From contig CAZMTL010000002.1 in assembly GCA_964569575.1 (NCBI GenBank), forward strand, positions 85,618-138,815: a stretch of DNA of 53,198 nt, read 5' to 3'. The DNA is from an uncultured Gammaproteobacteria bacterium. Lineage in GTDB: Bacteria; Patescibacteriota; Patescibacteriia; UBA9934. Of the stretch, positions 1 to 53,198 are shown piece after piece. Positions within the stretch are counted from its first letter, which is position 1. Every line of letters begins with the position of its first letter. Made by a program: the position numbers and the translations under genes. The notes under the pieces were generated by a model, which worked only from the letters and a program-made list of their open reading frames with translations, was not told where the DNA came from and did no database searches.

Positions 1-1270
1 AAGGAATCAACGCCCAATTTCCGTTCAACAATCCCTGATCAACCGCCTGCTTCACCGTTAAACCATTTCCCGCCTGACTTCGCGCCAACACCGTCGCAAA
101 GTTGGTATTCAATACACAATTATACAAACGTCGCGGCGTTCCTCGTAGCGTATTTGGACAGGTAGAGAGCTCGGCTAAAAAGTTATAACTAGAAGCATCA
201 AGCGGCGTAAACGTCAGCAAACTACGAAACGGATCATTCGCCTCCCCCCGCCCACTGGTTCCAGAAGCAAATTCGTCGAATGGATTCGGAATAACACGAG
301 GACTAATGAGTCCATCCGCAAGACGTTCACTCAATCGCGAAAGAAGAGTATTTGCAAAAATAGAACCGGCACTAAGTCCAACCTGTACCAATGCATCAGA
401 ATTACCAATTAAATTTACTCCAATCGCACCCGGAAGATCAGTCGCTGCGTAAGTTGCATTATGATAATAATTTTGAACAAACGAAGAAGGCGTAGTGGTT
501 TGACCAGTAATAAAATCCGTCACATCCCAAACTCCATCCTTCTCCAACAACTCCATCGCACTCAAACGCCCACGATTTTCGGCAGCAAGCAACGTATCTG
601 TATATAGACCCAAGGTAACGCTAAAATCACTCACACTTGGATCAAAAGAATCTGCTAACGTCTCCAAAATAACTGCATTCGCCTGTCCAGGATCTGTAAT
701 CGTGTCACCAATGTTCGCAAAAAAACCAATCCAATTGTCTTTAAAATTATTCAAATCTCCACAAAAATTAACATTTGCACCACCACCCAAAGAAGTAGGT
801 TGATAATTCGAACGAATACCCGCCCGAAGCTGAGGAAGATTCGGAGGAGCACATACATTCAACCCAGCAAGCCGTCCATATTCATCCACATTTTGAGCAA
901 CCAATCCATTCACAACCTCGCTTGCTACATTTGCACCTGCATAAATAAAATAATCTTCAACGGGCTGAACTTCAATAAGCGGCTGATCACCAGGGGCACC
1001 ATTCGCCAACCAAACAGCCGCATCATGCGCTGCCGTATTCGCAAAATACGTCATGATATTGATCAACGAAGTAGTAACAGAACCAACAACCGAACCAAAA
1101 ACCGTTCTATCCGTTGTTTCTTGAATATTCCGAGCAATGTCATTTGTAACAATGTCAGGATTTGTAGCGATAACCGGGATAGGCTGCGCATACGCGTTCC
1201 TCGGAACCGAGATCGAAATCGCGAAGGCTGCAACGAATAAAAGTGGAAGGATTTTTTTTAAAATCGACAT
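1..1270 (-). CDS. hypothetical secreted protein, C-terminus cut off by the window edge
   Basis: Absent from the ORF track because it runs off the left edge. Reverse-strand ATG at 1270-1268. My translation starts MSILKKILPLLFVAAFAISISVPRNAYAQPIPVIATNPDIVTNDIARNIQETTDRTVFGSVVGSVTTSLINIMTYFANTAAHD, which is signal-peptide-like. No stop in the ~250 nt translated codon by codon, and none noticed in a faster read to position 1. Confidence 0.55.
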   Translation of the reverse strand, partial: MSILKKILPLLFVAAFAISISVPRNAYAQPIPVIATNPDIVTNDIARNIQETTDRTVFGSVVGSVTTSLINIMTYFANTAAHDAAVWLANGAPGDQPLIEVQPVEDYFIYAGANVASEVVNGLVAQNVDEYGRLAGLNVCAPPNLPQLRAGIRSNYQPTSLGGGANVNFCGDLNNFKDNWIGFFANIGDTITDPGQANAVILETLADSFDPSVSDFSVTLGLYTDTLLAAENRGRLSAMELLEKDGVWDVTDFITGQTTTPSSFVQNYYHNATYAATDLPGAIGVNLIGNSDALVQVGLSAGSIFANTLLSRLSERLADGLISPRVIPNPFDEFASGTSGRGEANDPFRSLLTFTPLDASSYNFLAELSTCPNTLRGTPRRLYNCVLNTNFATVLARSQAGNGLTVKQAVDQGLLNGNWALIP

Positions 1271-1274
1271 ACAA

Positions 1275-1931
1275 TTATAAATCAGTATCGGACTCAGAAA
1301 CTTCACGAACAGAATCGCGGTAAATTTGAAGCAATTGTTCGTCGCTGTACGAATTTACCGTTGCCGCATCTATTCCAGACTCGAGCAACAATTGACGCAC
1401 TTCCCCAGCGGTCACGTCGACCAAATCAGGGGTCACCGGCTGCGAGCTCGTGCCAGAACCATTCAACGCCTCCAAATCTTCCTCTGGAAATTCCGGTGCC
1501 TCACCAACATCGATTACCGTTGGAACGACTTCAAATGCATCTTCATCGCCAAAACACTCTTCTCCAGCACACGTCGGATCTGTTCCAACCTCAATTTCCA
1601 ACGAATCACTCGCGCCATCTGCATCCGTATCCGCAAGATACGGGCTAGTTCGATACACATACAACTCTTCGTAATCGGTCAAACCGTCTTCATCCGAATC
1701 GGTCGACTGCAATTCCAATAATGCCTGTTCTTGTCGCTGAGCAGATGTAAGAACAGGTGGACCTTCATATTTCAATTCAAACGCCTTCATCATCGAACCA
1801 CTCACATAAAACACACCCATCAACAAACTCAGGACACCAATTCCCACCACCAAACCAAATCCAACCCTCTGCTCTTTAGAAAAAGCCGGCTTCTTGCGTC
1901 GGATCAAAATTCTCGCATCTTGCTCCTGCAT
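1275..1931 (-). CDS. membrane-anchored protein with thrombospondin-type-3-like acidic Ca-binding repeats
   Basis: 218-aa ORF. N-terminal TM segment (GFGLVVGIGVLSLLMGVFYV) followed by DSDEDGLTDYEE and DTDADGASDSLE motifs (DxDxDG type). Confidence 0.6.
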   Translation of the reverse strand: MQEQDARILIRRKKPAFSKEQRVGFGLVVGIGVLSLLMGVFYVSGSMMKAFELKYEGPPVLTSAQRQEQALLELQSTDSDEDGLTDYEELYVYRTSPYLADTDADGASDSLEIEVGTDPTCAGEECFGDEDAFEVVPTVIDVGEAPEFPEEDLEALNGSGTSSQPVTPDLVDVTAGEVRQLLLESGIDAATVNSYSDEQLLQIYRDSVREVSESDTDL

Positions 1932-2074
1932 GTCCCCTTCATTATAACAAACATTCGAAAAACAAGATGTAAGTTATTAAGCAAAGTTGTGTACAACATG
2001 CAGAAAAAAAATGATCCCACAAAAGCCGATTGGCACTTAGTGGGGTATTTTTTTTAAATTCAGAGACGCTCAAG

Positions 2075-2119
2075 GGAAAACATATAGGTCGTATAGGTCC
2101 AATTCGTCCTATACGATCT
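2075..2119 (-). terminator. possible intrinsic terminator after rsmA
   Basis: Inverted repeat aggtcgtatagg (2086-2097) / cctatacgatct (2108-2119) with one mismatch. On the minus strand it is followed by AUAUGUUUUCCC. Confidence 0.4.
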
Positions 2120-2894
2120 ATTGGCGCAACTCGTGCCACAATCGTACCCAATCATCCGAATGCAATTCCTGTGCACGAACTGTGGGTAAAAATCCTAACT
2201 TACCTAACACGACTTTTATCTCGTCCGAACTACCAAATCCTTTTTCTGCCAAATTCTTATGCAACTGCTTCCTTCTTGCCGAAAAACCGGCCTTTGCAAC
2301 ACGAATCGCCCCAAGAATCTCTTCGGCTGTATACAAAACCTCCTTTTTGCGAAACTGTAATACCGAAGAATCCACTCGAGGCCGAGGAACAAAGGCGCCT
2401 GGAGGAACATGAAACAGCAATGAAGGCTGAAACGAAAGCTGAGCCACCACCGAAAGCAATCCCATATCACCCGCCTTTGCACGTAAACGATCTCCTTGCT
2501 CTTTCTGCACCATCACGATCATCCGTTCTGGTAAATTTTGTGAAGAAACCACCTGCGCCAAAATAGCCGCCGACGCGTTATACGGTAAATTTCCAACAAA
2601 CACCCACTTGTCCGATCCAACTGCATCATCATATTCGACCCGAGCGGCATCACCCTCGATCAATCGTGCCTCTGGAAAACGGTCACGCAATTCTTGAAAC
2701 AAATCTCGATCAGCCTCAACCAAAACAAGACTCACATCTGGACGAACGAGGTGATCAGTTAATGCGCCATGACCTGGGCCAACTTCCACGATCAATTTCT
2801 CCCCTCCAGCCGCAACAGCGTCCGCAATCCCACGAACTACACTCTCATCTTTCAAAAAATGCTGACCAAATGATTTCTTTGCCCCTACGTTCAT
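2118..2894 (-). CDS. rsmA: 16S rRNA (adenine1518/1519-N6)-dimethyltransferase
   Basis: 258 aa. The N-terminus KKSFGQHFLKDESVV and the VEVGPGHGALT SAM-binding motif are typical of KsgA/RsmA. Confidence 0.9.
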   Translation of the reverse strand: MNVGAKKSFGQHFLKDESVVRGIADAVAAGGEKLIVEVGPGHGALTDHLVRPDVSLVLVEADRDLFQELRDRFPEARLIEGDAARVEYDDAVGSDKWVFVGNLPYNASAAILAQVVSSQNLPERMIVMVQKEQGDRLRAKAGDMGLLSVVAQLSFQPSLLFHVPPGAFVPRPRVDSSVLQFRKKEVLYTAEEILGAIRVAKAGFSARRKQLHKNLAEKGFGSSDEIKVVLGKLGFLPTVRAQELHSDDWVRLWHELRQ

Positions 2895-3508
2895 AAAAAA
2901 ATGGAAGGAATCACAACCGACCCTTGGCGCAAAATCTGCACTCGACCTCCCACGATCTTCGCGATGGTAGAGGGAGGCTGCGGAGGCAAAATACCAGCAT
3001 CAACGACCAAATCTGGCGCGTCAGGCTGATCTACAAAATTGGCCTCAACCGATTCAACGGAATACAAAGGATCCATTCCAGAAACATTCGCACTTGTCGC
3101 AACAACCGGACCGTTAAATTCGCGTACTAATCGCGCAGCAAACGGATGCGACGAAACGCGCACAGACTGAAAACCATCCTGAGCACACGCTTCCGAAAGC
3201 ACACTATCTGATTTAACCGGAAGGGCCATATTCACACCTCCTGGCCAAAATCGCGACGTAAGCGCACGCGCAGAATCATCTACTTCAACAAAAGACTCGG
3301 CAAACGCAAGCGAAGGAATAAGCACCGGCAATCCTTTTCCTGTCGGACGACCTTTGATCGCAAAAACACGCGCAACCGCCTCGGCATTGCGCGCATCACA
3401 ACCAATTCCGTACGTCGTTTCTGTTGGAAAAACAAGCACCCCACCTTCTCGTAGTACCTGCACAGCAGATGCTAAGGTCGTTTCTTCAGCAACAGAAAGA
3501 ATACGCAT
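2891..3508 (-). CDS. tsaC: L-threonylcarbamoyladenylate synthase, Sua5/YciO/YrdC family
   Basis: Contains FPTETTYGIGCDARN and VVATSANVSG motifs. I moved the start to the ATG at 3508 (MRILSV...), which abuts the stop of the upstream gene at 3510. The track ORF extends to 3589 and overlaps that gene. Confidence 0.8.
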   Translation of the reverse strand: MRILSVAEETTLASAVQVLREGGVLVFPTETTYGIGCDARNAEAVARVFAIKGRPTGKGLPVLIPSLAFAESFVEVDDSARALTSRFWPGGVNMALPVKSDSVLSEACAQDGFQSVRVSSHPFAARLVREFNGPVVATSANVSGMDPLYSVESVEANFVDQPDAPDLVVDAGILPPQPPSTIAKIVGGRVQILRQGSVVIPSIFL

Positions 3509-3509
3509 A

Positions 3510-4433
3510 CTAAATATTATCTCGGTACCAAGCGACAGTTTTTTCGATACCTTCTTCGAGCGAAACTTCAGGCTCCCATCCAAGAACACTCTTCGCTTTC
3601 GCAGAATCGAGCGCGCTTCGCTTTACAATATCCTTTACCTCTTCCCGAAAGTCAGGGTCAGCCTGCACACCGACTTCTTCACGAACAGCATGAAACAGTT
3701 CAAGTGTACTTGTTTCTAACCCTGTTCCAATATGAAACACATCACACACGTTCGCTTCCGCCGCAAGCAACAAAGCACGAACGACATCCCCAACATACAC
3801 GTAATCACGAGTCGTCAATCCATCATTATTCACAAGAGCCGATTCGCCACGCAATAACCGCGAAGCAAATACACCTACCGCGCCACTTTCTGCACTCGAA
3901 TCCTGACGAGGGCCGTACACATTTGCAAAACGAAGCGCCGCATAAGGCACACTCAATACACGGTGATAAAAATGCAAATAGCGCTCTGCAGTAAATTTCG
4001 AAATCGCATACGGCGAAACAGGCAACAACGACTTCGATTCAGCAACCGGAAATTCTTCCGCTTCACCCACAATCGCGCTCGTTGACGCAAATACAACACG
4101 CCCCTTTCCAACCGCACGAATCGCCTCCAAAATATTCAACGTCCCCATAATATTATTCTGAGCGTTCATAATCGGCTCAGCAACCGACTCGCGATCGTGA
4201 ATATGCGCCGCCAAATGAAACACCACGTCCGCCTTCGCTTTTCGAATCACTTCCGCTGCTTCGGGCGATTGAATATCAAACAACCGATACTTCACTTCTT
4301 CGTGTCGGTAGGCTTTTCTGGTCTTCTTTTTATCAATCACGGTCACTTTAACTCCGGCTTTCACCAAAGCATCTACCAAGTGACTTCCGATAAATCCACT
4401 CCCTCCAGTAACAATTGCTTTTTGTATCTTCAT
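3510..4433 (-). CDS. NAD-dependent epimerase/dehydratase (GalE-like SDR)
   Basis: 307 aa. Has the Rossmann motif VTGGSGFIGSHL and the YAISK catalytic YxxxK motif. Confidence 0.85.
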   Translation of the reverse strand: MKIQKAIVTGGSGFIGSHLVDALVKAGVKVTVIDKKKTRKAYRHEEVKYRLFDIQSPEAAEVIRKAKADVVFHLAAHIHDRESVAEPIMNAQNNIMGTLNILEAIRAVGKGRVVFASTSAIVGEAEEFPVAESKSLLPVSPYAISKFTAERYLHFYHRVLSVPYAALRFANVYGPRQDSSAESGAVGVFASRLLRGESALVNNDGLTTRDYVYVGDVVRALLLAAEANVCDVFHIGTGLETSTLELFHAVREEVGVQADPDFREEVKDIVKRSALDSAKAKSVLGWEPEVSLEEGIEKTVAWYRDNI

Positions 4434-4487
4434 AAAATCAAAACTACTAAACTATCGTATCAAACTAACCCCAAAAGAACAAAGTCG

Positions 4488-5585
4488 CTACCCCTTCTGA
4501 GCACGCAACTGAGCTTCAATAAATGGCAACACATCGCCGGCCAAAACCGCATCAGTATCCTGCGTTTCGTGAAGCGTTCGATGATCCTTCACCATTTTAT
4601 AAGGATGAAGCACATAACTACGTATTTGCGCCCCCCATTCCGCACTCTTGTGCCCTCCCTTTAACTGATCCACGGCTTCGGCACGCTCTTCTTGCATCCG
4701 CTGAAATAATCGAGATTTTAAAATGCGAAATGCCGTTTCTCGATTCTGCAATTGCGAACGTTCATTCTGACAACTCACCACAATATTTGTCGGTATATGC
4801 GTTAATCGAACCGCCGAATACGTCGTATTCACCGACTGACCGCCCTTTCCGCCCGCCATAAATGTATCAATACGCACATCCTCGGGATTGATCACAATAT
4901 TCTTTTCCGTCATTTCATCCAACTCCGGCAACACCTCCACTAAAGCGAATGCCGTATGCCGCATCTTCTCCGCATCAAACGGCGAAATACGCACCAATCG
5001 ATGCACTCCAGCTTCGTTTCGCAAATGTCCGTAAACGTAACGTCCTTTCACCAGAAACGTCGCATGTTTATACCCTGCCTCTTCACCAAGCGATTCGTGC
5101 AACATCTCAATCTTCCACCCCTGTTGTTCGATAAATCGCACATACATTCGAAACAGCATCTCCGCCCAATCCATCGCGTCCGTTCCACCTGCCCCAGCGT
5201 GCACGGTCACAATCGCATTATTCTTATCGTACGGCTGATCAAAGAACACCGCAATTTCCATGCGGTTAAACGCTTTACTCAATACATCAAGCTCCTCTTC
5301 CGCCTGTTTCATCATTCCTTCATCCTGCTCTAAGTCCGCCAAATCAAAAAGCGACTTCGCGTCCCGTAAATCATCTCGCATCGTCTCCCATGCCGTTACT
5401 TCGGAAGAAATATCTGCCGCTTCCTGAGAAACCGTCTTTGCTTTTTCCTGATCAGACCAAAAATCAGGTGAACTCATCTTCACCTCAAGGACCTTCAATT
5501 GCTCACGTTGTTCATCAATACGAAGAACAGGCCAAAGAGCATCGAGTCGCATCTGCAGTTCTTCCGCCTTTAATTTAAACGACAT
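4488..5585 (-). CDS. prfB: peptide chain release factor 2
   Basis: 365 aa. Has a GGQ motif (GGKGGQSVN) and the RF2-specific SPF motif (RISPFD). It is a continuous ORF with no internal in-frame stop. Confidence 0.9.
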   Translation of the reverse strand: MSFKLKAEELQMRLDALWPVLRIDEQREQLKVLEVKMSSPDFWSDQEKAKTVSQEAADISSEVTAWETMRDDLRDAKSLFDLADLEQDEGMMKQAEEELDVLSKAFNRMEIAVFFDQPYDKNNAIVTVHAGAGGTDAMDWAEMLFRMYVRFIEQQGWKIEMLHESLGEEAGYKHATFLVKGRYVYGHLRNEAGVHRLVRISPFDAEKMRHTAFALVEVLPELDEMTEKNIVINPEDVRIDTFMAGGKGGQSVNTTYSAVRLTHIPTNIVVSCQNERSQLQNRETAFRILKSRLFQRMQEERAEAVDQLKGGHKSAEWGAQIRSYVLHPYKMVKDHRTLHETQDTDAVLAGDVLPFIEAQLRAQKG

Positions 5586-5653
5586 ACATCCGTACCTGAA
5601 AAATAATCATCCTCCGCACTCAAAAAGAAAACCACTCCACTCACCCATCAACA

Positions 5654-6190
5654 TCAAAATTTCATGCGATCAGACCAATCAGCCACAAACGGCATACGGT
5701 ACCACTTGCCCTGAATCGCTTGAATGAAACCAATAATCGAAACAATCGTCATAAACGGAATCAAGAAAAATCCAACAATCCATCCAAGCAACGGAATACT
5801 AGAAACAACAATCGCTAATACCCAGAAAATCGCCACAACAATCCCCTGCTTTGCATGAAACATCGCAAATTTAGAATCCTTCGCAAAAAATAACGGAACC
5901 AAGCAAAGAAAGAATAAATAACTCACAGCCGCAACGACACGATTCTGATCAATATCAGAATCAGTTGCTTCATTCGCTGTCGCCGTCGAGTCAGTGGACT
6001 CAGTAGCATCATCGCACGCGCAATCGCCTCCACACGAACCAGCATCTTTATCACCACAGTCGCACGTGTCGCCACAAACACAGGCATCACCACAACCACC
6101 AACGCCACAACATTCAGCATTTGTAGCTTCTACTGGCTTTTCAGCGTCTTTCTTTTCGTTAGAGGGTTCGTTTGAATGAGTATCATGCAT
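5654..6190 (-). CDS. membrane protein: Cys-rich N-terminal segment fused to a DUF4870-like multi-TM domain
   Basis: Contains CCGVGGCGDACVCGDTCDCGDKDAGSCGGDCACDD, then YLFFLCLVPLFFAKDSKFAMFHAKQGIVV plus TM helices. Start set to ATG 6190 (MHDTHSNE) because a terminator hairpin lies inside the longer GTG-started track ORF that ends at 6283. Confidence 0.65.
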   Translation of the reverse strand: MHDTHSNEPSNEKKDAEKPVEATNAECCGVGGCGDACVCGDTCDCGDKDAGSCGGDCACDDATESTDSTATANEATDSDIDQNRVVAAVSYLFFLCLVPLFFAKDSKFAMFHAKQGIVVAIFWVLAIVVSSIPLLGWIVGFFLIPFMTIVSIIGFIQAIQGKWYRMPFVADWSDRMKF

Positions 6191-6242
6191 AAATAAATCT
6201 TTTCTCCACTTTACCGTATTCAACCGAAAAAAGCGAGAACAA

Positions 6243-6270
6243 AAAAGTCTTGGCGCAAGCCAAGACTTTT
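6243..6270 (-). terminator. intrinsic terminator after groEL
   Basis: Perfect 12-bp stem aaaagtcttggc / gccaagactttt with a GCAA loop. On the minus strand it runs into UUUUUUGUU. Confidence 0.75.
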
Positions 6271-6288
6271 TCTTCCAAATCACTCAAT

Positions 6289-8218
<1,930 letters not shown>

Positions 8219-8253
8219 AGAAACGAAGAAATAAATGAATTATTACGAGCATA

Positions 8254-8282
8254 AGATTACTAAAATTAGCAGTCTCTGTCAA
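8254..8282 (-). promoter_or_regulatory. sigma70-like promoter of groES-groEL
   Basis: On the minus strand: TTGACA (8282-8277), 17 nt spacer, TAATCT (8259-8254). This leaves about a 28-nt leader to the ATG at 8218. Confidence 0.55.
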
Positions 8283-8292
8283 TCAGTGCTAA
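8266..8292 (-). promoter_or_regulatory. CIRCE-like HrcA operator
   Basis: The plus strand reads TTAGCAGTC-N9-CAGTGCTAA against the consensus TTAGCACTC-N9-GAGTGCTAA, with one mismatch per arm. It overlaps the -35 element and the stop codon of the upstream gene. Confidence 0.75.
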
Positions 8293-9596
8293 TTTGATTT
8301 TTCACGAAAAAATTCGCCTGATCGCGCAAACAATCCAAACGCCACCGCAACCAACACCATCCCCGCCCACTGACTAAAAAGATAATGATCATAAAGCGCG
8401 ATCGGAAGCAATGCGGCTACAAGAAACACTCCACGCGCATGTTTGGTGAAAAAAATCCAAACACGTTTACCGAAAACCAACATCAGCAATAAGAACGGTA
8501 AAATTCCAACTTCAAACAACGCAAGCAAGTACACGTTATGAAGAGGCTGATGCTCCCAAGCATTTTGAACAACATGCAGACGATCGCGTTCAAACGTATA
8601 CTGACCTAATCCCATACCCAACAGCATCGTCGTCCCAACAATCGAAGGAAATTCTCGATACTGAACAACACGTTCATTCACGCTACGCTCTTCAAACTGC
8701 GCTGAACTTCCTGGTCGAACCGCCAAATCCAATCCGAAACTCGCGATCAAAGAACCAACAAGTAAACACATCAAAAACCCACTCTGCGCAACTACCTGAA
8801 TACGCTTCACTCGAACCAACGCAACAATCGTCAAACAACCAAATGCCGCCAACACTCCCAACCAGGCAGAGCGAGAAAAGGTCACCAAAAGAGCCGATCC
8901 AAAAAACAACAACATCGGCACAAAAACCAGCCGTTTCTTTGTAAAAAAGAACAAACCTCCAATACTTGCTAAACAAACCGCAAGATAGCCACCAAAAATA
9001 TTCGGATGCGCAAAAGACCCATACGCACGGAGCACGCGCTGCATCGTACCAAGTTCGACCACCGAATCCCCCAACCGACCGACATCACGCGAAGCAAGTC
9101 CAAGAAGAGTAGAAGCAGGACTAAACCCAAATATCACTTGAAAAAAGCCAATCAAAGCAGACCCTGAAACACCAGCGCAAAATGCAAACAGTAATCGACG
9201 TATCGAAAAAGCGTACCAAACAATCATCAGCAACAAAGCCACCGCTGACAACAAGTGCACAAACTGATTCAACAAAATCAACGGTTGCGAAACAAAAAAA
9301 GCCATCAATGCCATCCAAATAATCGTGACACCAACGGCGATCTTCATCTCTCGATTCACACGCTTCCAAAACCCACCAAAGAAAAACACCAACCAGATAA
9401 ATACCTCAACCGCATACAAGCTCAACACACCATATTCCCCGTCCACGCCTTGCGAGTAAGAAACCGTTCCAAAAATGTAACGCGCCTGCCAAGGGAGAAG
9501 AAATAAAATAATCAAAAGCGCATCGCGTTCAAAAAAACGACGAGTACTTACAACAACACTACGAAACCAATCCGGCTTTTTGAAGTTTAGATTCAT
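8289..9596 (-). CDS. O-antigen ligase (Wzy_C)-like polytopic membrane protein
   Basis: 435 aa with about 10 or more hydrophobic helices. The FSRSAWLGVLAAF segment is typical of the O-antigen ligase family. Confidence 0.55.
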   Translation of the reverse strand: MNLNFKKPDWFRSVVVSTRRFFERDALLIILFLLPWQARYIFGTVSYSQGVDGEYGVLSLYAVEVFIWLVFFFGGFWKRVNREMKIAVGVTIIWMALMAFFVSQPLILLNQFVHLLSAVALLLMIVWYAFSIRRLLFAFCAGVSGSALIGFFQVIFGFSPASTLLGLASRDVGRLGDSVVELGTMQRVLRAYGSFAHPNIFGGYLAVCLASIGGLFFFTKKRLVFVPMLLFFGSALLVTFSRSAWLGVLAAFGCLTIVALVRVKRIQVVAQSGFLMCLLVGSLIASFGLDLAVRPGSSAQFEERSVNERVVQYREFPSIVGTTMLLGMGLGQYTFERDRLHVVQNAWEHQPLHNVYLLALFEVGILPFLLLMLVFGKRVWIFFTKHARGVFLVAALLPIALYDHYLFSQWAGMVLVAVAFGLFARSGEFFREKSN

Positions 9597-10491
9597 ACCA
9601 TTCCTTTACCTCGCGTCTACGATCATTTTTATGAAACTTCAACATCGAATCACTTACTACCACCGTAGAATCTTGATTAAAACGAGCTTTCAATTCAGAC
9701 GGAAATTTCCACTGCTGCAAAAACCGTGCAAACGATTCCGGCAACTGAAGAAAAAGCAATTTAAACGGCAGCAACGGTCGAGCAAGCCGCGCACGCCGTG
9801 CAAAGACTGATTGTGGAAACACCAACTCCGCCCAAGCGTTATGTCGCAGAAAAAAAGGAAAAAGCTCTCCTGTTTCGAACATCGGCACAAGCGCACGCGC
9901 CCACCAAGCTAAATACGGATCCCCGCCCGCAAGCTGCAGACGATGAATATTCAACGCATCTTCGGCAAGAAAAAAATTCGTATCAATCGCATTCACACGA
10001 CCAGGCGCCGGACGCAATCGCAGCAACATTAATGGCAATAACGAAAACAATCGCACGCTCCACAACGACGACTTGCGTACAATCAAAAACAAATCCACAT
10101 CACTCAACGCACGCGTAAAATGAAGCGAAAGCGAATTACAAAACGCAATCCCTTGTACCCCAGGAAGTAAACGCAAATACGCCAAGTACCACTTCGTTTT
10201 GCGATACTTTTTCACCGCTTCAACATATCGAAGCTGTCGTTTGTTAAACCACTCTGCAACAACACCCGGTTCCGCAACCGCATACTGTCCGCAAAACGAA
10301 TCCAATCCCTGTTCGCGCAACCAATCAGACTGCTCTAAACACTCAAGTACCTGCGCATAAGAATACACATCTCCCCCTTCACTCATGCACCACTTCCAAG
10401 CTTCCATCACGGTTAACGGATACGAGAAAAAGGAGAAGAAAGCGAATGTCCGAAACAAAGCTGATTCAAGAGGCGTAGGCATACTACGCAA
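9559..10491 (-). CDS. hypothetical protein, possible nucleotidyltransferase fold
   Basis: 310-aa ORF with no family I can name. NSLSLHFTRALSDVDLFLIV resembles the GS...DxD nucleotidyltransferase signature. Confidence 0.5.
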   Translation of the reverse strand: MRSMPTPLESALFRTFAFFSFFSYPLTVMEAWKWCMSEGGDVYSYAQVLECLEQSDWLREQGLDSFCGQYAVAEPGVVAEWFNKRQLRYVEAVKKYRKTKWYLAYLRLLPGVQGIAFCNSLSLHFTRALSDVDLFLIVRKSSLWSVRLFSLLPLMLLRLRPAPGRVNAIDTNFFLAEDALNIHRLQLAGGDPYLAWWARALVPMFETGELFPFFLRHNAWAELVFPQSVFARRARLARPLLPFKLLFLQLPESFARFLQQWKFPSELKARFNQDSTVVVSDSMLKFHKNDRRREVKEWYESKLQKAGLVS

Positions 10492-11512
10492 TCAATGGAT
10501 CGATAATTTTTCGCTTTAAAAACGACGAACCTTTTTGCACTAAGTGAATTAATCCAACACAAATAAACACTAAATCACGACCACGAATAATCAACGCAAA
10601 CGCCACTGGATTCAACGCAACACCAACAAGGGCAAACACTGCTGCAAAACCACCTTCGAACACGCCAACACCTGCTGGAACAGGAAGAAGTAAGGCGATA
10701 CCCGGAAGTGTACTCGCCAAAAACGCCTGTGCAAACGTAAAATTCACACCAAAAAACTTCGCAATGTAAAACACCTCAACCACACGAAACGAAATCACTC
10801 CCGCAGAAAGCAGCGCTACAACAACCACCAAACGAGGATTCTTGGCTAAAAATTCCGACATCATGTTTTCGGTATCCAAAATGCCTTGCTCAAACGGCTT
10901 CAATCGCTTGATACGATCTAGCCGGAAAAACCGAAACAGCGGTCCAAAAAATCCGTGCCCCTTTGCCAAAAAATAAAAGAATAACAAAAGGAATAACGCA
11001 AGCGAACCCAATCCAACCACAATCACCGCGATCGAACTCGCACTTCCAAGTCCAGTCAAAATCGCAAGAACAACGCCGGCAAGAATGAACAGCACATACG
11101 CGCACAGTTCGAACGCAATATCGAGCAACACAGAACTGGTCGCCTGCTTAACCGTGACATTTTTCTCCGAACTCAACATCGCAATACGCACCGGCTCTCC
11201 ACCAACCTGCGCAGCCGGGGTCAAGTAACTCATCGCAAAACCCGTCATGCGATGCATAAACACTTTATACAACCCAACACGATCACCCTTCGGCAACAAA
11301 CGATTAATAATCAACTGCCATCGGAACGCATACAATATAAAATTCGTCGTTGAAATACTCAAAAATCCAAGGAATGAAATTAATCCAAACGAACGAACAC
11401 TTTGGACAACGGCCGCCGGGTCTTGCTTTAACAACAAGTACACAAGCAACGCAATTCCACCAAAAAACGAAAGAAAAATTGCAGCAAAACGGAGAAATCT
11501 ACGAATCGTCAT
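10484..11512 (-). CDS. flippase-like membrane protein (UPF0104 / lysyl-PG-synthase TM-domain family)
   Basis: 342 aa with about 8 TM helices. It has the basic N-terminus and overall architecture typical of this family. Assignment is by resemblance only. Confidence 0.5.
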   Translation of the reverse strand: MTIRRFLRFAAIFLSFFGGIALLVYLLLKQDPAAVVQSVRSFGLISFLGFLSISTTNFILYAFRWQLIINRLLPKGDRVGLYKVFMHRMTGFAMSYLTPAAQVGGEPVRIAMLSSEKNVTVKQATSSVLLDIAFELCAYVLFILAGVVLAILTGLGSASSIAVIVVGLGSLALFLLLFFYFLAKGHGFFGPLFRFFRLDRIKRLKPFEQGILDTENMMSEFLAKNPRLVVVVALLSAGVISFRVVEVFYIAKFFGVNFTFAQAFLASTLPGIALLLPVPAGVGVFEGGFAAVFALVGVALNPVAFALIIRGRDLVFICVGLIHLVQKGSSFLKRKIIDPLIA

Positions 11513-11549
11513 ACAAAGACTATTATAGCAAAAAACACGCTTTCGCGTG

Positions 11550-12299
11550 CTATTGCGTTTGAGTTTGAGTTTTTTTGTTTGGAAGAAACACCGCGTACAG
11601 CAAGAATGTCAGCAACGTTGTTACAAGCCAGTACAACATCACACCTCCAGGCAGCGACACACATCCCAAAATCAAACTTAATCCTGGAATAAAGTACAAC
11701 ATCATCTTATTCATCGAAGCCATCATGTCTTCATCCGCCGCTCCCTTCTTCTCTCGAACAGCTGGGTCGGGTCGTCGCGAAACCGTTTGCTTCGCCTGGA
11801 AATACTGAGCAATGGCCGTTATTATCGCAAGCGGAATAGAAATTTTCGCCAAATCCATCCCTAGAAAAACTGTATCAATCACGCCAGGATTTGAAACAAA
11901 TGAATACAAATGATCAGGATTCACTTCTTTTAAACCATTTTCTAGTACACGAAATAATGAAAAAAAGATCGGCAACTGAATCAACAACGGCAAACAAGAA
12001 GCAAGTGGATTTACATTGTGGTCCTTGTACACCGCCATCAATTCCTTCGCCATGGTTTCGCGATCATCCTTATACTTCTCTCGAATTTCGGCAATTTTCG
12101 GCTGAATTTCCTGCATCTCCTTTTGCGCTTTCATCGACTTATACGTCAACGGAAATAACACTCCTTTGACAAGGACGGTGATCAAAATAATCGGAATCGC
12201 AATCGAAGCGTACGGAATCAAATCATACAAACCAACCAACAAGTTATACAAAGGCTGGTACAACACGACAAAGAAAATATTCATACTATTCCTGTACAC
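11550..12299 (-). CDS. yidC: membrane protein insertase YidC (short form)
   Basis: 249 aa. Shows LYQPLYNLLVGLY, SMKAQKEMQEIQPKIAEIREKYKDD and NPLASCLPLLIQLPIFFSLF. Confidence 0.9.
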   Translation of the reverse strand: MYRNSMNIFFVVLYQPLYNLLVGLYDLIPYASIAIPIILITVLVKGVLFPLTYKSMKAQKEMQEIQPKIAEIREKYKDDRETMAKELMAVYKDHNVNPLASCLPLLIQLPIFFSLFRVLENGLKEVNPDHLYSFVSNPGVIDTVFLGMDLAKISIPLAIITAIAQYFQAKQTVSRRPDPAVREKKGAADEDMMASMNKMMLYFIPGLSLILGCVSLPGGVMLYWLVTTLLTFLLYAVFLPNKKTQTQTQ

Positions 12300-13557
12300 T
12301 TACATCGGCCGCTTCAGCAGAACTTTCTGTAACCTCATCCGAAGCTTCTTCTTCAGTTGATTCTTCTGCTACTCCAGATTCATCTTCTTTAATAGAAAGC
12401 TTCCATCCAACCAACTTTGCTGCCAAACGAACATTCTGACCACCCTTTCCAATCGCAAGCGACAACTGATCATTCGCTACCAACAACGTCGCTTCTTTTG
12501 TTTCTTCATTCATCTCGACACGCTGAATTTTTGCAGGAGAAAGCGCCTGTTTAATAAACGTTTCCGCATCATCACTCCATTCAATTACATCAATTTTTTC
12601 TCCACCCAATTCCGAAATAATGGTCTGAATACGAGTTCCACGCTGACCAATACAAGAACCGATTGGATCAATATTTTCGTCCGCAGTAAACACAGCGATC
12701 TTCGTTCGAGAACCAGCTTCTCGTGCAATTCGCTTAATTTCTACCGCACCATCGGCAATTTCTGGAATTTCTACCTCAAACAACACGCGCACCAATTCTT
12801 CACTTGTACGCGAAAGCAAAATCTGCGGACCACGCGCGCTCAAACTCACTTCGCGCACATACACCTTAATTCGTGCTCCAGATTCGTATCGCTCTGTCTT
12901 CACCTGATCTTCTGGCAACATCACACCAACGGTTCGACCAATGTCGACCAATACAACACGCCCTTCACGTCGTTGAATTGTTCCAATCAATACTTCGCCT
13001 TCCTGTTCCTTATACTCATTAAACACAATTTCACGTTCCGCTTCGCGCAATTTCTGTGTAATCACCTGCTTGGCTGTCATTGCTGCCATTCGGCCGAATT
13101 CTCCGCTTAATGGCAATTCCGTTCGCATCACATCACCAACCTGTGCGCTCAACTTCAACACACGTGCATCCGAAATCATAATATCGGTCTTCGGATTAAA
13201 CTTCGGACCATCTTCCCCTTCTTCCACAGATTCATCCACAGGTCGCTGAAATTCTTCCACAGAGGCAAATTTAGACGCCGCTTCCGCCGCTTCTTTTCCG
13301 GCCAATTCTTCCGCCTGCATTTTTCGCATCGCTTCAATTTCTTCCTCTGGCAAATCCTCTACAACCGTTTTTACGTCATACAAACGCACGCCACCAGTTT
13401 CTGGAGCGAATTTTGCTTCGATATTTTGCATTTTGTTTCCAAAATCCTTTCGATACGCCGCCGAAAGCGCCGCTTCGATGGTTTCTACAACCGATTCGTA
13501 AGAAAGTCCTTTTTCTTCACAAATCTGCCGAATTGCTGACTCGATATCTGATGCCAT
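12286..13557 (-). CDS. nusA: transcription termination/antitermination factor NusA
   Basis: Starts MASDIESAIRQICEEKGLSYESVVETIEAALSAAYRKDFG, followed by S1 and KH regions (IGQRGTRIQ, AIGKGGQNVRLA). Start moved to ATG 13557. The track ORF extends to 13611. Confidence 0.9.
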   Translation of the reverse strand: MASDIESAIRQICEEKGLSYESVVETIEAALSAAYRKDFGNKMQNIEAKFAPETGGVRLYDVKTVVEDLPEEEIEAMRKMQAEELAGKEAAEAASKFASVEEFQRPVDESVEEGEDGPKFNPKTDIMISDARVLKLSAQVGDVMRTELPLSGEFGRMAAMTAKQVITQKLREAEREIVFNEYKEQEGEVLIGTIQRREGRVVLVDIGRTVGVMLPEDQVKTERYESGARIKVYVREVSLSARGPQILLSRTSEELVRVLFEVEIPEIADGAVEIKRIAREAGSRTKIAVFTADENIDPIGSCIGQRGTRIQTIISELGGEKIDVIEWSDDAETFIKQALSPAKIQRVEMNEETKEATLLVANDQLSLAIGKGGQNVRLAAKLVGWKLSIKEDESGVAEESTEEEASDEVTESSAEAADVSVQE

Positions 13558-13647
13558 AAAAGTAAAAAATAAATCTTTATTGAAGAAATGACCCGGCAAC
13601 AGCCGAGTCATTCAATAACCGAAGAATATCACACGAAAGAAAAAAGA

Positions 13648-13992
13648 TCAATTTGCCACCCCAATCAAATGCACCAGTTCGGTGCCACAAATCGCAATCA
13701 CATCAATACGGTATTCTTGCAATAATGTGTGTTTTTCTAAATATTGCATGGCCGTCCGATGCATCTTCTGCAATTTTGACGCAGTCACAGATTCTTCCGG
13801 GTACCCAAAATCCGCCGTCTTCCTATGCTTCACTTCAACAAAAACGATCTCGTCGCCGTCGCGGGCAACAAGATCGATTTCTCCATAACGCGTTCGAAAA
13901 TTACGATCCAAAATACGATACCCCTTTTTCTGTAAAAACACTTCCGCCTGCCGTTCGCCACTCGCACCAAACAACCTCCTCGCCAAACTCAT
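13648..13992 (-). CDS. yraN: YraN family (UPF0102) endonuclease-like protein
   Basis: 114 aa. Shows GERQAEVFLQKKGYRILDRNFRTRYGEIDLVARDGDEIVFVEVKHR. Confidence 0.85.
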   Translation of the reverse strand: MSLARRLFGASGERQAEVFLQKKGYRILDRNFRTRYGEIDLVARDGDEIVFVEVKHRKTADFGYPEESVTASKLQKMHRTAMQYLEKHTLLQEYRIDVIAICGTELVHLIGVAN

Positions 13993-13994
13993 AC

Positions 13995-14411
13995 TTATCG
14001 ACTTCGTCGCGGCAAGTACTTATTCGCCTCGGCCCGACTCTGCTGTCGCGCCTTAAGCGCAGGCACATCACGCACCACATATCGTCGAATAGAAACAATC
14101 CACGCAACAAACCCAACCACCCACACCAAAAACCAAAACCGCGCTCCCAAAAAATACACACCCTCTAGACTAAAGAAGAGCCACAAAAAACCTAGCGCAC
14201 CCATCGTTAACAACATCGTACCAACTTTCACAAACGTGTTACGCGTATACACATCATACTTCTTCTGCCGACTCACAATACGTAAAACAGCTCCAAAAAG
14301 AAGCAAGAGAGCAAATAGTAAAAAGAATGAAGTCTGAAAGAACGGACTCATGAAATCAGGCACCAACGCAAACCAGAAGTCTAAACGAAGCAACGGAAGG
14401 AAAAAATTCAT
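13995..14411 (-). CDS. hypothetical membrane protein
   Basis: 138 aa with about 4 predicted TM helices and a basic C-terminus. No recognisable family. Confidence 0.6.
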   Translation of the reverse strand: MNFFLPLLRLDFWFALVPDFMSPFFQTSFFLLFALLLLFGAVLRIVSRQKKYDVYTRNTFVKVGTMLLTMGALGFLWLFFSLEGVYFLGARFWFLVWVVGFVAWIVSIRRYVVRDVPALKARQQSRAEANKYLPRRSR

Positions 14412-14465
14412 AGAATTGAAAGGGGTAAAAATAACAATTGCCGAAGATGGTACTCAACAAAAAGC

Positions 14466-15017
14466 CTACCCGTCAAGGCGATGAAAAATAACACCCCAAT
14501 GCGAAGGTGAAACAGGAAGATCATCTTTCTTCACAAATCCATGCGGCAAAAACACCTGCTCAACATCGTACTGACTTTGCCGAAGATGCCGAGGAGGCGC
14601 CACAGGATGCGCCAAATCGTGCTTCCAATCCACCATCACAAACACCCCACCCGCCTTCAACAACCGCCGAGCTTCGCTTGCAACAATGTCTGGTGAAGTT
14701 AGCACCGACACCGCATTACTCAATAACACGACATCTAAAGAAGCGGGCGGAATACCAACACCATCTCGGCATTCAATGTCGCCCCAAATCGTCTCAACTG
14801 GTCGCGCACACATGCGAGACAAGTCATGCAAATAATCCAAATGCGGTCGATGAACATCCACGGCGTAGACGCGTCCATCTTCCCCAACCAATTGCGAAGC
14901 TGGGAATACAAAATGCCCCGTGCGTCCCGAAGCAAAATCCGCGACATGCATTCCAGCGCGAACCGGAATGCGTCGAAGTAGCGCCGTCGAATCGATAAGG
15001 ACATTTCCAAACCTCAT
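14466..15017 (-). CDS. class I SAM-dependent methyltransferase
   Basis: 183 aa. Has VADFASGRTGHF (motif I-like) and GRVYAVDV. Its start overlaps the upstream gene in an ATGA arrangement. Confidence 0.7.
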   Translation of the reverse strand: MRFGNVLIDSTALLRRIPVRAGMHVADFASGRTGHFVFPASQLVGEDGRVYAVDVHRPHLDYLHDLSRMCARPVETIWGDIECRDGVGIPPASLDVVLLSNAVSVLTSPDIVASEARRLLKAGGVFVMVDWKHDLAHPVAPPRHLRQSQYDVEQVFLPHGFVKKDDLPVSPSHWGVIFHRLDG

Positions 15018-15271
15018 ATTCCTCCGCTAAAAATATTCGTCAAAAATCCACCAATCACGCGATCGAACAAATTGGTAATAAACATAAATCCAACCAAAAT
15101 GATCGCCGTCCCCAGCAACTTATAAAACAACCGCGTCCCACCCGGACCAAATTTTCGTTCCGCAAATTCGATTCGTCCAATCATCTCCAAAATAAACGCC
15201 GTCTTATACACAAATAAAAATCCTATCGCCGCAACTCCCACCCCAATCAAAATACGTACAATAAATGACAT
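15014..15271 (-). CDS. small hypothetical membrane protein
   Basis: Two or three TM helices. Start set to ATG 15271 because TGtTATACT (15288-15280, minus strand) sits 8 nt upstream. The track ORF starts at a GTG at 15298. Confidence 0.55.
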   Translation of the reverse strand: MSFIVRILIGVGVAAIGFLFVYKTAFILEMIGRIEFAERKFGPGGTRLFYKLLGTAIILVGFMFITNLFDRVIGGFLTNIFSGGI

Positions 15272-15279
15272 ATACAAAA

Positions 15280-15288
15280 AGTATAACA
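15280..15288 (-). promoter_or_regulatory. extended -10 promoter, leaderless-type
   Basis: The minus strand reads TGtTATACT followed by 8 nt and then the ATG at 15271. Confidence 0.45.
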
Positions 15289-15317
15289 CACTTCGCACAC
15301 CGATTCGCGCAGCTTCC

Positions 15318-15650
15318 CTACTCTTTTTTCAAATCCAACTTATCCAACTTCAGCCCCTTAAAGACAAAGTAGACAACGGCCGCAATAATAAAGAAATCCA
15401 ACATTGTAGAAAGAAAATGCCCGTACCGAACTTCCGCTCCGCGCATCACAAATACGGCTGCCTCCAGTCCTTCCGTCGAACCAAACAACAACCCAATCAA
15501 AGGCTGAAAAATATCTTCCACCAACGCATTCACCAAATCCTTGGCAGCCGTCCCCAAAATAAACCCAATTGCTAATCCAACAACACCCTGCTCGCGCACA
15601 AATTGCACAAATCCTTGCGTTTGCTTCTTTAAAATAAATGACTTCAACAT
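15318..15650 (-). CDS. mscL: large-conductance mechanosensitive channel
   Basis: 110 aa. Shows FVQFVREQGVVGLAIGFILGTAAKDLVNALVEDIFQPLIG. Confidence 0.9.
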   Translation of the reverse strand: MLKSFILKKQTQGFVQFVREQGVVGLAIGFILGTAAKDLVNALVEDIFQPLIGLLFGSTEGLEAAVFVMRGAEVRYGHFLSTMLDFFIIAAVVYFVFKGLKLDKLDLKKE

Positions 15651-15659
15651 AGTAAAAAC

Positions 15660-15668
15660 AGTATACCA
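15660..15668 (-). promoter_or_regulatory. extended -10 promoter of mscL, leaderless-type
   Basis: The minus strand reads TGgTATACT followed by 9 nt and then the ATG at 15650. No SD is present. Confidence 0.45.
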
Positions 15669-15690
15669 AACATAAAACAGATAAACGAAC

Positions 15691-15718
15691 TTGACTTTTT
15701 CCCATTTTTTGATAGTCT
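15691..15718 (+). promoter_or_regulatory. sigma70-like promoter driving the G+C-rich ORF at 15764
   Basis: TTGACT (15691-15696), a 16-nt spacer ending TTTTTTGA, and TAGTCT (15713-15718). A+T-rich like the host. Followed by GGAGG (15754-15758) 5 nt before the ATG. Confidence 0.5.
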
Positions 15719-15763
15719 GCTAGGTGCAATATTGAGCATCCCGCTCAAGCACTGGAGGCGCAC

Positions 15764-16459
15764 ATGCGCAAGTGGTTGGCCGTCATCGGCCTCTCCCTGA
15801 CGTCCTCGGCGGCGATGGCCTACGGGCCGATCAACACGAACCCCGACGGGCTGTGTTTCGACTTCGAGTGGTTCGACGAGGAAGGTGAATTCTACGCCGG
15901 CGGCTCGACCAGCTTCGAGTTCGTCACGACCGCGGATACGGGGATCGACGCCCTCTGCACGCAGGGGTGGGCCGCGAACCTGTGTCGCGAGAACCTGAGC
16001 AACAGCGGGTTCACCACCGGAGACGGCGGGAACGGCAGCGTGACGTTCAGCGTCATCCAGCCGGGCAACGCTGGCAGTCGACGACAGACCCTGGACCTGG
16101 AGTACCAGGGCACCGGAGCGATCTACAACGGCACGGTTCCCACCGTGGGCAGCTTCCAGTACTTCGGTGAGATGGAGATCCCCTCCAATCCCGACTTCTA
16201 CGGATACTGGTACGAGTCGGACTGCCCCGAAGAGCTGACGAACACGCGTCGTGGTCCGATGTTGATGAACGCGGCCGGCGAGTTCTTCGGTGAGAACCCC
16301 GACTACGTGCCGCCCGTGGACGAGCCGCAGCTCGACCCGGACGGCCTGCCGAACGAAGCGCCCCGCGGGTGCTCGTCGATCGGCAACCTGCCCCTCGGCA
16401 GCGCCCTCCTGCTCCTGCCGCTCGCGCTGCTGCGCCGGCGCGAGACCTGCGCGATCTAG
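15764..16459 (+). CDS. G+C-rich secreted protein with a Gly-Cys / TM helix / RRR C-terminal sorting-type tail
   Basis: 231 aa. Signal peptide MRKWLAVIGLSLTSSAAMAYG. C-terminus GCSSIGNLPLGSALLLLPLALLRRRETCAI. All of the first 30 codons end in G or C. Has its own SD and terminator. Confidence 0.75.
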   Translation: MRKWLAVIGLSLTSSAAMAYGPINTNPDGLCFDFEWFDEEGEFYAGGSTSFEFVTTADTGIDALCTQGWAANLCRENLSNSGFTTGDGGNGSVTFSVIQPGNAGSRRQTLDLEYQGTGAIYNGTVPTVGSFQYFGEMEIPSNPDFYGYWYESDCPEELTNTRRGPMLMNAAGEFFGENPDYVPPVDEPQLDPDGLPNEAPRGCSSIGNLPLGSALLLLPLALLRRRETCAI

Positions 16460-16505
16460 AGCGCGCACAACCTGAACTCGCTCGTCCCTCGGGACGAGCA
16501 CCCTC

Positions 16506-16542
16506 GAACCGGAAGCCTCGCGCTCCGGTTCTTCCTTTTTTT
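16506..16542 (+). terminator. intrinsic terminator of the 15764 ORF
   Basis: Stem gaaccgga (16506-16513) / tccggttc (16524-16531), followed by TTCCTTTTTTT. Confidence 0.7.
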
Positions 16543-16585
16543 ACAAATAATAAAGAAGCCGGTGGCACCTTTGGGTACCACCGGC
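16543..16585 (-). terminator. intrinsic terminator of the RTX-repeat ORF
   Basis: Stem gccggtggcacc / ggtaccaccggc (16558-16585, one mismatch). On the minus strand it is followed by UUCUUUAUUAUUUGU. Confidence 0.65.
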
Positions 16586-16613
16586 CAGAAGTCACACGCA
16601 GAAGCCGTCTCGT

Positions 16614-17828
16614 CTAGCGACCGAACTCCGTGATCAAGCTCGAGCACTCAGCGTAGGCCGCCGAATTGCTCTGCTCGACGCCCGTCGGCGTCAACACGTC
16701 GGCCCAGTCCCAGACGGCATGCCGCGCTTCTTCGACGGTGTCGTTGCCGAAGAGATCGGTCTTGCACACCTGGTTCCCAGAGACGATGTACTGCTCCATC
16801 CAGGCCTTGTCGGTACCGACGGCACCGAAGAAGTAGGCCGTCTGGGGGCAGGTCGCGAGGTTGGACACGTCCGAAGGCCAGGACGTATCGCACAGAACGT
16901 CATCTCCCGGTCCGCCGTTGACCTCGTCGTTGCCAAGGCCGCCGTAGACGACGTCGATGCCAGCATGACCGTAGCTCTCGTCGTTGCCGCCACCACCGTG
17001 AATCCGATCTGCGTCGGGTCCACCGTAGATGAAGTCGTTGCCAGCGCCACCGTAGATGGTGTCGTCGTTGTACTCACCGTACAAGAAGTCGTCGCCGTCG
17101 CCACCGTCGATGTAGTCGTTGCCGTAGTCGCCCTTGATCAGATCCTTGCCGCCATGGCCGTACAACTCATCGGCGTAGTCCCAGCCGTAGATGGTGTCGT
17201 CCAGTTCTCCGCCATGAAGCTCGTCTACATCGTTGCCACCCTCGATGTGGTTGTACTGCGCGGGCGCTCCGTAGATGATGCTCGGCTGCGAACCGCCGTA
17301 CAGGAAGTGAGGGAGGTTGACCGTGCTCGCGTACAGCGAGCCATTGATCACGTCCCAGCCGGCATTGCCGTACACCGTGAAGCTGGTACCAGTCGAATCC
17401 CACGGCTCGAGGTCGTAGAAGACGCCGGGTACGGACAGCTCGCTACGAGTGTAGACGTAATCGTTCATCGTGCCGCCAGTGATCTCGACAGCGCTCACGC
17501 CCAGAGGCGCAACGTCATCGTCGATGTAGCAGCAGAAGAGCTCGATGTTCAGAGCAGGCGCGTAGCCACCCCACCCGAAGACCAACAGCTCCTGATCATC
17601 CATCGTGACGATCGACCAGTTGGCAGCAGAGGGGGGAACCGTCGCACCGGCCCAGTTCATCTCGCAGGTGAGCTCATCGCCCACCACCTCACACACAGGC
17701 GCGCCGCCGAACTCACAGGGATCGGTCCAGAGCTCGATCGGAGAACCCGAAGGGGCCTGATCACAGTCCTTCGCCACCCCACCGAACACGGTGAAGCAGA
17801 TCATGTAGAACATCATCAACAAGTGCAT
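16614..17828 (-). CDS. G+C-rich RTX (hemolysin-type Ca-binding nonapeptide) repeat protein
   Basis: 404 aa. Repeats include GGAGNDFIY, GGPDADRIH, GGGGNDESY, GGLGNDEVN, GGPGDDVLC and GGDGDDFLY. Hydrophobic N-terminus MHLLMMFYMICFTVFGGVA. Confidence 0.8.
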   Translation of the reverse strand: MHLLMMFYMICFTVFGGVAKDCDQAPSGSPIELWTDPCEFGGAPVCEVVGDELTCEMNWAGATVPPSAANWSIVTMDDQELLVFGWGGYAPALNIELFCCYIDDDVAPLGVSAVEITGGTMNDYVYTRSELSVPGVFYDLEPWDSTGTSFTVYGNAGWDVINGSLYASTVNLPHFLYGGSQPSIIYGAPAQYNHIEGGNDVDELHGGELDDTIYGWDYADELYGHGGKDLIKGDYGNDYIDGGDGDDFLYGEYNDDTIYGGAGNDFIYGGPDADRIHGGGGNDESYGHAGIDVVYGGLGNDEVNGGPGDDVLCDTSWPSDVSNLATCPQTAYFFGAVGTDKAWMEQYIVSGNQVCKTDLFGNDTVEEARHAVWDWADVLTPTGVEQSNSAAYAECSSLITEFGR

Positions 17829-17869
17829 CTCGAAGTCTCTCTGTCATCTGCGCATCATTACGCGGCGAG

Positions 17870-17898
17870 ATTATAAACTAATTCTAAACTTTAATCAA
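17870..17898 (-). promoter_or_regulatory. sigma70-like promoter of the RTX-repeat ORF
   Basis: On the minus strand: TTGATT (17898-17893), 17 nt spacer, perfect TATAAT (17875-17870). It lies in A+T-rich sequence just outside the G+C-rich block. Confidence 0.55.
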
Positions 17899-17929
17899 AA
17901 ACGACCAGATGGATTTCATCTGGTCGTTT
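17893..17929 (-). terminator. intrinsic terminator of the FG-GAP gene
   Basis: 13-bp stem aaacgaccagatg (17899-17911) / catctggtcgttt (17917-17929). On the minus strand it is followed by UUGAUU, and the U-tract is partly within the stem. Confidence 0.7.
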
Positions 17930-17944
17930 CAATATTCAACGAGA

Positions 17945-20131
17945 CTAATTCAATTCTCCACGCTTTTTCATCACAGAACGATTCACCGTCGAATCAAACG
18001 CCATCGGCGCACCTTCTTCGAATCGAGAATACATCGTCGCATCAACGTCAATCACATAATCTGCCCAATCAGATCCGTACAACTCAGCCGCAACCTGTTC
18101 ACTTGGAACATGTCGTCGTACCGCTTTAGTCATATCAGTTGAATGCATTGCTACAGCGTATACCTTTGGATCACTCTGAAGTTTAATCAGCACGACTCCA
18201 GCCTTTGGAAGCATTGGCGCACCTAACGGGATCACAGACAACGTTGCGTTTGTCACCACTTCAACGTCATCAAAATCAGCAAAGTACGTGAAGTATGTCT
18301 GACTATTCATAAACGGACGTCGCGTACCATTTACATCGATATAGTAAACAGCATCATAAGAAGTTCCACGAATCAAGTCGCCGATACGAACATCAGAAAC
18401 CATCTCCACAACACCAGTCGTTGGACTCACTCCAGTTGGTGGCAAATCAAGCTCTTCTCCCATTTCTGAATCATTAGAACCCTCTTCTTCATCAACCGAC
18501 TCTTCTTCATCCACTCCTTCACAGTCAGAGCGATCAATCACAACACTCTGCGACAAAATAGCCGATCGGTTTCCAGAGCCTGTTTCGAAAAAGGCATAAA
18601 ACGTATCAGAAGCAGCAACGTCGCGTGAAACAACCATGCTAGAATTACTCATCGAGTACACCTCTGCTTCATAAAAATCGGCATTATCCGCAAGTACAAC
18701 TCGATTTGTATTCTGAGCAGCGAAATAGAAATCCACCTCAACCTGATCCGCACAAACATCACCCACTACAGAGTGCGTAAACGATACCTCTTCTGGATAC
18801 ACGACTATTCCATTGTTACCATCTGAAGAAATATACAAATAATTTGTTTCTAACGTCACAAGCCAAGCAGCTCCAAAGTTAACACCTCCATCATCATCAA
18901 ACGGAGCTCCAACCATTAATTCAGAAAGACCATTCCCATCTTTATCCTCAAGAAGCGTTAAAGCGTCTCCAAAACCACTTCCAGCAGGAATTGTTTCTCC
19001 AAAGCCACTCTGTCCAGTTGTAATACGTCGCTGAGCAACAACCTGATCATCTTCATCAATCGAAAGGAGATAAACAGAATCCTGTCCTCGAGCACCAACT
19101 GCAATTTCCATCGTACCGTCGTTATTCAAATCCCCCATCGCCTCCGCATCAAAACCGAACAATGCTCCAGCGGCAATATCATCAATACCCGAAAGCTCTG
19201 TTTGGTCCGCAACCGTTCCGTCATCGTTCAAATACACAATCCAACCCGATCCACCATTCGCCCCCTGAGTACCGTCCAAAACAGCACCAACGAAAAGGTC
19301 CTCAACACCATCTTCATTCCAATCTCCGATCGAAGCGACCGATTGCCCAAAGCGTGTTCCTGCCGCAAGACCTACTAAACCACCAGACAAAGAACTAATC
19401 TTCTGTTCAGCCAACACTGTTCCGTCATCATCCATAAACAAAATCCACACAGCTCCACTGTTCGCCCCTCCATCAGCATCCGTTGACGAACCGACGGCCA
19501 AATCAACTACACCGTTATCATCTACGTCACCGATTGTTGCAATAGAAGTTCCGAACGCAGCATTATTCCCCAATACACCATCAAAGCTACCTTCTAAATC
19601 ACTAATCTTCTGTTCAGCCTTCACCGTTCCATCAGCATTCAAGAACAAGATATAGACAGCTCCTCGTCCGCCACCACCATCATCGTCCTGAGGCGCACTA
19701 ACTGCAATGTCAGGCACACCATCCCCATCCATATCTCCCAAATCAGCAATCGAGCTACCAAATACATCGTTGTTATCAAGAACAGCCAAAAATCCACCTG
19801 CTGTATCACTAATCTTTGCAGTAGAAAGAGCAGTTCCGTCTGTGTCCATAAAAAAGATATGCACTGCTCCTCGACCACCGCCACCATCCCCATCACCAGA
19901 CTCCCCGATAACCAAATCGCGAACGCCGTTATCGTCCAAATCACCAATTTCCTGCATGCCGTCCCCAAAGTTTCCACCAGAAACAATTAATCCTGCAGAT
20001 TCTCCTTCAAGCTCAGTCCATTTTATCTGATCTACAACGGTAATGCGTGGATCAACGCCATATGCAGCGATTGCCGCGACAGGAATAAGAAACACAGCAA
20101 GAGCAAGTAAAAAATAATATTGATATTTCAT
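17945..20131 (-). CDS. secreted FG-GAP (integrin-alpha-like beta-propeller) repeat protein
   Basis: Repeated FG..(x)..GD.D.DG..D..VGA units, for example FGSSIADLGDMDGDGVPDIAVSAP and FGTSIATIGDVDDNGVVDLAVGS. Start moved to ATG 20131 (MKYQYYFLLALAVFLIPVAAIAAYG, a signal peptide). The track ORF starts at a TTG at 20242. Confidence 0.85.
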   Translation of the reverse strand: MKYQYYFLLALAVFLIPVAAIAAYGVDPRITVVDQIKWTELEGESAGLIVSGGNFGDGMQEIGDLDDNGVRDLVIGESGDGDGGGGRGAVHIFFMDTDGTALSTAKISDTAGGFLAVLDNNDVFGSSIADLGDMDGDGVPDIAVSAPQDDDGGGGRGAVYILFLNADGTVKAEQKISDLEGSFDGVLGNNAAFGTSIATIGDVDDNGVVDLAVGSSTDADGGANSGAVWILFMDDDGTVLAEQKISSLSGGLVGLAAGTRFGQSVASIGDWNEDGVEDLFVGAVLDGTQGANGGSGWIVYLNDDGTVADQTELSGIDDIAAGALFGFDAEAMGDLNNDGTMEIAVGARGQDSVYLLSIDEDDQVVAQRRITTGQSGFGETIPAGSGFGDALTLLEDKDGNGLSELMVGAPFDDDGGVNFGAAWLVTLETNYLYISSDGNNGIVVYPEEVSFTHSVVGDVCADQVEVDFYFAAQNTNRVVLADNADFYEAEVYSMSNSSMVVSRDVAASDTFYAFFETGSGNRSAILSQSVVIDRSDCEGVDEEESVDEEEGSNDSEMGEELDLPPTGVSPTTGVVEMVSDVRIGDLIRGTSYDAVYYIDVNGTRRPFMNSQTYFTYFADFDDVEVVTNATLSVIPLGAPMLPKAGVVLIKLQSDPKVYAVAMHSTDMTKAVRRHVPSEQVAAELYGSDWADYVIDVDATMYSRFEEGAPMAFDSTVNRSVMKKRGELN

Positions 20132-20271
20132 AATAAACAAAAATGACTTCTGAAAACAGTATAACAAAAATTCGCTAAACAAACTTGAATCTATCCACAA
20201 AAATGAAACAGCACCTTGCGAGCAGAAATAAACTTTAGTCAAAAGAGCGTCAAAAACACAATATTACTCTC

Positions 20272-20311
20272 AACAAAAAAACAAAAACACTCTGTAAAAC
20301 AGAGTGTTTTT
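20272..20311 (-). terminator. intrinsic terminator after tRNA-Val(UAC)
   Basis: 12-bp stem aaaaacactctg (20283-20294) / cagagtgttttt (20300-20311). On the minus strand it is followed by GUUUUUUUGUUG. Confidence 0.75.
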
Positions 20312-20312
20312 G

Positions 20313-20389
20313 TGGTGGGCGCTGAGGGACTCGAACCCCCGACCCTCTCGGTGTAAACGAGATGCTCTAGCCAGCTGAGCTAAGCGCCC
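20313..20389 (-). tRNA. tRNA-Val, anticodon UAC, CCA encoded
   Basis: The reverse complement is gggcgcttagctcagctggctagagcatctcgtttacaccgagagggtcgggggttcgagtccctcagcgcccacca. It forms a cloverleaf with anticodon loop TTTACAC. Confidence 0.93.
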
Positions 20390-20416
20390 TTACAATTCCT
20401 TACTTTAACGAGTGAA

Positions 20417-20445
20417 AGTATAGTCCCTGAAATGAATCATGTCAA
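20417..20445 (-). promoter_or_regulatory. sigma70-like promoter of tRNA-Val(UAC)
   Basis: On the minus strand: TTGACA (20445-20440), 17 nt spacer, TATACT (20422-20417). Confidence 0.55.
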
Positions 20446-20463
20446 CCATGCAATCATCCAACC

Positions 20464-20550
20464 TGGTGCGAACGGAGGGACTCGAACCCTCAAGCCACGA
20501 ATGGCACTAGCCCCTCAAGCTAGCGCGTATACCAATTCCGCCACGTTCGC
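20464..20550 (-). tRNA. tRNA-Leu, anticodon GAG, long variable arm, CCA encoded
   Basis: The reverse complement is gcgaacgtggcggaattggtatacgcgctagcttgaggggctagtgccattcgtggcttgagggttcgagtccctccgttcgcacca. The anticodon loop is TTGAGGG. Confidence 0.92.
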
Positions 20551-20574
20551 CCAATAACCCCTAACACGATCAGG

Positions 20575-20603
20575 ACTATACAAAAAAAGAACCCGACCGT
20601 CAA
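20575..20603 (-). promoter_or_regulatory. sigma70-like promoter of tRNA-Leu
   Basis: On the minus strand: TTGACG (20603-20598), a 17-nt spacer ending CTTTTTTTG, and TATAGT (20580-20575). TGTATAGT gives an extended -10. Confidence 0.6.
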
Positions 20604-20629
20604 CCAAACAACGCCACTACAAACAACCA

Positions 20630-21379
20630 TTAATCAACAAATAAACGCTGCTTCCCGGTGATTAACGTAAGATGATTCTTCATCACCCGAACACGCAAAT
20701 CAGCCGAAGAAAATTCCTCACCGTCCACGAACACACGAACTGGTTCTGCGATAGAAATATGCGCATCCGTAATCGAAAGTACACTGGAATGTATTTGCTT
20801 CCGGCCAAACCATCCCCGTTCAGGCACTTGAATAATCAAATCTAACTTTCCATCTGTCGGCCGCGCTGCTCGAATTGCATCTTCTTGCACATCCAAATTC
20901 CGCACCTCAATTCGAGAACCCGCCAAACACTGAAGCGAAAACGTTTCCCCACAAGCAATCTTCACCATCGAAGGAGCATCGAAAAAAAATTTGTGAATAA
21001 ACCTCTTCCCATTCACCACCCCCGTATCCAATTTGTGCACAATACGCGCCGCCACAATTTCACACGCCGCAATACCGCTTGGCACCCCAATCATTTCTGC
21101 AATCGTATTCTCACCTCCAAGCGGAATAATCCCCATCGCAACCCCACTCTCTCCTGCCGCATCAATTACCTTACGCAACGTCAAATCATTTCCAACAGCA
21201 ATAATATTCTTCGCACCTTTACGAATTTCGTCCTTAATCAGCTCTGAAGCATCACGAAAAAGCGCCAAACGCGCCACTTTGCCCGAAATACCTAAATCGG
21301 TAAGTCGTGTTTCGATCTGCGCAAGTTCGCGTTCGTACTTCGAATCCTGAACAAATTCATCGTAAATATAGTAATACAT
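20630..21379 (-). CDS. diacylglycerol-kinase-catalytic-domain (YegS/BmrU-like) lipid kinase
   Basis: 249 aa. NIIAVGNDLTLRKVIDAAGESGVAMGIIPLGGENTIA resembles the DAGK_cat motif, with GGDGT degenerate as GNDLT. Confidence 0.6.
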   Translation of the reverse strand: MYYYIYDEFVQDSKYERELAQIETRLTDLGISGKVARLALFRDASELIKDEIRKGAKNIIAVGNDLTLRKVIDAAGESGVAMGIIPLGGENTIAEMIGVPSGIAACEIVAARIVHKLDTGVVNGKRFIHKFFFDAPSMVKIACGETFSLQCLAGSRIEVRNLDVQEDAIRAARPTDGKLDLIIQVPERGWFGRKQIHSSVLSITDAHISIAEPVRVFVDGEEFSSADLRVRVMKNHLTLITGKQRLFVD

Positions 21380-21396
21380 GCCGGTAAAGCCTCCTG

Positions 21397-21750
21397 TTAT
21401 TCCTCCTGCACTGTCTTTCCAGTTCCATTCATCAAAATCTGCCCCTGAATCTTTGCCCCAGCAGCAACCGTTAATACATTACAAGTCACATCCCCCAAAA
21501 TGGTCGCCGTTTCCAAAATATCCAAACGATTCTGCACCATAATCTGGCCTTCAACCACACCACTCACAACAGCATTATTCGCAGAAACATCTGCCTTTAC
21601 ACGCGAGTGTCCGCCGAGGCGCAAATCTCCCGCCGTCCGAACATGACCCTTAATCTCTCCTTCCACATACACATCCCCCTCACTCGCAAAATCTCCTTCA
21701 AGCACTACCCCCTGTGCTATAACCGTTTCTTCCGAACTATTTTTAGCCAT
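21397..21750 (-). CDS. bactofilin (polymer-forming cytoskeletal protein)
   Basis: 117 aa. Shows beta-helical repeats: VIAQGVVLEGDFASEGDVYVEGEIKGHVRTAGDLRLGGHSRVKADVSANNAVVSGVVEGQI. Confidence 0.85.
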   Translation of the reverse strand: MAKNSSEETVIAQGVVLEGDFASEGDVYVEGEIKGHVRTAGDLRLGGHSRVKADVSANNAVVSGVVEGQIMVQNRLDILETATILGDVTCNVLTVAAGAKIQGQILMNGTGKTVQEE

Positions 21751-21776
21751 ACTTCATCGTTAATTTCGATACATCA

Positions 21777-21805
21777 AGTGTATCGAAGCCTATTTTATTG
21801 AGCAA
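21777..21805 (-). promoter_or_regulatory. sigma70-like promoter of the bactofilin gene
   Basis: On the minus strand: TTGCTC (21805-21800), 17 nt spacer, TACACT (21782-21777). Confidence 0.45.
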
Positions 21806-21840
21806 CTAACCCTGTGGACGCTTCTTAAAAGAACATTCAT

Positions 21841-21878
21841 CAACAAACAAAAAGCTGTACTCAAAAGGTACAGCTTTT
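21841..21878 (-). terminator. intrinsic terminator ending the valS-tyrS-argS unit
   Basis: 11-bp stem aaaagctgtac (21850-21860) / gtacagctttt (21868-21878). On the minus strand it is followed by UGUUUGUUG. Confidence 0.75.
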
Positions 21879-21901
21879 CAAAAGAGTTAACTTCTCTTTC
21901 A

Positions 21902-23608
21902 TTACATTTCATCTAACGTATCAATTCCCAGTAAGTCCATCGCATTTTCGAGCGACGTCCTTACCGCACCAATCAACGCAAGTCGAGCTGGAATCTTGTC
22001 CGCTTCTTCTTCGTTCAAAATTTTCACTTGGTGATAATACTCTGCAAATAACTTCGAAACTTCAAACGCCCACATGGCAATAGAAGAAACCTGGAACGTA
22101 GCACTCGCTCGCTGAACAACCACCGGAAATTCCATCAACGCACGAACCAATTCTTGCTCCGTCGGATGCGTAAGCAGCGCAGCATTTACCTTCGCTTTCT
22201 TTTTCGCCTGCCTCTCAATGCTCGAAATACGTGCAACCGTGTACAAAATATACGGTGCCGTGTAGCCATCAAACGACATCGCTTCTTCCATGTCGAACGT
22301 GATCACACTCTCAGGATCTTGTCGCAACATGGTAAACGAAATACTCGCCATCGTAAGAACACGCGCCACTTCTTTTACCTTCTTTTCACTCCAATCTTCA
22401 TGCCGCAGTCGTGTTTCTTGCGCAAATTTCGCCATCATTTCATCACGAAATGTTTCATATCGAACAATATTCCCTTGCCGCGAAGACATTGCTCCGTCCG
22501 GAAGAGTTACCATTTCAAAAGCAAAATGCTTTAATTCCGCAGAAAATCCCATGCGCTTTAACGCAGCGAACAGCTGTTTAAAATAGAAACTTTGACGTGC
22601 ATCAACCAACAGAATCTGCCGGTCAGGATCATAATCTCGCTGTCTTCGGAAGGCGAGCGCAATATCTTTCGTTGCATACAACGAAGAACCATCAGACTTC
22701 AATATCAAGAATACGCCTAGCCCTTCATCTTCCAAATCAATAACGGTAGCGCCTTCGCTTTTCTTCGCAACACCCTCTGTCAACAACCGCTTAACCATTT
22801 CCTTACCCTCTTCTTCTACATCACTTTCGTAATACCAAACATCTGGCTGAACATCGAATTCTTTATAAATGGATCGAAACGAATCCAAGCTCCACTCACG
22901 AGTTTCTTTCCAAAGTGAATACCAAGGCTCTTCCTCTGCCTCTAACTTCCGCTGCACATCTGCAATCTCTTCCTTCGCTTCAGGATGTTCATCTACATAA
23001 CGAGTTGCCTCTGTATAAATTTCTCCTAACTTTGCAGCACGTGTCGCTTTTTCAAACTTTTCACCATCATGAAATTTCTTCATTCCCCACAAAGCTTTCG
23101 CAACATGCGCACCAATGTCTCCGATATAAGCACCTAACACCACCTTGTATCCATTTGCACGCAAAACACGCGCAAGTGATTGCGGTAAAGAGGTATTACG
23201 AATATGTCCGATATGAAATTCCTTGTGTGTATTCGGCGACATTCCTTCCACAAAAATCTCACGTCCATTTCCAGAAGTCCCATTTCCATACTTCTCCTTC
23301 GCAACAGAAATTTCCTTCAACACACTTTCTGTCACCGCTTCATTTTTCAAATAAAAATTCACATACGGCCCTAATGCCACAATTTTGTCGATCAAATCCG
23401 TTGGAGCAATTTTGGCCGCAAGTTCGGTCGCGATTTCTTTCGGATTACGCTTCGCGCCCTTCGCAAGTTCAAAACACGGAAACGCAAAATCTCCCAATTC
23501 TTTCTTTGGGGGATCTTCCAGCATATCTACCGAAACGGTAAATGATTTTCCAATCGATTTTTTCAGCGCCTTCACCACATCCAGCGCCGCTTTTTGTTTT
23601 GTATACAT
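21902..23608 (-). CDS. argS: arginine--tRNA ligase
   Basis: 568 aa. Has a class I HIGH region (NTHKEFHIGHIRN) and MSSRQGN. The C-terminal anticodon-binding domain ends ...GIDTLDEM. Confidence 0.92.
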   Translation of the reverse strand: MYTKQKAALDVVKALKKSIGKSFTVSVDMLEDPPKKELGDFAFPCFELAKGAKRNPKEIATELAAKIAPTDLIDKIVALGPYVNFYLKNEAVTESVLKEISVAKEKYGNGTSGNGREIFVEGMSPNTHKEFHIGHIRNTSLPQSLARVLRANGYKVVLGAYIGDIGAHVAKALWGMKKFHDGEKFEKATRAAKLGEIYTEATRYVDEHPEAKEEIADVQRKLEAEEEPWYSLWKETREWSLDSFRSIYKEFDVQPDVWYYESDVEEEGKEMVKRLLTEGVAKKSEGATVIDLEDEGLGVFLILKSDGSSLYATKDIALAFRRQRDYDPDRQILLVDARQSFYFKQLFAALKRMGFSAELKHFAFEMVTLPDGAMSSRQGNIVRYETFRDEMMAKFAQETRLRHEDWSEKKVKEVARVLTMASISFTMLRQDPESVITFDMEEAMSFDGYTAPYILYTVARISSIERQAKKKAKVNAALLTHPTEQELVRALMEFPVVVQRASATFQVSSIAMWAFEVSKLFAEYYHQVKILNEEEADKIPARLALIGAVRTSLENAMDLLGIDTLDEM

Positions 23609-23652
23609 AATGAAAATAAATTCACATAACCGTAACTCACGTCCGCAACCCC

Positions 23653-24843
23653 CTACCCCCTAACCAATCGAACAAAATGCCGCTTTCCTTTCTGAAGCAC
23701 CGCTTCTTTCGCTTCGATTTGCACATCCTGCCCTTCAACAACAGTACCGTCAATCTTCACGCCGCCCTGATCAACCGCTCGGCGCGCTTCCGATTTTGAA
23801 GAAACTAATCCGGCCGCCACAAGTAAATCAACCACATTCATCGCGCCAGTCATCACAAATTCAGGCATCTCTTCTGGCAATTCGCCACGCGAAAACACTT
23901 GTTCAAAATGAGCTTCCGCACGCGTTGCCGCATCTGCATCAACAAACATAGTCACCACTTCGCGCGCCAATTCCATCTTCACCTCCTTAGGATTCACTCC
24001 GTCCGCCAATCGCTTCTTCACATCAGCAACATCAGCTTCGCTGCGAAGCGTCACAATTTCAAAATACGGCACAATCACATCATCCGCCATCGCCATAATT
24101 TTTCCGTACATCTCTTCCGGCGCATCCGTAAGTGCAATCAATCCGCCTTCCGATTTACTCATCTTCTTCCCTTCATCATTCGTAAGCAATCGAGTTGTCA
24201 CAACAGCCTTCTCTTTTCCGGTCATCGATTTCATCAACGTACGCCCTGCCAACATGTTAAATGTCTGATCACTCCCCCCAATCTCGACATCTACATCCAT
24301 CGCCACCGAATCATACGCCTGCATTAAAGGATAGAAAAATTCGTGAAGGTACACTGGCTTCCCTTCTTCCAGTCGCTTTTCAAACATGTCACGCTCAACC
24401 ATTTGTTGAACTGTAAAATGACTCGCAAGCTGAATCACATCTTCAAATTTCATCGCCGACAACCATTCGTGATTGAACTTCAACTGCGCAGGATTTTCGC
24501 CGTCAAACCGCAAAATCTTCGCCGCTTGATCTTGATACGACTTCGCATTTGCCAAAACCTGTTCCTGTGTTAACTGAACGCGCGCCGCCATCTTGTCGGT
24601 TGGGTCACCAATCATGGCCGTAAACGAACCTATCAGCAAAATCACTTCATGCCCCATGTCCTGAAATTCCCGCAGCTTCTGAAGCGGAATCGCATGACCG
24701 ATGTGTAGTATTTCACTCGTTGGATCCACCCCAAGATACACACGCAATTTCTCACCCTTCTCTAAACGCGACGCTAAAAATTCCGAACTCGGGTACACCG
24801 CGTCCACTGCATGCGTTAATAATCGAGAAACATCTTCTTTCAT
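23653..24843 (-). CDS. tyrS: tyrosine--tRNA ligase
   Basis: 396 aa. Shows GVDPTSEILHIGHAIPL, KMSKS and a C-terminal S4-like domain (SKSEARRAVDQGGVKIDG). Confidence 0.92.
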   Translation of the reverse strand: MKEDVSRLLTHAVDAVYPSSEFLASRLEKGEKLRVYLGVDPTSEILHIGHAIPLQKLREFQDMGHEVILLIGSFTAMIGDPTDKMAARVQLTQEQVLANAKSYQDQAAKILRFDGENPAQLKFNHEWLSAMKFEDVIQLASHFTVQQMVERDMFEKRLEEGKPVYLHEFFYPLMQAYDSVAMDVDVEIGGSDQTFNMLAGRTLMKSMTGKEKAVVTTRLLTNDEGKKMSKSEGGLIALTDAPEEMYGKIMAMADDVIVPYFEIVTLRSEADVADVKKRLADGVNPKEVKMELAREVVTMFVDADAATRAEAHFEQVFSRGELPEEMPEFVMTGAMNVVDLLVAAGLVSSKSEARRAVDQGGVKIDGTVVEGQDVQIEAKEAVLQKGKRHFVRLVRG

Positions 24844-24847
24844 AAAA

Positions 24848-27496
24848 TTAATCTAATTGGGTAATTTCGCGTGCCAACACCTCTTCTTTCGATCGCGCTT
24901 CTGCTAAACGCGCCTTCTCCATTTCGATCACCTTCGCCGGCGCATTCTGCACAAAGGAGTCATTCGACAGCTTCGATTCAATCGAAGCAACAAGCTTCCG
25001 AACTTCATCAAGCGACTTCTGCAATCGAATTTTCTCTTGCGCTAAATCTACCATACCAGCAAGCGGCAACGAAACAGAAACACTTCCCGCCACAAACACC
25101 GCACTCTTTCCATTTTCGGAACTTGCATCAAACGAAAGTGAAGAAAGTCGAGCAAGCGCAGAAATGACTTCCGCAGAATCCTGAAGATGCTCCCCTCCCG
25201 AAATAAACGCCTCCACCTTCTTCTCTGGCGCTACCTTATATTGAGCCCGCAACGACCGAATTCCCGTAATCACCGCACAAACTTCATCAAACCGCGCAAT
25301 CGCGGCCGTGCCGTCCGTAGCCTTGGCGAAGGAAGGCCATGAAGCCACCATCAACAAATCCTTCTCAAACCGCTTATAAATCTCTTCCGTCACAAACGGC
25401 ATAAACGGATGCCACAACTTCAATACGGCTTCCAATACATACAACAACACTGCATCGGTTGAAGCCGAACGTCGCTCGTCGCGCTTCTGAATTTTTGCCA
25501 CCTCCAAATACCAATCCGCAAAATCATTCCACGTAAACGCCCGCAACTTCTCCCCAAGTAACGAAAGTTCGTACTTCTCAAAATGCTCCGTCACCTCCTG
25601 CGTCACCGCTTGCAATCGCGAAAGAATCCACGCATCCGCATCGGTTAAATCATTCGGTAATGCTGAAACAGACTCAACCTTCTCCACACTTGTAAGTACG
25701 AATCGAGAAATATTCCACAACTTGTTCGTAAAATTTCTAAAACTCGCAATCTTCTCCACCGACAACTTCGAATCGTTCCCAGGACTAGAACCAATCAACA
25801 AACTCAACCGCGTCGCATCGGCCCCATATTCCGCAATCGTGTCTAGTGGATTGATAATATTATCGAGCGACTTACTCATCTTTCGTCCCTTGTCGTCACG
25901 CACCAATCCGTGCAAATACACCGTCTTAAACGGAATTTCGCCAACCAAATACGTCGACATCAAAATCATCCGCGCAACCCAAAAGAACAAAATATCATAC
26001 CCCGTCTCAAGCAAATTAGTCGGGTGGTAACGCTTAAAATCCTCCGCCTCAACATTCGGCCAACCAAGAGTAGAGAATGTCCAAAGACCTGACGAGAACC
26101 AAGTATCGAGTGTGTCTTCATCTTGAATCCAATCGTCACCAGCGGGCGCAGACCCAACGCTCATCTCATCACCACGGTACCAAACCGGCACACGATGCCC
26201 GAACCAAATCTGACGACTAATATTCCAGTCGCGCAAATTATCAATCCAATGGAAGTACGTTTTATTAAAACGATCCGGCAAAATTTCCACTTGATTCTTT
26301 TCAACCACATGCCGCATCAGCTGCTTCAACGTCACCATCTCCCCATCTTCAATTCCTTCCATTGGTGCATGTTGCGATTTCTTAAACGCAAATGCTTTAT
26401 TCACGTCTACAAACCACTGCATCTTCGGAAGCGGTTCAATCACAGCACCTGTTCGTTCTGCGACCGAAATATTCTGATCCACCTCATCTGTTGATTCCAA
26501 CAACCCTTGCGTCTCAAGCCAGGCAACCACTTCTTTTCGAGCTTCCTTCACAGCTTTTCCAGCAACCGCACCTGCGCCTGACGTCATCAATCCATCCTCT
26601 CCAATCACTTGAATCATCTCTAACTCATGTCGCTTCGCGATATCTGCATCAATCTGCGAATGCGCCGGCGTTACTCCAAGCGCACCTGTTCCGAACGCGT
26701 CGTCCACGGCTTCATCTCCTACAACCTTCAACGTCAATTTTGCCCCACAAAAATCTTCCACCACAATTACCTTCCCAATAAATTTCTTCCACCGACCTTC
26801 GGGGTGAACCGCAACCGCCGTATCGCCCACCTTCGTCTCAGGTCGAGTAGTCGAAATCGCAATAGGAAAATCGTTACTGTATTTAAAGGTATACAGCTTC
26901 GCCTTACTTTCTTTATGAACCACTTCGTCATCCGAAACGGTTGTCTGCCCAACCAGATCCCAGTTTACAATTCGGTATCCTCGGTAAATCAACCCATCGT
27001 CATACATCCGTTTAAACGCTTCGTTCACCGCCGTATTTCGAGCGTCGTCGAGTGTATACGCTTCGCGCGTCCAATCCACACTCGCTCCCATCTTTTTCAT
27101 TTGATCAACAATCGTGTCATGCGAATCCTGAGCAAACGCACGCACACGACCCAAAAATTCATCACGACCTAAATCGTGTCGAGTCTTCCCTTCTTCTTCC
27201 TGCAAAATCTTTTCCACCTTTGTCTGCGTCGCGATCGCCGCATGGTCCGTTCCCGGAATCCAGAGCGCTCGCTTTCCACGCATACGCTGAAACCGCACAA
27301 CCGCGTCTTCAATCGCCAACATGACCGCATGCCCCAAATGAAGCGTTCCTGTTACATTTGGCGGCGGAAGTACAATCGAAAAAGCTTCGGTACGAGCTTC
27401 CAAATTAGGCAAATTTTCGGGAGTAAAATAACCGCTCTTCTGCCAAGCGGCATAAATAGCATCTTCGACCAGCTTAGAATCGTACGCTTTTTCCAT
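24848..27496 (-). CDS. valS: valine--tRNA ligase
   Basis: 882 aa. Shows PPPNVTGTLHLGHA, KMSKSLDN and a C-terminal coiled coil. Confidence 0.95.
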   Translation of the reverse strand: MEKAYDSKLVEDAIYAAWQKSGYFTPENLPNLEARTEAFSIVLPPPNVTGTLHLGHAVMLAIEDAVVRFQRMRGKRALWIPGTDHAAIATQTKVEKILQEEEGKTRHDLGRDEFLGRVRAFAQDSHDTIVDQMKKMGASVDWTREAYTLDDARNTAVNEAFKRMYDDGLIYRGYRIVNWDLVGQTTVSDDEVVHKESKAKLYTFKYSNDFPIAISTTRPETKVGDTAVAVHPEGRWKKFIGKVIVVEDFCGAKLTLKVVGDEAVDDAFGTGALGVTPAHSQIDADIAKRHELEMIQVIGEDGLMTSGAGAVAGKAVKEARKEVVAWLETQGLLESTDEVDQNISVAERTGAVIEPLPKMQWFVDVNKAFAFKKSQHAPMEGIEDGEMVTLKQLMRHVVEKNQVEILPDRFNKTYFHWIDNLRDWNISRQIWFGHRVPVWYRGDEMSVGSAPAGDDWIQDEDTLDTWFSSGLWTFSTLGWPNVEAEDFKRYHPTNLLETGYDILFFWVARMILMSTYLVGEIPFKTVYLHGLVRDDKGRKMSKSLDNIINPLDTIAEYGADATRLSLLIGSSPGNDSKLSVEKIASFRNFTNKLWNISRFVLTSVEKVESVSALPNDLTDADAWILSRLQAVTQEVTEHFEKYELSLLGEKLRAFTWNDFADWYLEVAKIQKRDERRSASTDAVLLYVLEAVLKLWHPFMPFVTEEIYKRFEKDLLMVASWPSFAKATDGTAAIARFDEVCAVITGIRSLRAQYKVAPEKKVEAFISGGEHLQDSAEVISALARLSSLSFDASSENGKSAVFVAGSVSVSLPLAGMVDLAQEKIRLQKSLDEVRKLVASIESKLSNDSFVQNAPAKVIEMEKARLAEARSKEEVLAREITQLD

Positions 27497-27606
27497 AAAA
27501 AATCAGAAATGATTGCAGAGGTTTTACCCGTACATGCTACCAAAAAATCAAACAAAATCAATGATTCAAAGCTGTTCCACCAAAGCAAACACAAATCGCC
27601 GGCTGC

Positions 27607-27635
27607 TTGACTCGAACATAAATTGCAAGTAAGCT
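27607..27635 (+). promoter_or_regulatory. possible promoter of the DHH-like gene
   Basis: TTGACT (27607-27612), 17 nt spacer, TAAGCT (27630-27635). Confidence 0.35.
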
Positions 27636-27669
27636 ACCTCTCTTCCCATGCTGTCGCCTCTACACGTAC

Positions 27670-28812
27670 ATGTCGAACTCGAATTACGAACAATTCTTGC
27701 AAATCATTGAACGAGCAAAGCAGCCGATTATTTTGCTTGCCGAACAGGCACATGTCGACGACTTCGTGGCAGCATTCAGCATTGCTTCGCTTATGGCGAA
27801 AATGCAAAAAACGATCACGATTGTGACCGAAAAAGGGAGAGCCCCGCAGTCGCTCTCTTTTTTGAAACACACACCAATCATCAAAAACGATCTAGAGCAC
27901 GTACGAAAAATGACCCTTCAAGTTGATTTAAAACAAACAAAAGTAGACCAGCTTTCGTACGAAATAAAAGAAAACGCTCTACACATCCACCTCACGCCAA
28001 AAAGCGGCGAATGGCGAAACGAAGATGTAAGCGTGTCTACCGACGGCTACAAATACGATTTAATTATTACAATCGGGCTTCAAAACCTCGAAAGTTTAGG
28101 TGAGTTATTCACAAAGTATTCACACTTTATTTTTGATACCCCAATCATCAACATCGACCACCAAACAACAAACGAACATTTTGGACAGATCAATCTGGTC
28201 GACATCCGAGCCGTCTCGAACACCGAAGTGTGTTTCGATATCATGAAAAAAATCGATGAAAGCCTGATCGATCAAGAAACAGCGACACACCTATTAACCG
28301 GGATGATTTCGAAAACAAAATCCTTCCGCGCCGATCACGTCACTCCACGCACCCTCAAACTGGCCGGTGATTTAATCGCCCTTGGCGCCCGACGGGAAGA
28401 AATTGTCGAAAATCTCTACAAAACAAAAACGGTAGAAACGTTGCGATTATGGGGTCGAGCACTTGCCCGCCTAAAATCTTCAATGAAAAATGAAATCGTG
28501 TGGAGCATGGTAACTCGACAAGATTTTGTGAGCGCCGGTGCCGAAGACGTAAGTGCGGAAGACGTTGTAGAAGAACTGATGATGAATTCTCCAAACGCAA
28601 AAATAGGCGTCCTCTTCTTCGAACTTCCAAACAAACAAATAAAAGCCGTCATTCAAACCAACCACCCATTCGACGCGCTCTACCTAGGCGCCCCTTTCCG
28701 AGCAAGCGGCACAAAAGAACGCGCAATCATTCACCCATCCCACAAAGAAATCGTGCAAGCCGAAAAAGCCGTCATCCAACACATCGAAAACCAAATCGAC
28801 CACCTCCGCTAA
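27670..28812 (+). CDS. DHH-family phosphoesterase-like protein (NrnA/RecJ-like) with degenerate motifs
   Basis: 380 aa with DHH/DHHA1-like layout. The DHH motif reads IDHQ, and motif I reads AHVDDF rather than a DxD with His. Confidence 0.55.
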   Translation: MSNSNYEQFLQIIERAKQPIILLAEQAHVDDFVAAFSIASLMAKMQKTITIVTEKGRAPQSLSFLKHTPIIKNDLEHVRKMTLQVDLKQTKVDQLSYEIKENALHIHLTPKSGEWRNEDVSVSTDGYKYDLIITIGLQNLESLGELFTKYSHFIFDTPIINIDHQTTNEHFGQINLVDIRAVSNTEVCFDIMKKIDESLIDQETATHLLTGMISKTKSFRADHVTPRTLKLAGDLIALGARREEIVENLYKTKTVETLRLWGRALARLKSSMKNEIVWSMVTRQDFVSAGAEDVSAEDVVEELMMNSPNAKIGVLFFELPNKQIKAVIQTNHPFDALYLGAPFRASGTKERAIIHPSHKEIVQAEKAVIQHIENQIDHLR

Positions 28813-28834
28813 AAAGTGCCTCAGCACTTTTTTT
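28811..28834 (+). terminator. intrinsic terminator after the DHH-like gene
   Basis: Stem aaaaagtgc / gcacttttt with loop CTCA, followed by a T-run to 28834. Confidence 0.75.
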
Positions 28835-28862
28835 GCTTTGCACAATAAATTATTTCCGTCAC

Positions 28863-28884
28863 CCCGGGCTCCGACCCGGGCTCC
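28863..28884. repeat. tandem 10-mer CCCGGGCTCC x2 separated by GA
   Basis: Read directly at 28863-28872 and 28875-28884. Each unit contains a CCCGGG palindrome. Confidence 0.7.
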
Positions 28885-28905
28885 ATCGCTCATCTCTACA
28901 AGATT

Positions 28906-28947
28906 CACTCGAAGTGAAGAGATCCTTCACTTCGTTCAGGATGACAA
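28906..28947. repeat. hairpin repeat element, copy 1
   Basis: Stem cgaagtgaag (28910-28919) / cttcacttcg (28925-28934). The tail gatccttcacttcgttcaggatgacaa (28921-28947) matches 53047-53073 at 24 of 27 positions. Confidence 0.65.
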
Positions 28948-28998
28948 TATAAATAAACTGCCCCCTACACCCTATCCTCCTACCTACTTCCCCCAACA

Positions 28999-29007
28999 TG
29001 CTATAAT
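28999..29007 (+). promoter_or_regulatory. extended -10 promoter of cca, leaderless-type
   Basis: TGcTATAAT followed by exactly 6 nt and then the ATG at 29014. No SD is present. Confidence 0.55.
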
Positions 29008-29013
29008 ACAATC

Positions 29014-30486
29014 ATGTTCGGAGGACTCCTCACCCGCTACGCGCACAAATCAATGCCACCACAAAAACAAGTGGAGCATTTTTGTGATCAAGAAAAAAAA
29101 TTAACGTGGGTTCGCGCTTTCTTAAAAGCACACGGCACCGCTGATGTGCTTCTTGTCGGCGGAACCGTTCGAGACATCCTTCTCGGAAAACATCCGGCTG
29201 ATATCGATCTAGTAATTACGAACACAGAACTAGACGACGTTGTAAAATGGCTTAGAAAAAACGGAAAAGCTGAAGAAGTCGAAACACGTTTCGGTACAAT
29301 TAAGTTCACCCCAAAAAATCAAAAAGGCATTCAACCAATCGACATCGCGCTCCCAAGAGTCGAATCAATTGGCGAACATCACTACAGTGGAAAAAACGAT
29401 TTACATGTCCAATTCGACGCTTTTCTTCCAATCGACCAAGATCTTGCACGACGCGATTTCACCGTAAACGCCATCGCTTACAGCTACAAACACAACAACA
29501 TTATCGACCCATTCGACGGCATCGATGATTTACACGGCGGCATTATACGAACGGTCGGGCTCGCGAAAGAACGCTTTCACGAAGACGCAACACGCATTTT
29601 GCGCGGGCTTCGATTTGCAAGTCGATTACAATTCAGCATCGAAGAACACACCTGGAACGCCATGCAATCTCAAATCGAAACGCTCAACTCGACTCGCATG
29701 GAAGAAAACGGTACTCACAAATACGTCATTGCTCGCGAACTGATTGGACGCGAATTCCTTCTCGCATTCACAGCTCACCCCGTACACACACTCATGCTCT
29801 GGAACCACGTCGGCGCTCTAGAGCTATTCTTGCCCGAAGTCCACAAAACACAAAGCGTCATTGAACAAAACGGCAAAACCGCATTTGAAAAAACCATCAA
29901 TCTTCTCCACCTTCTTCAAAAAAAATCCTTCCTCCGAATCCACAAAACGCACACGACTTCGGCAACTACCCTTCTAGCCGCCCTGTTTTGCTTTACCGAA
30001 CAACCGCTCAAACACCGAGCGTTCGAAGTGTGTCAAAATCTCTTCCTCCACCAATTTTCAAAATCACATCCATCGCATGTAAACTGCAGTGACGTGCTGT
30101 GGCTAGTCGAAAAAATCCACCACTTCGAAGAACAAGACCCAAGCACCATGCGCCCAAGTGAATTCGAAAGTCTGTTCTGCAACGAACGCGGCCAGCAACT
30201 TCTCATTCTTATGAACGCCGTTTACGCTGCAAGCGAATCCCACAGCCCAGCCCGCGCACGCCTCCACACAGCTCGCCGCATTCACGAATCAATGATGAAA
30301 ACCATTTGCCCTCAAGGAGAAAATCTAAAACACCTTCTCTCCGGCGAAGACTTGAAAAAACTCAACATCCCCGAAGGCCCACAATACCGAGAAATCAAAT
30401 CTCTCACCCGCGACGCCCAACTAACCGGCCGAATAAAATCAAAAAAAGACGCCCTCACCTTCGTAAAAACACACTTTCTGAAATAA
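29014..30486 (+). CDS. cca: CCA-adding enzyme / poly(A) polymerase-family tRNA nucleotidyltransferase
   Basis: 490 aa. Shows LLVGGTVRDILLGKHPADIDLV, RRDFTVNA and EDATRILRGLRFASRL. Confidence 0.85.
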   Translation: MFGGLLTRYAHKSMPPQKQVEHFCDQEKKLTWVRAFLKAHGTADVLLVGGTVRDILLGKHPADIDLVITNTELDDVVKWLRKNGKAEEVETRFGTIKFTPKNQKGIQPIDIALPRVESIGEHHYSGKNDLHVQFDAFLPIDQDLARRDFTVNAIAYSYKHNNIIDPFDGIDDLHGGIIRTVGLAKERFHEDATRILRGLRFASRLQFSIEEHTWNAMQSQIETLNSTRMEENGTHKYVIARELIGREFLLAFTAHPVHTLMLWNHVGALELFLPEVHKTQSVIEQNGKTAFEKTINLLHLLQKKSFLRIHKTHTTSATTLLAALFCFTEQPLKHRAFEVCQNLFLHQFSKSHPSHVNCSDVLWLVEKIHHFEEQDPSTMRPSEFESLFCNERGQQLLILMNAVYAASESHSPARARLHTARRIHESMMKTICPQGENLKHLLSGEDLKKLNIPEGPQYREIKSLTRDAQLTGRIKSKKDALTFVKTHFLK

Positions 30487-30515
30487 TTGACGAACGATCA
30501 ACAAATTCGTACCAT
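30487..30515 (+). promoter_or_regulatory. sigma70-like promoter of tRNA-Val(GAC)
   Basis: TTGACG (30487-30492), 17 nt spacer, TACCAT (30510-30515), placed 11 nt before the tRNA 5' end. Confidence 0.5.
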
Positions 30516-30526
30516 ACCGGCCACAT

Positions 30527-30603
30527 GGACGTGTAGCTCAGCTGGTTAGAGTATCACATTGACATTGTGAGGGTCAGAGGTTCGAGTCCTCTCACGTCCA
30601 CCA
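30527..30603 (+). tRNA. tRNA-Val, anticodon GAC, CCA encoded
   Basis: ggacgtgtagctcagctggttagagtatcacattgacattgtgagggtcagaggttcgagtcctctcacgtccacca. The anticodon loop is TTGACAT. Confidence 0.93.
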
Positions 30604-30635
30604 AAAATCACTTCTTTACGAAGTGATTTTTGTTT
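30604..30635 (+). terminator. intrinsic terminator after tRNA-Val(GAC)
   Basis: Stem aaaatcacttc / gaagtgatttt with loop TTTAC, followed by TGTTT. Confidence 0.75.
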
Positions 30636-30653
30636 ATCAAGAAATGGCCATCA

Positions 30654-31076
30654 TTAAAAAAACACCTGCTCCTGCCTATCTTCGTCAACATCCGAATCCA
30701 ACCACGACTGATTGGTTGCGCGCGAAGCGAAGTACGTCAGAAGTCCGGCGATAATCAAAACGATAAAGCCGATAAATCCTGCAACCATATGCTCCAACAC
30801 GCCACAAGCAATCACCGACGCTAAATCACCAAAAATATCCTGCGATTCTGCCACGCACGTCGCGATCTGTTCTTCCGCGGAATACGTTCCAGCAAATGCC
30901 ACCAACAATCCCAATAAAAAACTTTCAATCGTAAACAAGGTACTAAACAACGCTCGCCGCAACTTTGTGACGCGCGAAAAAGCAACCAATGCAAACAAAA
31001 CACCACCAACAATCCAATACACAATAAACCAAATGATCCCAAGAATAAGTAAATAGGGAATCCATTCAGCGATCAT
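30654..31076 (-). CDS. hypothetical 4-TM membrane protein
   Basis: 140-aa ORF with hydrophobic helices and an acidic C-terminus (DSDVDEDRQEQ). Confidence 0.6.
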   Translation of the reverse strand: MIAEWIPYLLILGIIWFIVYWIVGGVLFALVAFSRVTKLRRALFSTLFTIESFLLGLLVAFAGTYSAEEQIATCVAESQDIFGDLASVIACGVLEHMVAGFIGFIVLIIAGLLTYFASRATNQSWLDSDVDEDRQEQVFF

Positions 31077-31234
31077 AACGCGCGACTCAATAAATAATAC
31101 GTCAACTCAGCACCAATTCCTCCAAGCAAAAAAGTCACACCCAGCACAATACGGTCGGTGTCTCGAGCGCGAATACCGAAGTATAAAAACGCACCAGCAA
31201 GTACAAGAAGAAAAATTCCAGCCGCAAATAACAT
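31073..31234 (-). CDS. small (53 aa) two-TM membrane protein, not in the ORF track
   Basis: My translation is MLFAAGIFLLVLAGAFLYFGIRARDTDRIVLGVTFLLGGIGAELTYYLLSRAL. Its TGA overlaps the ATG of the downstream gene (ATGA coupling at 31076-31073). Confidence 0.5.
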   Translation of the reverse strand: MLFAAGIFLLVLAGAFLYFGIRARDTDRIVLGVTFLLGGIGAELTYYLLSRAL

Positions 31235-31336
31235 AAAAATCGCTAACTAAACTCAAATGTATCCAAATTGATAAAATAACTCTCTTTCGTTTCGCCGACG
31301 GCAAACCGTGAGCGGAATGAAGACTTCAACACCGAC

Positions 31337-31413
31337 TGGTGGGTCTGGATGGACTCGAACCATCGACCGCCGAGGTATAAGCTCGGTGCTCTAACCAGCT
31401 GAGCTACAGACCC
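31337..31413 (-). tRNA. tRNA-Ile, anticodon UAU, CCA encoded
   Basis: The reverse complement is gggtctgtagctcagctggttagagcaccgagcttatacctcggcggtcgatggttcgagtccatccagacccacca. The anticodon stem is ccgag/ctcgg and the loop is CTTATAC. Confidence 0.88.
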
Positions 31414-31476
31414 AAACTACCAACAAAACTCTCTCGAAAAACAGTCTAACACATTCCCCCTCGAAACAAAGTATAC

Positions 31477-31505
31477 TACACAAATAAGCCATTTTGTGCA
31501 ATACT
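31477..31505 (+). promoter_or_regulatory. extended -10 promoter of the rluD-like gene, leaderless-type
   Basis: TACACA (31477-31482), 17 nt spacer, TGcAATACT (31497-31505), then 6 nt and the ATG at 31512. Confidence 0.45.
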
Positions 31506-31511
31506 CGCCCA

Positions 31512-32420
31512 ATGAAACACCTTCGCCCCACCAACGAAACGCCTGAACGCCTCGATAAAGTTCTTATTCCAGAACTAGGCCACAGCCGATCAAAAATCCA
31601 AAAAGCCATCGAAGCTGGTGCCGTTTTGGTAGACAACAACAAAGTAACGTCAAAATTTCCCGTAACCGCGGAAAACGAAATTCAAATTGATGAATCGTTC
31701 TTCGTTATTCCAGAAATCACTTCCCCACCCCCGGTTCTAGACGTCGTTTACGAAGATAATGATGTCATGGTGATCAACAAACCAGCAGGTTTACTCGTTC
31801 ACAAAACCCAAACAAGCAACGAGCGAACACTGGTAGATGGACTACTCGCGCTACACCCAGAAATGAAAACTGTTGGAGACTCGGAAGATCGTCCGGGAAT
31901 CGTTCATCGACTCGATCGTCAAGCTTCGGGACTACTTATTGTAGCCAAAACACAGGAAGCATTCGAACACCTCAAACAACAATTCCGCGAACGAAGTGTG
32001 CAAAAAATATACGTGGTACTTGTGCACGGAAAAATGACCGAACTTGTTGGCACAATCAATCTACCTATTTCACGAGCAAAAAATTCTGGAAAAATGGCCG
32101 CGCGACCAACGTCACAAGAAGGAAAAGAAGCGATCACGCACTACGAAGTGATTGAACAATTTCCACATCATGCACTTCTAAAAGTACGCATCGAAACCGG
32201 ACGTACGCACCAAATCCGCGCGCACTTCTACGCAATCGAACACCCAGTAGCAGGTGACACAATCTATAAACAAAAAACGCTAAAAGGCATGGATCTAGGA
32301 CGCGTATTCCTGCACGCAACAGAATTAAGCCTCACACTTCCAAGCGGTGAAGAAAAAACATTCCGCTCAGCACTTCCAGCTGAATTAGAACAAACATTAA
32401 AAGACATTCCAAAGATATGA
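31512..32420 (+). CDS. rluD: RluA-family 23S rRNA pseudouridine synthase (RluD-like) with S4 domain
   Basis: Shows the HRLDRQASGLLIVAKT catalytic motif and an N-terminal S4-like RLDKVL. Start set to ATG 31512. The track ORF starts at a TTG at 31494. Confidence 0.85.
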   Translation: MKHLRPTNETPERLDKVLIPELGHSRSKIQKAIEAGAVLVDNNKVTSKFPVTAENEIQIDESFFVIPEITSPPPVLDVVYEDNDVMVINKPAGLLVHKTQTSNERTLVDGLLALHPEMKTVGDSEDRPGIVHRLDRQASGLLIVAKTQEAFEHLKQQFRERSVQKIYVVLVHGKMTELVGTINLPISRAKNSGKMAARPTSQEGKEAITHYEVIEQFPHHALLKVRIETGRTHQIRAHFYAIEHPVAGDTIYKQKTLKGMDLGRVFLHATELSLTLPSGEEKTFRSALPAELEQTLKDIPKI

Positions 32421-33040
32421 CGTTTGAAGAAAGTCTAGATCAACTAAATCAGACTTCACCTTTACGCATCACAGTAAGTGGCGATATCGGGGCCGGCAAA
32501 TCAACATTTGCAAAACGACTCGCTGAAACGCTCAACATTCCGCGCATCTATATAGGACAGTTCATGCGCGAAGAAGCAGCCAAGCGCGGAATCACGCTGG
32601 AAGAATTCGGAAAACTGCTCGAACAAGACGACGCCATCGACCGCGAAATGGACGCTCACCAGCAAGAAGTAGCGCGCCAAACCCCTCGCGGGGTATTCGA
32701 AGGCCGAACCGCCTGGCACTTTGTAGAAAACCCAGACGTAAAGGTGTTTATAGCAGTAAGCGAGGAACAGGCCGCAAAACGTATTTTTTCGGACAAAAAC
32801 GCGCTACGAGACAAGTACGCAACCGAAACAGAAGTCCTCGAAGGCAACAAGCGCCGAAAACAATCCGAAATCACACGATATCAAACCTATTACGGCATCG
32901 ACGTCTACGACCAATCAAACTTCGATATCATTATAGATACGTCAGAGAAAACCCTAGAAGAAGTATTCCAAGACGGAATTTTGCAAATAGCGGCATTTTT
33001 GCACAAAAACAAATCAAATACGCTTGACGGAAAAGCATAA
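32417..33040 (+). CDS. cytidylate-kinase-like P-loop NMP kinase
   Basis: 207 aa with P-loop ITVSGDIGAGKST. The length and layout fit the cytidylate kinase-like family. Its start overlaps the rluD stop in an ATGA arrangement. Confidence 0.6.
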   Translation: MTFEESLDQLNQTSPLRITVSGDIGAGKSTFAKRLAETLNIPRIYIGQFMREEAAKRGITLEEFGKLLEQDDAIDREMDAHQQEVARQTPRGVFEGRTAWHFVENPDVKVFIAVSEEQAAKRIFSDKNALRDKYATETEVLEGNKRRKQSEITRYQTYYGIDVYDQSNFDIIIDTSEKTLEEVFQDGILQIAAFLHKNKSNTLDGKA

Positions 33041-33052
33041 ATTGGCTATAGT
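33024..33052 (+). promoter_or_regulatory. sigma70-like promoter of rplS
   Basis: TTGACG (33024-33029), 17 nt spacer, TATAGT (33047-33052). It lies at the 3' end of the preceding gene. Confidence 0.55.
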
Positions 33053-33121
33053 CCGCCCCATCAACAACCTCTGCACGAATCCATTTATGGATTCCTCTCG
33101 CAGGTGAAGTAATCTAAACCT

Positions 33122-33520
33122 ATGTCAGAAGAACAGAAAAACGAGGCAGCAGAAGCAACTGCAACAGATGCAGCGGCAGAAACAGCTCCTCAAGAAGAAG
33201 TAACGGTCCTTCCTTACCGCGAACTACGAACAGGAATGATTGTTCGAGTACACGAAAAAATCAAAGACGTGAACGCAAAAGGCGAAGAACGAAATCGTGT
33301 GCAGGTATTTGAAGGAATGATCCTTCACGCAAAAAGCGCTGGTGTTGCAAAAACAATCACTGTACAAAAGGATTCTGGAGGAGTACTTGTAGAAAAGATC
33401 TACCCACTTTCTTCACCAAACATCGACAAAATCGAAGTTGTCCGAAAGTACCAAACGCACCGAAAGAAACTTTCTTTCTTGCGAACTCGCTTCAAGCGAA
33501 AAATGAAAGAAATCAAATAA
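33122..33520 (+). CDS. rplS: 50S ribosomal protein L19 with an acidic N-terminal extension
   Basis: 132 aa. Shows GMIVRVHEKIKDVNAKGEERNRVQVFEGMILHAKSAGVAKTITVQKDSGGVLVEKIYPLSSPNIDKIEVV. Confidence 0.9.
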   Translation: MSEEQKNEAAEATATDAAAETAPQEEVTVLPYRELRTGMIVRVHEKIKDVNAKGEERNRVQVFEGMILHAKSAGVAKTITVQKDSGGVLVEKIYPLSSPNIDKIEVVRKYQTHRKKLSFLRTRFKRKMKEIK

Positions 33521-33581
33521 TACGAGGCGAAAGCCTCTATTATTTTGCGCAAAAAAAAGACAAATAGACGCAAAAAAATAA

Positions 33582-33610
33582 TTGACGAACACGTATTCTA
33601 TTGATACACT
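33582..33610 (+). promoter_or_regulatory. extended -10 promoter of secG, short- or no-leader type
   Basis: TTGACG (33582-33587), 17 nt spacer, TGaTACACT (33602-33610), then 10 nt and the ATG at 33621. Confidence 0.55.
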
Positions 33611-33620
33611 AGTGAACAAT

Positions 33621-33836
33621 ATGATTCTAAATATTCTCCAGATCATTCTCTCAGGACTCCTTATCGCAGCTATTCTTCTTCAATCACGAGGAACAGGACT
33701 TGGCGCTGGACTTGGCGGAAACGGCAACGTATATAGCACAAAACGAGGCATCGAACAGAAGCTTCATACCACAACAATCGTTCTCGCGATCCTTTTCTTT
33801 GGAATTTCGCTTGCAAACGTGTTGTTTACTTTCTAA
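33621..33836 (+). CDS. secG: preprotein translocase subunit SecG
   Basis: Shows MILNILQIILSGLLIAAILLQSRGTGLGAGLGG. The TTG start in the ORF track (33582) is the -35 hexamer itself. Confidence 0.8.
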   Translation: MILNILQIILSGLLIAAILLQSRGTGLGAGLGGNGNVYSTKRGIEQKLHTTTIVLAILFFGISLANVLFTF

Positions 33837-33856
33837 CGTCACCATCATCCCAAATC

Positions 33857-35725
33857 ATGTCAGGGATACGCGAGACAATCATGTCACCCGTTCGTCGTGC
33901 GAATAAATCGTTACGAGGAATTTTCAAAAAACGCGGAGAAGCAAAGCGAGGAAGTAAACTCGCTATGAATCAAGTGCTTACCGTAAAAGAAACTAAGCGC
34001 ATTCCAAACAGCGCTCAATTAAAGCACCTTCCCCTTCTTTTAAACGAAAACGAGAAACGAATCGCTTCATTTGCCATCATTCTGATTCTTGTCGCAGGAA
34101 GCGTTCTCGCAATTCAACTTTTCAATACTCAACGATCCGAAGTACCTGCTGTTGGCGGCCAGTATACCGAGGGACTAATTGGTACACCTCAGTTAATCAA
34201 CCCCCTTTACGCGATTGCGAGCGATGTTGATACGGACTTGTCGCGACTAATCTACAACGGATTAATGCGATACGATGCAGAGTTAGGATTAATTCCTGAC
34301 CTAGCAGAGTCTTATACTATTTCAGAAGATCAAAAAACCTACACATTCATCCTACGAAACGATGTTGAGTGGCATGACGGAAAGCCTTTCCGAGCGGCAG
34401 ATGTAATCTTTACAACAACAGCAATTCAATCACCCGAGTATTCCTCACCGCTCGCGGTCAGCTTCGCAGGAGTAAAAGTAGAACAAGGCGAAAGTGAAAA
34501 TACAATAATATTCACACTAGAAGAGCCTTTTGCTCCGTTCCTCTCACTTCTAACAGTAGGAATCATTCCATCGCATTTGTGGTCTGAAATCCCAGGTGCA
34601 AACACGTACCTCTCCGAACTAAATCGTCGGCCAATAGGAACAGGTCCGTACAAATTCGAAAAGCTAATCAAAGATTCAAAAGGAACCATTCGAAGTTACA
34701 CACTTAAGCGAAATGCTAACTTCCACCGAGGAGCACCATCAATCGAACGGCTAAGTTTCAAATTCTACACAGATTCAGCAAGTGCAGCGGAAGCACTCCG
34801 AAACAACAATATCGAAGGAGTGAGCTTTCTTTCAACCGATCGCATAGCTGCTTTCGAAAAAGACAACAATTTGCAACTCGTTTCACCGGCACTTCAGCAA
34901 TACACCGCGGCATTTTTCAACCTTCGCCGCACAACAATTTCTGACGTCAAAGTACGCGAAGCACTCGCCTACGCAACAAACAAAAGCACAATCGTCGAAA
35001 CGGCACTAAACGGACACGGGAAAACAGTTGAATCGTTCATTCTCCCAGGAATGATCGGCGAAGATCCAAATCAAACAATTCGTTCATTCGATCAAAATCA
35101 AGCAGCTTCCCTTCTAGAAGAAGCCGGCTGGACACTAAACGAAAACGGAACGATTCGAGAAAAAGCCGGATCACCGCTCATTCTTCAACTAGTGACCTTG
35201 AACAACACAGAACTGCTCGCAACCGCAGAATTACTTAAATCCCAATGGCTTGCTGTGGGAGTAGATCTACAGATCACAACCGTCGACAACGCCACATTCC
35301 AATCAGATACACTGCGAAATCGAGCTTACGACGTACTCCTTTCCGGAGAACTCTACGGAATCGATCCAGATCCATACGCATTCTGGCATTCGTCACAAAC
35401 AGATTACCCTGGACTAAACCTATCAGGATTTAGCAACCGGAACGCCGACGAAAAAATCGAAAGTGGCAGAACAACGATGAACCGCGAAGAACGCGCAACG
35501 GCATATTCTGAACTTCAAACCATCGTAAACGAAACCGTACCAGCTGTATTCTTGTACCAACCAACGTACACCTTTGTTGTTCCGCGAAAAATCAAAGGCA
35601 TCGAAGCAGGCCAAATTGTTACTCCGGCTGATCGATGGAGTAGCATCGAGGAATGGTACATCAAAACAAAGCGAATCCTTAAAAAACATGCGCCTAAACT
35701 AGAGGAAACCGAAATCGAGTCCTAA
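33857..35725 (+). CDS. ABC transporter substrate-binding protein, family 5 (peptide/nickel type), membrane anchored
   Basis: 622 aa. Has an N-terminal TM anchor and LAESYTISEDQKTYTFILRNDVEWHDGKPFRAADVIFT. No permease or ATPase genes are adjacent. Confidence 0.8.
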   Translation: MSGIRETIMSPVRRANKSLRGIFKKRGEAKRGSKLAMNQVLTVKETKRIPNSAQLKHLPLLLNENEKRIASFAIILILVAGSVLAIQLFNTQRSEVPAVGGQYTEGLIGTPQLINPLYAIASDVDTDLSRLIYNGLMRYDAELGLIPDLAESYTISEDQKTYTFILRNDVEWHDGKPFRAADVIFTTTAIQSPEYSSPLAVSFAGVKVEQGESENTIIFTLEEPFAPFLSLLTVGIIPSHLWSEIPGANTYLSELNRRPIGTGPYKFEKLIKDSKGTIRSYTLKRNANFHRGAPSIERLSFKFYTDSASAAEALRNNNIEGVSFLSTDRIAAFEKDNNLQLVSPALQQYTAAFFNLRRTTISDVKVREALAYATNKSTIVETALNGHGKTVESFILPGMIGEDPNQTIRSFDQNQAASLLEEAGWTLNENGTIREKAGSPLILQLVTLNNTELLATAELLKSQWLAVGVDLQITTVDNATFQSDTLRNRAYDVLLSGELYGIDPDPYAFWHSSQTDYPGLNLSGFSNRNADEKIESGRTTMNREERATAYSELQTIVNETVPAVFLYQPTYTFVVPRKIKGIEAGQIVTPADRWSSIEEWYIKTKRILKKHAPKLEETEIES

Positions 35726-35733
35726 ATCTACGT

Positions 35734-35762
35734 TTGACGAAACCGAAAAAGCGTGGTATAGT
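35734..35762 (+). promoter_or_regulatory. sigma70-like promoter of rnj
   Basis: TTGACG (35734-35739), 17 nt spacer, TGgTATAGT (35754-35762). Confidence 0.6.
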
Positions 35763-35885
35763 TTCCTCTTCACCTGGCGCATCCAAAGCTAAATACTTGT
35801 CGTCAATTCAATGCAAATTGAATTGATTCAACTGTTTATCTTTTACATCTTAACTTTAATCAGCGAATACATCGCTCAAACAGTA

Positions 35886-37685
35886 ATGGTTTTTATGATT
35901 GATACACCTAATCGTAGCCCCCGACCTAACCGTCCAGCTACACAGCCACGTCGACGAGAACAATCTCGACGACCGTATACAAAGCACACACGCACATTCA
36001 ATGCGCCTACCGGCGACAAAGTGCGCGTAATGGTACTCGGAGGACTAGAAGAAGTTGGCCGAAACTGTACCCTAATCGAATACAAGAACGACATCATTTT
36101 GATCGATCTTGGTCTTCAATTCCCAGATGAAAACATGCCTGGAGTGGATTACATCATTCCAAACATGTCGTACTTGAAAGGAAAGGAAAAGAACGTACGC
36201 GGAGTCATTATCACCCATGGTCACTACGACCACATCGGTGCAATCCCTCACGTTGTTCCAAACATCGGAAGCCCGATCGTCTATGCCCTTCCAGTCGCAG
36301 CCGGAATTATCAAAAAACGTCAGGACGACTTCCGAAGTTCGCGTATTGAAGTAAAAACAATCGGCATCGATACCGAATTGCAACTTGGAGCATTCAAAGT
36401 GCACTTCTTCCACATCAACCACAACATTCCAGATTCAGCCGGAATCGTCATCGAAACACCAGCTGGAACGATTTGTCACACAGGTGACTGGAAATTTGAC
36501 TATCATCCAGTTGGAGCACCTCCAGCCGATTTGAAAAAAATCGCACGCGTTGGAGACAAGGGCGTTGCTCTTTTAATGGGAGATTCAACAAACGCCGATC
36601 GTCCAGGTCAGCAAACGTCGGAACGTGTAATCGGCGACGAGCTTGAACGCATTATCGAAAAAGCACCAGGACGTGTCATTATCGCAACATTCGCCTCCCT
36701 TCTCTCACGAGTAAAGCAGGTGCTCGAAATCTCGGAAAAAATGGGAAGAAAAGTAGCACTTGAAGGATATTCGATGAAAGCAAACGTCGAAATCGCCCGA
36801 GGACTCGGATATATCAAAGTAAAGGACAGCACCATTATTCCAATGGAAAAAGCAAAATCCGTTCCAGACGAAAAACTAACGGTAATTTGTACAGGTGCAC
36901 AGGGAGAGAAAAACGCAGCGCTTAACCGAATCGCAAGCGACGAACACCGATTCATCCGTGTTCAAAAAACAGACACCATCGTATTCTCTAGTTCAGTCAT
37001 TCCAGGAAACGAACAGTCTGTACAGCGCCTAAAAGACATCTTCTACCGAAAGCGAGCGCGAGTAATCCACAAAGACTTGATGGATGTTCACGCCGGCGGA
37101 CACGCGAAGAAAGAAGACATCAAATTGATGCTTTCGCTCTTCACGCCAACGTACTACATGCCAATCGAAGGAAACCACTTCTTGTTGCGCGAAAACCAAA
37201 TGGTTGCACTCGAAATGGGATACCCAGAAGAACGCACATTCGTAGCAGACAACGGACAAGTCATCGAACTTTGGAAGGACAAGAACGGCGTTTCGCAAGC
37301 ACAAATGACCAAAGAAAAAGTTCCAACCGAATACGTCTTTGTTGACGGACTAGGAGTGGGAGACGTTTCAGAAGTCGTGCTACGCGACCGCCAAGCCCTT
37401 GCCGACGACGGAGTAGTAGTCGTAATCGTTCAGCTAGACGAAAAAACTGGTGGCGTGATCGGAAAACCAGACATCGTTAGCCGAGGATTCGTTCACATGA
37501 AAGAAAACAAAAAACTAATAAACGACGTTCGAGACTTGGTACAAAAAACTTGCAGCACAAAATTAACGCAAGGTGGACCAGATCGAGACATTATTCGAGG
37601 AAAGATTCGAGACGAAGTTGGTCAATTCTTACTAAAGAAAACACAACGACGCCCAATGGTTCTTCCAGTAATTCTAGAAGTATAA
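35886..37685 (+). CDS. rnj: ribonuclease J (metallo-beta-lactamase / beta-CASP)
   Basis: Shows HGHYDHIGA, beta-CASP motifs and a C-terminal domain. The start is uncertain (ATG at 35886 or 35895). The track start at 35811 lies inside a leader hairpin. Confidence 0.88.
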   Translation: MVFMIDTPNRSPRPNRPATQPRRREQSRRPYTKHTRTFNAPTGDKVRVMVLGGLEEVGRNCTLIEYKNDIILIDLGLQFPDENMPGVDYIIPNMSYLKGKEKNVRGVIITHGHYDHIGAIPHVVPNIGSPIVYALPVAAGIIKKRQDDFRSSRIEVKTIGIDTELQLGAFKVHFFHINHNIPDSAGIVIETPAGTICHTGDWKFDYHPVGAPPADLKKIARVGDKGVALLMGDSTNADRPGQQTSERVIGDELERIIEKAPGRVIIATFASLLSRVKQVLEISEKMGRKVALEGYSMKANVEIARGLGYIKVKDSTIIPMEKAKSVPDEKLTVICTGAQGEKNAALNRIASDEHRFIRVQKTDTIVFSSSVIPGNEQSVQRLKDIFYRKRARVIHKDLMDVHAGGHAKKEDIKLMLSLFTPTYYMPIEGNHFLLRENQMVALEMGYPEERTFVADNGQVIELWKDKNGVSQAQMTKEKVPTEYVFVDGLGVGDVSEVVLRDRQALADDGVVVVIVQLDEKTGGVIGKPDIVSRGFVHMKENKKLINDVRDLVQKTCSTKLTQGGPDRDIIRGKIRDEVGQFLLKKTQRRPMVLPVILEV

Positions 37686-37687
37686 AC

Positions 37688-37716
37688 AAAAAAATCGCCC
37701 TCGTGGCGATTTTTTT
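37688..37716 (+). terminator. intrinsic terminator after rnj
   Basis: Stem aaaaaaatcgcc / ggcgattttttt with a 5-nt loop, ending in a T-run. Confidence 0.8.
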
Positions 37717-37778
37717 GTTACAAGAAAACTCGATTAAAACCAACAGATTTGCTAAACTAAACGCATTAGCATACACGT

Positions 37779-38756
37779 ATGAACATCTTGACCGGCATTC
37801 AACCAACGAACATTCTGCACATCGGGAACCTCTTCGGCGCTCTAAAGCCAGCCGTTGAACTGCAAAAACAACATCAACTCCACATGATGGTGGTTGATTA
37901 CCATGCAATCACGGTAAAATTCGATCCAAAAATCCTAAAAGAGAACATCCTCTTTGCCACAGCTACATACCTTGCGGCAGGCATCGATCCAAAAAAGACA
38001 CTCCTGTTCCAGCAATCTGACGTATCCGCTCACACCGAACTTGCGTGGATTCTGCAATGTGTCGCCCGCATTGGCGAAGTAGAACGCATGACGCAATTTA
38101 AAGACAAATCCCAAAAAGGAAACGCCCAAAATTCAAGCGTCGGGCTACTCACCTACCCGGTGCTTATGGCAGCCGACATTCTGCTCTACCAAACCGAAGG
38201 CGTACCTGTCGGCGAAGATCAAAAACAACACGTCGAACTTGCACGCGACCTAGCCGAACGCTTCAACCGCGACTACGGCCAAACATTCGTTGTACCAGAA
38301 CCCCTCATCGGCCAAAACGGGGCGCGCATCAAGGCACTCAACGAACCAGAAAAAAAGATGAGCAAAAGCGCAGCCAGCGCCAAAAACTTCATCTCCCTCA
38401 TGGACGACGAAGACATCATTCGCAAAAAAATCCGCAGCGCGGTAACAGATTCACTTCCAGGGATCACAAACGACCAAAGCCGAACAGGACTCAAAAACCT
38501 GCTCTCCATCTATCAGCTCCTTACAAAAGAGTCTGAAACAGAAATCGTAGCTAAGTATGAAAACCGTGGAATGAAGGACCTAAAGGACGATCTAGCCGAA
38601 CTACTCATCATCTACCTCACTCCTCTACAAGCCGAAATCCAAGGCTGGATGGATAACCGAACAGAACTAGAAAAACTACTCCAAATTGGAGCAGGAGGGG
38701 CGAGAGAAATCGCGGACAAAACACTAAAAACCGCCAAAAAAGCCATTGGTTTATAA
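37779..38756 (+). CDS. trpS: tryptophan--tRNA ligase
   Basis: 325 aa. Shows [17 protein letters not shown] (HIGH-type), KMSKS and [16 protein letters not shown]. Confidence 0.93.
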
Positions 38757-38794
38757 AAAAATGCTCAGACCAACAAATCTGAGCATTTTTATTT
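38757..38794 (+). terminator. intrinsic terminator after trpS
   Basis: 13-bp stem aaaaatgctcaga / tctgagcattttt with an 8-nt loop, followed by ATTT. Confidence 0.75.
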
Positions 38795-38840
38795 AGAAAA
38801 ATTTTTCCGCACAACCAAGCCACTTTTTATCCCCAGTTTA

Positions 38841-38869
38841 TTGACAAAACCCCATTTTTTTGAAAGTAT
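38841..38869 (+). promoter_or_regulatory. sigma70-like promoter driving the G+C-rich ORF at 38926
   Basis: TTGACA (38841-38846), a 17-nt spacer aaaccccatttttttga, and AAGTAT (38864-38869). From the TTGAC onward, 20 of the first 22 positions are identical to the rnpB promoter at 39549. Confidence 0.5.
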
Positions 38870-38925
38870 ACCCACGTCCCGGCACCCCGCCTGCGACACA
38901 ACATCATGACCACAGGAATTCCATC

Positions 38926-39405
38926 ATGGAATCCAACCTCGCACTGAACGAGACGCCCGTCTCGTTCAGCGACCTCGACCTCGACACCACCCCCGCTCCT
39001 ACCCGCTTCTCGATGCTCGTCGTGAAGAAGCCCTCCAAGAAGGCGGTACGGAAGGAGATCGAGCGCATCAAGGCGCTCAAGGTCCCTCCTGGCCTCATCG
39101 AAGAGGTGGCCAAGCGACGTCTGCTCTTCTGCAAGCGTCTCGAGCTCATCAAGCCCGAAGGTGGCCTCAACGACCACGCGCTCAAGATCCTGCGGGAGTT
39201 CTCGAAGGAATGGCTCGCTGCCACCATCGAGGACGTCACCGCGCTGGAAGAAGCCATCGACGAACTGATCGCACGACCGAAGAACCGGATCGCCGAGATC
39301 GTGCCCAGGTGGTGGTTGCAGCGCAACTACCCCAGCATGACCCTCGAGCGTCGACCCATCCAGGTCGGCATGATCAACGGCCGTCGGCTCGCCTCGGGCC
39401 GGTAG
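38926..39405 (+). CDS. G+C-rich orphan hypothetical protein (159 aa)
   Basis: Starts MESNLALNETPVSFSDLDLD. AGGA sits 8 nt upstream of the ATG. 26 of the first 30 codons end in G or C. Has its own terminator. I recognise no family. Confidence 0.65.
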   Translation: MESNLALNETPVSFSDLDLDTTPAPTRFSMLVVKKPSKKAVRKEIERIKALKVPPGLIEEVAKRRLLFCKRLELIKPEGGLNDHALKILREFSKEWLAATIEDVTALEEAIDELIARPKNRIAEIVPRWWLQRNYPSMTLERRPIQVGMINGRRLASGR

Positions 39406-39457
39406 CATGACAACCTAGAACTCGCTCGCCGCGGCGTCTGCCGCAGGCGAGCACCTC

Positions 39458-39491
39458 CCGACCACGTTTCACCGTGGTCGGCATTCGTTTT
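39458..39491 (+). terminator. intrinsic terminator of the 38926 ORF
   Basis: Stem ccgaccacg (39458-39466) / cgtggtcgg (39473-39481), followed by CATTCGTTTT. A second imperfect GC hairpin lies at 39424-39453. Confidence 0.65.
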
Positions 39492-39548
39492 AAGCCTCTT
39501 TTTCACAATATTTAAGACCCAACTCGTTCAAAATACCCTCCATTTCCT

Positions 39549-39577
39549 TTGACAAAACCCGCTTTTTTTGCTACACT
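39549..39577 (+). promoter_or_regulatory. sigma70-like extended -10 promoter of RNase P RNA
   Basis: TTGACA (39549-39554), a 17-nt spacer aaacccgctttttttgc, and TACACT (39572-39577). Confidence 0.65.
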
Positions 39578-39583
39578 TCGCGC

Positions 39584-40072
39584 GGGAAACAGAATGATCG
39601 CTGTTGATTTTCGACAGAGGAAAGTCCGAACACCTTTTGTGCGGCAACGTACAAAAACAAAAAACGTCGCTAACGGCGACCAGGAGAACTCGGGCAACTA
39701 AGAGTTGGATAACTGCTCTTGATTGCCTGATCGAATCCTAGGGAAAGTGCCACAGAGACTATACTAATTTTGCGAAGCAAAATTAACCTGAGCGAAGTCG
39801 AAGGGTCTTTCGTCGAAAGACAAAATGACCCCAAACAAAGCAAACGTGTAATTTCGTAAAATGAAACGTGAAAAGCAAGATGGTGTGCTCGAGCAAAAGC
39901 ATCGACCCGCTACATCTTTCGTCTTCCGGTGACGGAATGACGCGGTAAACCCGTTTTGGTGCAAGAGCAAATTTGGTAGCTCGCTTGAATTCTTTGGCAA
40001 CAAAGAAACTAGATAGATGATCATTGCCTAGATTTCGGTCTAGGAACAGAATTCGGCTTACATGTTCCCCAC
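39584..40072 (+). ncRNA. rnpB: RNase P RNA, bacterial type A, about 490 nt with an enlarged P12 region
   Basis: Conserved blocks GAGGAAAGTCCGAACAC (P4 5' side), AGGGAAAGTGCCACAGAGA and ACAGAATTCGGCTTAC (P4 3' side). P1 pairs gggaaaca with tgttcccc. The ends are approximate, within a few nt. Confidence 0.85.
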
Positions 40073-40106
40073 AAAACACTCCGGCTAGTCCGGAGTGTTT
40101 TGTTTG
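40073..40106 (+). terminator. intrinsic terminator after rnpB
   Basis: 12-bp stem aaaacactccgg / ccggagtgtttt with loop CTAGT, followed by GTTTG. Confidence 0.75.
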
Positions 40107-40158
40107 AACAAACGAAGCCTCCACCCCTACCCCCTTCCTCTGCTATACTACCTACACT

Positions 40159-41565
40159 ATGAAACGAATCGATCTCTATTTTGCCGTAGCGAAAATTCCT
40201 CTCGACTTCATCACCCTTCTAGCTGCTGCAACTGCTGCCTACTCGGTTCGATTTTCTCCCTTCTTCGCCTCCATCCGACCTATTACGTTCAACCTCACCT
40301 ACACCGAATACTTAAACGTTGTCTCACCAGCAATCGTATTAGCACTCGCCGTATTTACACTCGCGGGATTGTACCGAATCGAAACAACACGCATCGCCAC
40401 CGAAATCAGCCACGTGTTTCTTGCAACCGCCGCCGCGATGGCCGTCATTCTGGCATTCGCCTTTTTCCAACGCGAACTATTCGATTCGCGATTCATCGTG
40501 CTCGCCGCATGGATTTTTGCAACCATCTTCCTTGTCATTGAACGTACGCTTGTCAGACTTCTTCAACGCTCACTACGCACGCTAGGCATAGGCATGATGC
40601 ATGTAGTGATTATCGGAAAAACAAAATCAAGCTGGCAGATTGAACGATTCTTCACTCGATTTCCCCGTTTCGGATACCGAGTCGCCATGCACGTTCAATC
40701 GTTTAACGAACAGTCCGAAAAACACATTCGCTCACTAAAAAAGAAAGACCAAGTCGACGCAATCCTAGTTGCAAATCCAGACATTACCAACCACGAACTT
40801 CACAAAATAAAAGCCTTCACCGACCAAGAACACCTCCGTTTTATCTACTCATCCGAAATCGCCCCAAGTGGCACAACTCGGCCAATTTTACATACATTCG
40901 CCGGTCTTCCAGTGATCGAAGTACCAAAAACCCCTCTCGACGGCTGGGGCGCTATTTACAAACGTGTCTTCGATATCGTTGGCGCGAGCGCCCTCATCCT
41001 TGCAAGCCTTCCTCTGCAAATTTTGCTCGCATTACTGGTAAAACTTGATTCGTCAGGACCTATTTTCTTCCTACAAAAGCGCGTCGGCCAGGGAGGTAAA
41101 TCGTTCACCTATTTCAAATTTCGGTCGATGAAAAAAGATGCTCACAAGTTCCGATTCGATCCAAAGTTTATCGAAAAATACGGAAATATGCGTGAAGGTT
41201 CTCCCCTGTTCAAGCTCGAAAATGACCCACGCGTCACACGCATCGGAAAAATCATGCGAAAATTTAGCATGGACGAAATCCCAGAATTCTACAACGTTCT
41301 ACGCGGCAAAATGAGTTTAGTCGGACCCCGTCCACACATGCCCGAAGAAGTCGAAAAATACCAACCGCACCAACGCCAAGTTCTCACAATCAAGCCAGGT
41401 ATCACCGGCATGGCACAAATTAGTGGCCGAGCAAATTTGGAATTCGACGAAGAGGTGCGACTCGATCAGTACTACATCGAAAACTGGACTCCGTGGCTCG
41501 ACATTATTATTCTCGCCAAAACCCCCCTCGCTGTGTTCGAAAAGCTAGAAGAGAAAAAGAAATAA
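40159..41565 (+). CDS. undecaprenyl-phosphate sugar phosphotransferase (WbaP/bacterial sugar transferase family)
   Basis: 468 aa. Has N-terminal TM helices and a C-terminal domain with KRVFDIVGASALILASLPL, GPRPHMPEEV and PGITGMAQISGR. TGcTATACT lies 9 nt upstream of the ATG. Confidence 0.85.
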   Translation: MKRIDLYFAVAKIPLDFITLLAAATAAYSVRFSPFFASIRPITFNLTYTEYLNVVSPAIVLALAVFTLAGLYRIETTRIATEISHVFLATAAAMAVILAFAFFQRELFDSRFIVLAAWIFATIFLVIERTLVRLLQRSLRTLGIGMMHVVIIGKTKSSWQIERFFTRFPRFGYRVAMHVQSFNEQSEKHIRSLKKKDQVDAILVANPDITNHELHKIKAFTDQEHLRFIYSSEIAPSGTTRPILHTFAGLPVIEVPKTPLDGWGAIYKRVFDIVGASALILASLPLQILLALLVKLDSSGPIFFLQKRVGQGGKSFTYFKFRSMKKDAHKFRFDPKFIEKYGNMREGSPLFKLENDPRVTRIGKIMRKFSMDEIPEFYNVLRGKMSLVGPRPHMPEEVEKYQPHQRQVLTIKPGITGMAQISGRANLEFDEEVRLDQYYIENWTPWLDIIILAKTPLAVFEKLEEKKK

Positions 41566-41623
41566 ATCCAACCAAAGACCCACTATTTACAGACCCGCGC
41601 TGAAAAGGTAACCTCTCTACATT

Positions 41624-42739
41624 ATGCGGTTAGCCCTCATCCACGATCATCTTGTCCAAAGCGGCGGCGCAGAACGCGTGCTCGAAGCCATGCAAGCAAT
41701 TTGGCCCGAAGCACCTACGTACACGTTGCTCTACGACGAATCTACGATGAACGGCCAATTCAAAGGCAAAGAAATCCGCACCTCCTTCCTACAAAAACTT
41801 CCGTTTGCCCTCAAAAAATCCCGCTGGTACCTCCCCCTCATGCCAACCGCGACAGAACTCTACGATCTGTCTAAATTCGATGTCGTACTTTCGAATTCAA
41901 GCGCTTTTTCAAAAGGCATTATTCCAGGAACAAACACACTTCACATTACCTACTGCCACACACCTACGCGTTACCTCTGGAGCGACACACACAACTACCG
42001 CGAAGAAATAAACGCACCAGGAATCGCCAAAAAGCTCCTCCCATTACTACTCACCGGTCTACGCATGTGGGATCGCGCGGCAGCAGACCGTGTTGATCAC
42101 TTCATCGCCAATTCCGAAACCGTAAAACGCCGAATCGAACGCTACTACCGCCGCGACAGCGAAGTAATCTACCCGCCGGTAAACATCGACGAATTTTCGA
42201 TTTCACAAAAACCAAAAAAATACTTCCTCATCGGCGGACGACTTGTCGCCTACAAACGGTACGACCTAGTCGTTCAAGCGTTTACAAAGCTAGGACTCCC
42301 TCTCAAAATTTACGGCAGCGGACCAAACGAAAAGAAACTACGCGCCATGGCCGGACCAAACATCCAATTCCTCGGGCGAGTTTCGAACGAAGAACGCGCA
42401 ACCCTTTTCGCAAACGCGATCGCTTTCATGCACCCGCAAGAAGAAGATTTTGGCATCACCCCACTCGAAAGCATGGCAGCCGGCCGGCCGGTGATCGCCT
42501 ACGCTCGCGGCGGCGCACTCGAAACAGTAGTTGACGGTAAAACGGGTGTCTTTTTCCATTCACAAACCTGGGAAGAAATTGCAGACACCGTCCTTCAGTT
42601 TGATGAAAAAAAATTCGACCCAACCTACATCCAAAACCACGCAAAAAAATTCTCAACCGAACTATTTCACAAAAATATCTACAATTTTGTTCAAAAGAAA
42701 TGGGAAGAACACAAGCGAACACACCTAGGAAAGGCTTAA
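41624..42739 (+). CDS. glycosyltransferase family 4
   Basis: 371 aa. Shows GT-B group 1 features (EDFGITPLESMAAGRPVIA). Confidence 0.8.
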   Translation: MRLALIHDHLVQSGGAERVLEAMQAIWPEAPTYTLLYDESTMNGQFKGKEIRTSFLQKLPFALKKSRWYLPLMPTATELYDLSKFDVVLSNSSAFSKGIIPGTNTLHITYCHTPTRYLWSDTHNYREEINAPGIAKKLLPLLLTGLRMWDRAAADRVDHFIANSETVKRRIERYYRRDSEVIYPPVNIDEFSISQKPKKYFLIGGRLVAYKRYDLVVQAFTKLGLPLKIYGSGPNEKKLRAMAGPNIQFLGRVSNEERATLFANAIAFMHPQEEDFGITPLESMAAGRPVIAYARGGALETVVDGKTGVFFHSQTWEEIADTVLQFDEKKFDPTYIQNHAKKFSTELFHKNIYNFVQKKWEEHKRTHLGKA

Positions 42740-42743
42740 CGCT

Positions 42744-43850
42744 ATGAAGCTCGGCATCGATATTCGCCATCTCACACAAAAAAATCCTTCAGGCATTGGC
42801 CAATACACCATTGCGCTCATTCAGGCGCTTGCCGAAACAAAACCAGACGCAGAACTGCACTTATTCGCAAGCGGAACAAACAAGGCGCTTCAAAATCTCC
42901 CTCCCTTTCCACAAAAAAACATCACCGTTCACACAAAAACACTCCCAAACAAACTTCTCTCCGCAAAACTCTTCTTTCAAACAACCTCCGCACTAGAAGA
43001 TTTTTTGCCCGTCAAGATTGATCACTGGCTGTTCCCAAATCTCAACCACATCCGCACCCGACTTCCCTACACTATCACCGTTCACGATGTCAGCTTCGTG
43101 CTCTATCCAGAATTTTTCACCCAAAAAAGCCTTCTGTGGCACAAAACAACACGTCCATTTAAATTGCTATCAGAAGCCAAAGCCATTCTGGCCGTTTCGA
43201 ATACAACAAAACAAGACATCACTCATTTTTTCCAACAGCGGCCAGAAAAAATACACGTCACCCACCTAGGTGTGAGCAACAAATTCAATCCAAAACAAAC
43301 ACCAGCCGACCAAAACAACCTGCGCGATCTTGGAATCACTGGCCCTTACTTTCTTTGCCTTGCAACACAAGAACCCCGAAAAAACATCGATTCCGTTGTT
43401 ATTGCCTACCAAGAATGGCAAAAAAAACATCCAAACAATAAAACAACACTTGTAATCGCGGGAGGAAAAGGCTGGAAAACATCAACCAACCATCAAAACG
43501 ACAACATCATCCGCACGGGCTACGTCCCCGAATCAAGCAAACCAGCCCTTATTCGACACGCAAACGCCCTCTTCTTTCCCTCGTTCTACGAAGGGTTTGG
43601 TCTACCCGTGCTCGAAGCCCTCGCAAGCCAAACACCCGATGTAGCCTCGTTTACAGGCTCACTACACGAAATAGACGTTGACTCCACGCTCTACATCGAC
43701 CCATACAACCTCACCGACCTCATAAACGCATTCACGCTCATTCAAGACCAAAACATCATCAAATCACTCAAAGAAAAATCGACCGCACAAGCGCAAAAAT
43801 TCAGCTGGACAAAAACCGCGCAAAAAACCTGGGAAGCAATCGAAAGGTAA
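42744..43850 (+). CDS. glycosyltransferase family 4
   Basis: 368 aa. Shows FFPSFYEGFGLPVLEALAS, the E-x7-E region. Confidence 0.8.
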   Translation: MKLGIDIRHLTQKNPSGIGQYTIALIQALAETKPDAELHLFASGTNKALQNLPPFPQKNITVHTKTLPNKLLSAKLFFQTTSALEDFLPVKIDHWLFPNLNHIRTRLPYTITVHDVSFVLYPEFFTQKSLLWHKTTRPFKLLSEAKAILAVSNTTKQDITHFFQQRPEKIHVTHLGVSNKFNPKQTPADQNNLRDLGITGPYFLCLATQEPRKNIDSVVIAYQEWQKKHPNNKTTLVIAGGKGWKTSTNHQNDNIIRTGYVPESSKPALIRHANALFFPSFYEGFGLPVLEALASQTPDVASFTGSLHEIDVDSTLYIDPYNLTDLINAFTLIQDQNIIKSLKEKSTAQAQKFSWTKTAQKTWEAIER

Positions 43851-43908
43851 GAAAAATCCATCCACAAATCCCCTCGTGAATAGTGCAAAAAACTGCTAAA
43901 ATAACAGC

Positions 43909-45048
43909 ATGAAGATCGGGATTGATGCACGGATGTACGGACCTCGAGTGGGCGGGGGCGGACTTGGACGTTATGTGTCCGAACTCATCACCCATTTGCA
44001 AGAAATTGATCAGAAAAATCAATACGTTCTTTTTTTAAAAAAAGAAAATTTCCACGAATGCCGAATCACCAATGCACGATTCACAAAAGAACTGGCCGAC
44101 ATTCATTGGTACACTGCAAAAGAACAACTCTATTTTCCACAAATCATCAACAGGACCAGCGTAGACTTCATGCACTTCCCTCACTGGAACGTGCCTTTGC
44201 TCAATCGCGTACCGTTCATGACAACCATCCACGATTTAATCCTTGTGGAAGATAGTGCAAGCGCTCGAAGCTCGACCAAAAACGCCTTCGTCCACGGATT
44301 CAAATACGCCGCGTTTCGCACCGTGCTCGAACACGCCATTCACCGAAGTAAACACATCCTGACCGTTTCCGAATACTCGAAGTCACGTATTCTAAAGCAC
44401 TTTGGTATCAAACAAAACAAAATCACCGTCACGCTAAACGGAATCATCAAACCAGCAGATTTCAAAAATGTCAGCCTTTCACAACTCGGCGTCTACGACC
44501 CCTACTTTCTCTACGTAGGAAATGCTTACCCGCACAAAAACCTCCGCATGATGATCCACGCGTTCGCAAGTTTCGCAAAGAAATTTCCTCATGTTCAACT
44601 CGTCATTGCCGGTAATCGCGACCTCTTCTCGAAAGCGCTCGAAAAAGAAGCGAAGGAATTAAACATTCCAACGCATCAAATCCGCTTCCTGCACCTTCCA
44701 ACCGATCAAGAAATTTCCGCTCTCTACGAACACGCATCACTCTTCATCTACCCGTCCCGCATTGAAGGATTCGGCATGCCTCCGCTCGAAGCGCTCACGC
44801 ACGGCACACCAGTCGCGGCCGCAAACACCGCTTCACTTCCCGAAGTACTACAAAACCACGCGCTCTTCTTCGAACAGGACGACATCGACACGCTGCAACT
44901 TCACATGACGGAAGCGATCAACAATCCAAAACGCTTAAAACAACAAGCACTCGAAGGAAAAGCCTTTGCTGCAAAATACGACTGGCGAAAAACCGCAGAA
45001 CAAACCCTTCACGCCTACAATCACTTCCCTCTGCGTAAACGCACATGA
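43909..45048 (+). CDS. glycosyltransferase family 4
   Basis: 379 aa. Shows IYPSRIEGFGMPPLEALTHGTPVAAANTASLPEV. Confidence 0.8.
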   Translation: MKIGIDARMYGPRVGGGGLGRYVSELITHLQEIDQKNQYVLFLKKENFHECRITNARFTKELADIHWYTAKEQLYFPQIINRTSVDFMHFPHWNVPLLNRVPFMTTIHDLILVEDSASARSSTKNAFVHGFKYAAFRTVLEHAIHRSKHILTVSEYSKSRILKHFGIKQNKITVTLNGIIKPADFKNVSLSQLGVYDPYFLYVGNAYPHKNLRMMIHAFASFAKKFPHVQLVIAGNRDLFSKALEKEAKELNIPTHQIRFLHLPTDQEISALYEHASLFIYPSRIEGFGMPPLEALTHGTPVAAANTASLPEVLQNHALFFEQDDIDTLQLHMTEAINNPKRLKQQALEGKAFAAKYDWRKTAEQTLHAYNHFPLRKRT

Positions 45049-47648
45049 ACGCATTCAACTCACACAATTCAGACAACCAACAAAACGCTCCAAAGCGCCA
45101 AATTAACGCTACTCAAAAACCAAAACTCCATTCAAACGCAAACGCCCCCCTTTCTCCATACATCATCCATCTTTCACACGAAGAAGAAGCGCCTACAAAA
45201 ACAACCCCAAGTCATTTACAAAAATTAGCCCAGTCCCTGATTATTGATCAGGATTTTTCAGAAACCGAACCAGCGATCAACGAAAACGAACTCTCACTCA
45301 ATTTTGAAGAAATCGTCCACCAATTTACCGAATCAGACACAAACGTCGAACCGGTTCAACTCTTCGAATCAACAGAAAAAGCAACCCTACAAGCACCACC
45401 AACCCCTTCCGAATTTCATTCAAACAAACACAAAGGTGTTCAAATTCACAAAGCTCTTTTCTCGCAGGAAACAATCGAAGAAAACAGCGCACCAGCTGCA
45501 GAGCCAACCGAACCAGTGATCGAAGTAATCGAGGAACCACAGGTGATAGCGCACATCGCCTTCGAAGATGAAGAGCCCATCGAACAAATCGTCGAGCCAG
45601 AATACATTGAACGCCACGGATTCATCTACCGCCTCGTACCAAGCATTCGTCTACGAGCAGTCTTCGCATTCGTCCTTCTTTCATTCGCCTTCATCCTTCC
45701 GCTTCACGCCATTCAACAAGCTTACGCCGTAAAATCAACACAGGTACACATAACCGACAGCGGAAAACAAGCCATCGACCAGTTCATGCAAGGAACGAGC
45801 GCACTCGGCTCTGAACAGCTCGATTTAGCGGAAGGAGATTTTGCCGAAGCTGCAGAAACATTCAAAACTGCTGAAGAATCGTTGCAAAACATGGGAAGCG
45901 CCATCAATATTATCGCCTCCATCCTGCCGCAAACAGAACGAGCCTACAAATCTGCTACCGGATTGATTACAGCTGGAAAAGAAATCTCGAGTGCCGCAAG
46001 CCTAATGACGCGTGCCGCAAACGAAATTCAACAACGCACATCAATCAGCGCTTCGGTAAAACTCACGCTTCTCACCGCCTACATCGAAAACGCCCTCCCT
46101 CACCTTACAACCGCAAGTGAAGCGCTCGCGAACGTAGACGCAAACGCCGTCCCAGAAGAATACAAAACACAAATTCTCGAACTTCAACAAAAAGGCCCAG
46201 CACTCGAACGTTCAATGAAAGAATTCGTTACCTTCTCAGACGCGCTCACCACCATCCTCGGTTCTGGAAAGAAAATGCGCTACCTCGTGATCTTCCAAAA
46301 CAACACCGAATTACGAGCCACCGGCGGATTCCCAGGCAGCTTTGCAGAAATTGATGTGTTGAACGGCGAAATCGTAAACGTTAGCATTCCAGGAGGAGGG
46401 ACATATGACGTTCAAGGCCAACTCTCTCAATTCGTCGAAGCGCCACAACCACTCAGCCTCCTCAACGACCGCTGGGAATTCCACGACAGCACCTGGTTCC
46501 CCGATTTTCCAACATCTGCCCAAAAACTACTCTGGTTCTACGAACACGCAGGCGGCCCAACAGTTGACGGAGTAATCGCGATCAACGCAACCGTGATGCC
46601 GGATTTGTTACAGATTACCGGTCCCATCGAAATGCCAGAATACAGCCGAGTCATCGACAGCGAAAACTTCCTGTTCGAAACACAAAAAATTGTCGAAATC
46701 GAACACGAACAGTTCAACCTTCCAACCGAAGAACGACCAGAAGAAGCACCAAAGCAATTCATCGGAGACCTAGCGCCCAAAGTACTCGAACAGCTCAAGT
46801 CCGCAGACATGAACACGACCCTTTCCATGCTCGCCCTTTTGGGACAAAGCTTAGAGGAAAAAGATGTGCTCATCTACATGCAAGACAACGAACTACAGTC
46901 AGACATCGAAGCATTAAACTGGTCAGGAAAAATCAAACAAGCTCCACATGACTACCTAATGGTAGTGAACACAAATCTTGGAGGAGGAAAAACCGACACA
47001 GTAATCGACCAAACCATCGATGTTCTCTCCGAAGTACAAAAAGACGGCTCCATCATCAATACCGTCACGATTACAAAAGAACACCGAGGCTTGCAAACCA
47101 CCTTGTTTGAAGGAGTAAACAACGTCGATTACATTCGTCTCTACGTACCAAAAGGCAGCGAATTGCTCGGCGCAAACGGCTTCGAAATTCCCCCAGCGGA
47201 ACTATTCGAACAATCAACTCTCGCCCTTTCACCCGACCCAGATTTGGCAATGCTTGTCACAAATCAAGAAACACACGAACCAAGTCAAACCGATATTTGG
47301 GTAGAATCTGGAAAAACAGTCTTCGGAAACTGGATCCAAACAAAACCAGGCGAAGTAGAAGTAATCACCTTCACTTACAAACTTCCGCAGCAGCTTAAAC
47401 CACTCGCACAAGAACAAACACTACTTGAACTTGCAAAATCACGTCTTGGATTCAAAGACTTGGAAACACACACGTTCTTCCTGCAAAAACAACCAGGAGT
47501 AGAAACTCGAACGACCACCTACCAACTCGTAACTCCAAGTCAAAAACAGGTTCTATGGACATCGGGTGAAAATAACGAAACGCGATTCACCTTCGAAAAC
47601 ACGCACGACGCCCTCGCTCAGCTCTTGATCGAAAACGTGATTGAATAA
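45045..47648 (+). CDS. DUF4012 domain membrane protein
   Basis: 867 aa. Has a low-complexity N-terminus, a TM helix, and then RYLVIFQNNTELRATGGFPGSFAEIDVLNGEI, the DUF4012 signature as I recall it. Confidence 0.75.
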   Translation: MNAFNSHNSDNQQNAPKRQINATQKPKLHSNANAPLSPYIIHLSHEEEAPTKTTPSHLQKLAQSLIIDQDFSETEPAINENELSLNFEEIVHQFTESDTNVEPVQLFESTEKATLQAPPTPSEFHSNKHKGVQIHKALFSQETIEENSAPAAEPTEPVIEVIEEPQVIAHIAFEDEEPIEQIVEPEYIERHGFIYRLVPSIRLRAVFAFVLLSFAFILPLHAIQQAYAVKSTQVHITDSGKQAIDQFMQGTSALGSEQLDLAEGDFAEAAETFKTAEESLQNMGSAINIIASILPQTERAYKSATGLITAGKEISSAASLMTRAANEIQQRTSISASVKLTLLTAYIENALPHLTTASEALANVDANAVPEEYKTQILELQQKGPALERSMKEFVTFSDALTTILGSGKKMRYLVIFQNNTELRATGGFPGSFAEIDVLNGEIVNVSIPGGGTYDVQGQLSQFVEAPQPLSLLNDRWEFHDSTWFPDFPTSAQKLLWFYEHAGGPTVDGVIAINATVMPDLLQITGPIEMPEYSRVIDSENFLFETQKIVEIEHEQFNLPTEERPEEAPKQFIGDLAPKVLEQLKSADMNTTLSMLALLGQSLEEKDVLIYMQDNELQSDIEALNWSGKIKQAPHDYLMVVNTNLGGGKTDTVIDQTIDVLSEVQKDGSIINTVTITKEHRGLQTTLFEGVNNVDYIRLYVPKGSELLGANGFEIPPAELFEQSTLALSPDPDLAMLVTNQETHEPSQTDIWVESGKTVFGNWIQTKPGEVEVITFTYKLPQQLKPLAQEQTLLELAKSRLGFKDLETHTFFLQKQPGVETRTTTYQLVTPSQKQVLWTSGENNETRFTFENTHDALAQLLIENVIE

Positions 47649-47655
47649 CATTCGT

Positions 47656-49461
47656 ATGCGCAAGGAAAAACAGACCAAAACCGAAGAAGAATTGATGGAA
47701 GAAGGGCTTCGAGCGATTTACGGAAATCAAGAAAAGAAAGATTTCGAAACATTCGAACGAGGAAAAAATCGCCTCACCAGCCTGCTCTTAACCGCCATCA
47801 TCACCCTCGCCGTCCTCGCCGTAATCGGCTGGGGCGGCTACTTCGCGTATCAGAAATACCTTGCGCCACAAAGCGACGAACGGTTCACCATCGCGATCGA
47901 AGCACCACAATCGCTCAAAAGTGGAGAAATGACCGAAATCCTTCTTCACTACAACAACCCGACCGACGTCCCAATCACCGCCCTAGAACTCGATCTACAA
48001 TTACCCCAAACCTTCGTTGTCGAAGATCTATCTCCTGCTCCCGCAAATCAAGAAGACCAAATCTGGAGCATCGGTACCCTTACACCAGGTTCAGACGGCA
48101 CCATTGTGATTCGCGGTGTATGGATTGCACAGAACCCGTCATCAACACCAATCCAAGTCCTCGCAAACTACAAACCAGCCAACTTCAACGCAGATTTCCA
48201 AGACATCGAAACCGTCTACATCAGCACCACCGAAAGCGCTCTTGAAATCACCCTCAATGGCGAAGAAGAGATCCGACCAGGTGAACTATTTGAATACATC
48301 CTAACAGTAAAAAACACCGGCAACCGACCAATCGCACAACCGCAGATCGAACTAGATTTACCAACCGGATTCTTCCTCGAAGCAAGCGATCCCGAGATTG
48401 AACCCGGCATCGCTCCAATCTGGAAGCTGGAATCTATCGAAGCCGGAGCAGAAGAAATCATCGAACTAAGCGGAACATTTGCCGCAGACGTAAAAGGCTT
48501 CCAATACTTCGATGCCCGCGCAAGCATTCTGCACAACGACCGCAAGCTTGAACAAACAAGCACAGAAGGATTTGTCGACGTACTCGGAACCGACCTCACC
48601 GTTTCAATCGTCGCCAACGGAGGCACCGAAACCGTATTCGAACAAGCCGGCGGCAACATCCGTACAACCATCAGCTTCGAAAACACCAGCGAAGTCGCGA
48701 TCGACAACGCCAGCATCTTACTCGATCTTCAAGCCGCAAACGCCCTCCCAATCGCCTGGAACAGCGCAGAACTAGCCGGCGGCCGAATCACGAGCGAAGC
48801 GATCGTATTCGACACCGCACTCGTAAGCCCAATCGCCCCAGGTGAGCGAAAAACCTTCAACGTCATCCTTCCACTCAACAGCACCATCGGCGAAGGACAA
48901 GCGGATGCGTTCACACTAGTAGCGATCGCAAAACGGGATAACCTCGAAATCAAATCAAGCCCAATCGAAGTAAAAATCAACACCGAAGGCGATCTTGCGA
49001 CAACCGCTCGCTACTACAACGAAGACGGCGGCGCACTCGGAAACGGTCCAATGCCTCCAGAAGTCGGAAGCAAAACCAGCTATCGAATTTACTGGAACAT
49101 CGAAAACAGCTTGCACGACCTAGAACAAGTCGAAGTCACCGCAACCCTGCCACCGAACGTGACCTGGGAAGATCAAACCTCGACCCCAATCGGTACCTTC
49201 CGCTACGACGCAAGTACCAAGACGGTACGCTGGACGATTGATCGCATCGCAAGCAACATCCCAGAAGTAGAATCCTACTTCACCGTATCGGTCACCCCTT
49301 CCGCAAACGACGTCGGAAAATTCCTAAAACTCACCTCCGAATCAACACTTAAAGCTAAGGACACAAAAAACCAAAGCAACATAGAATCAAACATCGAAGG
49401 AGAAACCACCGAACTCCCCCAAGATGACTTCGCAGAAGGAAAAGGAATCGTAATCGAATAA
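47656..49461 (+). CDS. membrane-anchored surface protein with repeated beta-sandwich-like (DUF11/CARDB-like) segments
   Basis: Has an N-terminal TM anchor. Repeated segments such as LTVKNTGNRPIAQPQIELDLPTGFFL appear. ATG 47656 is preferred over the TTG at 47641 in the track. The function assignment is weak. Confidence 0.6.
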   Translation: MRKEKQTKTEEELMEEGLRAIYGNQEKKDFETFERGKNRLTSLLLTAIITLAVLAVIGWGGYFAYQKYLAPQSDERFTIAIEAPQSLKSGEMTEILLHYNNPTDVPITALELDLQLPQTFVVEDLSPAPANQEDQIWSIGTLTPGSDGTIVIRGVWIAQNPSSTPIQVLANYKPANFNADFQDIETVYISTTESALEITLNGEEEIRPGELFEYILTVKNTGNRPIAQPQIELDLPTGFFLEASDPEIEPGIAPIWKLESIEAGAEEIIELSGTFAADVKGFQYFDARASILHNDRKLEQTSTEGFVDVLGTDLTVSIVANGGTETVFEQAGGNIRTTISFENTSEVAIDNASILLDLQAANALPIAWNSAELAGGRITSEAIVFDTALVSPIAPGERKTFNVILPLNSTIGEGQADAFTLVAIAKRDNLEIKSSPIEVKINTEGDLATTARYYNEDGGALGNGPMPPEVGSKTSYRIYWNIENSLHDLEQVEVTATLPPNVTWEDQTSTPIGTFRYDASTKTVRWTIDRIASNIPEVESYFTVSVTPSANDVGKFLKLTSESTLKAKDTKNQSNIESNIEGETTELPQDDFAEGKGIVIE

Positions 49462-49462
49462 T

Positions 49463-49491
49463 AAAACACCACTCGCTTAGAGTGGTGTTTT
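49463..49491. terminator. bidirectional intrinsic terminator shared by convergent genes
   Basis: 12-bp stem aaaacaccactc / gagtggtgtttt with loop GCTTA and U-rich flanks on both strands. The stop codon of the HNH ORF (49477-49479) lies in the loop. Confidence 0.75.
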
Positions 49492-50172
49492 TAAATAATT
49501 AAAATGAAATAAATGACCATCGTCTTTGTTAATCAAATAAATATAGACTGGAAATCGATCATAAAAACAAAACTCCCAAAAAAACGAATTAGAATCACGA
49601 CACTTCTGAAATCGAAATTTAAACACTACATTGCCAACAAAATTCACACCTCCTAATAAAGAACTCAATCTACTAGCATTTTCGAACTGAAAAGAATCGC
49701 GCTCAAGATTAATAGTTGACCAAATTATTTTTGCTTTATATTCAGAACTTAAATCTAGGTATCGAGAAAAATGCTTAAAATATAATCCTTTCAATATCTT
49801 AATAATACACTGTTCAAACGATTTTTTCTCTGAATCACCTAAAATAAAAGCAACTGAGTCTGTTCGGACAATAATTTTTCGAAACTGATTCAACAAGTAG
49901 TTAGGTCGATACTCCAAATTACGTATTTTTGATTGGGAATGTTTTTCTGCATTTACATCTCCAAAGGCAGAATGAAATAAAATCTGACAAAAATCATGCT
50001 CATATTTAGCGGCAATATCGTTATTGCACTTCTTATGAGAATTCTTTTTGGAAACTATAAAGTCAGAAAGATCAACAGATAACGCATCCTGCAACATCGC
50101 TTTCGGAACTAAATGCTCTCTACCCCCTAAACCAGGCAAAACTAATTCTCCGCACCAATAACAAACATTCAT
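49477..50172 (-). CDS. HNH (His-Me finger) endonuclease-domain protein with an unknown C-terminal domain
   Basis: 231 aa. Shows CYWCG...GGREHLVPKA...HKKCNND, an HNH-like CxxC / H / N pattern. The gene is markedly A+T-rich relative to both neighbours. Confidence 0.65.
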   Translation of the reverse strand: MNVCYWCGELVLPGLGGREHLVPKAMLQDALSVDLSDFIVSKKNSHKKCNNDIAAKYEHDFCQILFHSAFGDVNAEKHSQSKIRNLEYRPNYLLNQFRKIIVRTDSVAFILGDSEKKSFEQCIIKILKGLYFKHFSRYLDLSSEYKAKIIWSTINLERDSFQFENASRLSSLLGGVNFVGNVVFKFRFQKCRDSNSFFWEFCFYDRFPVYIYLINKDDGHLFHFNYLKTPL

Positions 50173-50179
50173 AATTCTT

Positions 50180-51142
50180 CTACCCCCTCACCCTTTTCAT
50201 CCCCTTATACGCCGCATACCACAAATGTTTTTGCGGCAAATCAAATGTCCCTGGCATTTCTACCACTCGACCTCCGTAACCTTTTTTATAACGAGTAACA
50301 CCAACCAACGGATGATTCTCGACTCCCTCCGGTGCAATGCCCCAAAAGTCGAACGTCTTAAATCCTTTCGCGATTGCGTCTTGAATCAAAAACCAATGCA
50401 ATCCGTAGGGCGCCATGACGTTTCGGTGAAGGTTGCTGGACGAACCAACCAGGTAGGTTCGCGTGTCCCCGAAATCGATCATCAAATTCGCCACAAGCGG
50501 GCGACCTTCGTAAAAAGCCATCGCTAAATACGCATGCGCTTCGCCCTTTAGAACCTCTAGCATCGTACGATAATACTGCGGAGGCCAACCGGCAAAGCGA
50601 TCGCGCTGAGTAGTTTGTTCAAACAAGCGAATAAAATCATCAAAATACTCAAACCCGACAATTTTACATTCAACCCCCTTCTTCGCTGCCAACCGAATAT
50701 TATACCTGGTCTTCGCCTTCATTTCGGCAAGCAAGCCTTCCTCCCCCTTTTCCAAATCCAACACCAACGTCTCGGCTGGTTGAACATCTTTAATCCGCAA
50801 AAAATCCGAAGCCGCATCGGGCTCCATGCGTAAAAACACGGCATCCGAAAGCTGTTCACGCAACGCCGTTACCTGCTTGGTTAATACCGCCTTCCCAAGC
50901 GGACCTTTGGGCAAATACCAATATCGCTGTCCAAGTGGAAGCGGCATCCCAATCGCCTGAGCAATCGTACGACCTTCTGGCCCTACGTGATCAATACGCC
51001 GAACATCACGTCCAAGCTGTTCCTGAAATTCTCCCCACTCCCAAGACTGCAAAAAAGCCCCAAACGACGGAGCGTATTCTTGTACTAAATTGTTCCAATA
51101 GGCTTTTTCCATAACTTCCTTCACTATACCATTTTCAATCAC
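50180..51142 (-). CDS. FemAB-family peptidoglycan bridge-forming aminoacyltransferase
   Basis: 320 aa. Shows SFGAFLQSWEWGEFQEQLGR and the FemAB-like layout. The GTG start abuts the ruvA stop. Confidence 0.8.
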   Translation of the reverse strand: MIENGIVKEVMEKAYWNNLVQEYAPSFGAFLQSWEWGEFQEQLGRDVRRIDHVGPEGRTIAQAIGMPLPLGQRYWYLPKGPLGKAVLTKQVTALREQLSDAVFLRMEPDAASDFLRIKDVQPAETLVLDLEKGEEGLLAEMKAKTRYNIRLAAKKGVECKIVGFEYFDDFIRLFEQTTQRDRFAGWPPQYYRTMLEVLKGEAHAYLAMAFYEGRPLVANLMIDFGDTRTYLVGSSSNLHRNVMAPYGLHWFLIQDAIAKGFKTFDFWGIAPEGVENHPLVGVTRYKKGYGGRVVEMPGTFDLPQKHLWYAAYKGMKRVRG

Positions 51143-51691
51143 CTACCGACCAAGCGCTCGAAGCGCTTCGCGCAATCGGTCTTCGGCATCGCGTCCTGTT
51201 AAGCCTCGCACCACTTCTAGCACATCTTTTCGCGCATAACCTAGCGAAATTAGCGCCTCCAACGTATCCATATCTTCCACCGAATCCTCCTCAGTTTGAA
51301 CCAATACGCCTTTCAATTCCAAAATAATCTTCTGCGCTGTTTTCTTCCCAACCCCAGGAATCGTGGTCAAAAACGCAATGTCGCCTTTCAAAATAGCCGC
51401 TTTCAATTTATCAACACTTCCTCCGCTCAACATCTTCTGCGCCAACTTTGGCCCAATTCCCGAAACTTCAATCAACCGTTCAAATAACTCCAACACCGAA
51501 GTATCGGTAAAAACATACAATTCCCGCCTATCTTCGCGCAAAAAATCCACTACCTCCAGTTCAACATCATCTCCGATAGAAAGAATACAACCCACAGGAA
51601 ACACCTTGTATCCAATACCCGAAACCAAAACCACATTCCATCCAATTCCACTCCGAATCACCCTCCCTGTTAAATAGGCAATCATAGACAT
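51143..51691 (-). CDS. ruvA: Holliday junction branch migration complex subunit RuvA
   Basis: 182 aa. Shows MSMIAYLTGRV and the HhH motifs LIEVSGIGPKLAQKML and IPGVGKKTAQKIILEL. Confidence 0.9.
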   Translation of the reverse strand: MSMIAYLTGRVIRSGIGWNVVLVSGIGYKVFPVGCILSIGDDVELEVVDFLREDRRELYVFTDTSVLELFERLIEVSGIGPKLAQKMLSGGSVDKLKAAILKGDIAFLTTIPGVGKKTAQKIILELKGVLVQTEEDSVEDMDTLEALISLGYARKDVLEVVRGLTGRDAEDRLREALRALGR

Positions 51692-51727
51692 TCATTTTCT
51701 CACGCAAACAAGCGTCTGTCTACGTCA

Positions 51728-52939
51728 CTACTCTCGCAACAACGCACGCGCTTGATCAACCCGCTTTTGCAGTTCATCCACATGCGAACTAAATCCTCGT
51801 AAATCACCCCGACCATCTACCGCATCCGAAATTTTTTGAACAACGTCCGCACGTCCGGGACCGAATGGAACATTCAAAAGAGAAAAAAGAACATCACCCG
51901 CTAAACCAACTTCTTCAAGCACCTGCTTCCGCCTGCGTCGAAACGCCTCTTCGCGCTTTTTGCTCCGTCGATGTTTCCGTTCTTCGCGCGCCATCAATTC
52001 TGAACGCAAACAATTCAACACAGGTTGATATTGAGCAGAAAATTGCCCGTGCTCGTACGCCAAACTACCCGCGGTAACATCTAAAAACAAACAGCCAAGC
52101 GCTAAATCGAGATAGTCATCTGCATCATATCCGTCACGTCCAGCCTGTTGCGCTAAAAAGTCATACTTCTCGACATTCACTCCATTCAAAAAGAACGACA
52201 TCGTCTGCATGTGCCGCTTTGTAAGCAACCGAAGTGAATCAACATGATCGGCCGAAACCCGAAACTGCGAAGCGATCACTTCGCGCACGCTAGCAAACGA
52301 ATCCCCCGAACCCACGCGATCGTGATTGTAATAATGCACCTGAATTTCGTATTCATCAAAAAAATTCGCCATCGATTCGGGCACTTCACTCCCCTCGTGC
52401 TTCACTAAAAACGATTTAAACAATTTAAAATAATGCTGAATTTGCTCCACGTCACCCAATCCCTTTCGACGCGCCTCCACAAACCCCTCCTTCGCCCCTT
52501 TCGAACCAGGCAGCGCTTCCAAAAACACCACATCCGGCTTTGCAATATCGTGCACAAACGCATACGCAAGGAAAAACCCCGCATGTTCACGAATCACTTC
52601 CTGCAACTCCACCAATCCTTCATGCAATGTTTTTTCGCGCGAAAATTCCTCAATCGTTAACAAATCCGCCCCTTGAACCACCGCCTGAATCGTCCCCAGC
52701 ATCCGCTTCACATGCACATCAACCGTAATTCCTTCGCAATGCCAAGGCGCCGACTGCGGCGTATTCCGAAATCGCTTCACCGCCCCAACCTTCGCAGCAA
52801 CTTCCTGAAAAAGATCATCCACCTCCCGCCGAATCGCCTCATTCCCAACCACAAACTTCTCCATCCAATCCAAAAAATACCAAGTCTCGCGACTACTCTT
52901 CAATCCATCCTGCAATTCCACCCGATCAAATTCCCACAT
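51728..52939 (-). CDS. HD-domain protein of unknown function
   Basis: FAYAFVHDIAKPD is an HD motif. Start set to ATG 52939 (MWEFDRVELQ) because TGcTATAAT lies 6 nt upstream. The track ORF extends to 52996. Confidence 0.55.
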   Translation of the reverse strand: MWEFDRVELQDGLKSSRETWYFLDWMEKFVVGNEAIRREVDDLFQEVAAKVGAVKRFRNTPQSAPWHCEGITVDVHVKRMLGTIQAVVQGADLLTIEEFSREKTLHEGLVELQEVIREHAGFFLAYAFVHDIAKPDVVFLEALPGSKGAKEGFVEARRKGLGDVEQIQHYFKLFKSFLVKHEGSEVPESMANFFDEYEIQVHYYNHDRVGSGDSFASVREVIASQFRVSADHVDSLRLLTKRHMQTMSFFLNGVNVEKYDFLAQQAGRDGYDADDYLDLALGCLFLDVTAGSLAYEHGQFSAQYQPVLNCLRSELMAREERKHRRSKKREEAFRRRRKQVLEEVGLAGDVLFSLLNVPFGPGRADVVQKISDAVDGRGDLRGFSSHVDELQKRVDQARALLRE

Positions 52940-52945
52940 GCAGAA

Positions 52946-52954
52946 ATTATAGCA
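52946..52954 (-). promoter_or_regulatory. extended -10 promoter of the HD-domain gene, leaderless-type
   Basis: The minus strand reads TGcTATAAT followed by exactly 6 nt and then the ATG at 52939. Confidence 0.55.
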
Positions 52955-53046
52955 CGAGACGCATAAATGAGAGGAAGCACATTCAACGCTCACCAAGAGA
53001 TTGCTTCGTCATAGGACTCCTCGCAATGACCAAGTCGAGGTGCATA

Positions 53047-53073
53047 GATTTTTCACTTCGTTCAGAATGACAA
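53047..53073. repeat. hairpin repeat element, partial copy 2
   Basis: gatttttcacttcgttcagaatgacaa matches 28921-28947 at 24 of 27 positions. Confidence 0.6.
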
Positions 53074-53198
53074 AGTGGTTTGTTCTGATGTTCTTCCTAC
53101 ACGAAGAGAGGCAAAGCCGAACGCCAACGCTGTGCCCGCCTCTGGCGGGGAGTTCAACGCACTGTGACAAAGGCACTGTAACAAAATCACGCGAAGGT

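Follow-up and report, generated by a model that had tools for sequence, protein, structure and literature searches.

A GC-rich block at about 15738-17868 in the stretch of DNA analyzed here (53,198 nucleotides, hereafter called the window) is probably DNA that was acquired horizontally from a high-G+C bacterium outside the CPR. The block occupies a variable intergenic slot of an Uhrbacteria-like chromosome and carries two unrelated genes, ORF1 and ORF2, on host-type promoters. Each gene appears to be reduced to a leader, an ORF and a terminator, and would be read from a host-type sigma-70 promoter located just outside the GC-rich DNA. The first-pass annotation of the window had proposed foreign, unameliorated DNA from a high-GC donor, and this proposal is strengthened by the composition of the block, by its codon and tetranucleotide fit to a Myxococcota MAG, and by its location in a variable slot.

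Composition of the GC-rich island

The sharp jump in composition reported initially is borne out by windowed G+C, GC3 and tetranucleotide values computed across the window, all of which deviate in the island. The span from 15735 to 17870, originally given as its limits, has 62.5% G+C, and the remainder of the window has 46.1%. A G+C-rich island is indeed present there, but the block proper extends from about 15738 to 17868 (62% G+C versus 46% elsewhere in the window), with its left edge set by a 40-nt GC profile together with the sequence. Outside the island, G+C in 500-nt windows has a standard deviation of 0.034, and a single further stretch, at 38.8-39.7 kb, rises above 0.55 G+C. Recounting gave exactly the values first tallied by hand, which are 45 of 60 nucleotides at 16321-16380 and 17 of 60 at 15601-15660. 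Likewise, codons ending in G or C again numbered 30 of 30 in ORF1 and 19 of 30 in trpS.

GC3 reaches 0.905 in ORF1 and 0.807 in ORF2, versus 0.35-0.51 in eight neighboring genes, and the excess is present in all 20-codon blocks of the island genes, including the AT-poor signal peptides. Because GC3 exceeds GC1 and GC2 in the frames of ORF1 and ORF2, these frames were chosen over long antisense ORFs. After GC normalization, island and host tetranucleotides correlate at 0.46, compared with 0.80 +/- 0.044 (minimum 0.66) for host windows of 2.1 kb, which places the island signature about 7 standard deviations away from that of the host.

Genomic setting

Judging by sequence, the recipient is a Patescibacteria (CPR) chromosome near Candidatus Uhrbacteria, from an ultra-small bacterium with a small genome rich in housekeeping genes. 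A CPR-type genome had been suggested before, and this is consistent with flanks composed of housekeeping genes and with a NusA protein that is 61-71% identical to those of Uhrbacteria/Patescibacteria MAGs. In NusA-anchored scans, the nearest relative was 71% identical among GTDB genomes and 69% identical among JGI metagenomes.

The left neighbor, mscL (15318-15650, minus strand), has host composition (GC 0.43, GC3 0.51) and is divergent from ORF1. The right neighbor (17945-20131, minus strand; GC3 0.35), which might extend to a TTG codon at 20242, codes for an FG-GAP repeat surface protein. Pfam matches (MscL, 8.7e-20; FG-GAP, 4.6e-20) agree with the earlier assignments of both neighbors. The description of the FG-GAP gene as native fits its host-like composition, but relatives do not share the gene at this position. 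Its terminator hairpin (17899-17929, minus strand), a 13-bp perfect inverted repeat with a fold z of -5.0, abuts the ORF2 promoter. The slot used for insertion is bordered by the divergent promoter region of mscL on one side and by the FG-GAP terminator on the other.

In relatives, a conserved frame (p249...tRNA-Val/Leu...p94-MT183-p138-yraN-nusA) surrounds cargo that is unrelated between genomes. The genes for tRNA-Val(UAC) and tRNA-Leu(GAG) (20313-20550, minus strand) are conserved markers of this variable slot between p249 (DAGK-like) and p94. They are located 2.4 kb from the island, beyond the FG-GAP gene, and the island is not at a tRNA 3' end. The slot is filled with different cargo in five relatives that retain this frame, and none has ORF1, ORF2, mscL or the FG-GAP gene there. 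No matches to ORF1 or ORF2 were found in 160 related loci. Even the nearest relative available for this comparison is no more than 71% identical in NusA.

Consistent with the initial description, no integrase, transposase or disrupted gene is evident among 37 ORFs scanned across the window, and no further sizeable ORFs are present at 15.3-20.6 kb. Repeats flanking the island occur at chance level only (14/18 at 15716 and 17919). The DNA might have entered by uptake and then been inserted behind active promoters, either illegitimately or through short homology. Neither a mobility gene nor an att-like repeat nor a target duplication is present to account for this entry. Searches for a phage or plasmid origin gave no PHROGs matches and no tblastn match for ORF3 in phages or plasmids, and the RTX repeats of the island DNA were the only part to match plasmids. 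Relatives of ORF1, ORF3 and the N-domain of ORF2 were likewise missing from IMG/VR. Identical copies of the FG-GAP protein (with two start choices), p249 and trpS, which could have given independent cover of the right junction, were looked up and not found.

ORF1 and its putative sorting tail

GC-rich DNA begins in the 5' leader of ORF1 (15738-15763, plus strand), which contains GGAGG at 15754-15758. The promoter proposed for this gene (15691-15718, plus strand) reads TTGACT, a 16-nt spacer with a T-tract and TG at its end, and TAGTCT. It was left unscored by a consensus promoter scan, but it fits the extended -10 type with a T-tract and TGn that is found at rnpB and tRNA-Leu. Only three sites in the window (at ORF1, ORF3 and rnpB) match the motif TTGAC..CCC.TTTTTT.G, and the layout of T-tract and TG is also that of the tRNA-Leu promoter.

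ORF1 (15764-16459, plus strand) codes for 231 amino acids that are predicted to comprise a signal peptide, a beta-barrel, a linker and a C-terminal tail. The translation begins with a Sec-type signal peptide, MRKWLAVIGLSLTSSAAMA/YG, in which MRK is followed by a hydrophobic core and AMA/YG. The beta-barrel core spans residues ~30-155 (AF2 core pLDDT ~90) and includes two cysteines, 65 and 74, that are invariant in the homolog alignment. A Pro/Asp-rich linker connects this core to the C-terminal tail, RGCSS-IGNLPLGSALLLLPLALL-RRR-ETCAI, which consists of a Cys-containing signature, a TM helix and an Arg cluster. The structure model had no Foldseek match at E <= 0.001.

Only 10 relatives of ORF1 were found among 1.84 billion representatives, all of them small secreted proteins with 30-42% identity. 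An eleventh match, a hemicentin-2-like protein of the skate Amblyraja radiata, was set aside because a short repeated stretch alone aligned. The single named relative is annotated as a hypothetical protein in a Myxococcota MAG and is encoded on a contig with 71% GC. No counterpart of ORF2 adjoins this homolog, and the convergent neighbor there is unrelated to ORF2. The other relatives come from unlabelled short metagenomic contigs, and the DNA of two that were examined has no NusA-type CPR context. A word-index search with ORF1 gave no match, and no identical copy of ORF1, of ORF3 or of the ORFs antisense to them was found by look-up.

The tripartite Cys/TM/Arg architecture for which the ORF1 tail was tested has been defined previously (PMC11980579), and such sorting tails are known from Myxococcota, Synergistetes and a few other lineages (10.1101/2023.06.07.544157). 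ORF1 resembles the MYXO-CTERM, Synerg-CTERM and JDVT-CTERM systems (PMC11980579; 10.1101/2023.06.07.544157) in its signal peptide, its Gly/Ser-rich Cys motif GCSS, its Leu-rich, Pro-containing helix and its RRR cluster. The relative P0124 likewise has a tail of the form GCS..TM..RRR, and the Myxococcota affiliation of the named relative adds to this likeness. However, the tail scores below both curated cutoffs (17.1 versus 22.5 for Synerg-CTERM, TIGR04564; 10.5 versus 15.85 for MYXO-CTERM, TIGR03382), and five residues follow the Arg cluster. In addition, the myxobacterial pathway uses an outer membrane and a T2SS, both of which are expected to be missing from the recipient, and no CPBP-family myxosortase (PF02517) was matched among the 37 ORFs of the window, in which 53 kb of the genome is visible. 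Given the probable lack of both a cognate myxosortase and an outer membrane, ORF1 would most likely be held at the surface through an uncleaved C-terminal transmembrane/Arg tail. After export by the Sec signal peptide, the protein would present its small beta-barrel, braced by a disulfide, on a stalk rich in Pro and Asp.

ORF2 and the convergent terminators

ORF2 (16614-17828, minus strand; GC3 0.81) codes for a protein of 404 amino acids with a Pfam HemolysinCabind match of 4.7e-23. Its layout includes a hydrophobic N-terminus, MHLLMMFYMICFTVFGGVA, a Cys-rich N-domain to residue ~190, 13 consecutive RTX nonapeptides of the GGxGxDxUx type at residues 197-313, and a Cys-containing C-domain at 314-404, with 11 cysteines in the whole protein. 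Matches to PDB entries (CyaA, 1.5e-28) are confined to residues ~191-323. More generally, database matches are confined to the generic RTX repeats, ORF2 forms a one-member cluster, and its N- and C-domains have no relatives in the databases searched. The structure model is of too poor a quality for a structural comparison.

A promoter scan recovered the sigma70-like promoter previously proposed for ORF2 (17870-17898, minus strand), which has the form TTGATT-17-TATAAT with 10 of 12 consensus matches. GC-rich DNA starts immediately after its -10 element.

The 13 nonapeptides and the strong Pfam and PDB matches liken ORF2 to RTX beta-roll proteins such as CyaA, serralysins and AlgE epimerases. 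Substrates of RTX/type I secretion have no N-terminal signal peptide, a C-terminal secretion signal, and few or no cysteines. In contrast, ORF2 has a hydrophobic, signal-like N-terminus and 11 cysteines, and no recognizable context for a C-terminal T1SS signal. No linked genes for an ABC transporter, MFP or TolC are present in the window. Export via the hydrophobic N-terminus would allow the Ca2+-dependent RTX beta-roll to fold outside the cell, flanked by the Cys-rich domains, and so ORF2 is predicted to be a Sec-type surface or secreted binding protein and not a T1SS toxin. The export or surface features carried by both proteins fit the earlier suggestion that the two products are extracellular, and their domain content suggests a possible role in adhesion or host contact (attachment).

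The two convergent ORFs had been said to have an intrinsic terminator each, and hairpins followed by T-rich sequence were confirmed on both strands. The ORF1 terminator (16506-16542, plus strand) has a hairpin at 16506-16531 and then a T-run (fold -34.2 kcal/mol, z -3.7). That of ORF2 (16545-16586, minus strand), found by scanning, has a 13-bp stem (16586-16557) and then a T-rich tail (fold z -3.5). An AT-rich spacer lies between them. The long T-tracts of these terminators are unusual for a donor with 65-70% GC, and they may be host DNA.

A second GC-rich islet with a shared 3' module

A second GC-rich islet (38841-39491, plus strand) consists of a promoter (38841-38871), ORF3, a motif, two hairpins and a T-run, with GC-rich DNA at 38872-39490. 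ORF3 (38926-39405, plus strand; 159 aa; GC3 0.82) has no relatives that we could find. Its promoter is identical at 20 of 22 positions to that of the adjacent rnpB gene (39549-39570), which places the islet between the two copies of a 22-nt direct repeat. In ORF1, ORF2 and ORF3 alike, GC-rich DNA begins 0-20 nt past the -10 hexamer.

ORF1 and ORF3 code for unrelated proteins and are 23 kb apart, and both carry ACAACCT(A)GAACTCGCTCG 8-10 nt past the stop codon. The 3' flank of ORF1 (16467-16499, plus strand) has an 18-nt motif, ACAACCTGAACTCGCTCG, and a first hairpin (16480-16499) in common with the ORF3 flank. The corresponding module of ORF3 (plus strand) contains the motif ACAACCTAGAACTCGCTCG (39410-39428), hairpins at 39424-39452 and 39458-39481, and a T-run. 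The order is the same in both modules: the GAACTCGCTCG motif, a hairpin with a kept base (GCTCG/CGAGC) and a differing upper stem, CGAGCACC, a second hairpin, and a T-run. The best local match to the ORF1 flank in the window is the ORF3 flank (score 31 versus a maximum of 26 in 2000 shuffles), and this similarity also exceeds that of 608 GC-rich control segments. The modules have no match in Rfam, and the motif occurs neither in IMG/VR nor in 2.1 Mb of related loci.

Related Patescibacteria loci hold similar GC3-rich single-gene inserts at other intergenic sites. In one of these loci (L006), such inserts are flanked by three copies of a direct repeat of 70-90 nt, which is absent from the window.

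Origin of the island and alternative explanations

Our tentative first choice of donor is a member of the Myxococcota or of a compositionally similar high-GC lineage. In codon and tetranucleotide usage, the island fits the Myxococcota MAG best. Its tetranucleotide correlation to a Myxococcota locus (L162) is 0.78, which is within the range of that locus itself (0.756-0.85), and high-GC Chloroflexota loci, at 0.61-0.72, come near this match. Synonymous codons in ORF1-3 mirror those of the same Myxococcota locus and are opposite to those of the host (Leu CTG/CTC versus TTG/CTT; Glu GAG versus GAA; Pro CCC/CCG versus CCA). The taxonomic placement of database hits that had been proposed as a check yielded the one labelled, Myxococcota relative for ORF1 and generic RTX repeats for ORF2. 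The Myxococcota label is suggested by one MAG annotation and a composition match, and it is composition that suggests a recent date for the acquisition. The relatives of ORF1 are only 30-42% identical, and the end domains of ORF2 as well as ORF3 have none, and therefore the donor lineage appears to be unsampled. ORF1 and ORF2 may have arrived together or separately, and repeated single-gene acquisitions are as possible as the transfer of one unit. Such acquisitions are suggested because the genes are unrelated in the one donor-like genome available, an AT-rich spacer separates them, and ORF3 shares the 3' motif of ORF1.

The contig is metagenome-derived, and a fragment of a high-GC organism could in principle have been spliced into it during assembly. 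We consider this extremely improbable. It would take two chimeric joins in a single 138.8-kb contig whose synteny is otherwise intact, and neither junction carries a repeat. Each junction is placed precisely where a host promoter gives way to a complete ORF, the terminators of the insert are paired, and the second islet shows the same layout. Moreover, a contig from a different assembler (Logan contig L081, SRR15237806), which has an mscL copy identical to that of the window, is 100% identical to positions 12273-17817. It spans the left junction and the GC-rich block except for the last ~50 nt. This contig stops short of the right junction (17828-17944), which it leaves uncovered, but because its assembly is generally fragmented into pieces of 2-5 kb (L165), with a bactofilin contig of only 1.9 kb, the break at 17817 is uninformative. 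Vertical inheritance of long-resident genes, whose high GC would stem from protein composition or selection, is also very improbable. Gly/Asp-rich RTX repeats do lift GC1 and GC2 somewhat, and fully host-like promoters could imply long residence. However, the genes are enriched in GC at their third codon positions throughout (0.81-0.91 versus 0.35-0.51), are missing from the syntenic site of relatives and have no CPR homolog in 5.8 billion clusters or 1.84 billion representatives. A donor from another high-GC branch of the CPR would agree with the report that most HGT detected in Patescibacteria is within the phylum (PMC12455944), and one related Uhrbacteria locus (L011; NusA 61% identical) does reach 61% GC. 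Yet the tetranucleotide correlation of the island to this locus is 0.48, no better than to the host, and the Myxococcota relative, the absence of NusA-type CPR context from the DNA of two of the other relatives, and the lineage distribution of Cys/TM/Arg sorting tails (10.1101/2023.06.07.544157) all point elsewhere, which makes a CPR donor quite improbable.

Another explanation, compatible with a foreign origin of the cargo, is an unrecognized cassette-type insertion in the CPR lineage, in which units extending from leader to tandem hairpins are placed behind host promoters and the 3' motif is a signal for mobilization or recombination. The module shared by two unrelated genes, with a flank similarity above all shuffles and controls, speaks for this, as do the start of all three units shortly after the -10 hexamer, the direct repeat around the ORF3 islet, and the single-gene inserts of relatives, which are repeat-flanked in L006. 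There is also a likeness to integron gene cassettes, which are single, promoterless-looking ORF units with an imperfect palindrome of conserved ends and variable center, and in which unrelated cargo shares a 3' element. However, the units described here are scattered intergenically and each ends in a T-run terminator, there is no integrase, attI or array, attC cores (RYYYAAC/GTTRRRY) are absent from both 3' modules, and no tyrosine recombinase is encoded in the window. The window has just two copies of the motif, none of them at ORF2, and single 11-mer matches would also arise by chance. No recombinase is encoded nearby, the motif is missing from IMG/VR and the related loci, and the L006 repeat is missing from the window. 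A REP or terminator family of the donor genome explains the shared motif more simply, and the promoter resemblance fits a host promoter class that is also represented at tRNA-Leu. We therefore judge this explanation unlikely. More speculatively, and with a rather low probability, ORF1-3 and the GC-rich inserts of relatives could represent an undescribed form of gene capture, whereby transcript-sized units from one high-GC partner, each with leader, ORF and a 3' module of tandem hairpins, are placed behind strong host promoters. That partner, possibly Myxococcota-like, would be the physical host of the episymbiont. Of the observations made here, the donor-like signature is the only one that bears on the earlier suggestion that the donor could be this host.

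Relation to known islets and biological implications

Genomic islands are reported to be common in Patescibacteria (Gios et al. 2025, PMC12455944). The block described here resembles the islets of that study in its deviating GC, GC3 and tetranucleotides, its variable slot near tRNA genes, its accessory surface functions and its absence from relatives. It differs in that it is very small (2.1 kb, two genes), has no integrase or flanking repeats, and does not abut tRNA genes. Furthermore, both of its genes are pared down to leader, ORF and terminator, and a host-type promoter immediately precedes each of them. The case for horizontal transfer is clean but fairly ordinary, as small-islet acquisition is already documented in Patescibacteria.

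To our knowledge, the hosts of most CPR/Patescibacteria lineages are unknown. Unameliorated surface-protein genes from another phylum are among the few sequence-level clues to the cells that CPR bacteria contact, and the island provides three leads. The first is a rare protein family, that of ORF1, common to a CPR genome and a Myxococcota MAG. Another is a myxobacterial-style C-terminal sorting tail that is stranded in a cell probably unable to process it, and the third is the 18-nt 3' motif, which could identify the donor genome. Finally, the imported DNA starts right after host-type promoters resembling those of stable RNAs, which suggests how a streamlined genome may come to express foreign genes.

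Composition and expression signals of the GC-rich island

The interval at 15735-17870 has a G+C content of 62.5%, compared with 46.1% in the remainder of the window, and the GC-rich DNA proper runs from ~15738 to ~17868. Among 500-nt windows outside this interval the standard deviation is 0.034, and the only other stretch above 0.55 lies at 38.8-39.7 kb. Two convergent genes occupy the island: ORF1 (15764-16459, + strand) with a GC3 of 0.905 and ORF2 (16614-17828, - strand) with a GC3 of 0.807, against a range of 0.35-0.51 for eight neighbouring genes. The GC excess is located at third codon positions and the GC3 bias is present in every 20-codon block, including the signal-peptide region of ORF2 that looks A+T-rich. 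High-GC DNA gives rise to long antisense ORFs; those in the block were rejected as the genes because GC3 exceeds GC1 and GC2 in the ORF1 and ORF2 frames. The GC-normalised tetranucleotide correlation between island and host is 0.46, versus 0.80 +/- 0.044 (minimum 0.66) for 2.1-kb windows of the host. The sharp jump in composition described in the first-pass annotation is borne out by the windowed GC, GC3 and tetranucleotide profiles, and its hand counts (45/60 and 17/60 G+C inside and outside the island; GC-ending codons 30/30 versus 19/30) are exact.

The ORF1 promoter (15691-15718, +) consists of TTGACT, a 16-nt spacer ending in a T-tract and TG, and TAGTCT, with GGAGG located 5 nt upstream of the ATG. 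The pattern TTGAC..CCC.TTTTTT.G occurs at only three sites in 53 kb: ORF1, a second GC-rich gene (ORF3) and the RNase P RNA gene, rnpB. Because this motif is found at rnpB and the T-tract/TG/-10 order recurs in the promoter of tRNA-Leu, the ORF1 promoter is of the host type that serves stable RNAs. The distinctive type, found at rnpB, tRNA-Leu and two of the foreign genes (15691-15718, 38841-38871, 39549-39577 and ~20562-20590, the last on the - strand), comprises TTGAC, ~10 nt, a T6-7 tract, G, one or zero bases, then the -10. The ORF1, ORF3 and rnpB promoters have an extended -10 TGn, and at tRNA-Leu the -10 TATAGT immediately follows the G. This type is missed by a consensus promoter scan. 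Thus, of the two sigma70-like promoters proposed earlier, that of ORF2 (17898-17870, -; TTGATT-17-TATAAT) stands as described, and that of ORF1 went unscored in the scan and is supported by its match to the rnpB and tRNA-Leu layout.

The ORF2 promoter directly abuts the terminator hairpin (17899-17929) of the upstream FG-GAP gene. In the 154-nt spacer between the converging genes, the + strand carries a hairpin at 16480-16499 and another at 16506-16531 followed by a T-run, and the - strand carries a 13-bp hairpin (16586-16557) followed by a T-rich tail, in agreement with the separate terminators that had been noted for the convergent pair.

These features could be produced artificially if a high-GC fragment had been joined into a CPR contig during assembly. 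A Logan contig from a different assembler (L081, run SRR15237806, 5545 bp) is 100% identical to 12273-17817, and so reproduces the mscL/ORF1 junction and the GC-rich block minus ~50 nt. It ends 11 nt before the ATG of ORF2, which leaves the right junction beyond independent cover. The break itself is uninformative since that assembly is generally in 2-5-kb pieces. An artefact would need two chimeric joins within a syntenic 138.8-kb contig, which is very improbable, and these joins would have to lie, without repeats, exactly between promoters and complete ORFs. We therefore regard an assembly artefact as unlikely.

The ORF1 and ORF2 proteins

ORF1 codes for 231 amino acids and begins with a canonical Sec signal peptide (MRK, a hydrophobic core and AMA/YG). 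Residues ~30-155 are modelled by AlphaFold as a small all-beta barrel with pLDDT of about 90. A Foldseek search of this model against PDB gave zero significant matches; the best non-significant ones were FABP-like proteins, LolA, avidin and designed barrels (TM <= 0.45). After the core come a low-confidence Pro/Asp-rich linker and the tail RGCSS-IGNLPLGSALLLLPLALL-RRR-ETCAI. The tail shares the tripartite layout of Cys-containing sorting signals, which have a signature with Cys, a TM helix and an Arg cluster (PMC11980579; 10.1101/2023.06.07.544157), but scores under the cut-offs for both Synerg-CTERM (17.1 vs 22.5 bits) and MYXO-CTERM (10.5 vs 15.85).

A word-indexed search with ORF1 found zero relatives, and 10 are present among 1.84 billion protein representatives. 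These are small secreted proteins, 30-42% identical to ORF1, with a DGGxG motif and two invariant Cys in common; one (P0124) has a GCS..TM..RRR C-terminal end. An 11th listed match, a hemicentin-2-like protein of the skate Amblyraja radiata, was set aside because a short repeated stretch alone matched.

ORF2 (404 amino acids) has a hydrophobic, export-type N-terminus and 11 cysteines, mostly in the N-domain (1-190) and C-domain (314-404). Residues 197-313 are 13 consecutive RTX nonapeptides forming a beta-roll. Matches in PDB and other databases are confined to these repeats, and the structure is a single-sequence model that is unreliable outside the beta-roll. ORF2 differs from classical T1SS substrates by its N-terminal export signal and cysteines, and no transporter genes were found nearby; such a substrate is ruled out on these grounds.

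A second GC-rich islet and a shared 3' module

The only other GC-rich stretch in the window is a one-gene islet (38872-39490) between trpS and rnpB. Its gene, ORF3 (38926-39405, +; 159 amino acids, GC3 0.82), lacks an export signal, and searches of families, PDB, phages and plasmids gave no match. The arrangement follows that of ORF1. The ORF3 promoter (38841-38871, +) is identical at 20 of 22 positions to the adjacent rnpB promoter (39549-39570), which no other site in the window matches as well (score 34; next-best 27), and GC-rich DNA begins immediately after the -10.

The resemblance extends to the 3' ends. At 8-10 nt past the stop codon, ORF1 and ORF3 have in common the sequence ACAACCT(A)GAACTCGCTCG, followed by a hairpin that keeps the base pairs GCTCG/CGAGC with a differing upper stem, then CGAGCACC, a second, unrelated hairpin and a T-run. 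Thus, the ORF3 3' module and the ORF1 3' flank (16467-16542) share an 18-nt motif and a tandem-hairpin layout. The best local match to the ORF1 flank window-wide is the ORF3 flank, scoring 31, where 2000 shuffles and 608 GC-rich control segments reached at most 26. Chance alone often yields single shared 11-mers, and so the case for a shared module depends on its position and on the match being longer than one such word. Read most simply, it is a repeated element, extragenic or terminator, from one donor genome common to both genes; a more novel alternative is that it serves as a capture or mobilisation signal. Neither IMG/VR nor 2.1 Mb of related loci contains the motif.

The RNase P RNA (class A; 39582-40076, +) is a 495-nt match to a 367-position model, which indicates insertions of ~130 nt in the gene. 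Two ORFs that overlap it look spurious.

Host genome and variability of the insertion site

Apart from the islets, the window is a housekeeping backbone. It includes genes for translation and RNA functions (KsgA, a release factor, four aminoacyl-tRNA synthetases, CCA-adding enzyme, RluD, RNase J and RNase P RNA), for folding, membrane insertion, transcription, nucleotides and DNA repair (GroEL, YidC, NusA, Cmk and RuvA), and for the cell envelope (glycosyltransferases and FemAB). None of the 37 window ORFs scanned codes for an integrase, transposase, sortase or CPBP protease, consistent with the earlier statement for the first two. A tRNA-Ile gene with anticodon UAU is present at 31337-31413 (-); this is an uncommon way of reading AUA in bacteria, most of which use a lysidine-modified CAU tRNA. 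Three surface-type proteins of host composition (1275-1931, 45045-47648 and 47641-49461), with bacterial TSP3 (Ca-binding) repeat, DUF4012 and DUF11 domains among them, adjoin a glycosyltransferase cluster (40159-45048).

NusA (12286-13611) has 61-71% identity to MAGs labelled Patescibacteria or Candidatus Uhrbacteria, and the closest in metagenomes (69%) is no nearer. Five GTDB records titled 'uncultured Gammaproteobacteria bacterium' (L004, L005, L008-L010) appear to be mislabelled; their NusA is 63-70% identical and their yraN-p138-MT183-p94 synteny is that of this CPR genome. In Candidatus Uhrbacteria LJ_bin-4636 (L011; NusA 61% identical) locus GC is 61%, and therefore genomic GC in the clade ranges widely, from 41 to 61%.

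Relatives keep the frame p249 (DAGK-like) ... tRNA-Val(UAC)/tRNA-Leu(GAG) ... p94-MT183-p138-yraN-nusA. Their p249-p94 interval spans 1-4.6 kb with unrelated cargo in each genome, including a metalloprotease-like protein, GNAT, HAD, thioredoxin-like and HNH-type genes, and none carries mscL, the FG-GAP gene, ORF1 or ORF2 there. This makes the site of the island a hot spot specific to the lineage. The FG-GAP gene, previously called native, is host-like in composition but missing from this slot in relatives.

GC-rich inserts also occur elsewhere in relatives. The closest (L003, NusA 71% identical) has a 0.7-kb insert between yraN and nusA (L003 1901-2600; 0.60 GC vs 0.46 for the genome, gene GC3 0.79) that codes for a 191-amino-acid protein with a signal peptide and many Gly, Trp and Tyr residues; it has zero Pfam matches and a T-tract/TG promoter as in the window. 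At the same position, L006 (a Candidatus Uhrbacteria MAG) and L082 carry a GC3-0.73 gene with three flanking copies of a 70-90-nt direct repeat, AGTCACTCCGTCTTAGACATTAAGACTTAGACAA.GAGACTTAGACATTTTGTCTAAGTCTTGGAGAGA (L006 7832-7931, 8611-8710 and 9766-9865; the same in L082), which is absent from the window. The L006 repeats bracket inserted genes, one of them GC-rich, in what resembles a small cassette array. Among Patescibacteria loci fetched through NusA, single-gene ORFan islets with GC3 of 0.76-0.88 and zero Pfam matches are found in L026 (17768-18394), L043 (14288-14590) and L114 (8992-9429). Hundreds of genomic islands and transferred genes were reported across 125 Patescibacteria genomes (Gios et al., PMC12455944). 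Given that report and these islets, horizontal gain of small islets is an already known kind of event in Patescibacteria.

Possible donor and function

The sole named ORF1 relative is a hypothetical protein on a 71%-GC contig of a Myxococcota MAG. The island's tetranucleotide correlation to this locus is 0.78, inside the range of the locus's own windows (0.756-0.85), versus 0.61-0.72 for high-GC Chloroflexota loci and 0.48 for the 61%-GC Uhrbacteria locus, and synonymous codon choice in ORF1-3 is like that of Myxococcota genes and opposite to the host, within a reference set that is small and not representative. Our best guess from these sequence statistics is that the donor would be a high-GC, non-CPR, Myxococcota-like organism, with no identification intended. 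Next to the Myxococcota homolog lies a convergent gene that shows no relationship to ORF2, and therefore ORF1 and ORF2 do not form a conserved donor operon. The collections searched contain no relatives from phages or plasmids.

Foreign DNA thus occupies a variable slot; both of its genes are complete, and each has a host-type promoter and a terminator of its own. The earlier interpretation is supported in part: the genes are foreign, unameliorated and surface-related, and 'one island', 'recent' and 'host as donor' are possibilities. Entry might have occurred by DNA uptake and illegitimate or short-homology insertion; the window has no mobility machinery. The ORF1 protein would be Sec-exported and would remain anchored through a C-terminal helix that is left uncleaved. 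In myxobacteria the pathway depends on lipidation, the CPBP protease MrtX, a T2SS and an outer membrane (PMC11980579). The window has no MrtX-like gene. CPR cells are generally considered to be without an outer membrane. ORF2 may likewise be Sec-exported, its beta-roll folding with extracellular Ca2+, and together with ORF1 and the FG-GAP protein could contribute to surface binding. The donor could be traced by two testable routes, one through the Myxococcota-like sorting tail and one through the 3' motif common to ORF1 and ORF3.

Follow-up and report, generated by a model that had tools for sequence, protein, structure and literature searches.

How did a block of G+C-rich DNA come to lie between trpS and rnpB of an uncultured bacterium, and does it hold a real gene? 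The host is a relative of Candidatus Uhrbacteria (CPR), and its trpS is 56-75% identical to PF00579-bearing Uhrbacteria trpS genes. We analyzed a 53,198-nt stretch of one of its contigs, referred to here as the window. A first-pass annotation of this DNA had described a compositionally foreign single-gene unit, holding an ORF of 159 codons (ORF159), at this site. On balance, and with moderate confidence, we favor the reading that ORF159 is a real protein-coding gene with its own transcription and a foreign-type composition, located in a recurrent turnover hotspot behind the trpS-proximal rnpB promoter. The features of the locus, and of a second GC3-rich region of the window (island 1), are listed in Table 1.

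Table 1. Features of the trpS-rnpB locus and of island 1, in window coordinates
Feature	Coordinates	Strand	Remarks
trpS (tryptophanyl-tRNA synthetase)	37779-38756	+	Left border, host gene; 325-aa ORF, GC3 0.518
trpS intrinsic terminator	38763-38795	+	Inverted repeat GCTCAGA...TCTGAGC, then T-run
Left 22-nt repeat copy TTGACAAAACCCCATTTTTTTG	38841-38862	+	-35 and spacer of ORF159 promoter
-10 hexamer AAGTAT	38864-38869	+	TG at extended -10 position just before
GC-rich 5' leader, ~50-56 nt	38870-38925	+	Weak 5' hairpin 38876-38897
ORF159	38926-39405	+	159 aa; orphan; between trpS and rnpB
Antisense ORF	38827-39408	-	193 aa; annotated in public record; probably a mis-call
3'-UTR module ACAACCTAGAACTCGCTCG...CGAGCACC	39410-39455	+	Contains hairpin 1 (39424-39452)
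Intrinsic terminator	39458-39491	+	Hairpin 2 (39458-39481; 9 bp, 7 G-C), then CATTCGTTTT
AT-rich spacer	39492-39548	+	GC ~0.37; terminator to right repeat copy
rnpB promoter	39549-39577	+	Right repeat copy 39549-39570, then ancestral-type extended -10 TGCTACACT
rnpB (RNase P RNA, class A)	39582-40076	+	Right border; Rfam RF00010, 154.9 bits, E=4.7e-48
Island 1	15691-17898		Two convergent GC3-rich genes, host-type promoter each
p231	15764-16459	+	GC3 0.905; island 1
p404, RTX-repeat protein	16614-17828	-	GC3 0.807; island 1

The GC content of ORF159, determined by sequence count, was 0.625, with values of 0.613, 0.406 and 0.856 at the first, second and third codon positions (GC1, GC2 and GC3). 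The strong third-position bias claimed earlier, with 26 of the first 30 codons ending in G or C, was recounted exactly and extends through the frame (136 of 159 codons). The gap between GC3 and GC2 lies 8.3 SD above that of nucleotide shuffles. An approximate earlier count of local G+C (38/60 at 39061-39120 against about 27/60 at the 3' end of trpS) changed by a single nucleotide, to 38/60 and 26/60, the latter for the final 60 nt of trpS. The GC-rich block as a whole (38871-39484) has a GC content of 0.629, compared with 0.316 in the left flank (38757-38870) and 0.381 in the right flank (39485-39581). In 40 host ORFs GC3 was 0.446 +/- 0.062, which places ORF159 at z=6.6, and in codon usage it lay 6.5 SD from the mean of the host; the unit is compositionally foreign by both measures, as had been claimed. 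Highly expressed genes of the host are poor in GC3 (0.34 in GroES and 0.33 in ribosomal protein L19), and we therefore rejected translational selection as the source of the high GC3 of ORF159. GC3 and codon usage so far from those of the host, with no cause in expression level, are one mark of horizontal acquisition.

In the public record the gene annotated here is the antisense ORF. Its 193-aa product is in the public protein collection, from an NCBI contig of 138,815 bp; the sense products are absent from that collection. GC by codon position in the antisense ORF (0.784/0.412/0.598) is the mirror of the sense frame, and only the sense frame of the cassette has the order GC3 > GC1 > GC2 that marks coding DNA rich in G+C. 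The promoter, the Shine-Dalgarno-like site and the terminators all point along the sense strand, coding periodicity falls on the sense-strand ORF in all relatives, and the antisense product had no match in scans of family libraries. Although the antisense ORF is longer than ORF159 and was picked by gene callers both here and in the related locus L138, we consider it extremely unlikely that it is the real gene or that the region is non-coding. The sense frame is the coding one, and the public record probably annotates the wrong strand here. The same error is seen in L138 and in island 1, which shows that a gene caller tuned to a host of low GC goes wrong on GC-rich islets. The present analysis thus puts right what is probably a gene call on the wrong strand in a public genome of Uhrbacteria.

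ORF159 had also been credited with a complete private expression kit. The parts themselves are present. There is a sigma-70-type promoter (TTGACA at 38841-38846, 17 nt, AAGTAT at 38864-38869), an AGGA Shine-Dalgarno-like site at 38914-38917, 8 nt ahead of the ATG, and a terminator within a 3' UTR that folds as a double hairpin of -43.7 kcal/mol (z=-5.7). The fold of the leader is weaker (-9.5 kcal/mol, z=-1.1); stronger hairpins were found in the same place in the genes of family X, which occupy this site in close relatives. Unlike ORF159, most genes of the host have neither a leader nor a Shine-Dalgarno site (7/40). A scan of the cassette against Rfam at a permissive threshold found nothing. 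The promoter, however, is not private, since its -35 and spacer copy the clade-wide rnpB promoter.

In two related loci, L007 and L012, trpS is followed directly by the promoter and rnpB with spacers of 44 nt and ~95 nt, so the suggestion that the trpS-rnpB spacer would otherwise be short is true of some Uhrbacteria. Where trpS abuts rnpB in this way, a conserved promoter, TTGACAAAAC…TTTTTTGCTAYACT, drives rnpB. In an alignment, the trpS-proximal promoter was kept in ten sequences; the gene behind it was rnpB in some and the first GC-rich gene in others. This comparison shows that the ancestral order is trpS, promoter, rnpB. In the window, the TG/extended -10 position of this promoter is separated from rnpB by 0.7 kb of GC-rich DNA, and the -35 and spacer of the promoter occur as a 22-nt direct repeat whose copies are 20/22 identical and 708 nt apart, start to start. 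No repeat of this quality was obtained in 300 shuffles. The ancestral -10 (GCTAYACT) is missing behind the left copy and retained at the right copy before rnpB; the left junction is therefore placed at about 38862/38863. The absence of the gene at the orthologous site of L007 and L012 is a second mark of horizontal acquisition.

We propose that the left promoter copy, with its new -10, would drive ORF159 and that the right copy would drive rnpB, while the double-hairpin terminator may insulate rnpB from ORF159 read-through. The DNA could have come from a GC-rich gene pool that may also have fed the island at 15.7-17.9 kb, either by horizontal transfer or by the swapping of alleles among Uhrbacteria via the two conserved flanks, trpS and rnpB. 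The arrival of ORF159 would be recent relative to that of the X genes of related lineages, since its two promoter copies still agree at 20 of 22 positions. Their similarity could, instead of recency, reflect gene conversion or shared constraint.

A common compositional signature with an island at 15735-17870 had been noted in the first-pass annotation, which proposed a comparison of codon usage. The distances among ORF159 and the two island-1 genes were 0.11-0.15, whereas two host genes are 0.22 apart; each of the three differs from host codon usage by 6.0-6.5 SD. In addition, ORF159 and p231 have a 3'-UTR module in common, consisting of ACAACCT(n)GAACTCGCTCG-loop-CGAGCACC, a second hairpin and a T-run. 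The module begins 6-10 nt past the stop codon, with the copy of island-1 gene A at 16467-16503. The proposed kinship of the two regions was thus supported by both codon usage and the 3' UTR. The module was absent from the relatives' slot genes and from island-1 gene B, and no copy was found elsewhere in 1.68 Mb of related loci. Twenty-two matches to the motif in viral contigs all lie within coding sequence and were rejected as chance. Besides the RTX-repeat protein, island 1 encodes a protein whose C-terminal tail matches a sorting-domain model below the threshold.

Since the genome is metagenome-assembled and composition shifts abruptly at the edges of the block, we considered whether the block might be an assembly chimera or a contaminating piece of DNA of some GC-rich organism. 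No independent contig across the cassette junctions was recovered by exact look-ups of trpS, ORF159, the antisense ORF and partial or alternative-start products; the cassette region is present in the public NCBI contig, and Logan contigs, from the reads of SRR15237806, were recovered solely for window positions 12273-17817 and 40581-43484. Nevertheless, an artefact of this kind is very unlikely. The host-type promoter and the rnpB flanks are in exact register with the loci of relatives from at least five other samples, and both host flanks are assembled in L137 and L138. An independently assembled Logan contig (L132), 100% identical to window positions 12273-17817, spans the left junction of island 1. 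Moreover, it is hard to see how a chimeric insert of 0.6 kb would end exactly at a promoter and at a terminator.

The product of ORF159 has a mass of ~18.2 kDa and a pI of 9.75. A disordered acidic N-terminus (residues 1-30) precedes a predicted core of four helices (38-116), and the C-terminal tail is basic. An AlphaFold2 single-sequence model had a mean pLDDT of 66, with 75-84 in the core. The protein is thus predicted to be small, basic, soluble and helical, with an acidic disordered N-terminus. No homologue was found in ~15 billion proteins, plasmids or phages. A word-indexed search of 5.8 billion clusters found none, and neither tblastn and blastn against plasmids and phages nor a search of viral contigs gave a match. 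A full HMMER search of 1.84 billion representatives yielded no true homologue; its sole match, P0001, was spurious, arising from a repeated match to REFSEEW in a repeat protein. In Pfam the best match (E=0.13) scored 12.4 bits, below the cut-off of 27, and scans of NCBIfam, PHROGs and PADLOC gave no significant match. A sequence search of the PDB found nothing at E<0.1, and a Foldseek search of the model against the PDB and BFVD found nothing at E<0.5. The ORF had earlier been said to belong to no recognizable family, and the family, sequence and structure searches agree with this statement. The same annotation had described a basic, helical protein suited to nucleic-acid binding. The pI and the predicted helices bear out the description, but the proposed binding or regulatory role gained no support, since no HTH or other DNA- or RNA-binding domain or fold was found with Pfam, NCBIfam, PHROGs, PADLOC, the PDB or Foldseek. 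As no donor or homologue emerged from the ~15 billion proteins, there is no donor-lineage relative to point to, and transfer is therefore argued from composition and context only.

The insertion is not peculiar to this genome. GC3-rich genes lie directly behind the trpS-proximal promoter in the window and in ~10 of 17 related loci (L134, L135, L136, L137, L138, L002, L003, L006, L011 and, mildly, L001). In all five closest relatives the slot is filled by other GC3-rich orphan genes, the fast-evolving family X, and in more distant relatives GC-rich islands are found between trpS and rnpB. The ORFs of the L011 island have a GC3 of 0.80-0.87, compared with 0.57-0.63 in their host; from translations read by eye, we take them to resemble deoxyribose-phosphate aldolase, aldehyde dehydrogenase and phosphopentomutase. 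Had relatives shown this ORF with a composition typical of the host, that would have spoken against foreign DNA in the window; what they carry is a different ORF, which is also compositionally anomalous.

The X genes have weak mutual homology across lineages whose trpS proteins are 70-76% identical. Their products are 42% identical where trpS is 92% identical, and between lineages at ~74% trpS identity the alignment z-scores are just 3.6-7. Homology of the leaders across relatives was statistically supported solely for L135-L137. The X family had no match in Pfam, PHROG, PADLOC or the PDB. Because the occupants of the slot evolve extremely fast, the locus suggests an accessory, conflict- or interaction-type role for them rather than housekeeping. 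The GC3 of X exceeds that of the host by +0.17 to +0.36 in all those lineages and follows it loosely (0.64 with a host value of 0.28; 0.85-0.94 with host values of 0.52-0.68). Such a persistent excess is unlike a one-time acquisition followed by amelioration, and leaves room for a locus-specific bias.

These relatives raise the question of whether ORF159 is itself a vertically inherited X orthologue, shortened and diverged past recognition, with its GC3 upheld locally rather than brought in from outside. GC-biased gene conversion at an often-recombining hypervariable locus and mRNA selection are candidates for such a local force. We regard this origin as possible but rather unlikely. ORF159 matches the X genes (L134, L135, L137 and L138) in position, in a TTGACAAAA-type promoter and in a long leader that includes both a Shine-Dalgarno-like site and a 5' hairpin. 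Both have a GC3 well over that of the host, no known domains, and a low-complexity N-terminus followed by a helical body. Since X evolves extremely fast, the loss of detectable similarity is plausible, and comparison of ORF159 with the X proteins of L135 and L137 gave marginal z-scores of 2.5-3.2. The genome-wide effects reported for recombination-linked GC3 are far smaller than an excess of +0.34 to +0.41 with sharp edges at the transcript ends. The loose tracking of host GC3 by X would suit a local force, and an association of recombination with GC3 in bacteria has been proposed (PMC4450053). Against common descent, an X profile aligned to ORF159 with hhalign at a probability of 0.1%, blastp of all against all found no link between the two, and global-alignment z-scores between them were 0.1-3.2, compared with 3.6-72 within the X family. 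ORF159 is thus like X in place and composition, with no detectable sequence homology. With 159 aa it falls 60-130 residues short of the X proteins (220-290 aa), and its 3'-UTR module and codon usage bind it to island 1, 21 kb away, and not to the X genes. Finally, the 20/22 identity of the promoter copies in the window contrasts with seemingly far more diverged copies in L135 and L137, as judged by eye and not by a formal count. We continue to favor a foreign-type gene in a turnover hotspot.

A bolder interpretation, which we consider doubtful, is that the trpS-proximal rnpB promoter is a dedicated capture platform, duplicated to keep rnpB on, and/or that a local process holds GC3 high there. 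Under a platform, foreign or hyper-evolving GC3-rich genes would be repeatedly installed behind a strong stable-RNA promoter, by a mechanism that might be integrase-independent or trans-acting. A local process might consist of GC-biased gene conversion or a transcription-linked bias. If either were true, the locus would offer a natural system for the study of gene turnover and composition drive in CPR bacteria. In any case, it represents a recurrent hotspot behind the rnpB promoter of an uncultured CPR lineage whose occupants are orphan, fast-evolving and persistently GC3-rich. Should the excess of GC3 stem from a donor pool, such as the hosts of the likely symbiotic Uhrbacteria, it could hint at their partners; should it stem from local bias, it would provide a clean case for the study of composition drive. 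In the literature on horizontal transfer in Uhrbacteria, on rnpB as an integration site and on GC-rich islands of CPR bacteria, we found nothing relevant.

We also compared the locus with known mobile systems. The 22-nt direct repeat brackets exactly one gene and its terminator, a structured 3' element is common to a second GC-rich gene of the same genome, and relatives have different cargo at the same chromosomal site. These properties bring to mind a single-gene mobile element similar to an integron cassette or an IMEX, which would form a 708-bp circle and use the 22-nt repeat as an att core, recombining with the rnpB promoter by means of a recombinase encoded elsewhere. Such an element is improbable. 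The repeat is neither palindromic nor dif-like, and its 29 matches in a metagenome scan are all unrelated to the window. The 3' module is missing from the relatives' slot genes and from island-1 gene B, and its viral-contig matches are chance. No integrase, transposase or recombinase domain came up in a Pfam scan that covered the non-overlapping ORFs of 90 aa or more in the window, except rnj, trpS and the presumed GroEL; eight of the scanned ORFs had no match. No attC pair of R'' (RYYYAAC) and R' (GTTRRRY) sites 40-160 nt apart was found by regular expression on either strand of 38800-39600 and 16440-16620. With neither this core pair nor an intI in the scanned ORFs, an integron gene cassette was rejected. 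An insertion sequence or MITE was also rejected, since the cassette ends have no terminal inverted repeats (best local match 4-8 nt) and the duplication of 22 nt compares with 2-14 bp for such elements.

The unit nevertheless resembles an integron cassette in consisting of one short ORF (~0.7 kb) that needs a resident upstream promoter element, and in having a structured element 3' of the ORF that recurs at another cassette-like gene. It differs from one in the lack of attC cores, intI and a cassette array, and ORF159 has its own -10, leader and terminator. As in the islands of stable RNA genes (tRNA and tmRNA), a direct repeat derived from the target flanks the insert, and empty sites exist in some relatives. 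Unlike in those islands, the repeat lies in the rnpB promoter and not at the 3' end of the RNA, and the cargo is ORF159 alone, with no tyrosine or serine recombinase inside. Genes newly acquired by bacteria more often exceed their host in A+T content. The present cargo departs from typical islands in being GC-richer, and in an excess of GC3 that lasts across homologous occupants of diverged lineages. The third-position gain of GC where turnover or recombination seems frequent is similar to the recombination-associated GC3 enrichment of the hypothesis of GC-biased gene conversion in bacteria (PMC4450053). In arrangement the locus is like horizontal-transfer hotspots and genomic islets, in which deviant cargo lies between core genes, here trpS and rnpB, and varies among relatives. 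The locus is a small gene-turnover hotspot and not a new kind of system.

The window has an overall G+C content of about 46% and a strongly negative GC skew, and two blocks stand out by composition, at 15.6–18.0 kb (GC 0.54–0.64) and at 38.87–39.48 kb (GC 0.63). The second lies between trpS and the RNase P RNA gene, rnpB, and consists of the orphan gene ORF159 with its expression signals (the cassette). The counts given in the first-pass annotation were right: 26 of the first 30 ORF159 codons end in G or C, and G+C is 38/60 at 39061–39120 versus 26/60 at the 3′ end of trpS. GC1/GC2/GC3 of ORF159 is 0.613/0.406/0.856, a GC3–GC2 difference of 8.3 SD over shuffles. Host GC3 is 0.446±0.062 (n = 40 ORFs), which gives ORF159 a z of 6.6, and its codon usage is 6.5 SD away from the host mean. 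Host translational codon bias was rejected as the cause, since the genes for GroES (0.34), L19 (0.33) and the presumed GroEL next to GroES (0.40) are GC3-poor.

It had been asked earlier whether the antisense frame, rather than ORF159, is expressed. The antisense ORF of 193 aa has a G+C content by codon position of 0.784/0.412/0.598, the mirror of the sense pattern; the coding frame is therefore that of ORF159. The proteins deposited from the 138,815-bp NCBI contig include the antisense product, along with RNase J, a sugar transferase and an RTX-repeat protein, while the protein collection lacks both sense products (159 and 181 aa). Consequently, the deposited call at ORF159 seems to be on the wrong strand. 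The public record likewise has an antisense ORF (285 aa) at p231, and the same wrong-strand call was found in the relative L138. The trpS product (37779–38756) is missing from the collection as well (exact look-up negative, best match 75% identical); genes adjoining trpS on the same contig are in it.

Positions and GC3 of features in the window and in the trpS–rnpB slot of related loci
Feature	Position	Strand	GC3	Host GC3	Remark
Island 1	15691-17898				two convergent GC3-rich genes, each with host-type promoter and own terminator
p231	15764-16459	+			gene A of island 1
p404	16614-17828	-			gene B of island 1; RTX calcium-binding repeats
ORF159	38926-39405	+			159 aa; sole ORF of the 38.87-39.48 kb block
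ORF159 3′ hairpins	39424-39452, 39458-39481	+			followed by T-tract
rnpB	39582-40076	+			right-hand neighbour of cassette
L134, X			0.64	0.27-0.29	
L135, X			0.86	0.52-0.54	
L136, X			0.60	0.35	57 codons only
L137, X			0.85	0.68	
L138, X			0.94	0.58	
L002, 2 ORFs after trpS			0.79, 0.87	0.51	
L003, L006	1.5-2.5 kb long, directly after trpS				small membrane proteins and proteins without assigned function
L011	11083-15768		0.80-0.87	0.57-0.63	>4.5 kb directly after trpS

The promoter, AGGA site and terminator claimed for ORF159 are all present. The promoter is TTGACA-17-AAGTAT with TG at the extended −10 position, and AGGA lies 8 nt upstream of the ATG. An Rfam scan of the cassette found no family. 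Using a loose criterion, a Shine-Dalgarno site was detected in 7/40 host genes, most being without one, and the position of the −10 boxes suggests that host mRNAs are predominantly leaderless or have very short leaders. The GC-rich island genes, unlike most host genes, have leaders of 45–56 nt with GGAGG or AGGA. Many host genes have a TATAAT-like (−10) box 7–12 nt before the ATG (e.g. 40135–40161, 29000–29016 and 15651–15680). The rnpB of the window is 495 nt long versus a 367-position Rfam model and therefore contains sizeable helix insertions; that of relatives is 373 to 506 nt.

The ORF159 protein (18.2 kDa, pI 9.75) lacks a hydrophobic segment; its N-terminus (residues 1–30) is acidic and its C-terminal tail basic. 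A single-sequence AlphaFold2 model predicts a four-helix core (residues 38–116, pLDDT 75–84) with disordered ends. Nothing similar was found in Pfam, PHROGs, NCBIfam or PADLOC, in 5.8 billion protein clusters, in the PDB by sequence, in the PDB and BFVD by Foldseek, or among viral contigs, plasmids and phages. A full HMMER search of 1.84 billion representatives gave no genuine homologue, the sole match being a spurious one to a repeated REFSEEW. With no similar protein in any search, the nucleic-acid-binding role suggested in the first-pass annotation is still speculation.

We also compared the trpS–rnpB slot among related genomes. The window trpS is 56–63% identical to that of Candidatus Uhrbacteria genomes and 70–75% identical to that of its closest relatives, which are metagenome assemblies (L134, L135, L136, L137, L138 and a 186-kb JGI contig). 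The short spacer otherwise expected here does occur, with 44 nt in L007 and about 95 nt in L012, where trpS is followed directly by the promoter and rnpB. L005 is arranged in the same way, judged by reading conserved rnpB motifs; its rnpB was unreported by Rfam at the gathering threshold. In the closest relatives the conserved order SecG, SBP, RNase J, trpS is followed by X, an orphan gene of 220–290 aa with no Pfam match. Sugar transferase and glycosyltransferase genes come next in L137, L138 and the JGI contig, where the contig extends, and rnpB was found after X in L134, L135, L137 and L138. GC3 of X is far over that of the host in every relative measurable, and in more distant Uhrbacteria GC-rich segments likewise abut the 3′ side of trpS. 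In total, about 10/17 Uhrbacteria-like loci carry GC-elevated cargo at the slot, and outside the slot these loci had only two further flagged high-GC windows, in L009 and L010. Repeated import from a GC-rich pool is one candidate explanation for this persistent GC3 excess across lineages; the other is a locus-specific GC drive, e.g. biased gene conversion (PMC4450053).

Judged by eye from their translations, the ORFs of the L011 island resemble a deoxyribose-phosphate aldolase, an aldehyde dehydrogenase (791 aa) and a phosphopentomutase; if so, the cargo of the hotspot would here be metabolic. Homologous small membrane proteins with a C-terminal poly-Gly run and then His (e.g. ...GGGGGGRHH) are encoded in three more distant Uhrbacteria, L001 (1036–1584), L003 (11453–11944) and L006 (11286–12086), where their gene comes first or second after the trpS-proximal promoter. 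In L137 an 85-aa GIY-YIG endonuclease ORF (7056–7313) overlaps the Rfam-defined rnpB body (7258–7763) and sits between it and a sequence resembling the rnpB promoter/5′ start (about 7025–7046); a possible reading is an insertion of homing-endonuclease or intron-like type, within rnpB or beside it. Relative to trpS and X, the rnpB gene has the opposite orientation in L134 (6018–6337, minus strand) and L138 (7068–7481, minus strand), so the locus is also subject to local inversion.

Similarity among the X proteins is weak but significant (global-alignment z 3.6–7 at about 74% trpS identity). X identity is 42% where trpS identity is 92%, which puts the rate of X evolution several-fold above that of trpS. 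ORF159 may be an X orthologue eroded past detection or an unrelated gene that replaced X. Orthology would account for an architecture that is the same in both, namely a long leader that contains a Shine-Dalgarno-like site, a 5′-proximal hairpin (strong in relatives, weak at ORF159) and a helical body preceded by a low-complexity N-terminus, but it is opposed by an hhalign probability of 0.1% against the X profile, by global-alignment z-scores of 0.1–3.2 and by blastp, which did not link ORF159 to any of 17 proteins (16 slot proteins from relatives and p231).

Exactly two copies of the 12-mer TTGACAAAACCC are present in the 53-kb window (38841 and 39549). It belongs to a 22-nt direct repeat with copies 708 nt apart and 20/22 identical, a match reached by 0/300 shuffles. 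Alignment of ten loci identified a conserved promoter after the trpS terminator, aTTGACAAAAcgnc..TTTTTTGCTAYAcT, which is predicted to drive rnpB where adjacent (L012, L005) and the first GC-rich gene in L001, L002, L003, L006, L135, L138 and the window. The right repeat copy in the window retains the ancestral extended −10 (TGCTACACT) before rnpB. The left copy has the −35 and spacer only, up to ...TTTTTTTG, and continues into GC-rich DNA with another −10, AAGTAT. In the simplest reading, DNA would have been installed between the promoter spacer and rnpB, and the promoter element duplicated; the left copy would express the cargo and the right copy rnpB, insulated by the cassette terminator. 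The two corresponding promoters in L135 and L137 look much more diverged by eye, with no formal count, as would fit an earlier event in those two loci and, in the window, one that is either younger or homogenised. An integron cassette was ruled out by the lack of an attC core pair, and an IS or MITE by the lack of terminal inverted repeats and the 22-nt duplication. The scanned ORFs of the window yielded no recombinase domain.

The compositional kinship proposed for the two islands is borne out by a codon usage common to ORF159, p231 and p404, with mutual distances of 0.11–0.15 compared with 0.22 between host genes and 0.35 between host and island genes. ORF159 and p231 also have in common a 3′-UTR module starting 6–10 nt past the stop codon, ACAACCT(n)GAACTCGCTCG, a loop and CGAGCACC, then a second hairpin and T-run, with one compensatory stem change between them. 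The module was found neither in the rest of the window nor in 1.68 Mb of related loci. The N-terminus of p231 reads like a signal peptide, and its C-terminal Cys...RRR tail gave sub-threshold matches to the Synerg-CTERM (17.1 bits, cut-off 22.5) and MYXO-CTERM sorting-domain models; no p231 homologue was found in 5.8 billion clusters. The codon usage, the module and the features of p231 and p404 point to a common GC-rich source. A 231-aa ORF at 49477–50172 (minus strand; GC 0.315, GC3 0.254, no Pfam match) is far under the host and is possibly an AT-rich islet, the opposite outlier to both islands.

Two contigs from Logan assemblies of run SRR15237806 match the window at 100% identity, at 12273–17817 (L132) and 40581–43484. 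L132 spans the junction on the left side of island 1; sequence look-ups and the Logan contigs gave no independent contig across the cassette. L132 ends 11 nt short of the start codon of p404 and about 50–80 nt before the right edge of the island; a de Bruijn graph branch or coverage drop at this point could reflect strain heterogeneity at the border. Assemblies from several other samples show the same architecture between host flanks on either side, which makes an assembly chimera unlikely.

The remaining content of the window is core housekeeping: aminoacyl-tRNA synthetases, NusA, YidC, RF, GroES, L19, RuvA and glycosyltransferases. It includes a tRNA-Ile gene with anticodon TAT (UAU) at 31337–31413 (minus strand), which is uncommon in bacteria. 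The first-pass annotation stands as an observation, and as an interpretation in part only. In the best reading, the cassette occupies, in this genome, a hotspot of recurrent gene turnover behind the Uhrbacteria rnpB promoter; it is probably expressed via a duplicated promoter element and probably comes from the GC-rich pool that also supplied island 1. As a type it is an ordinary orphan islet, acquired horizontally and sited at a hotspot; what is unusual is the promoter capture at rnpB, and occupants that are persistently GC-rich and hyper-divergent.
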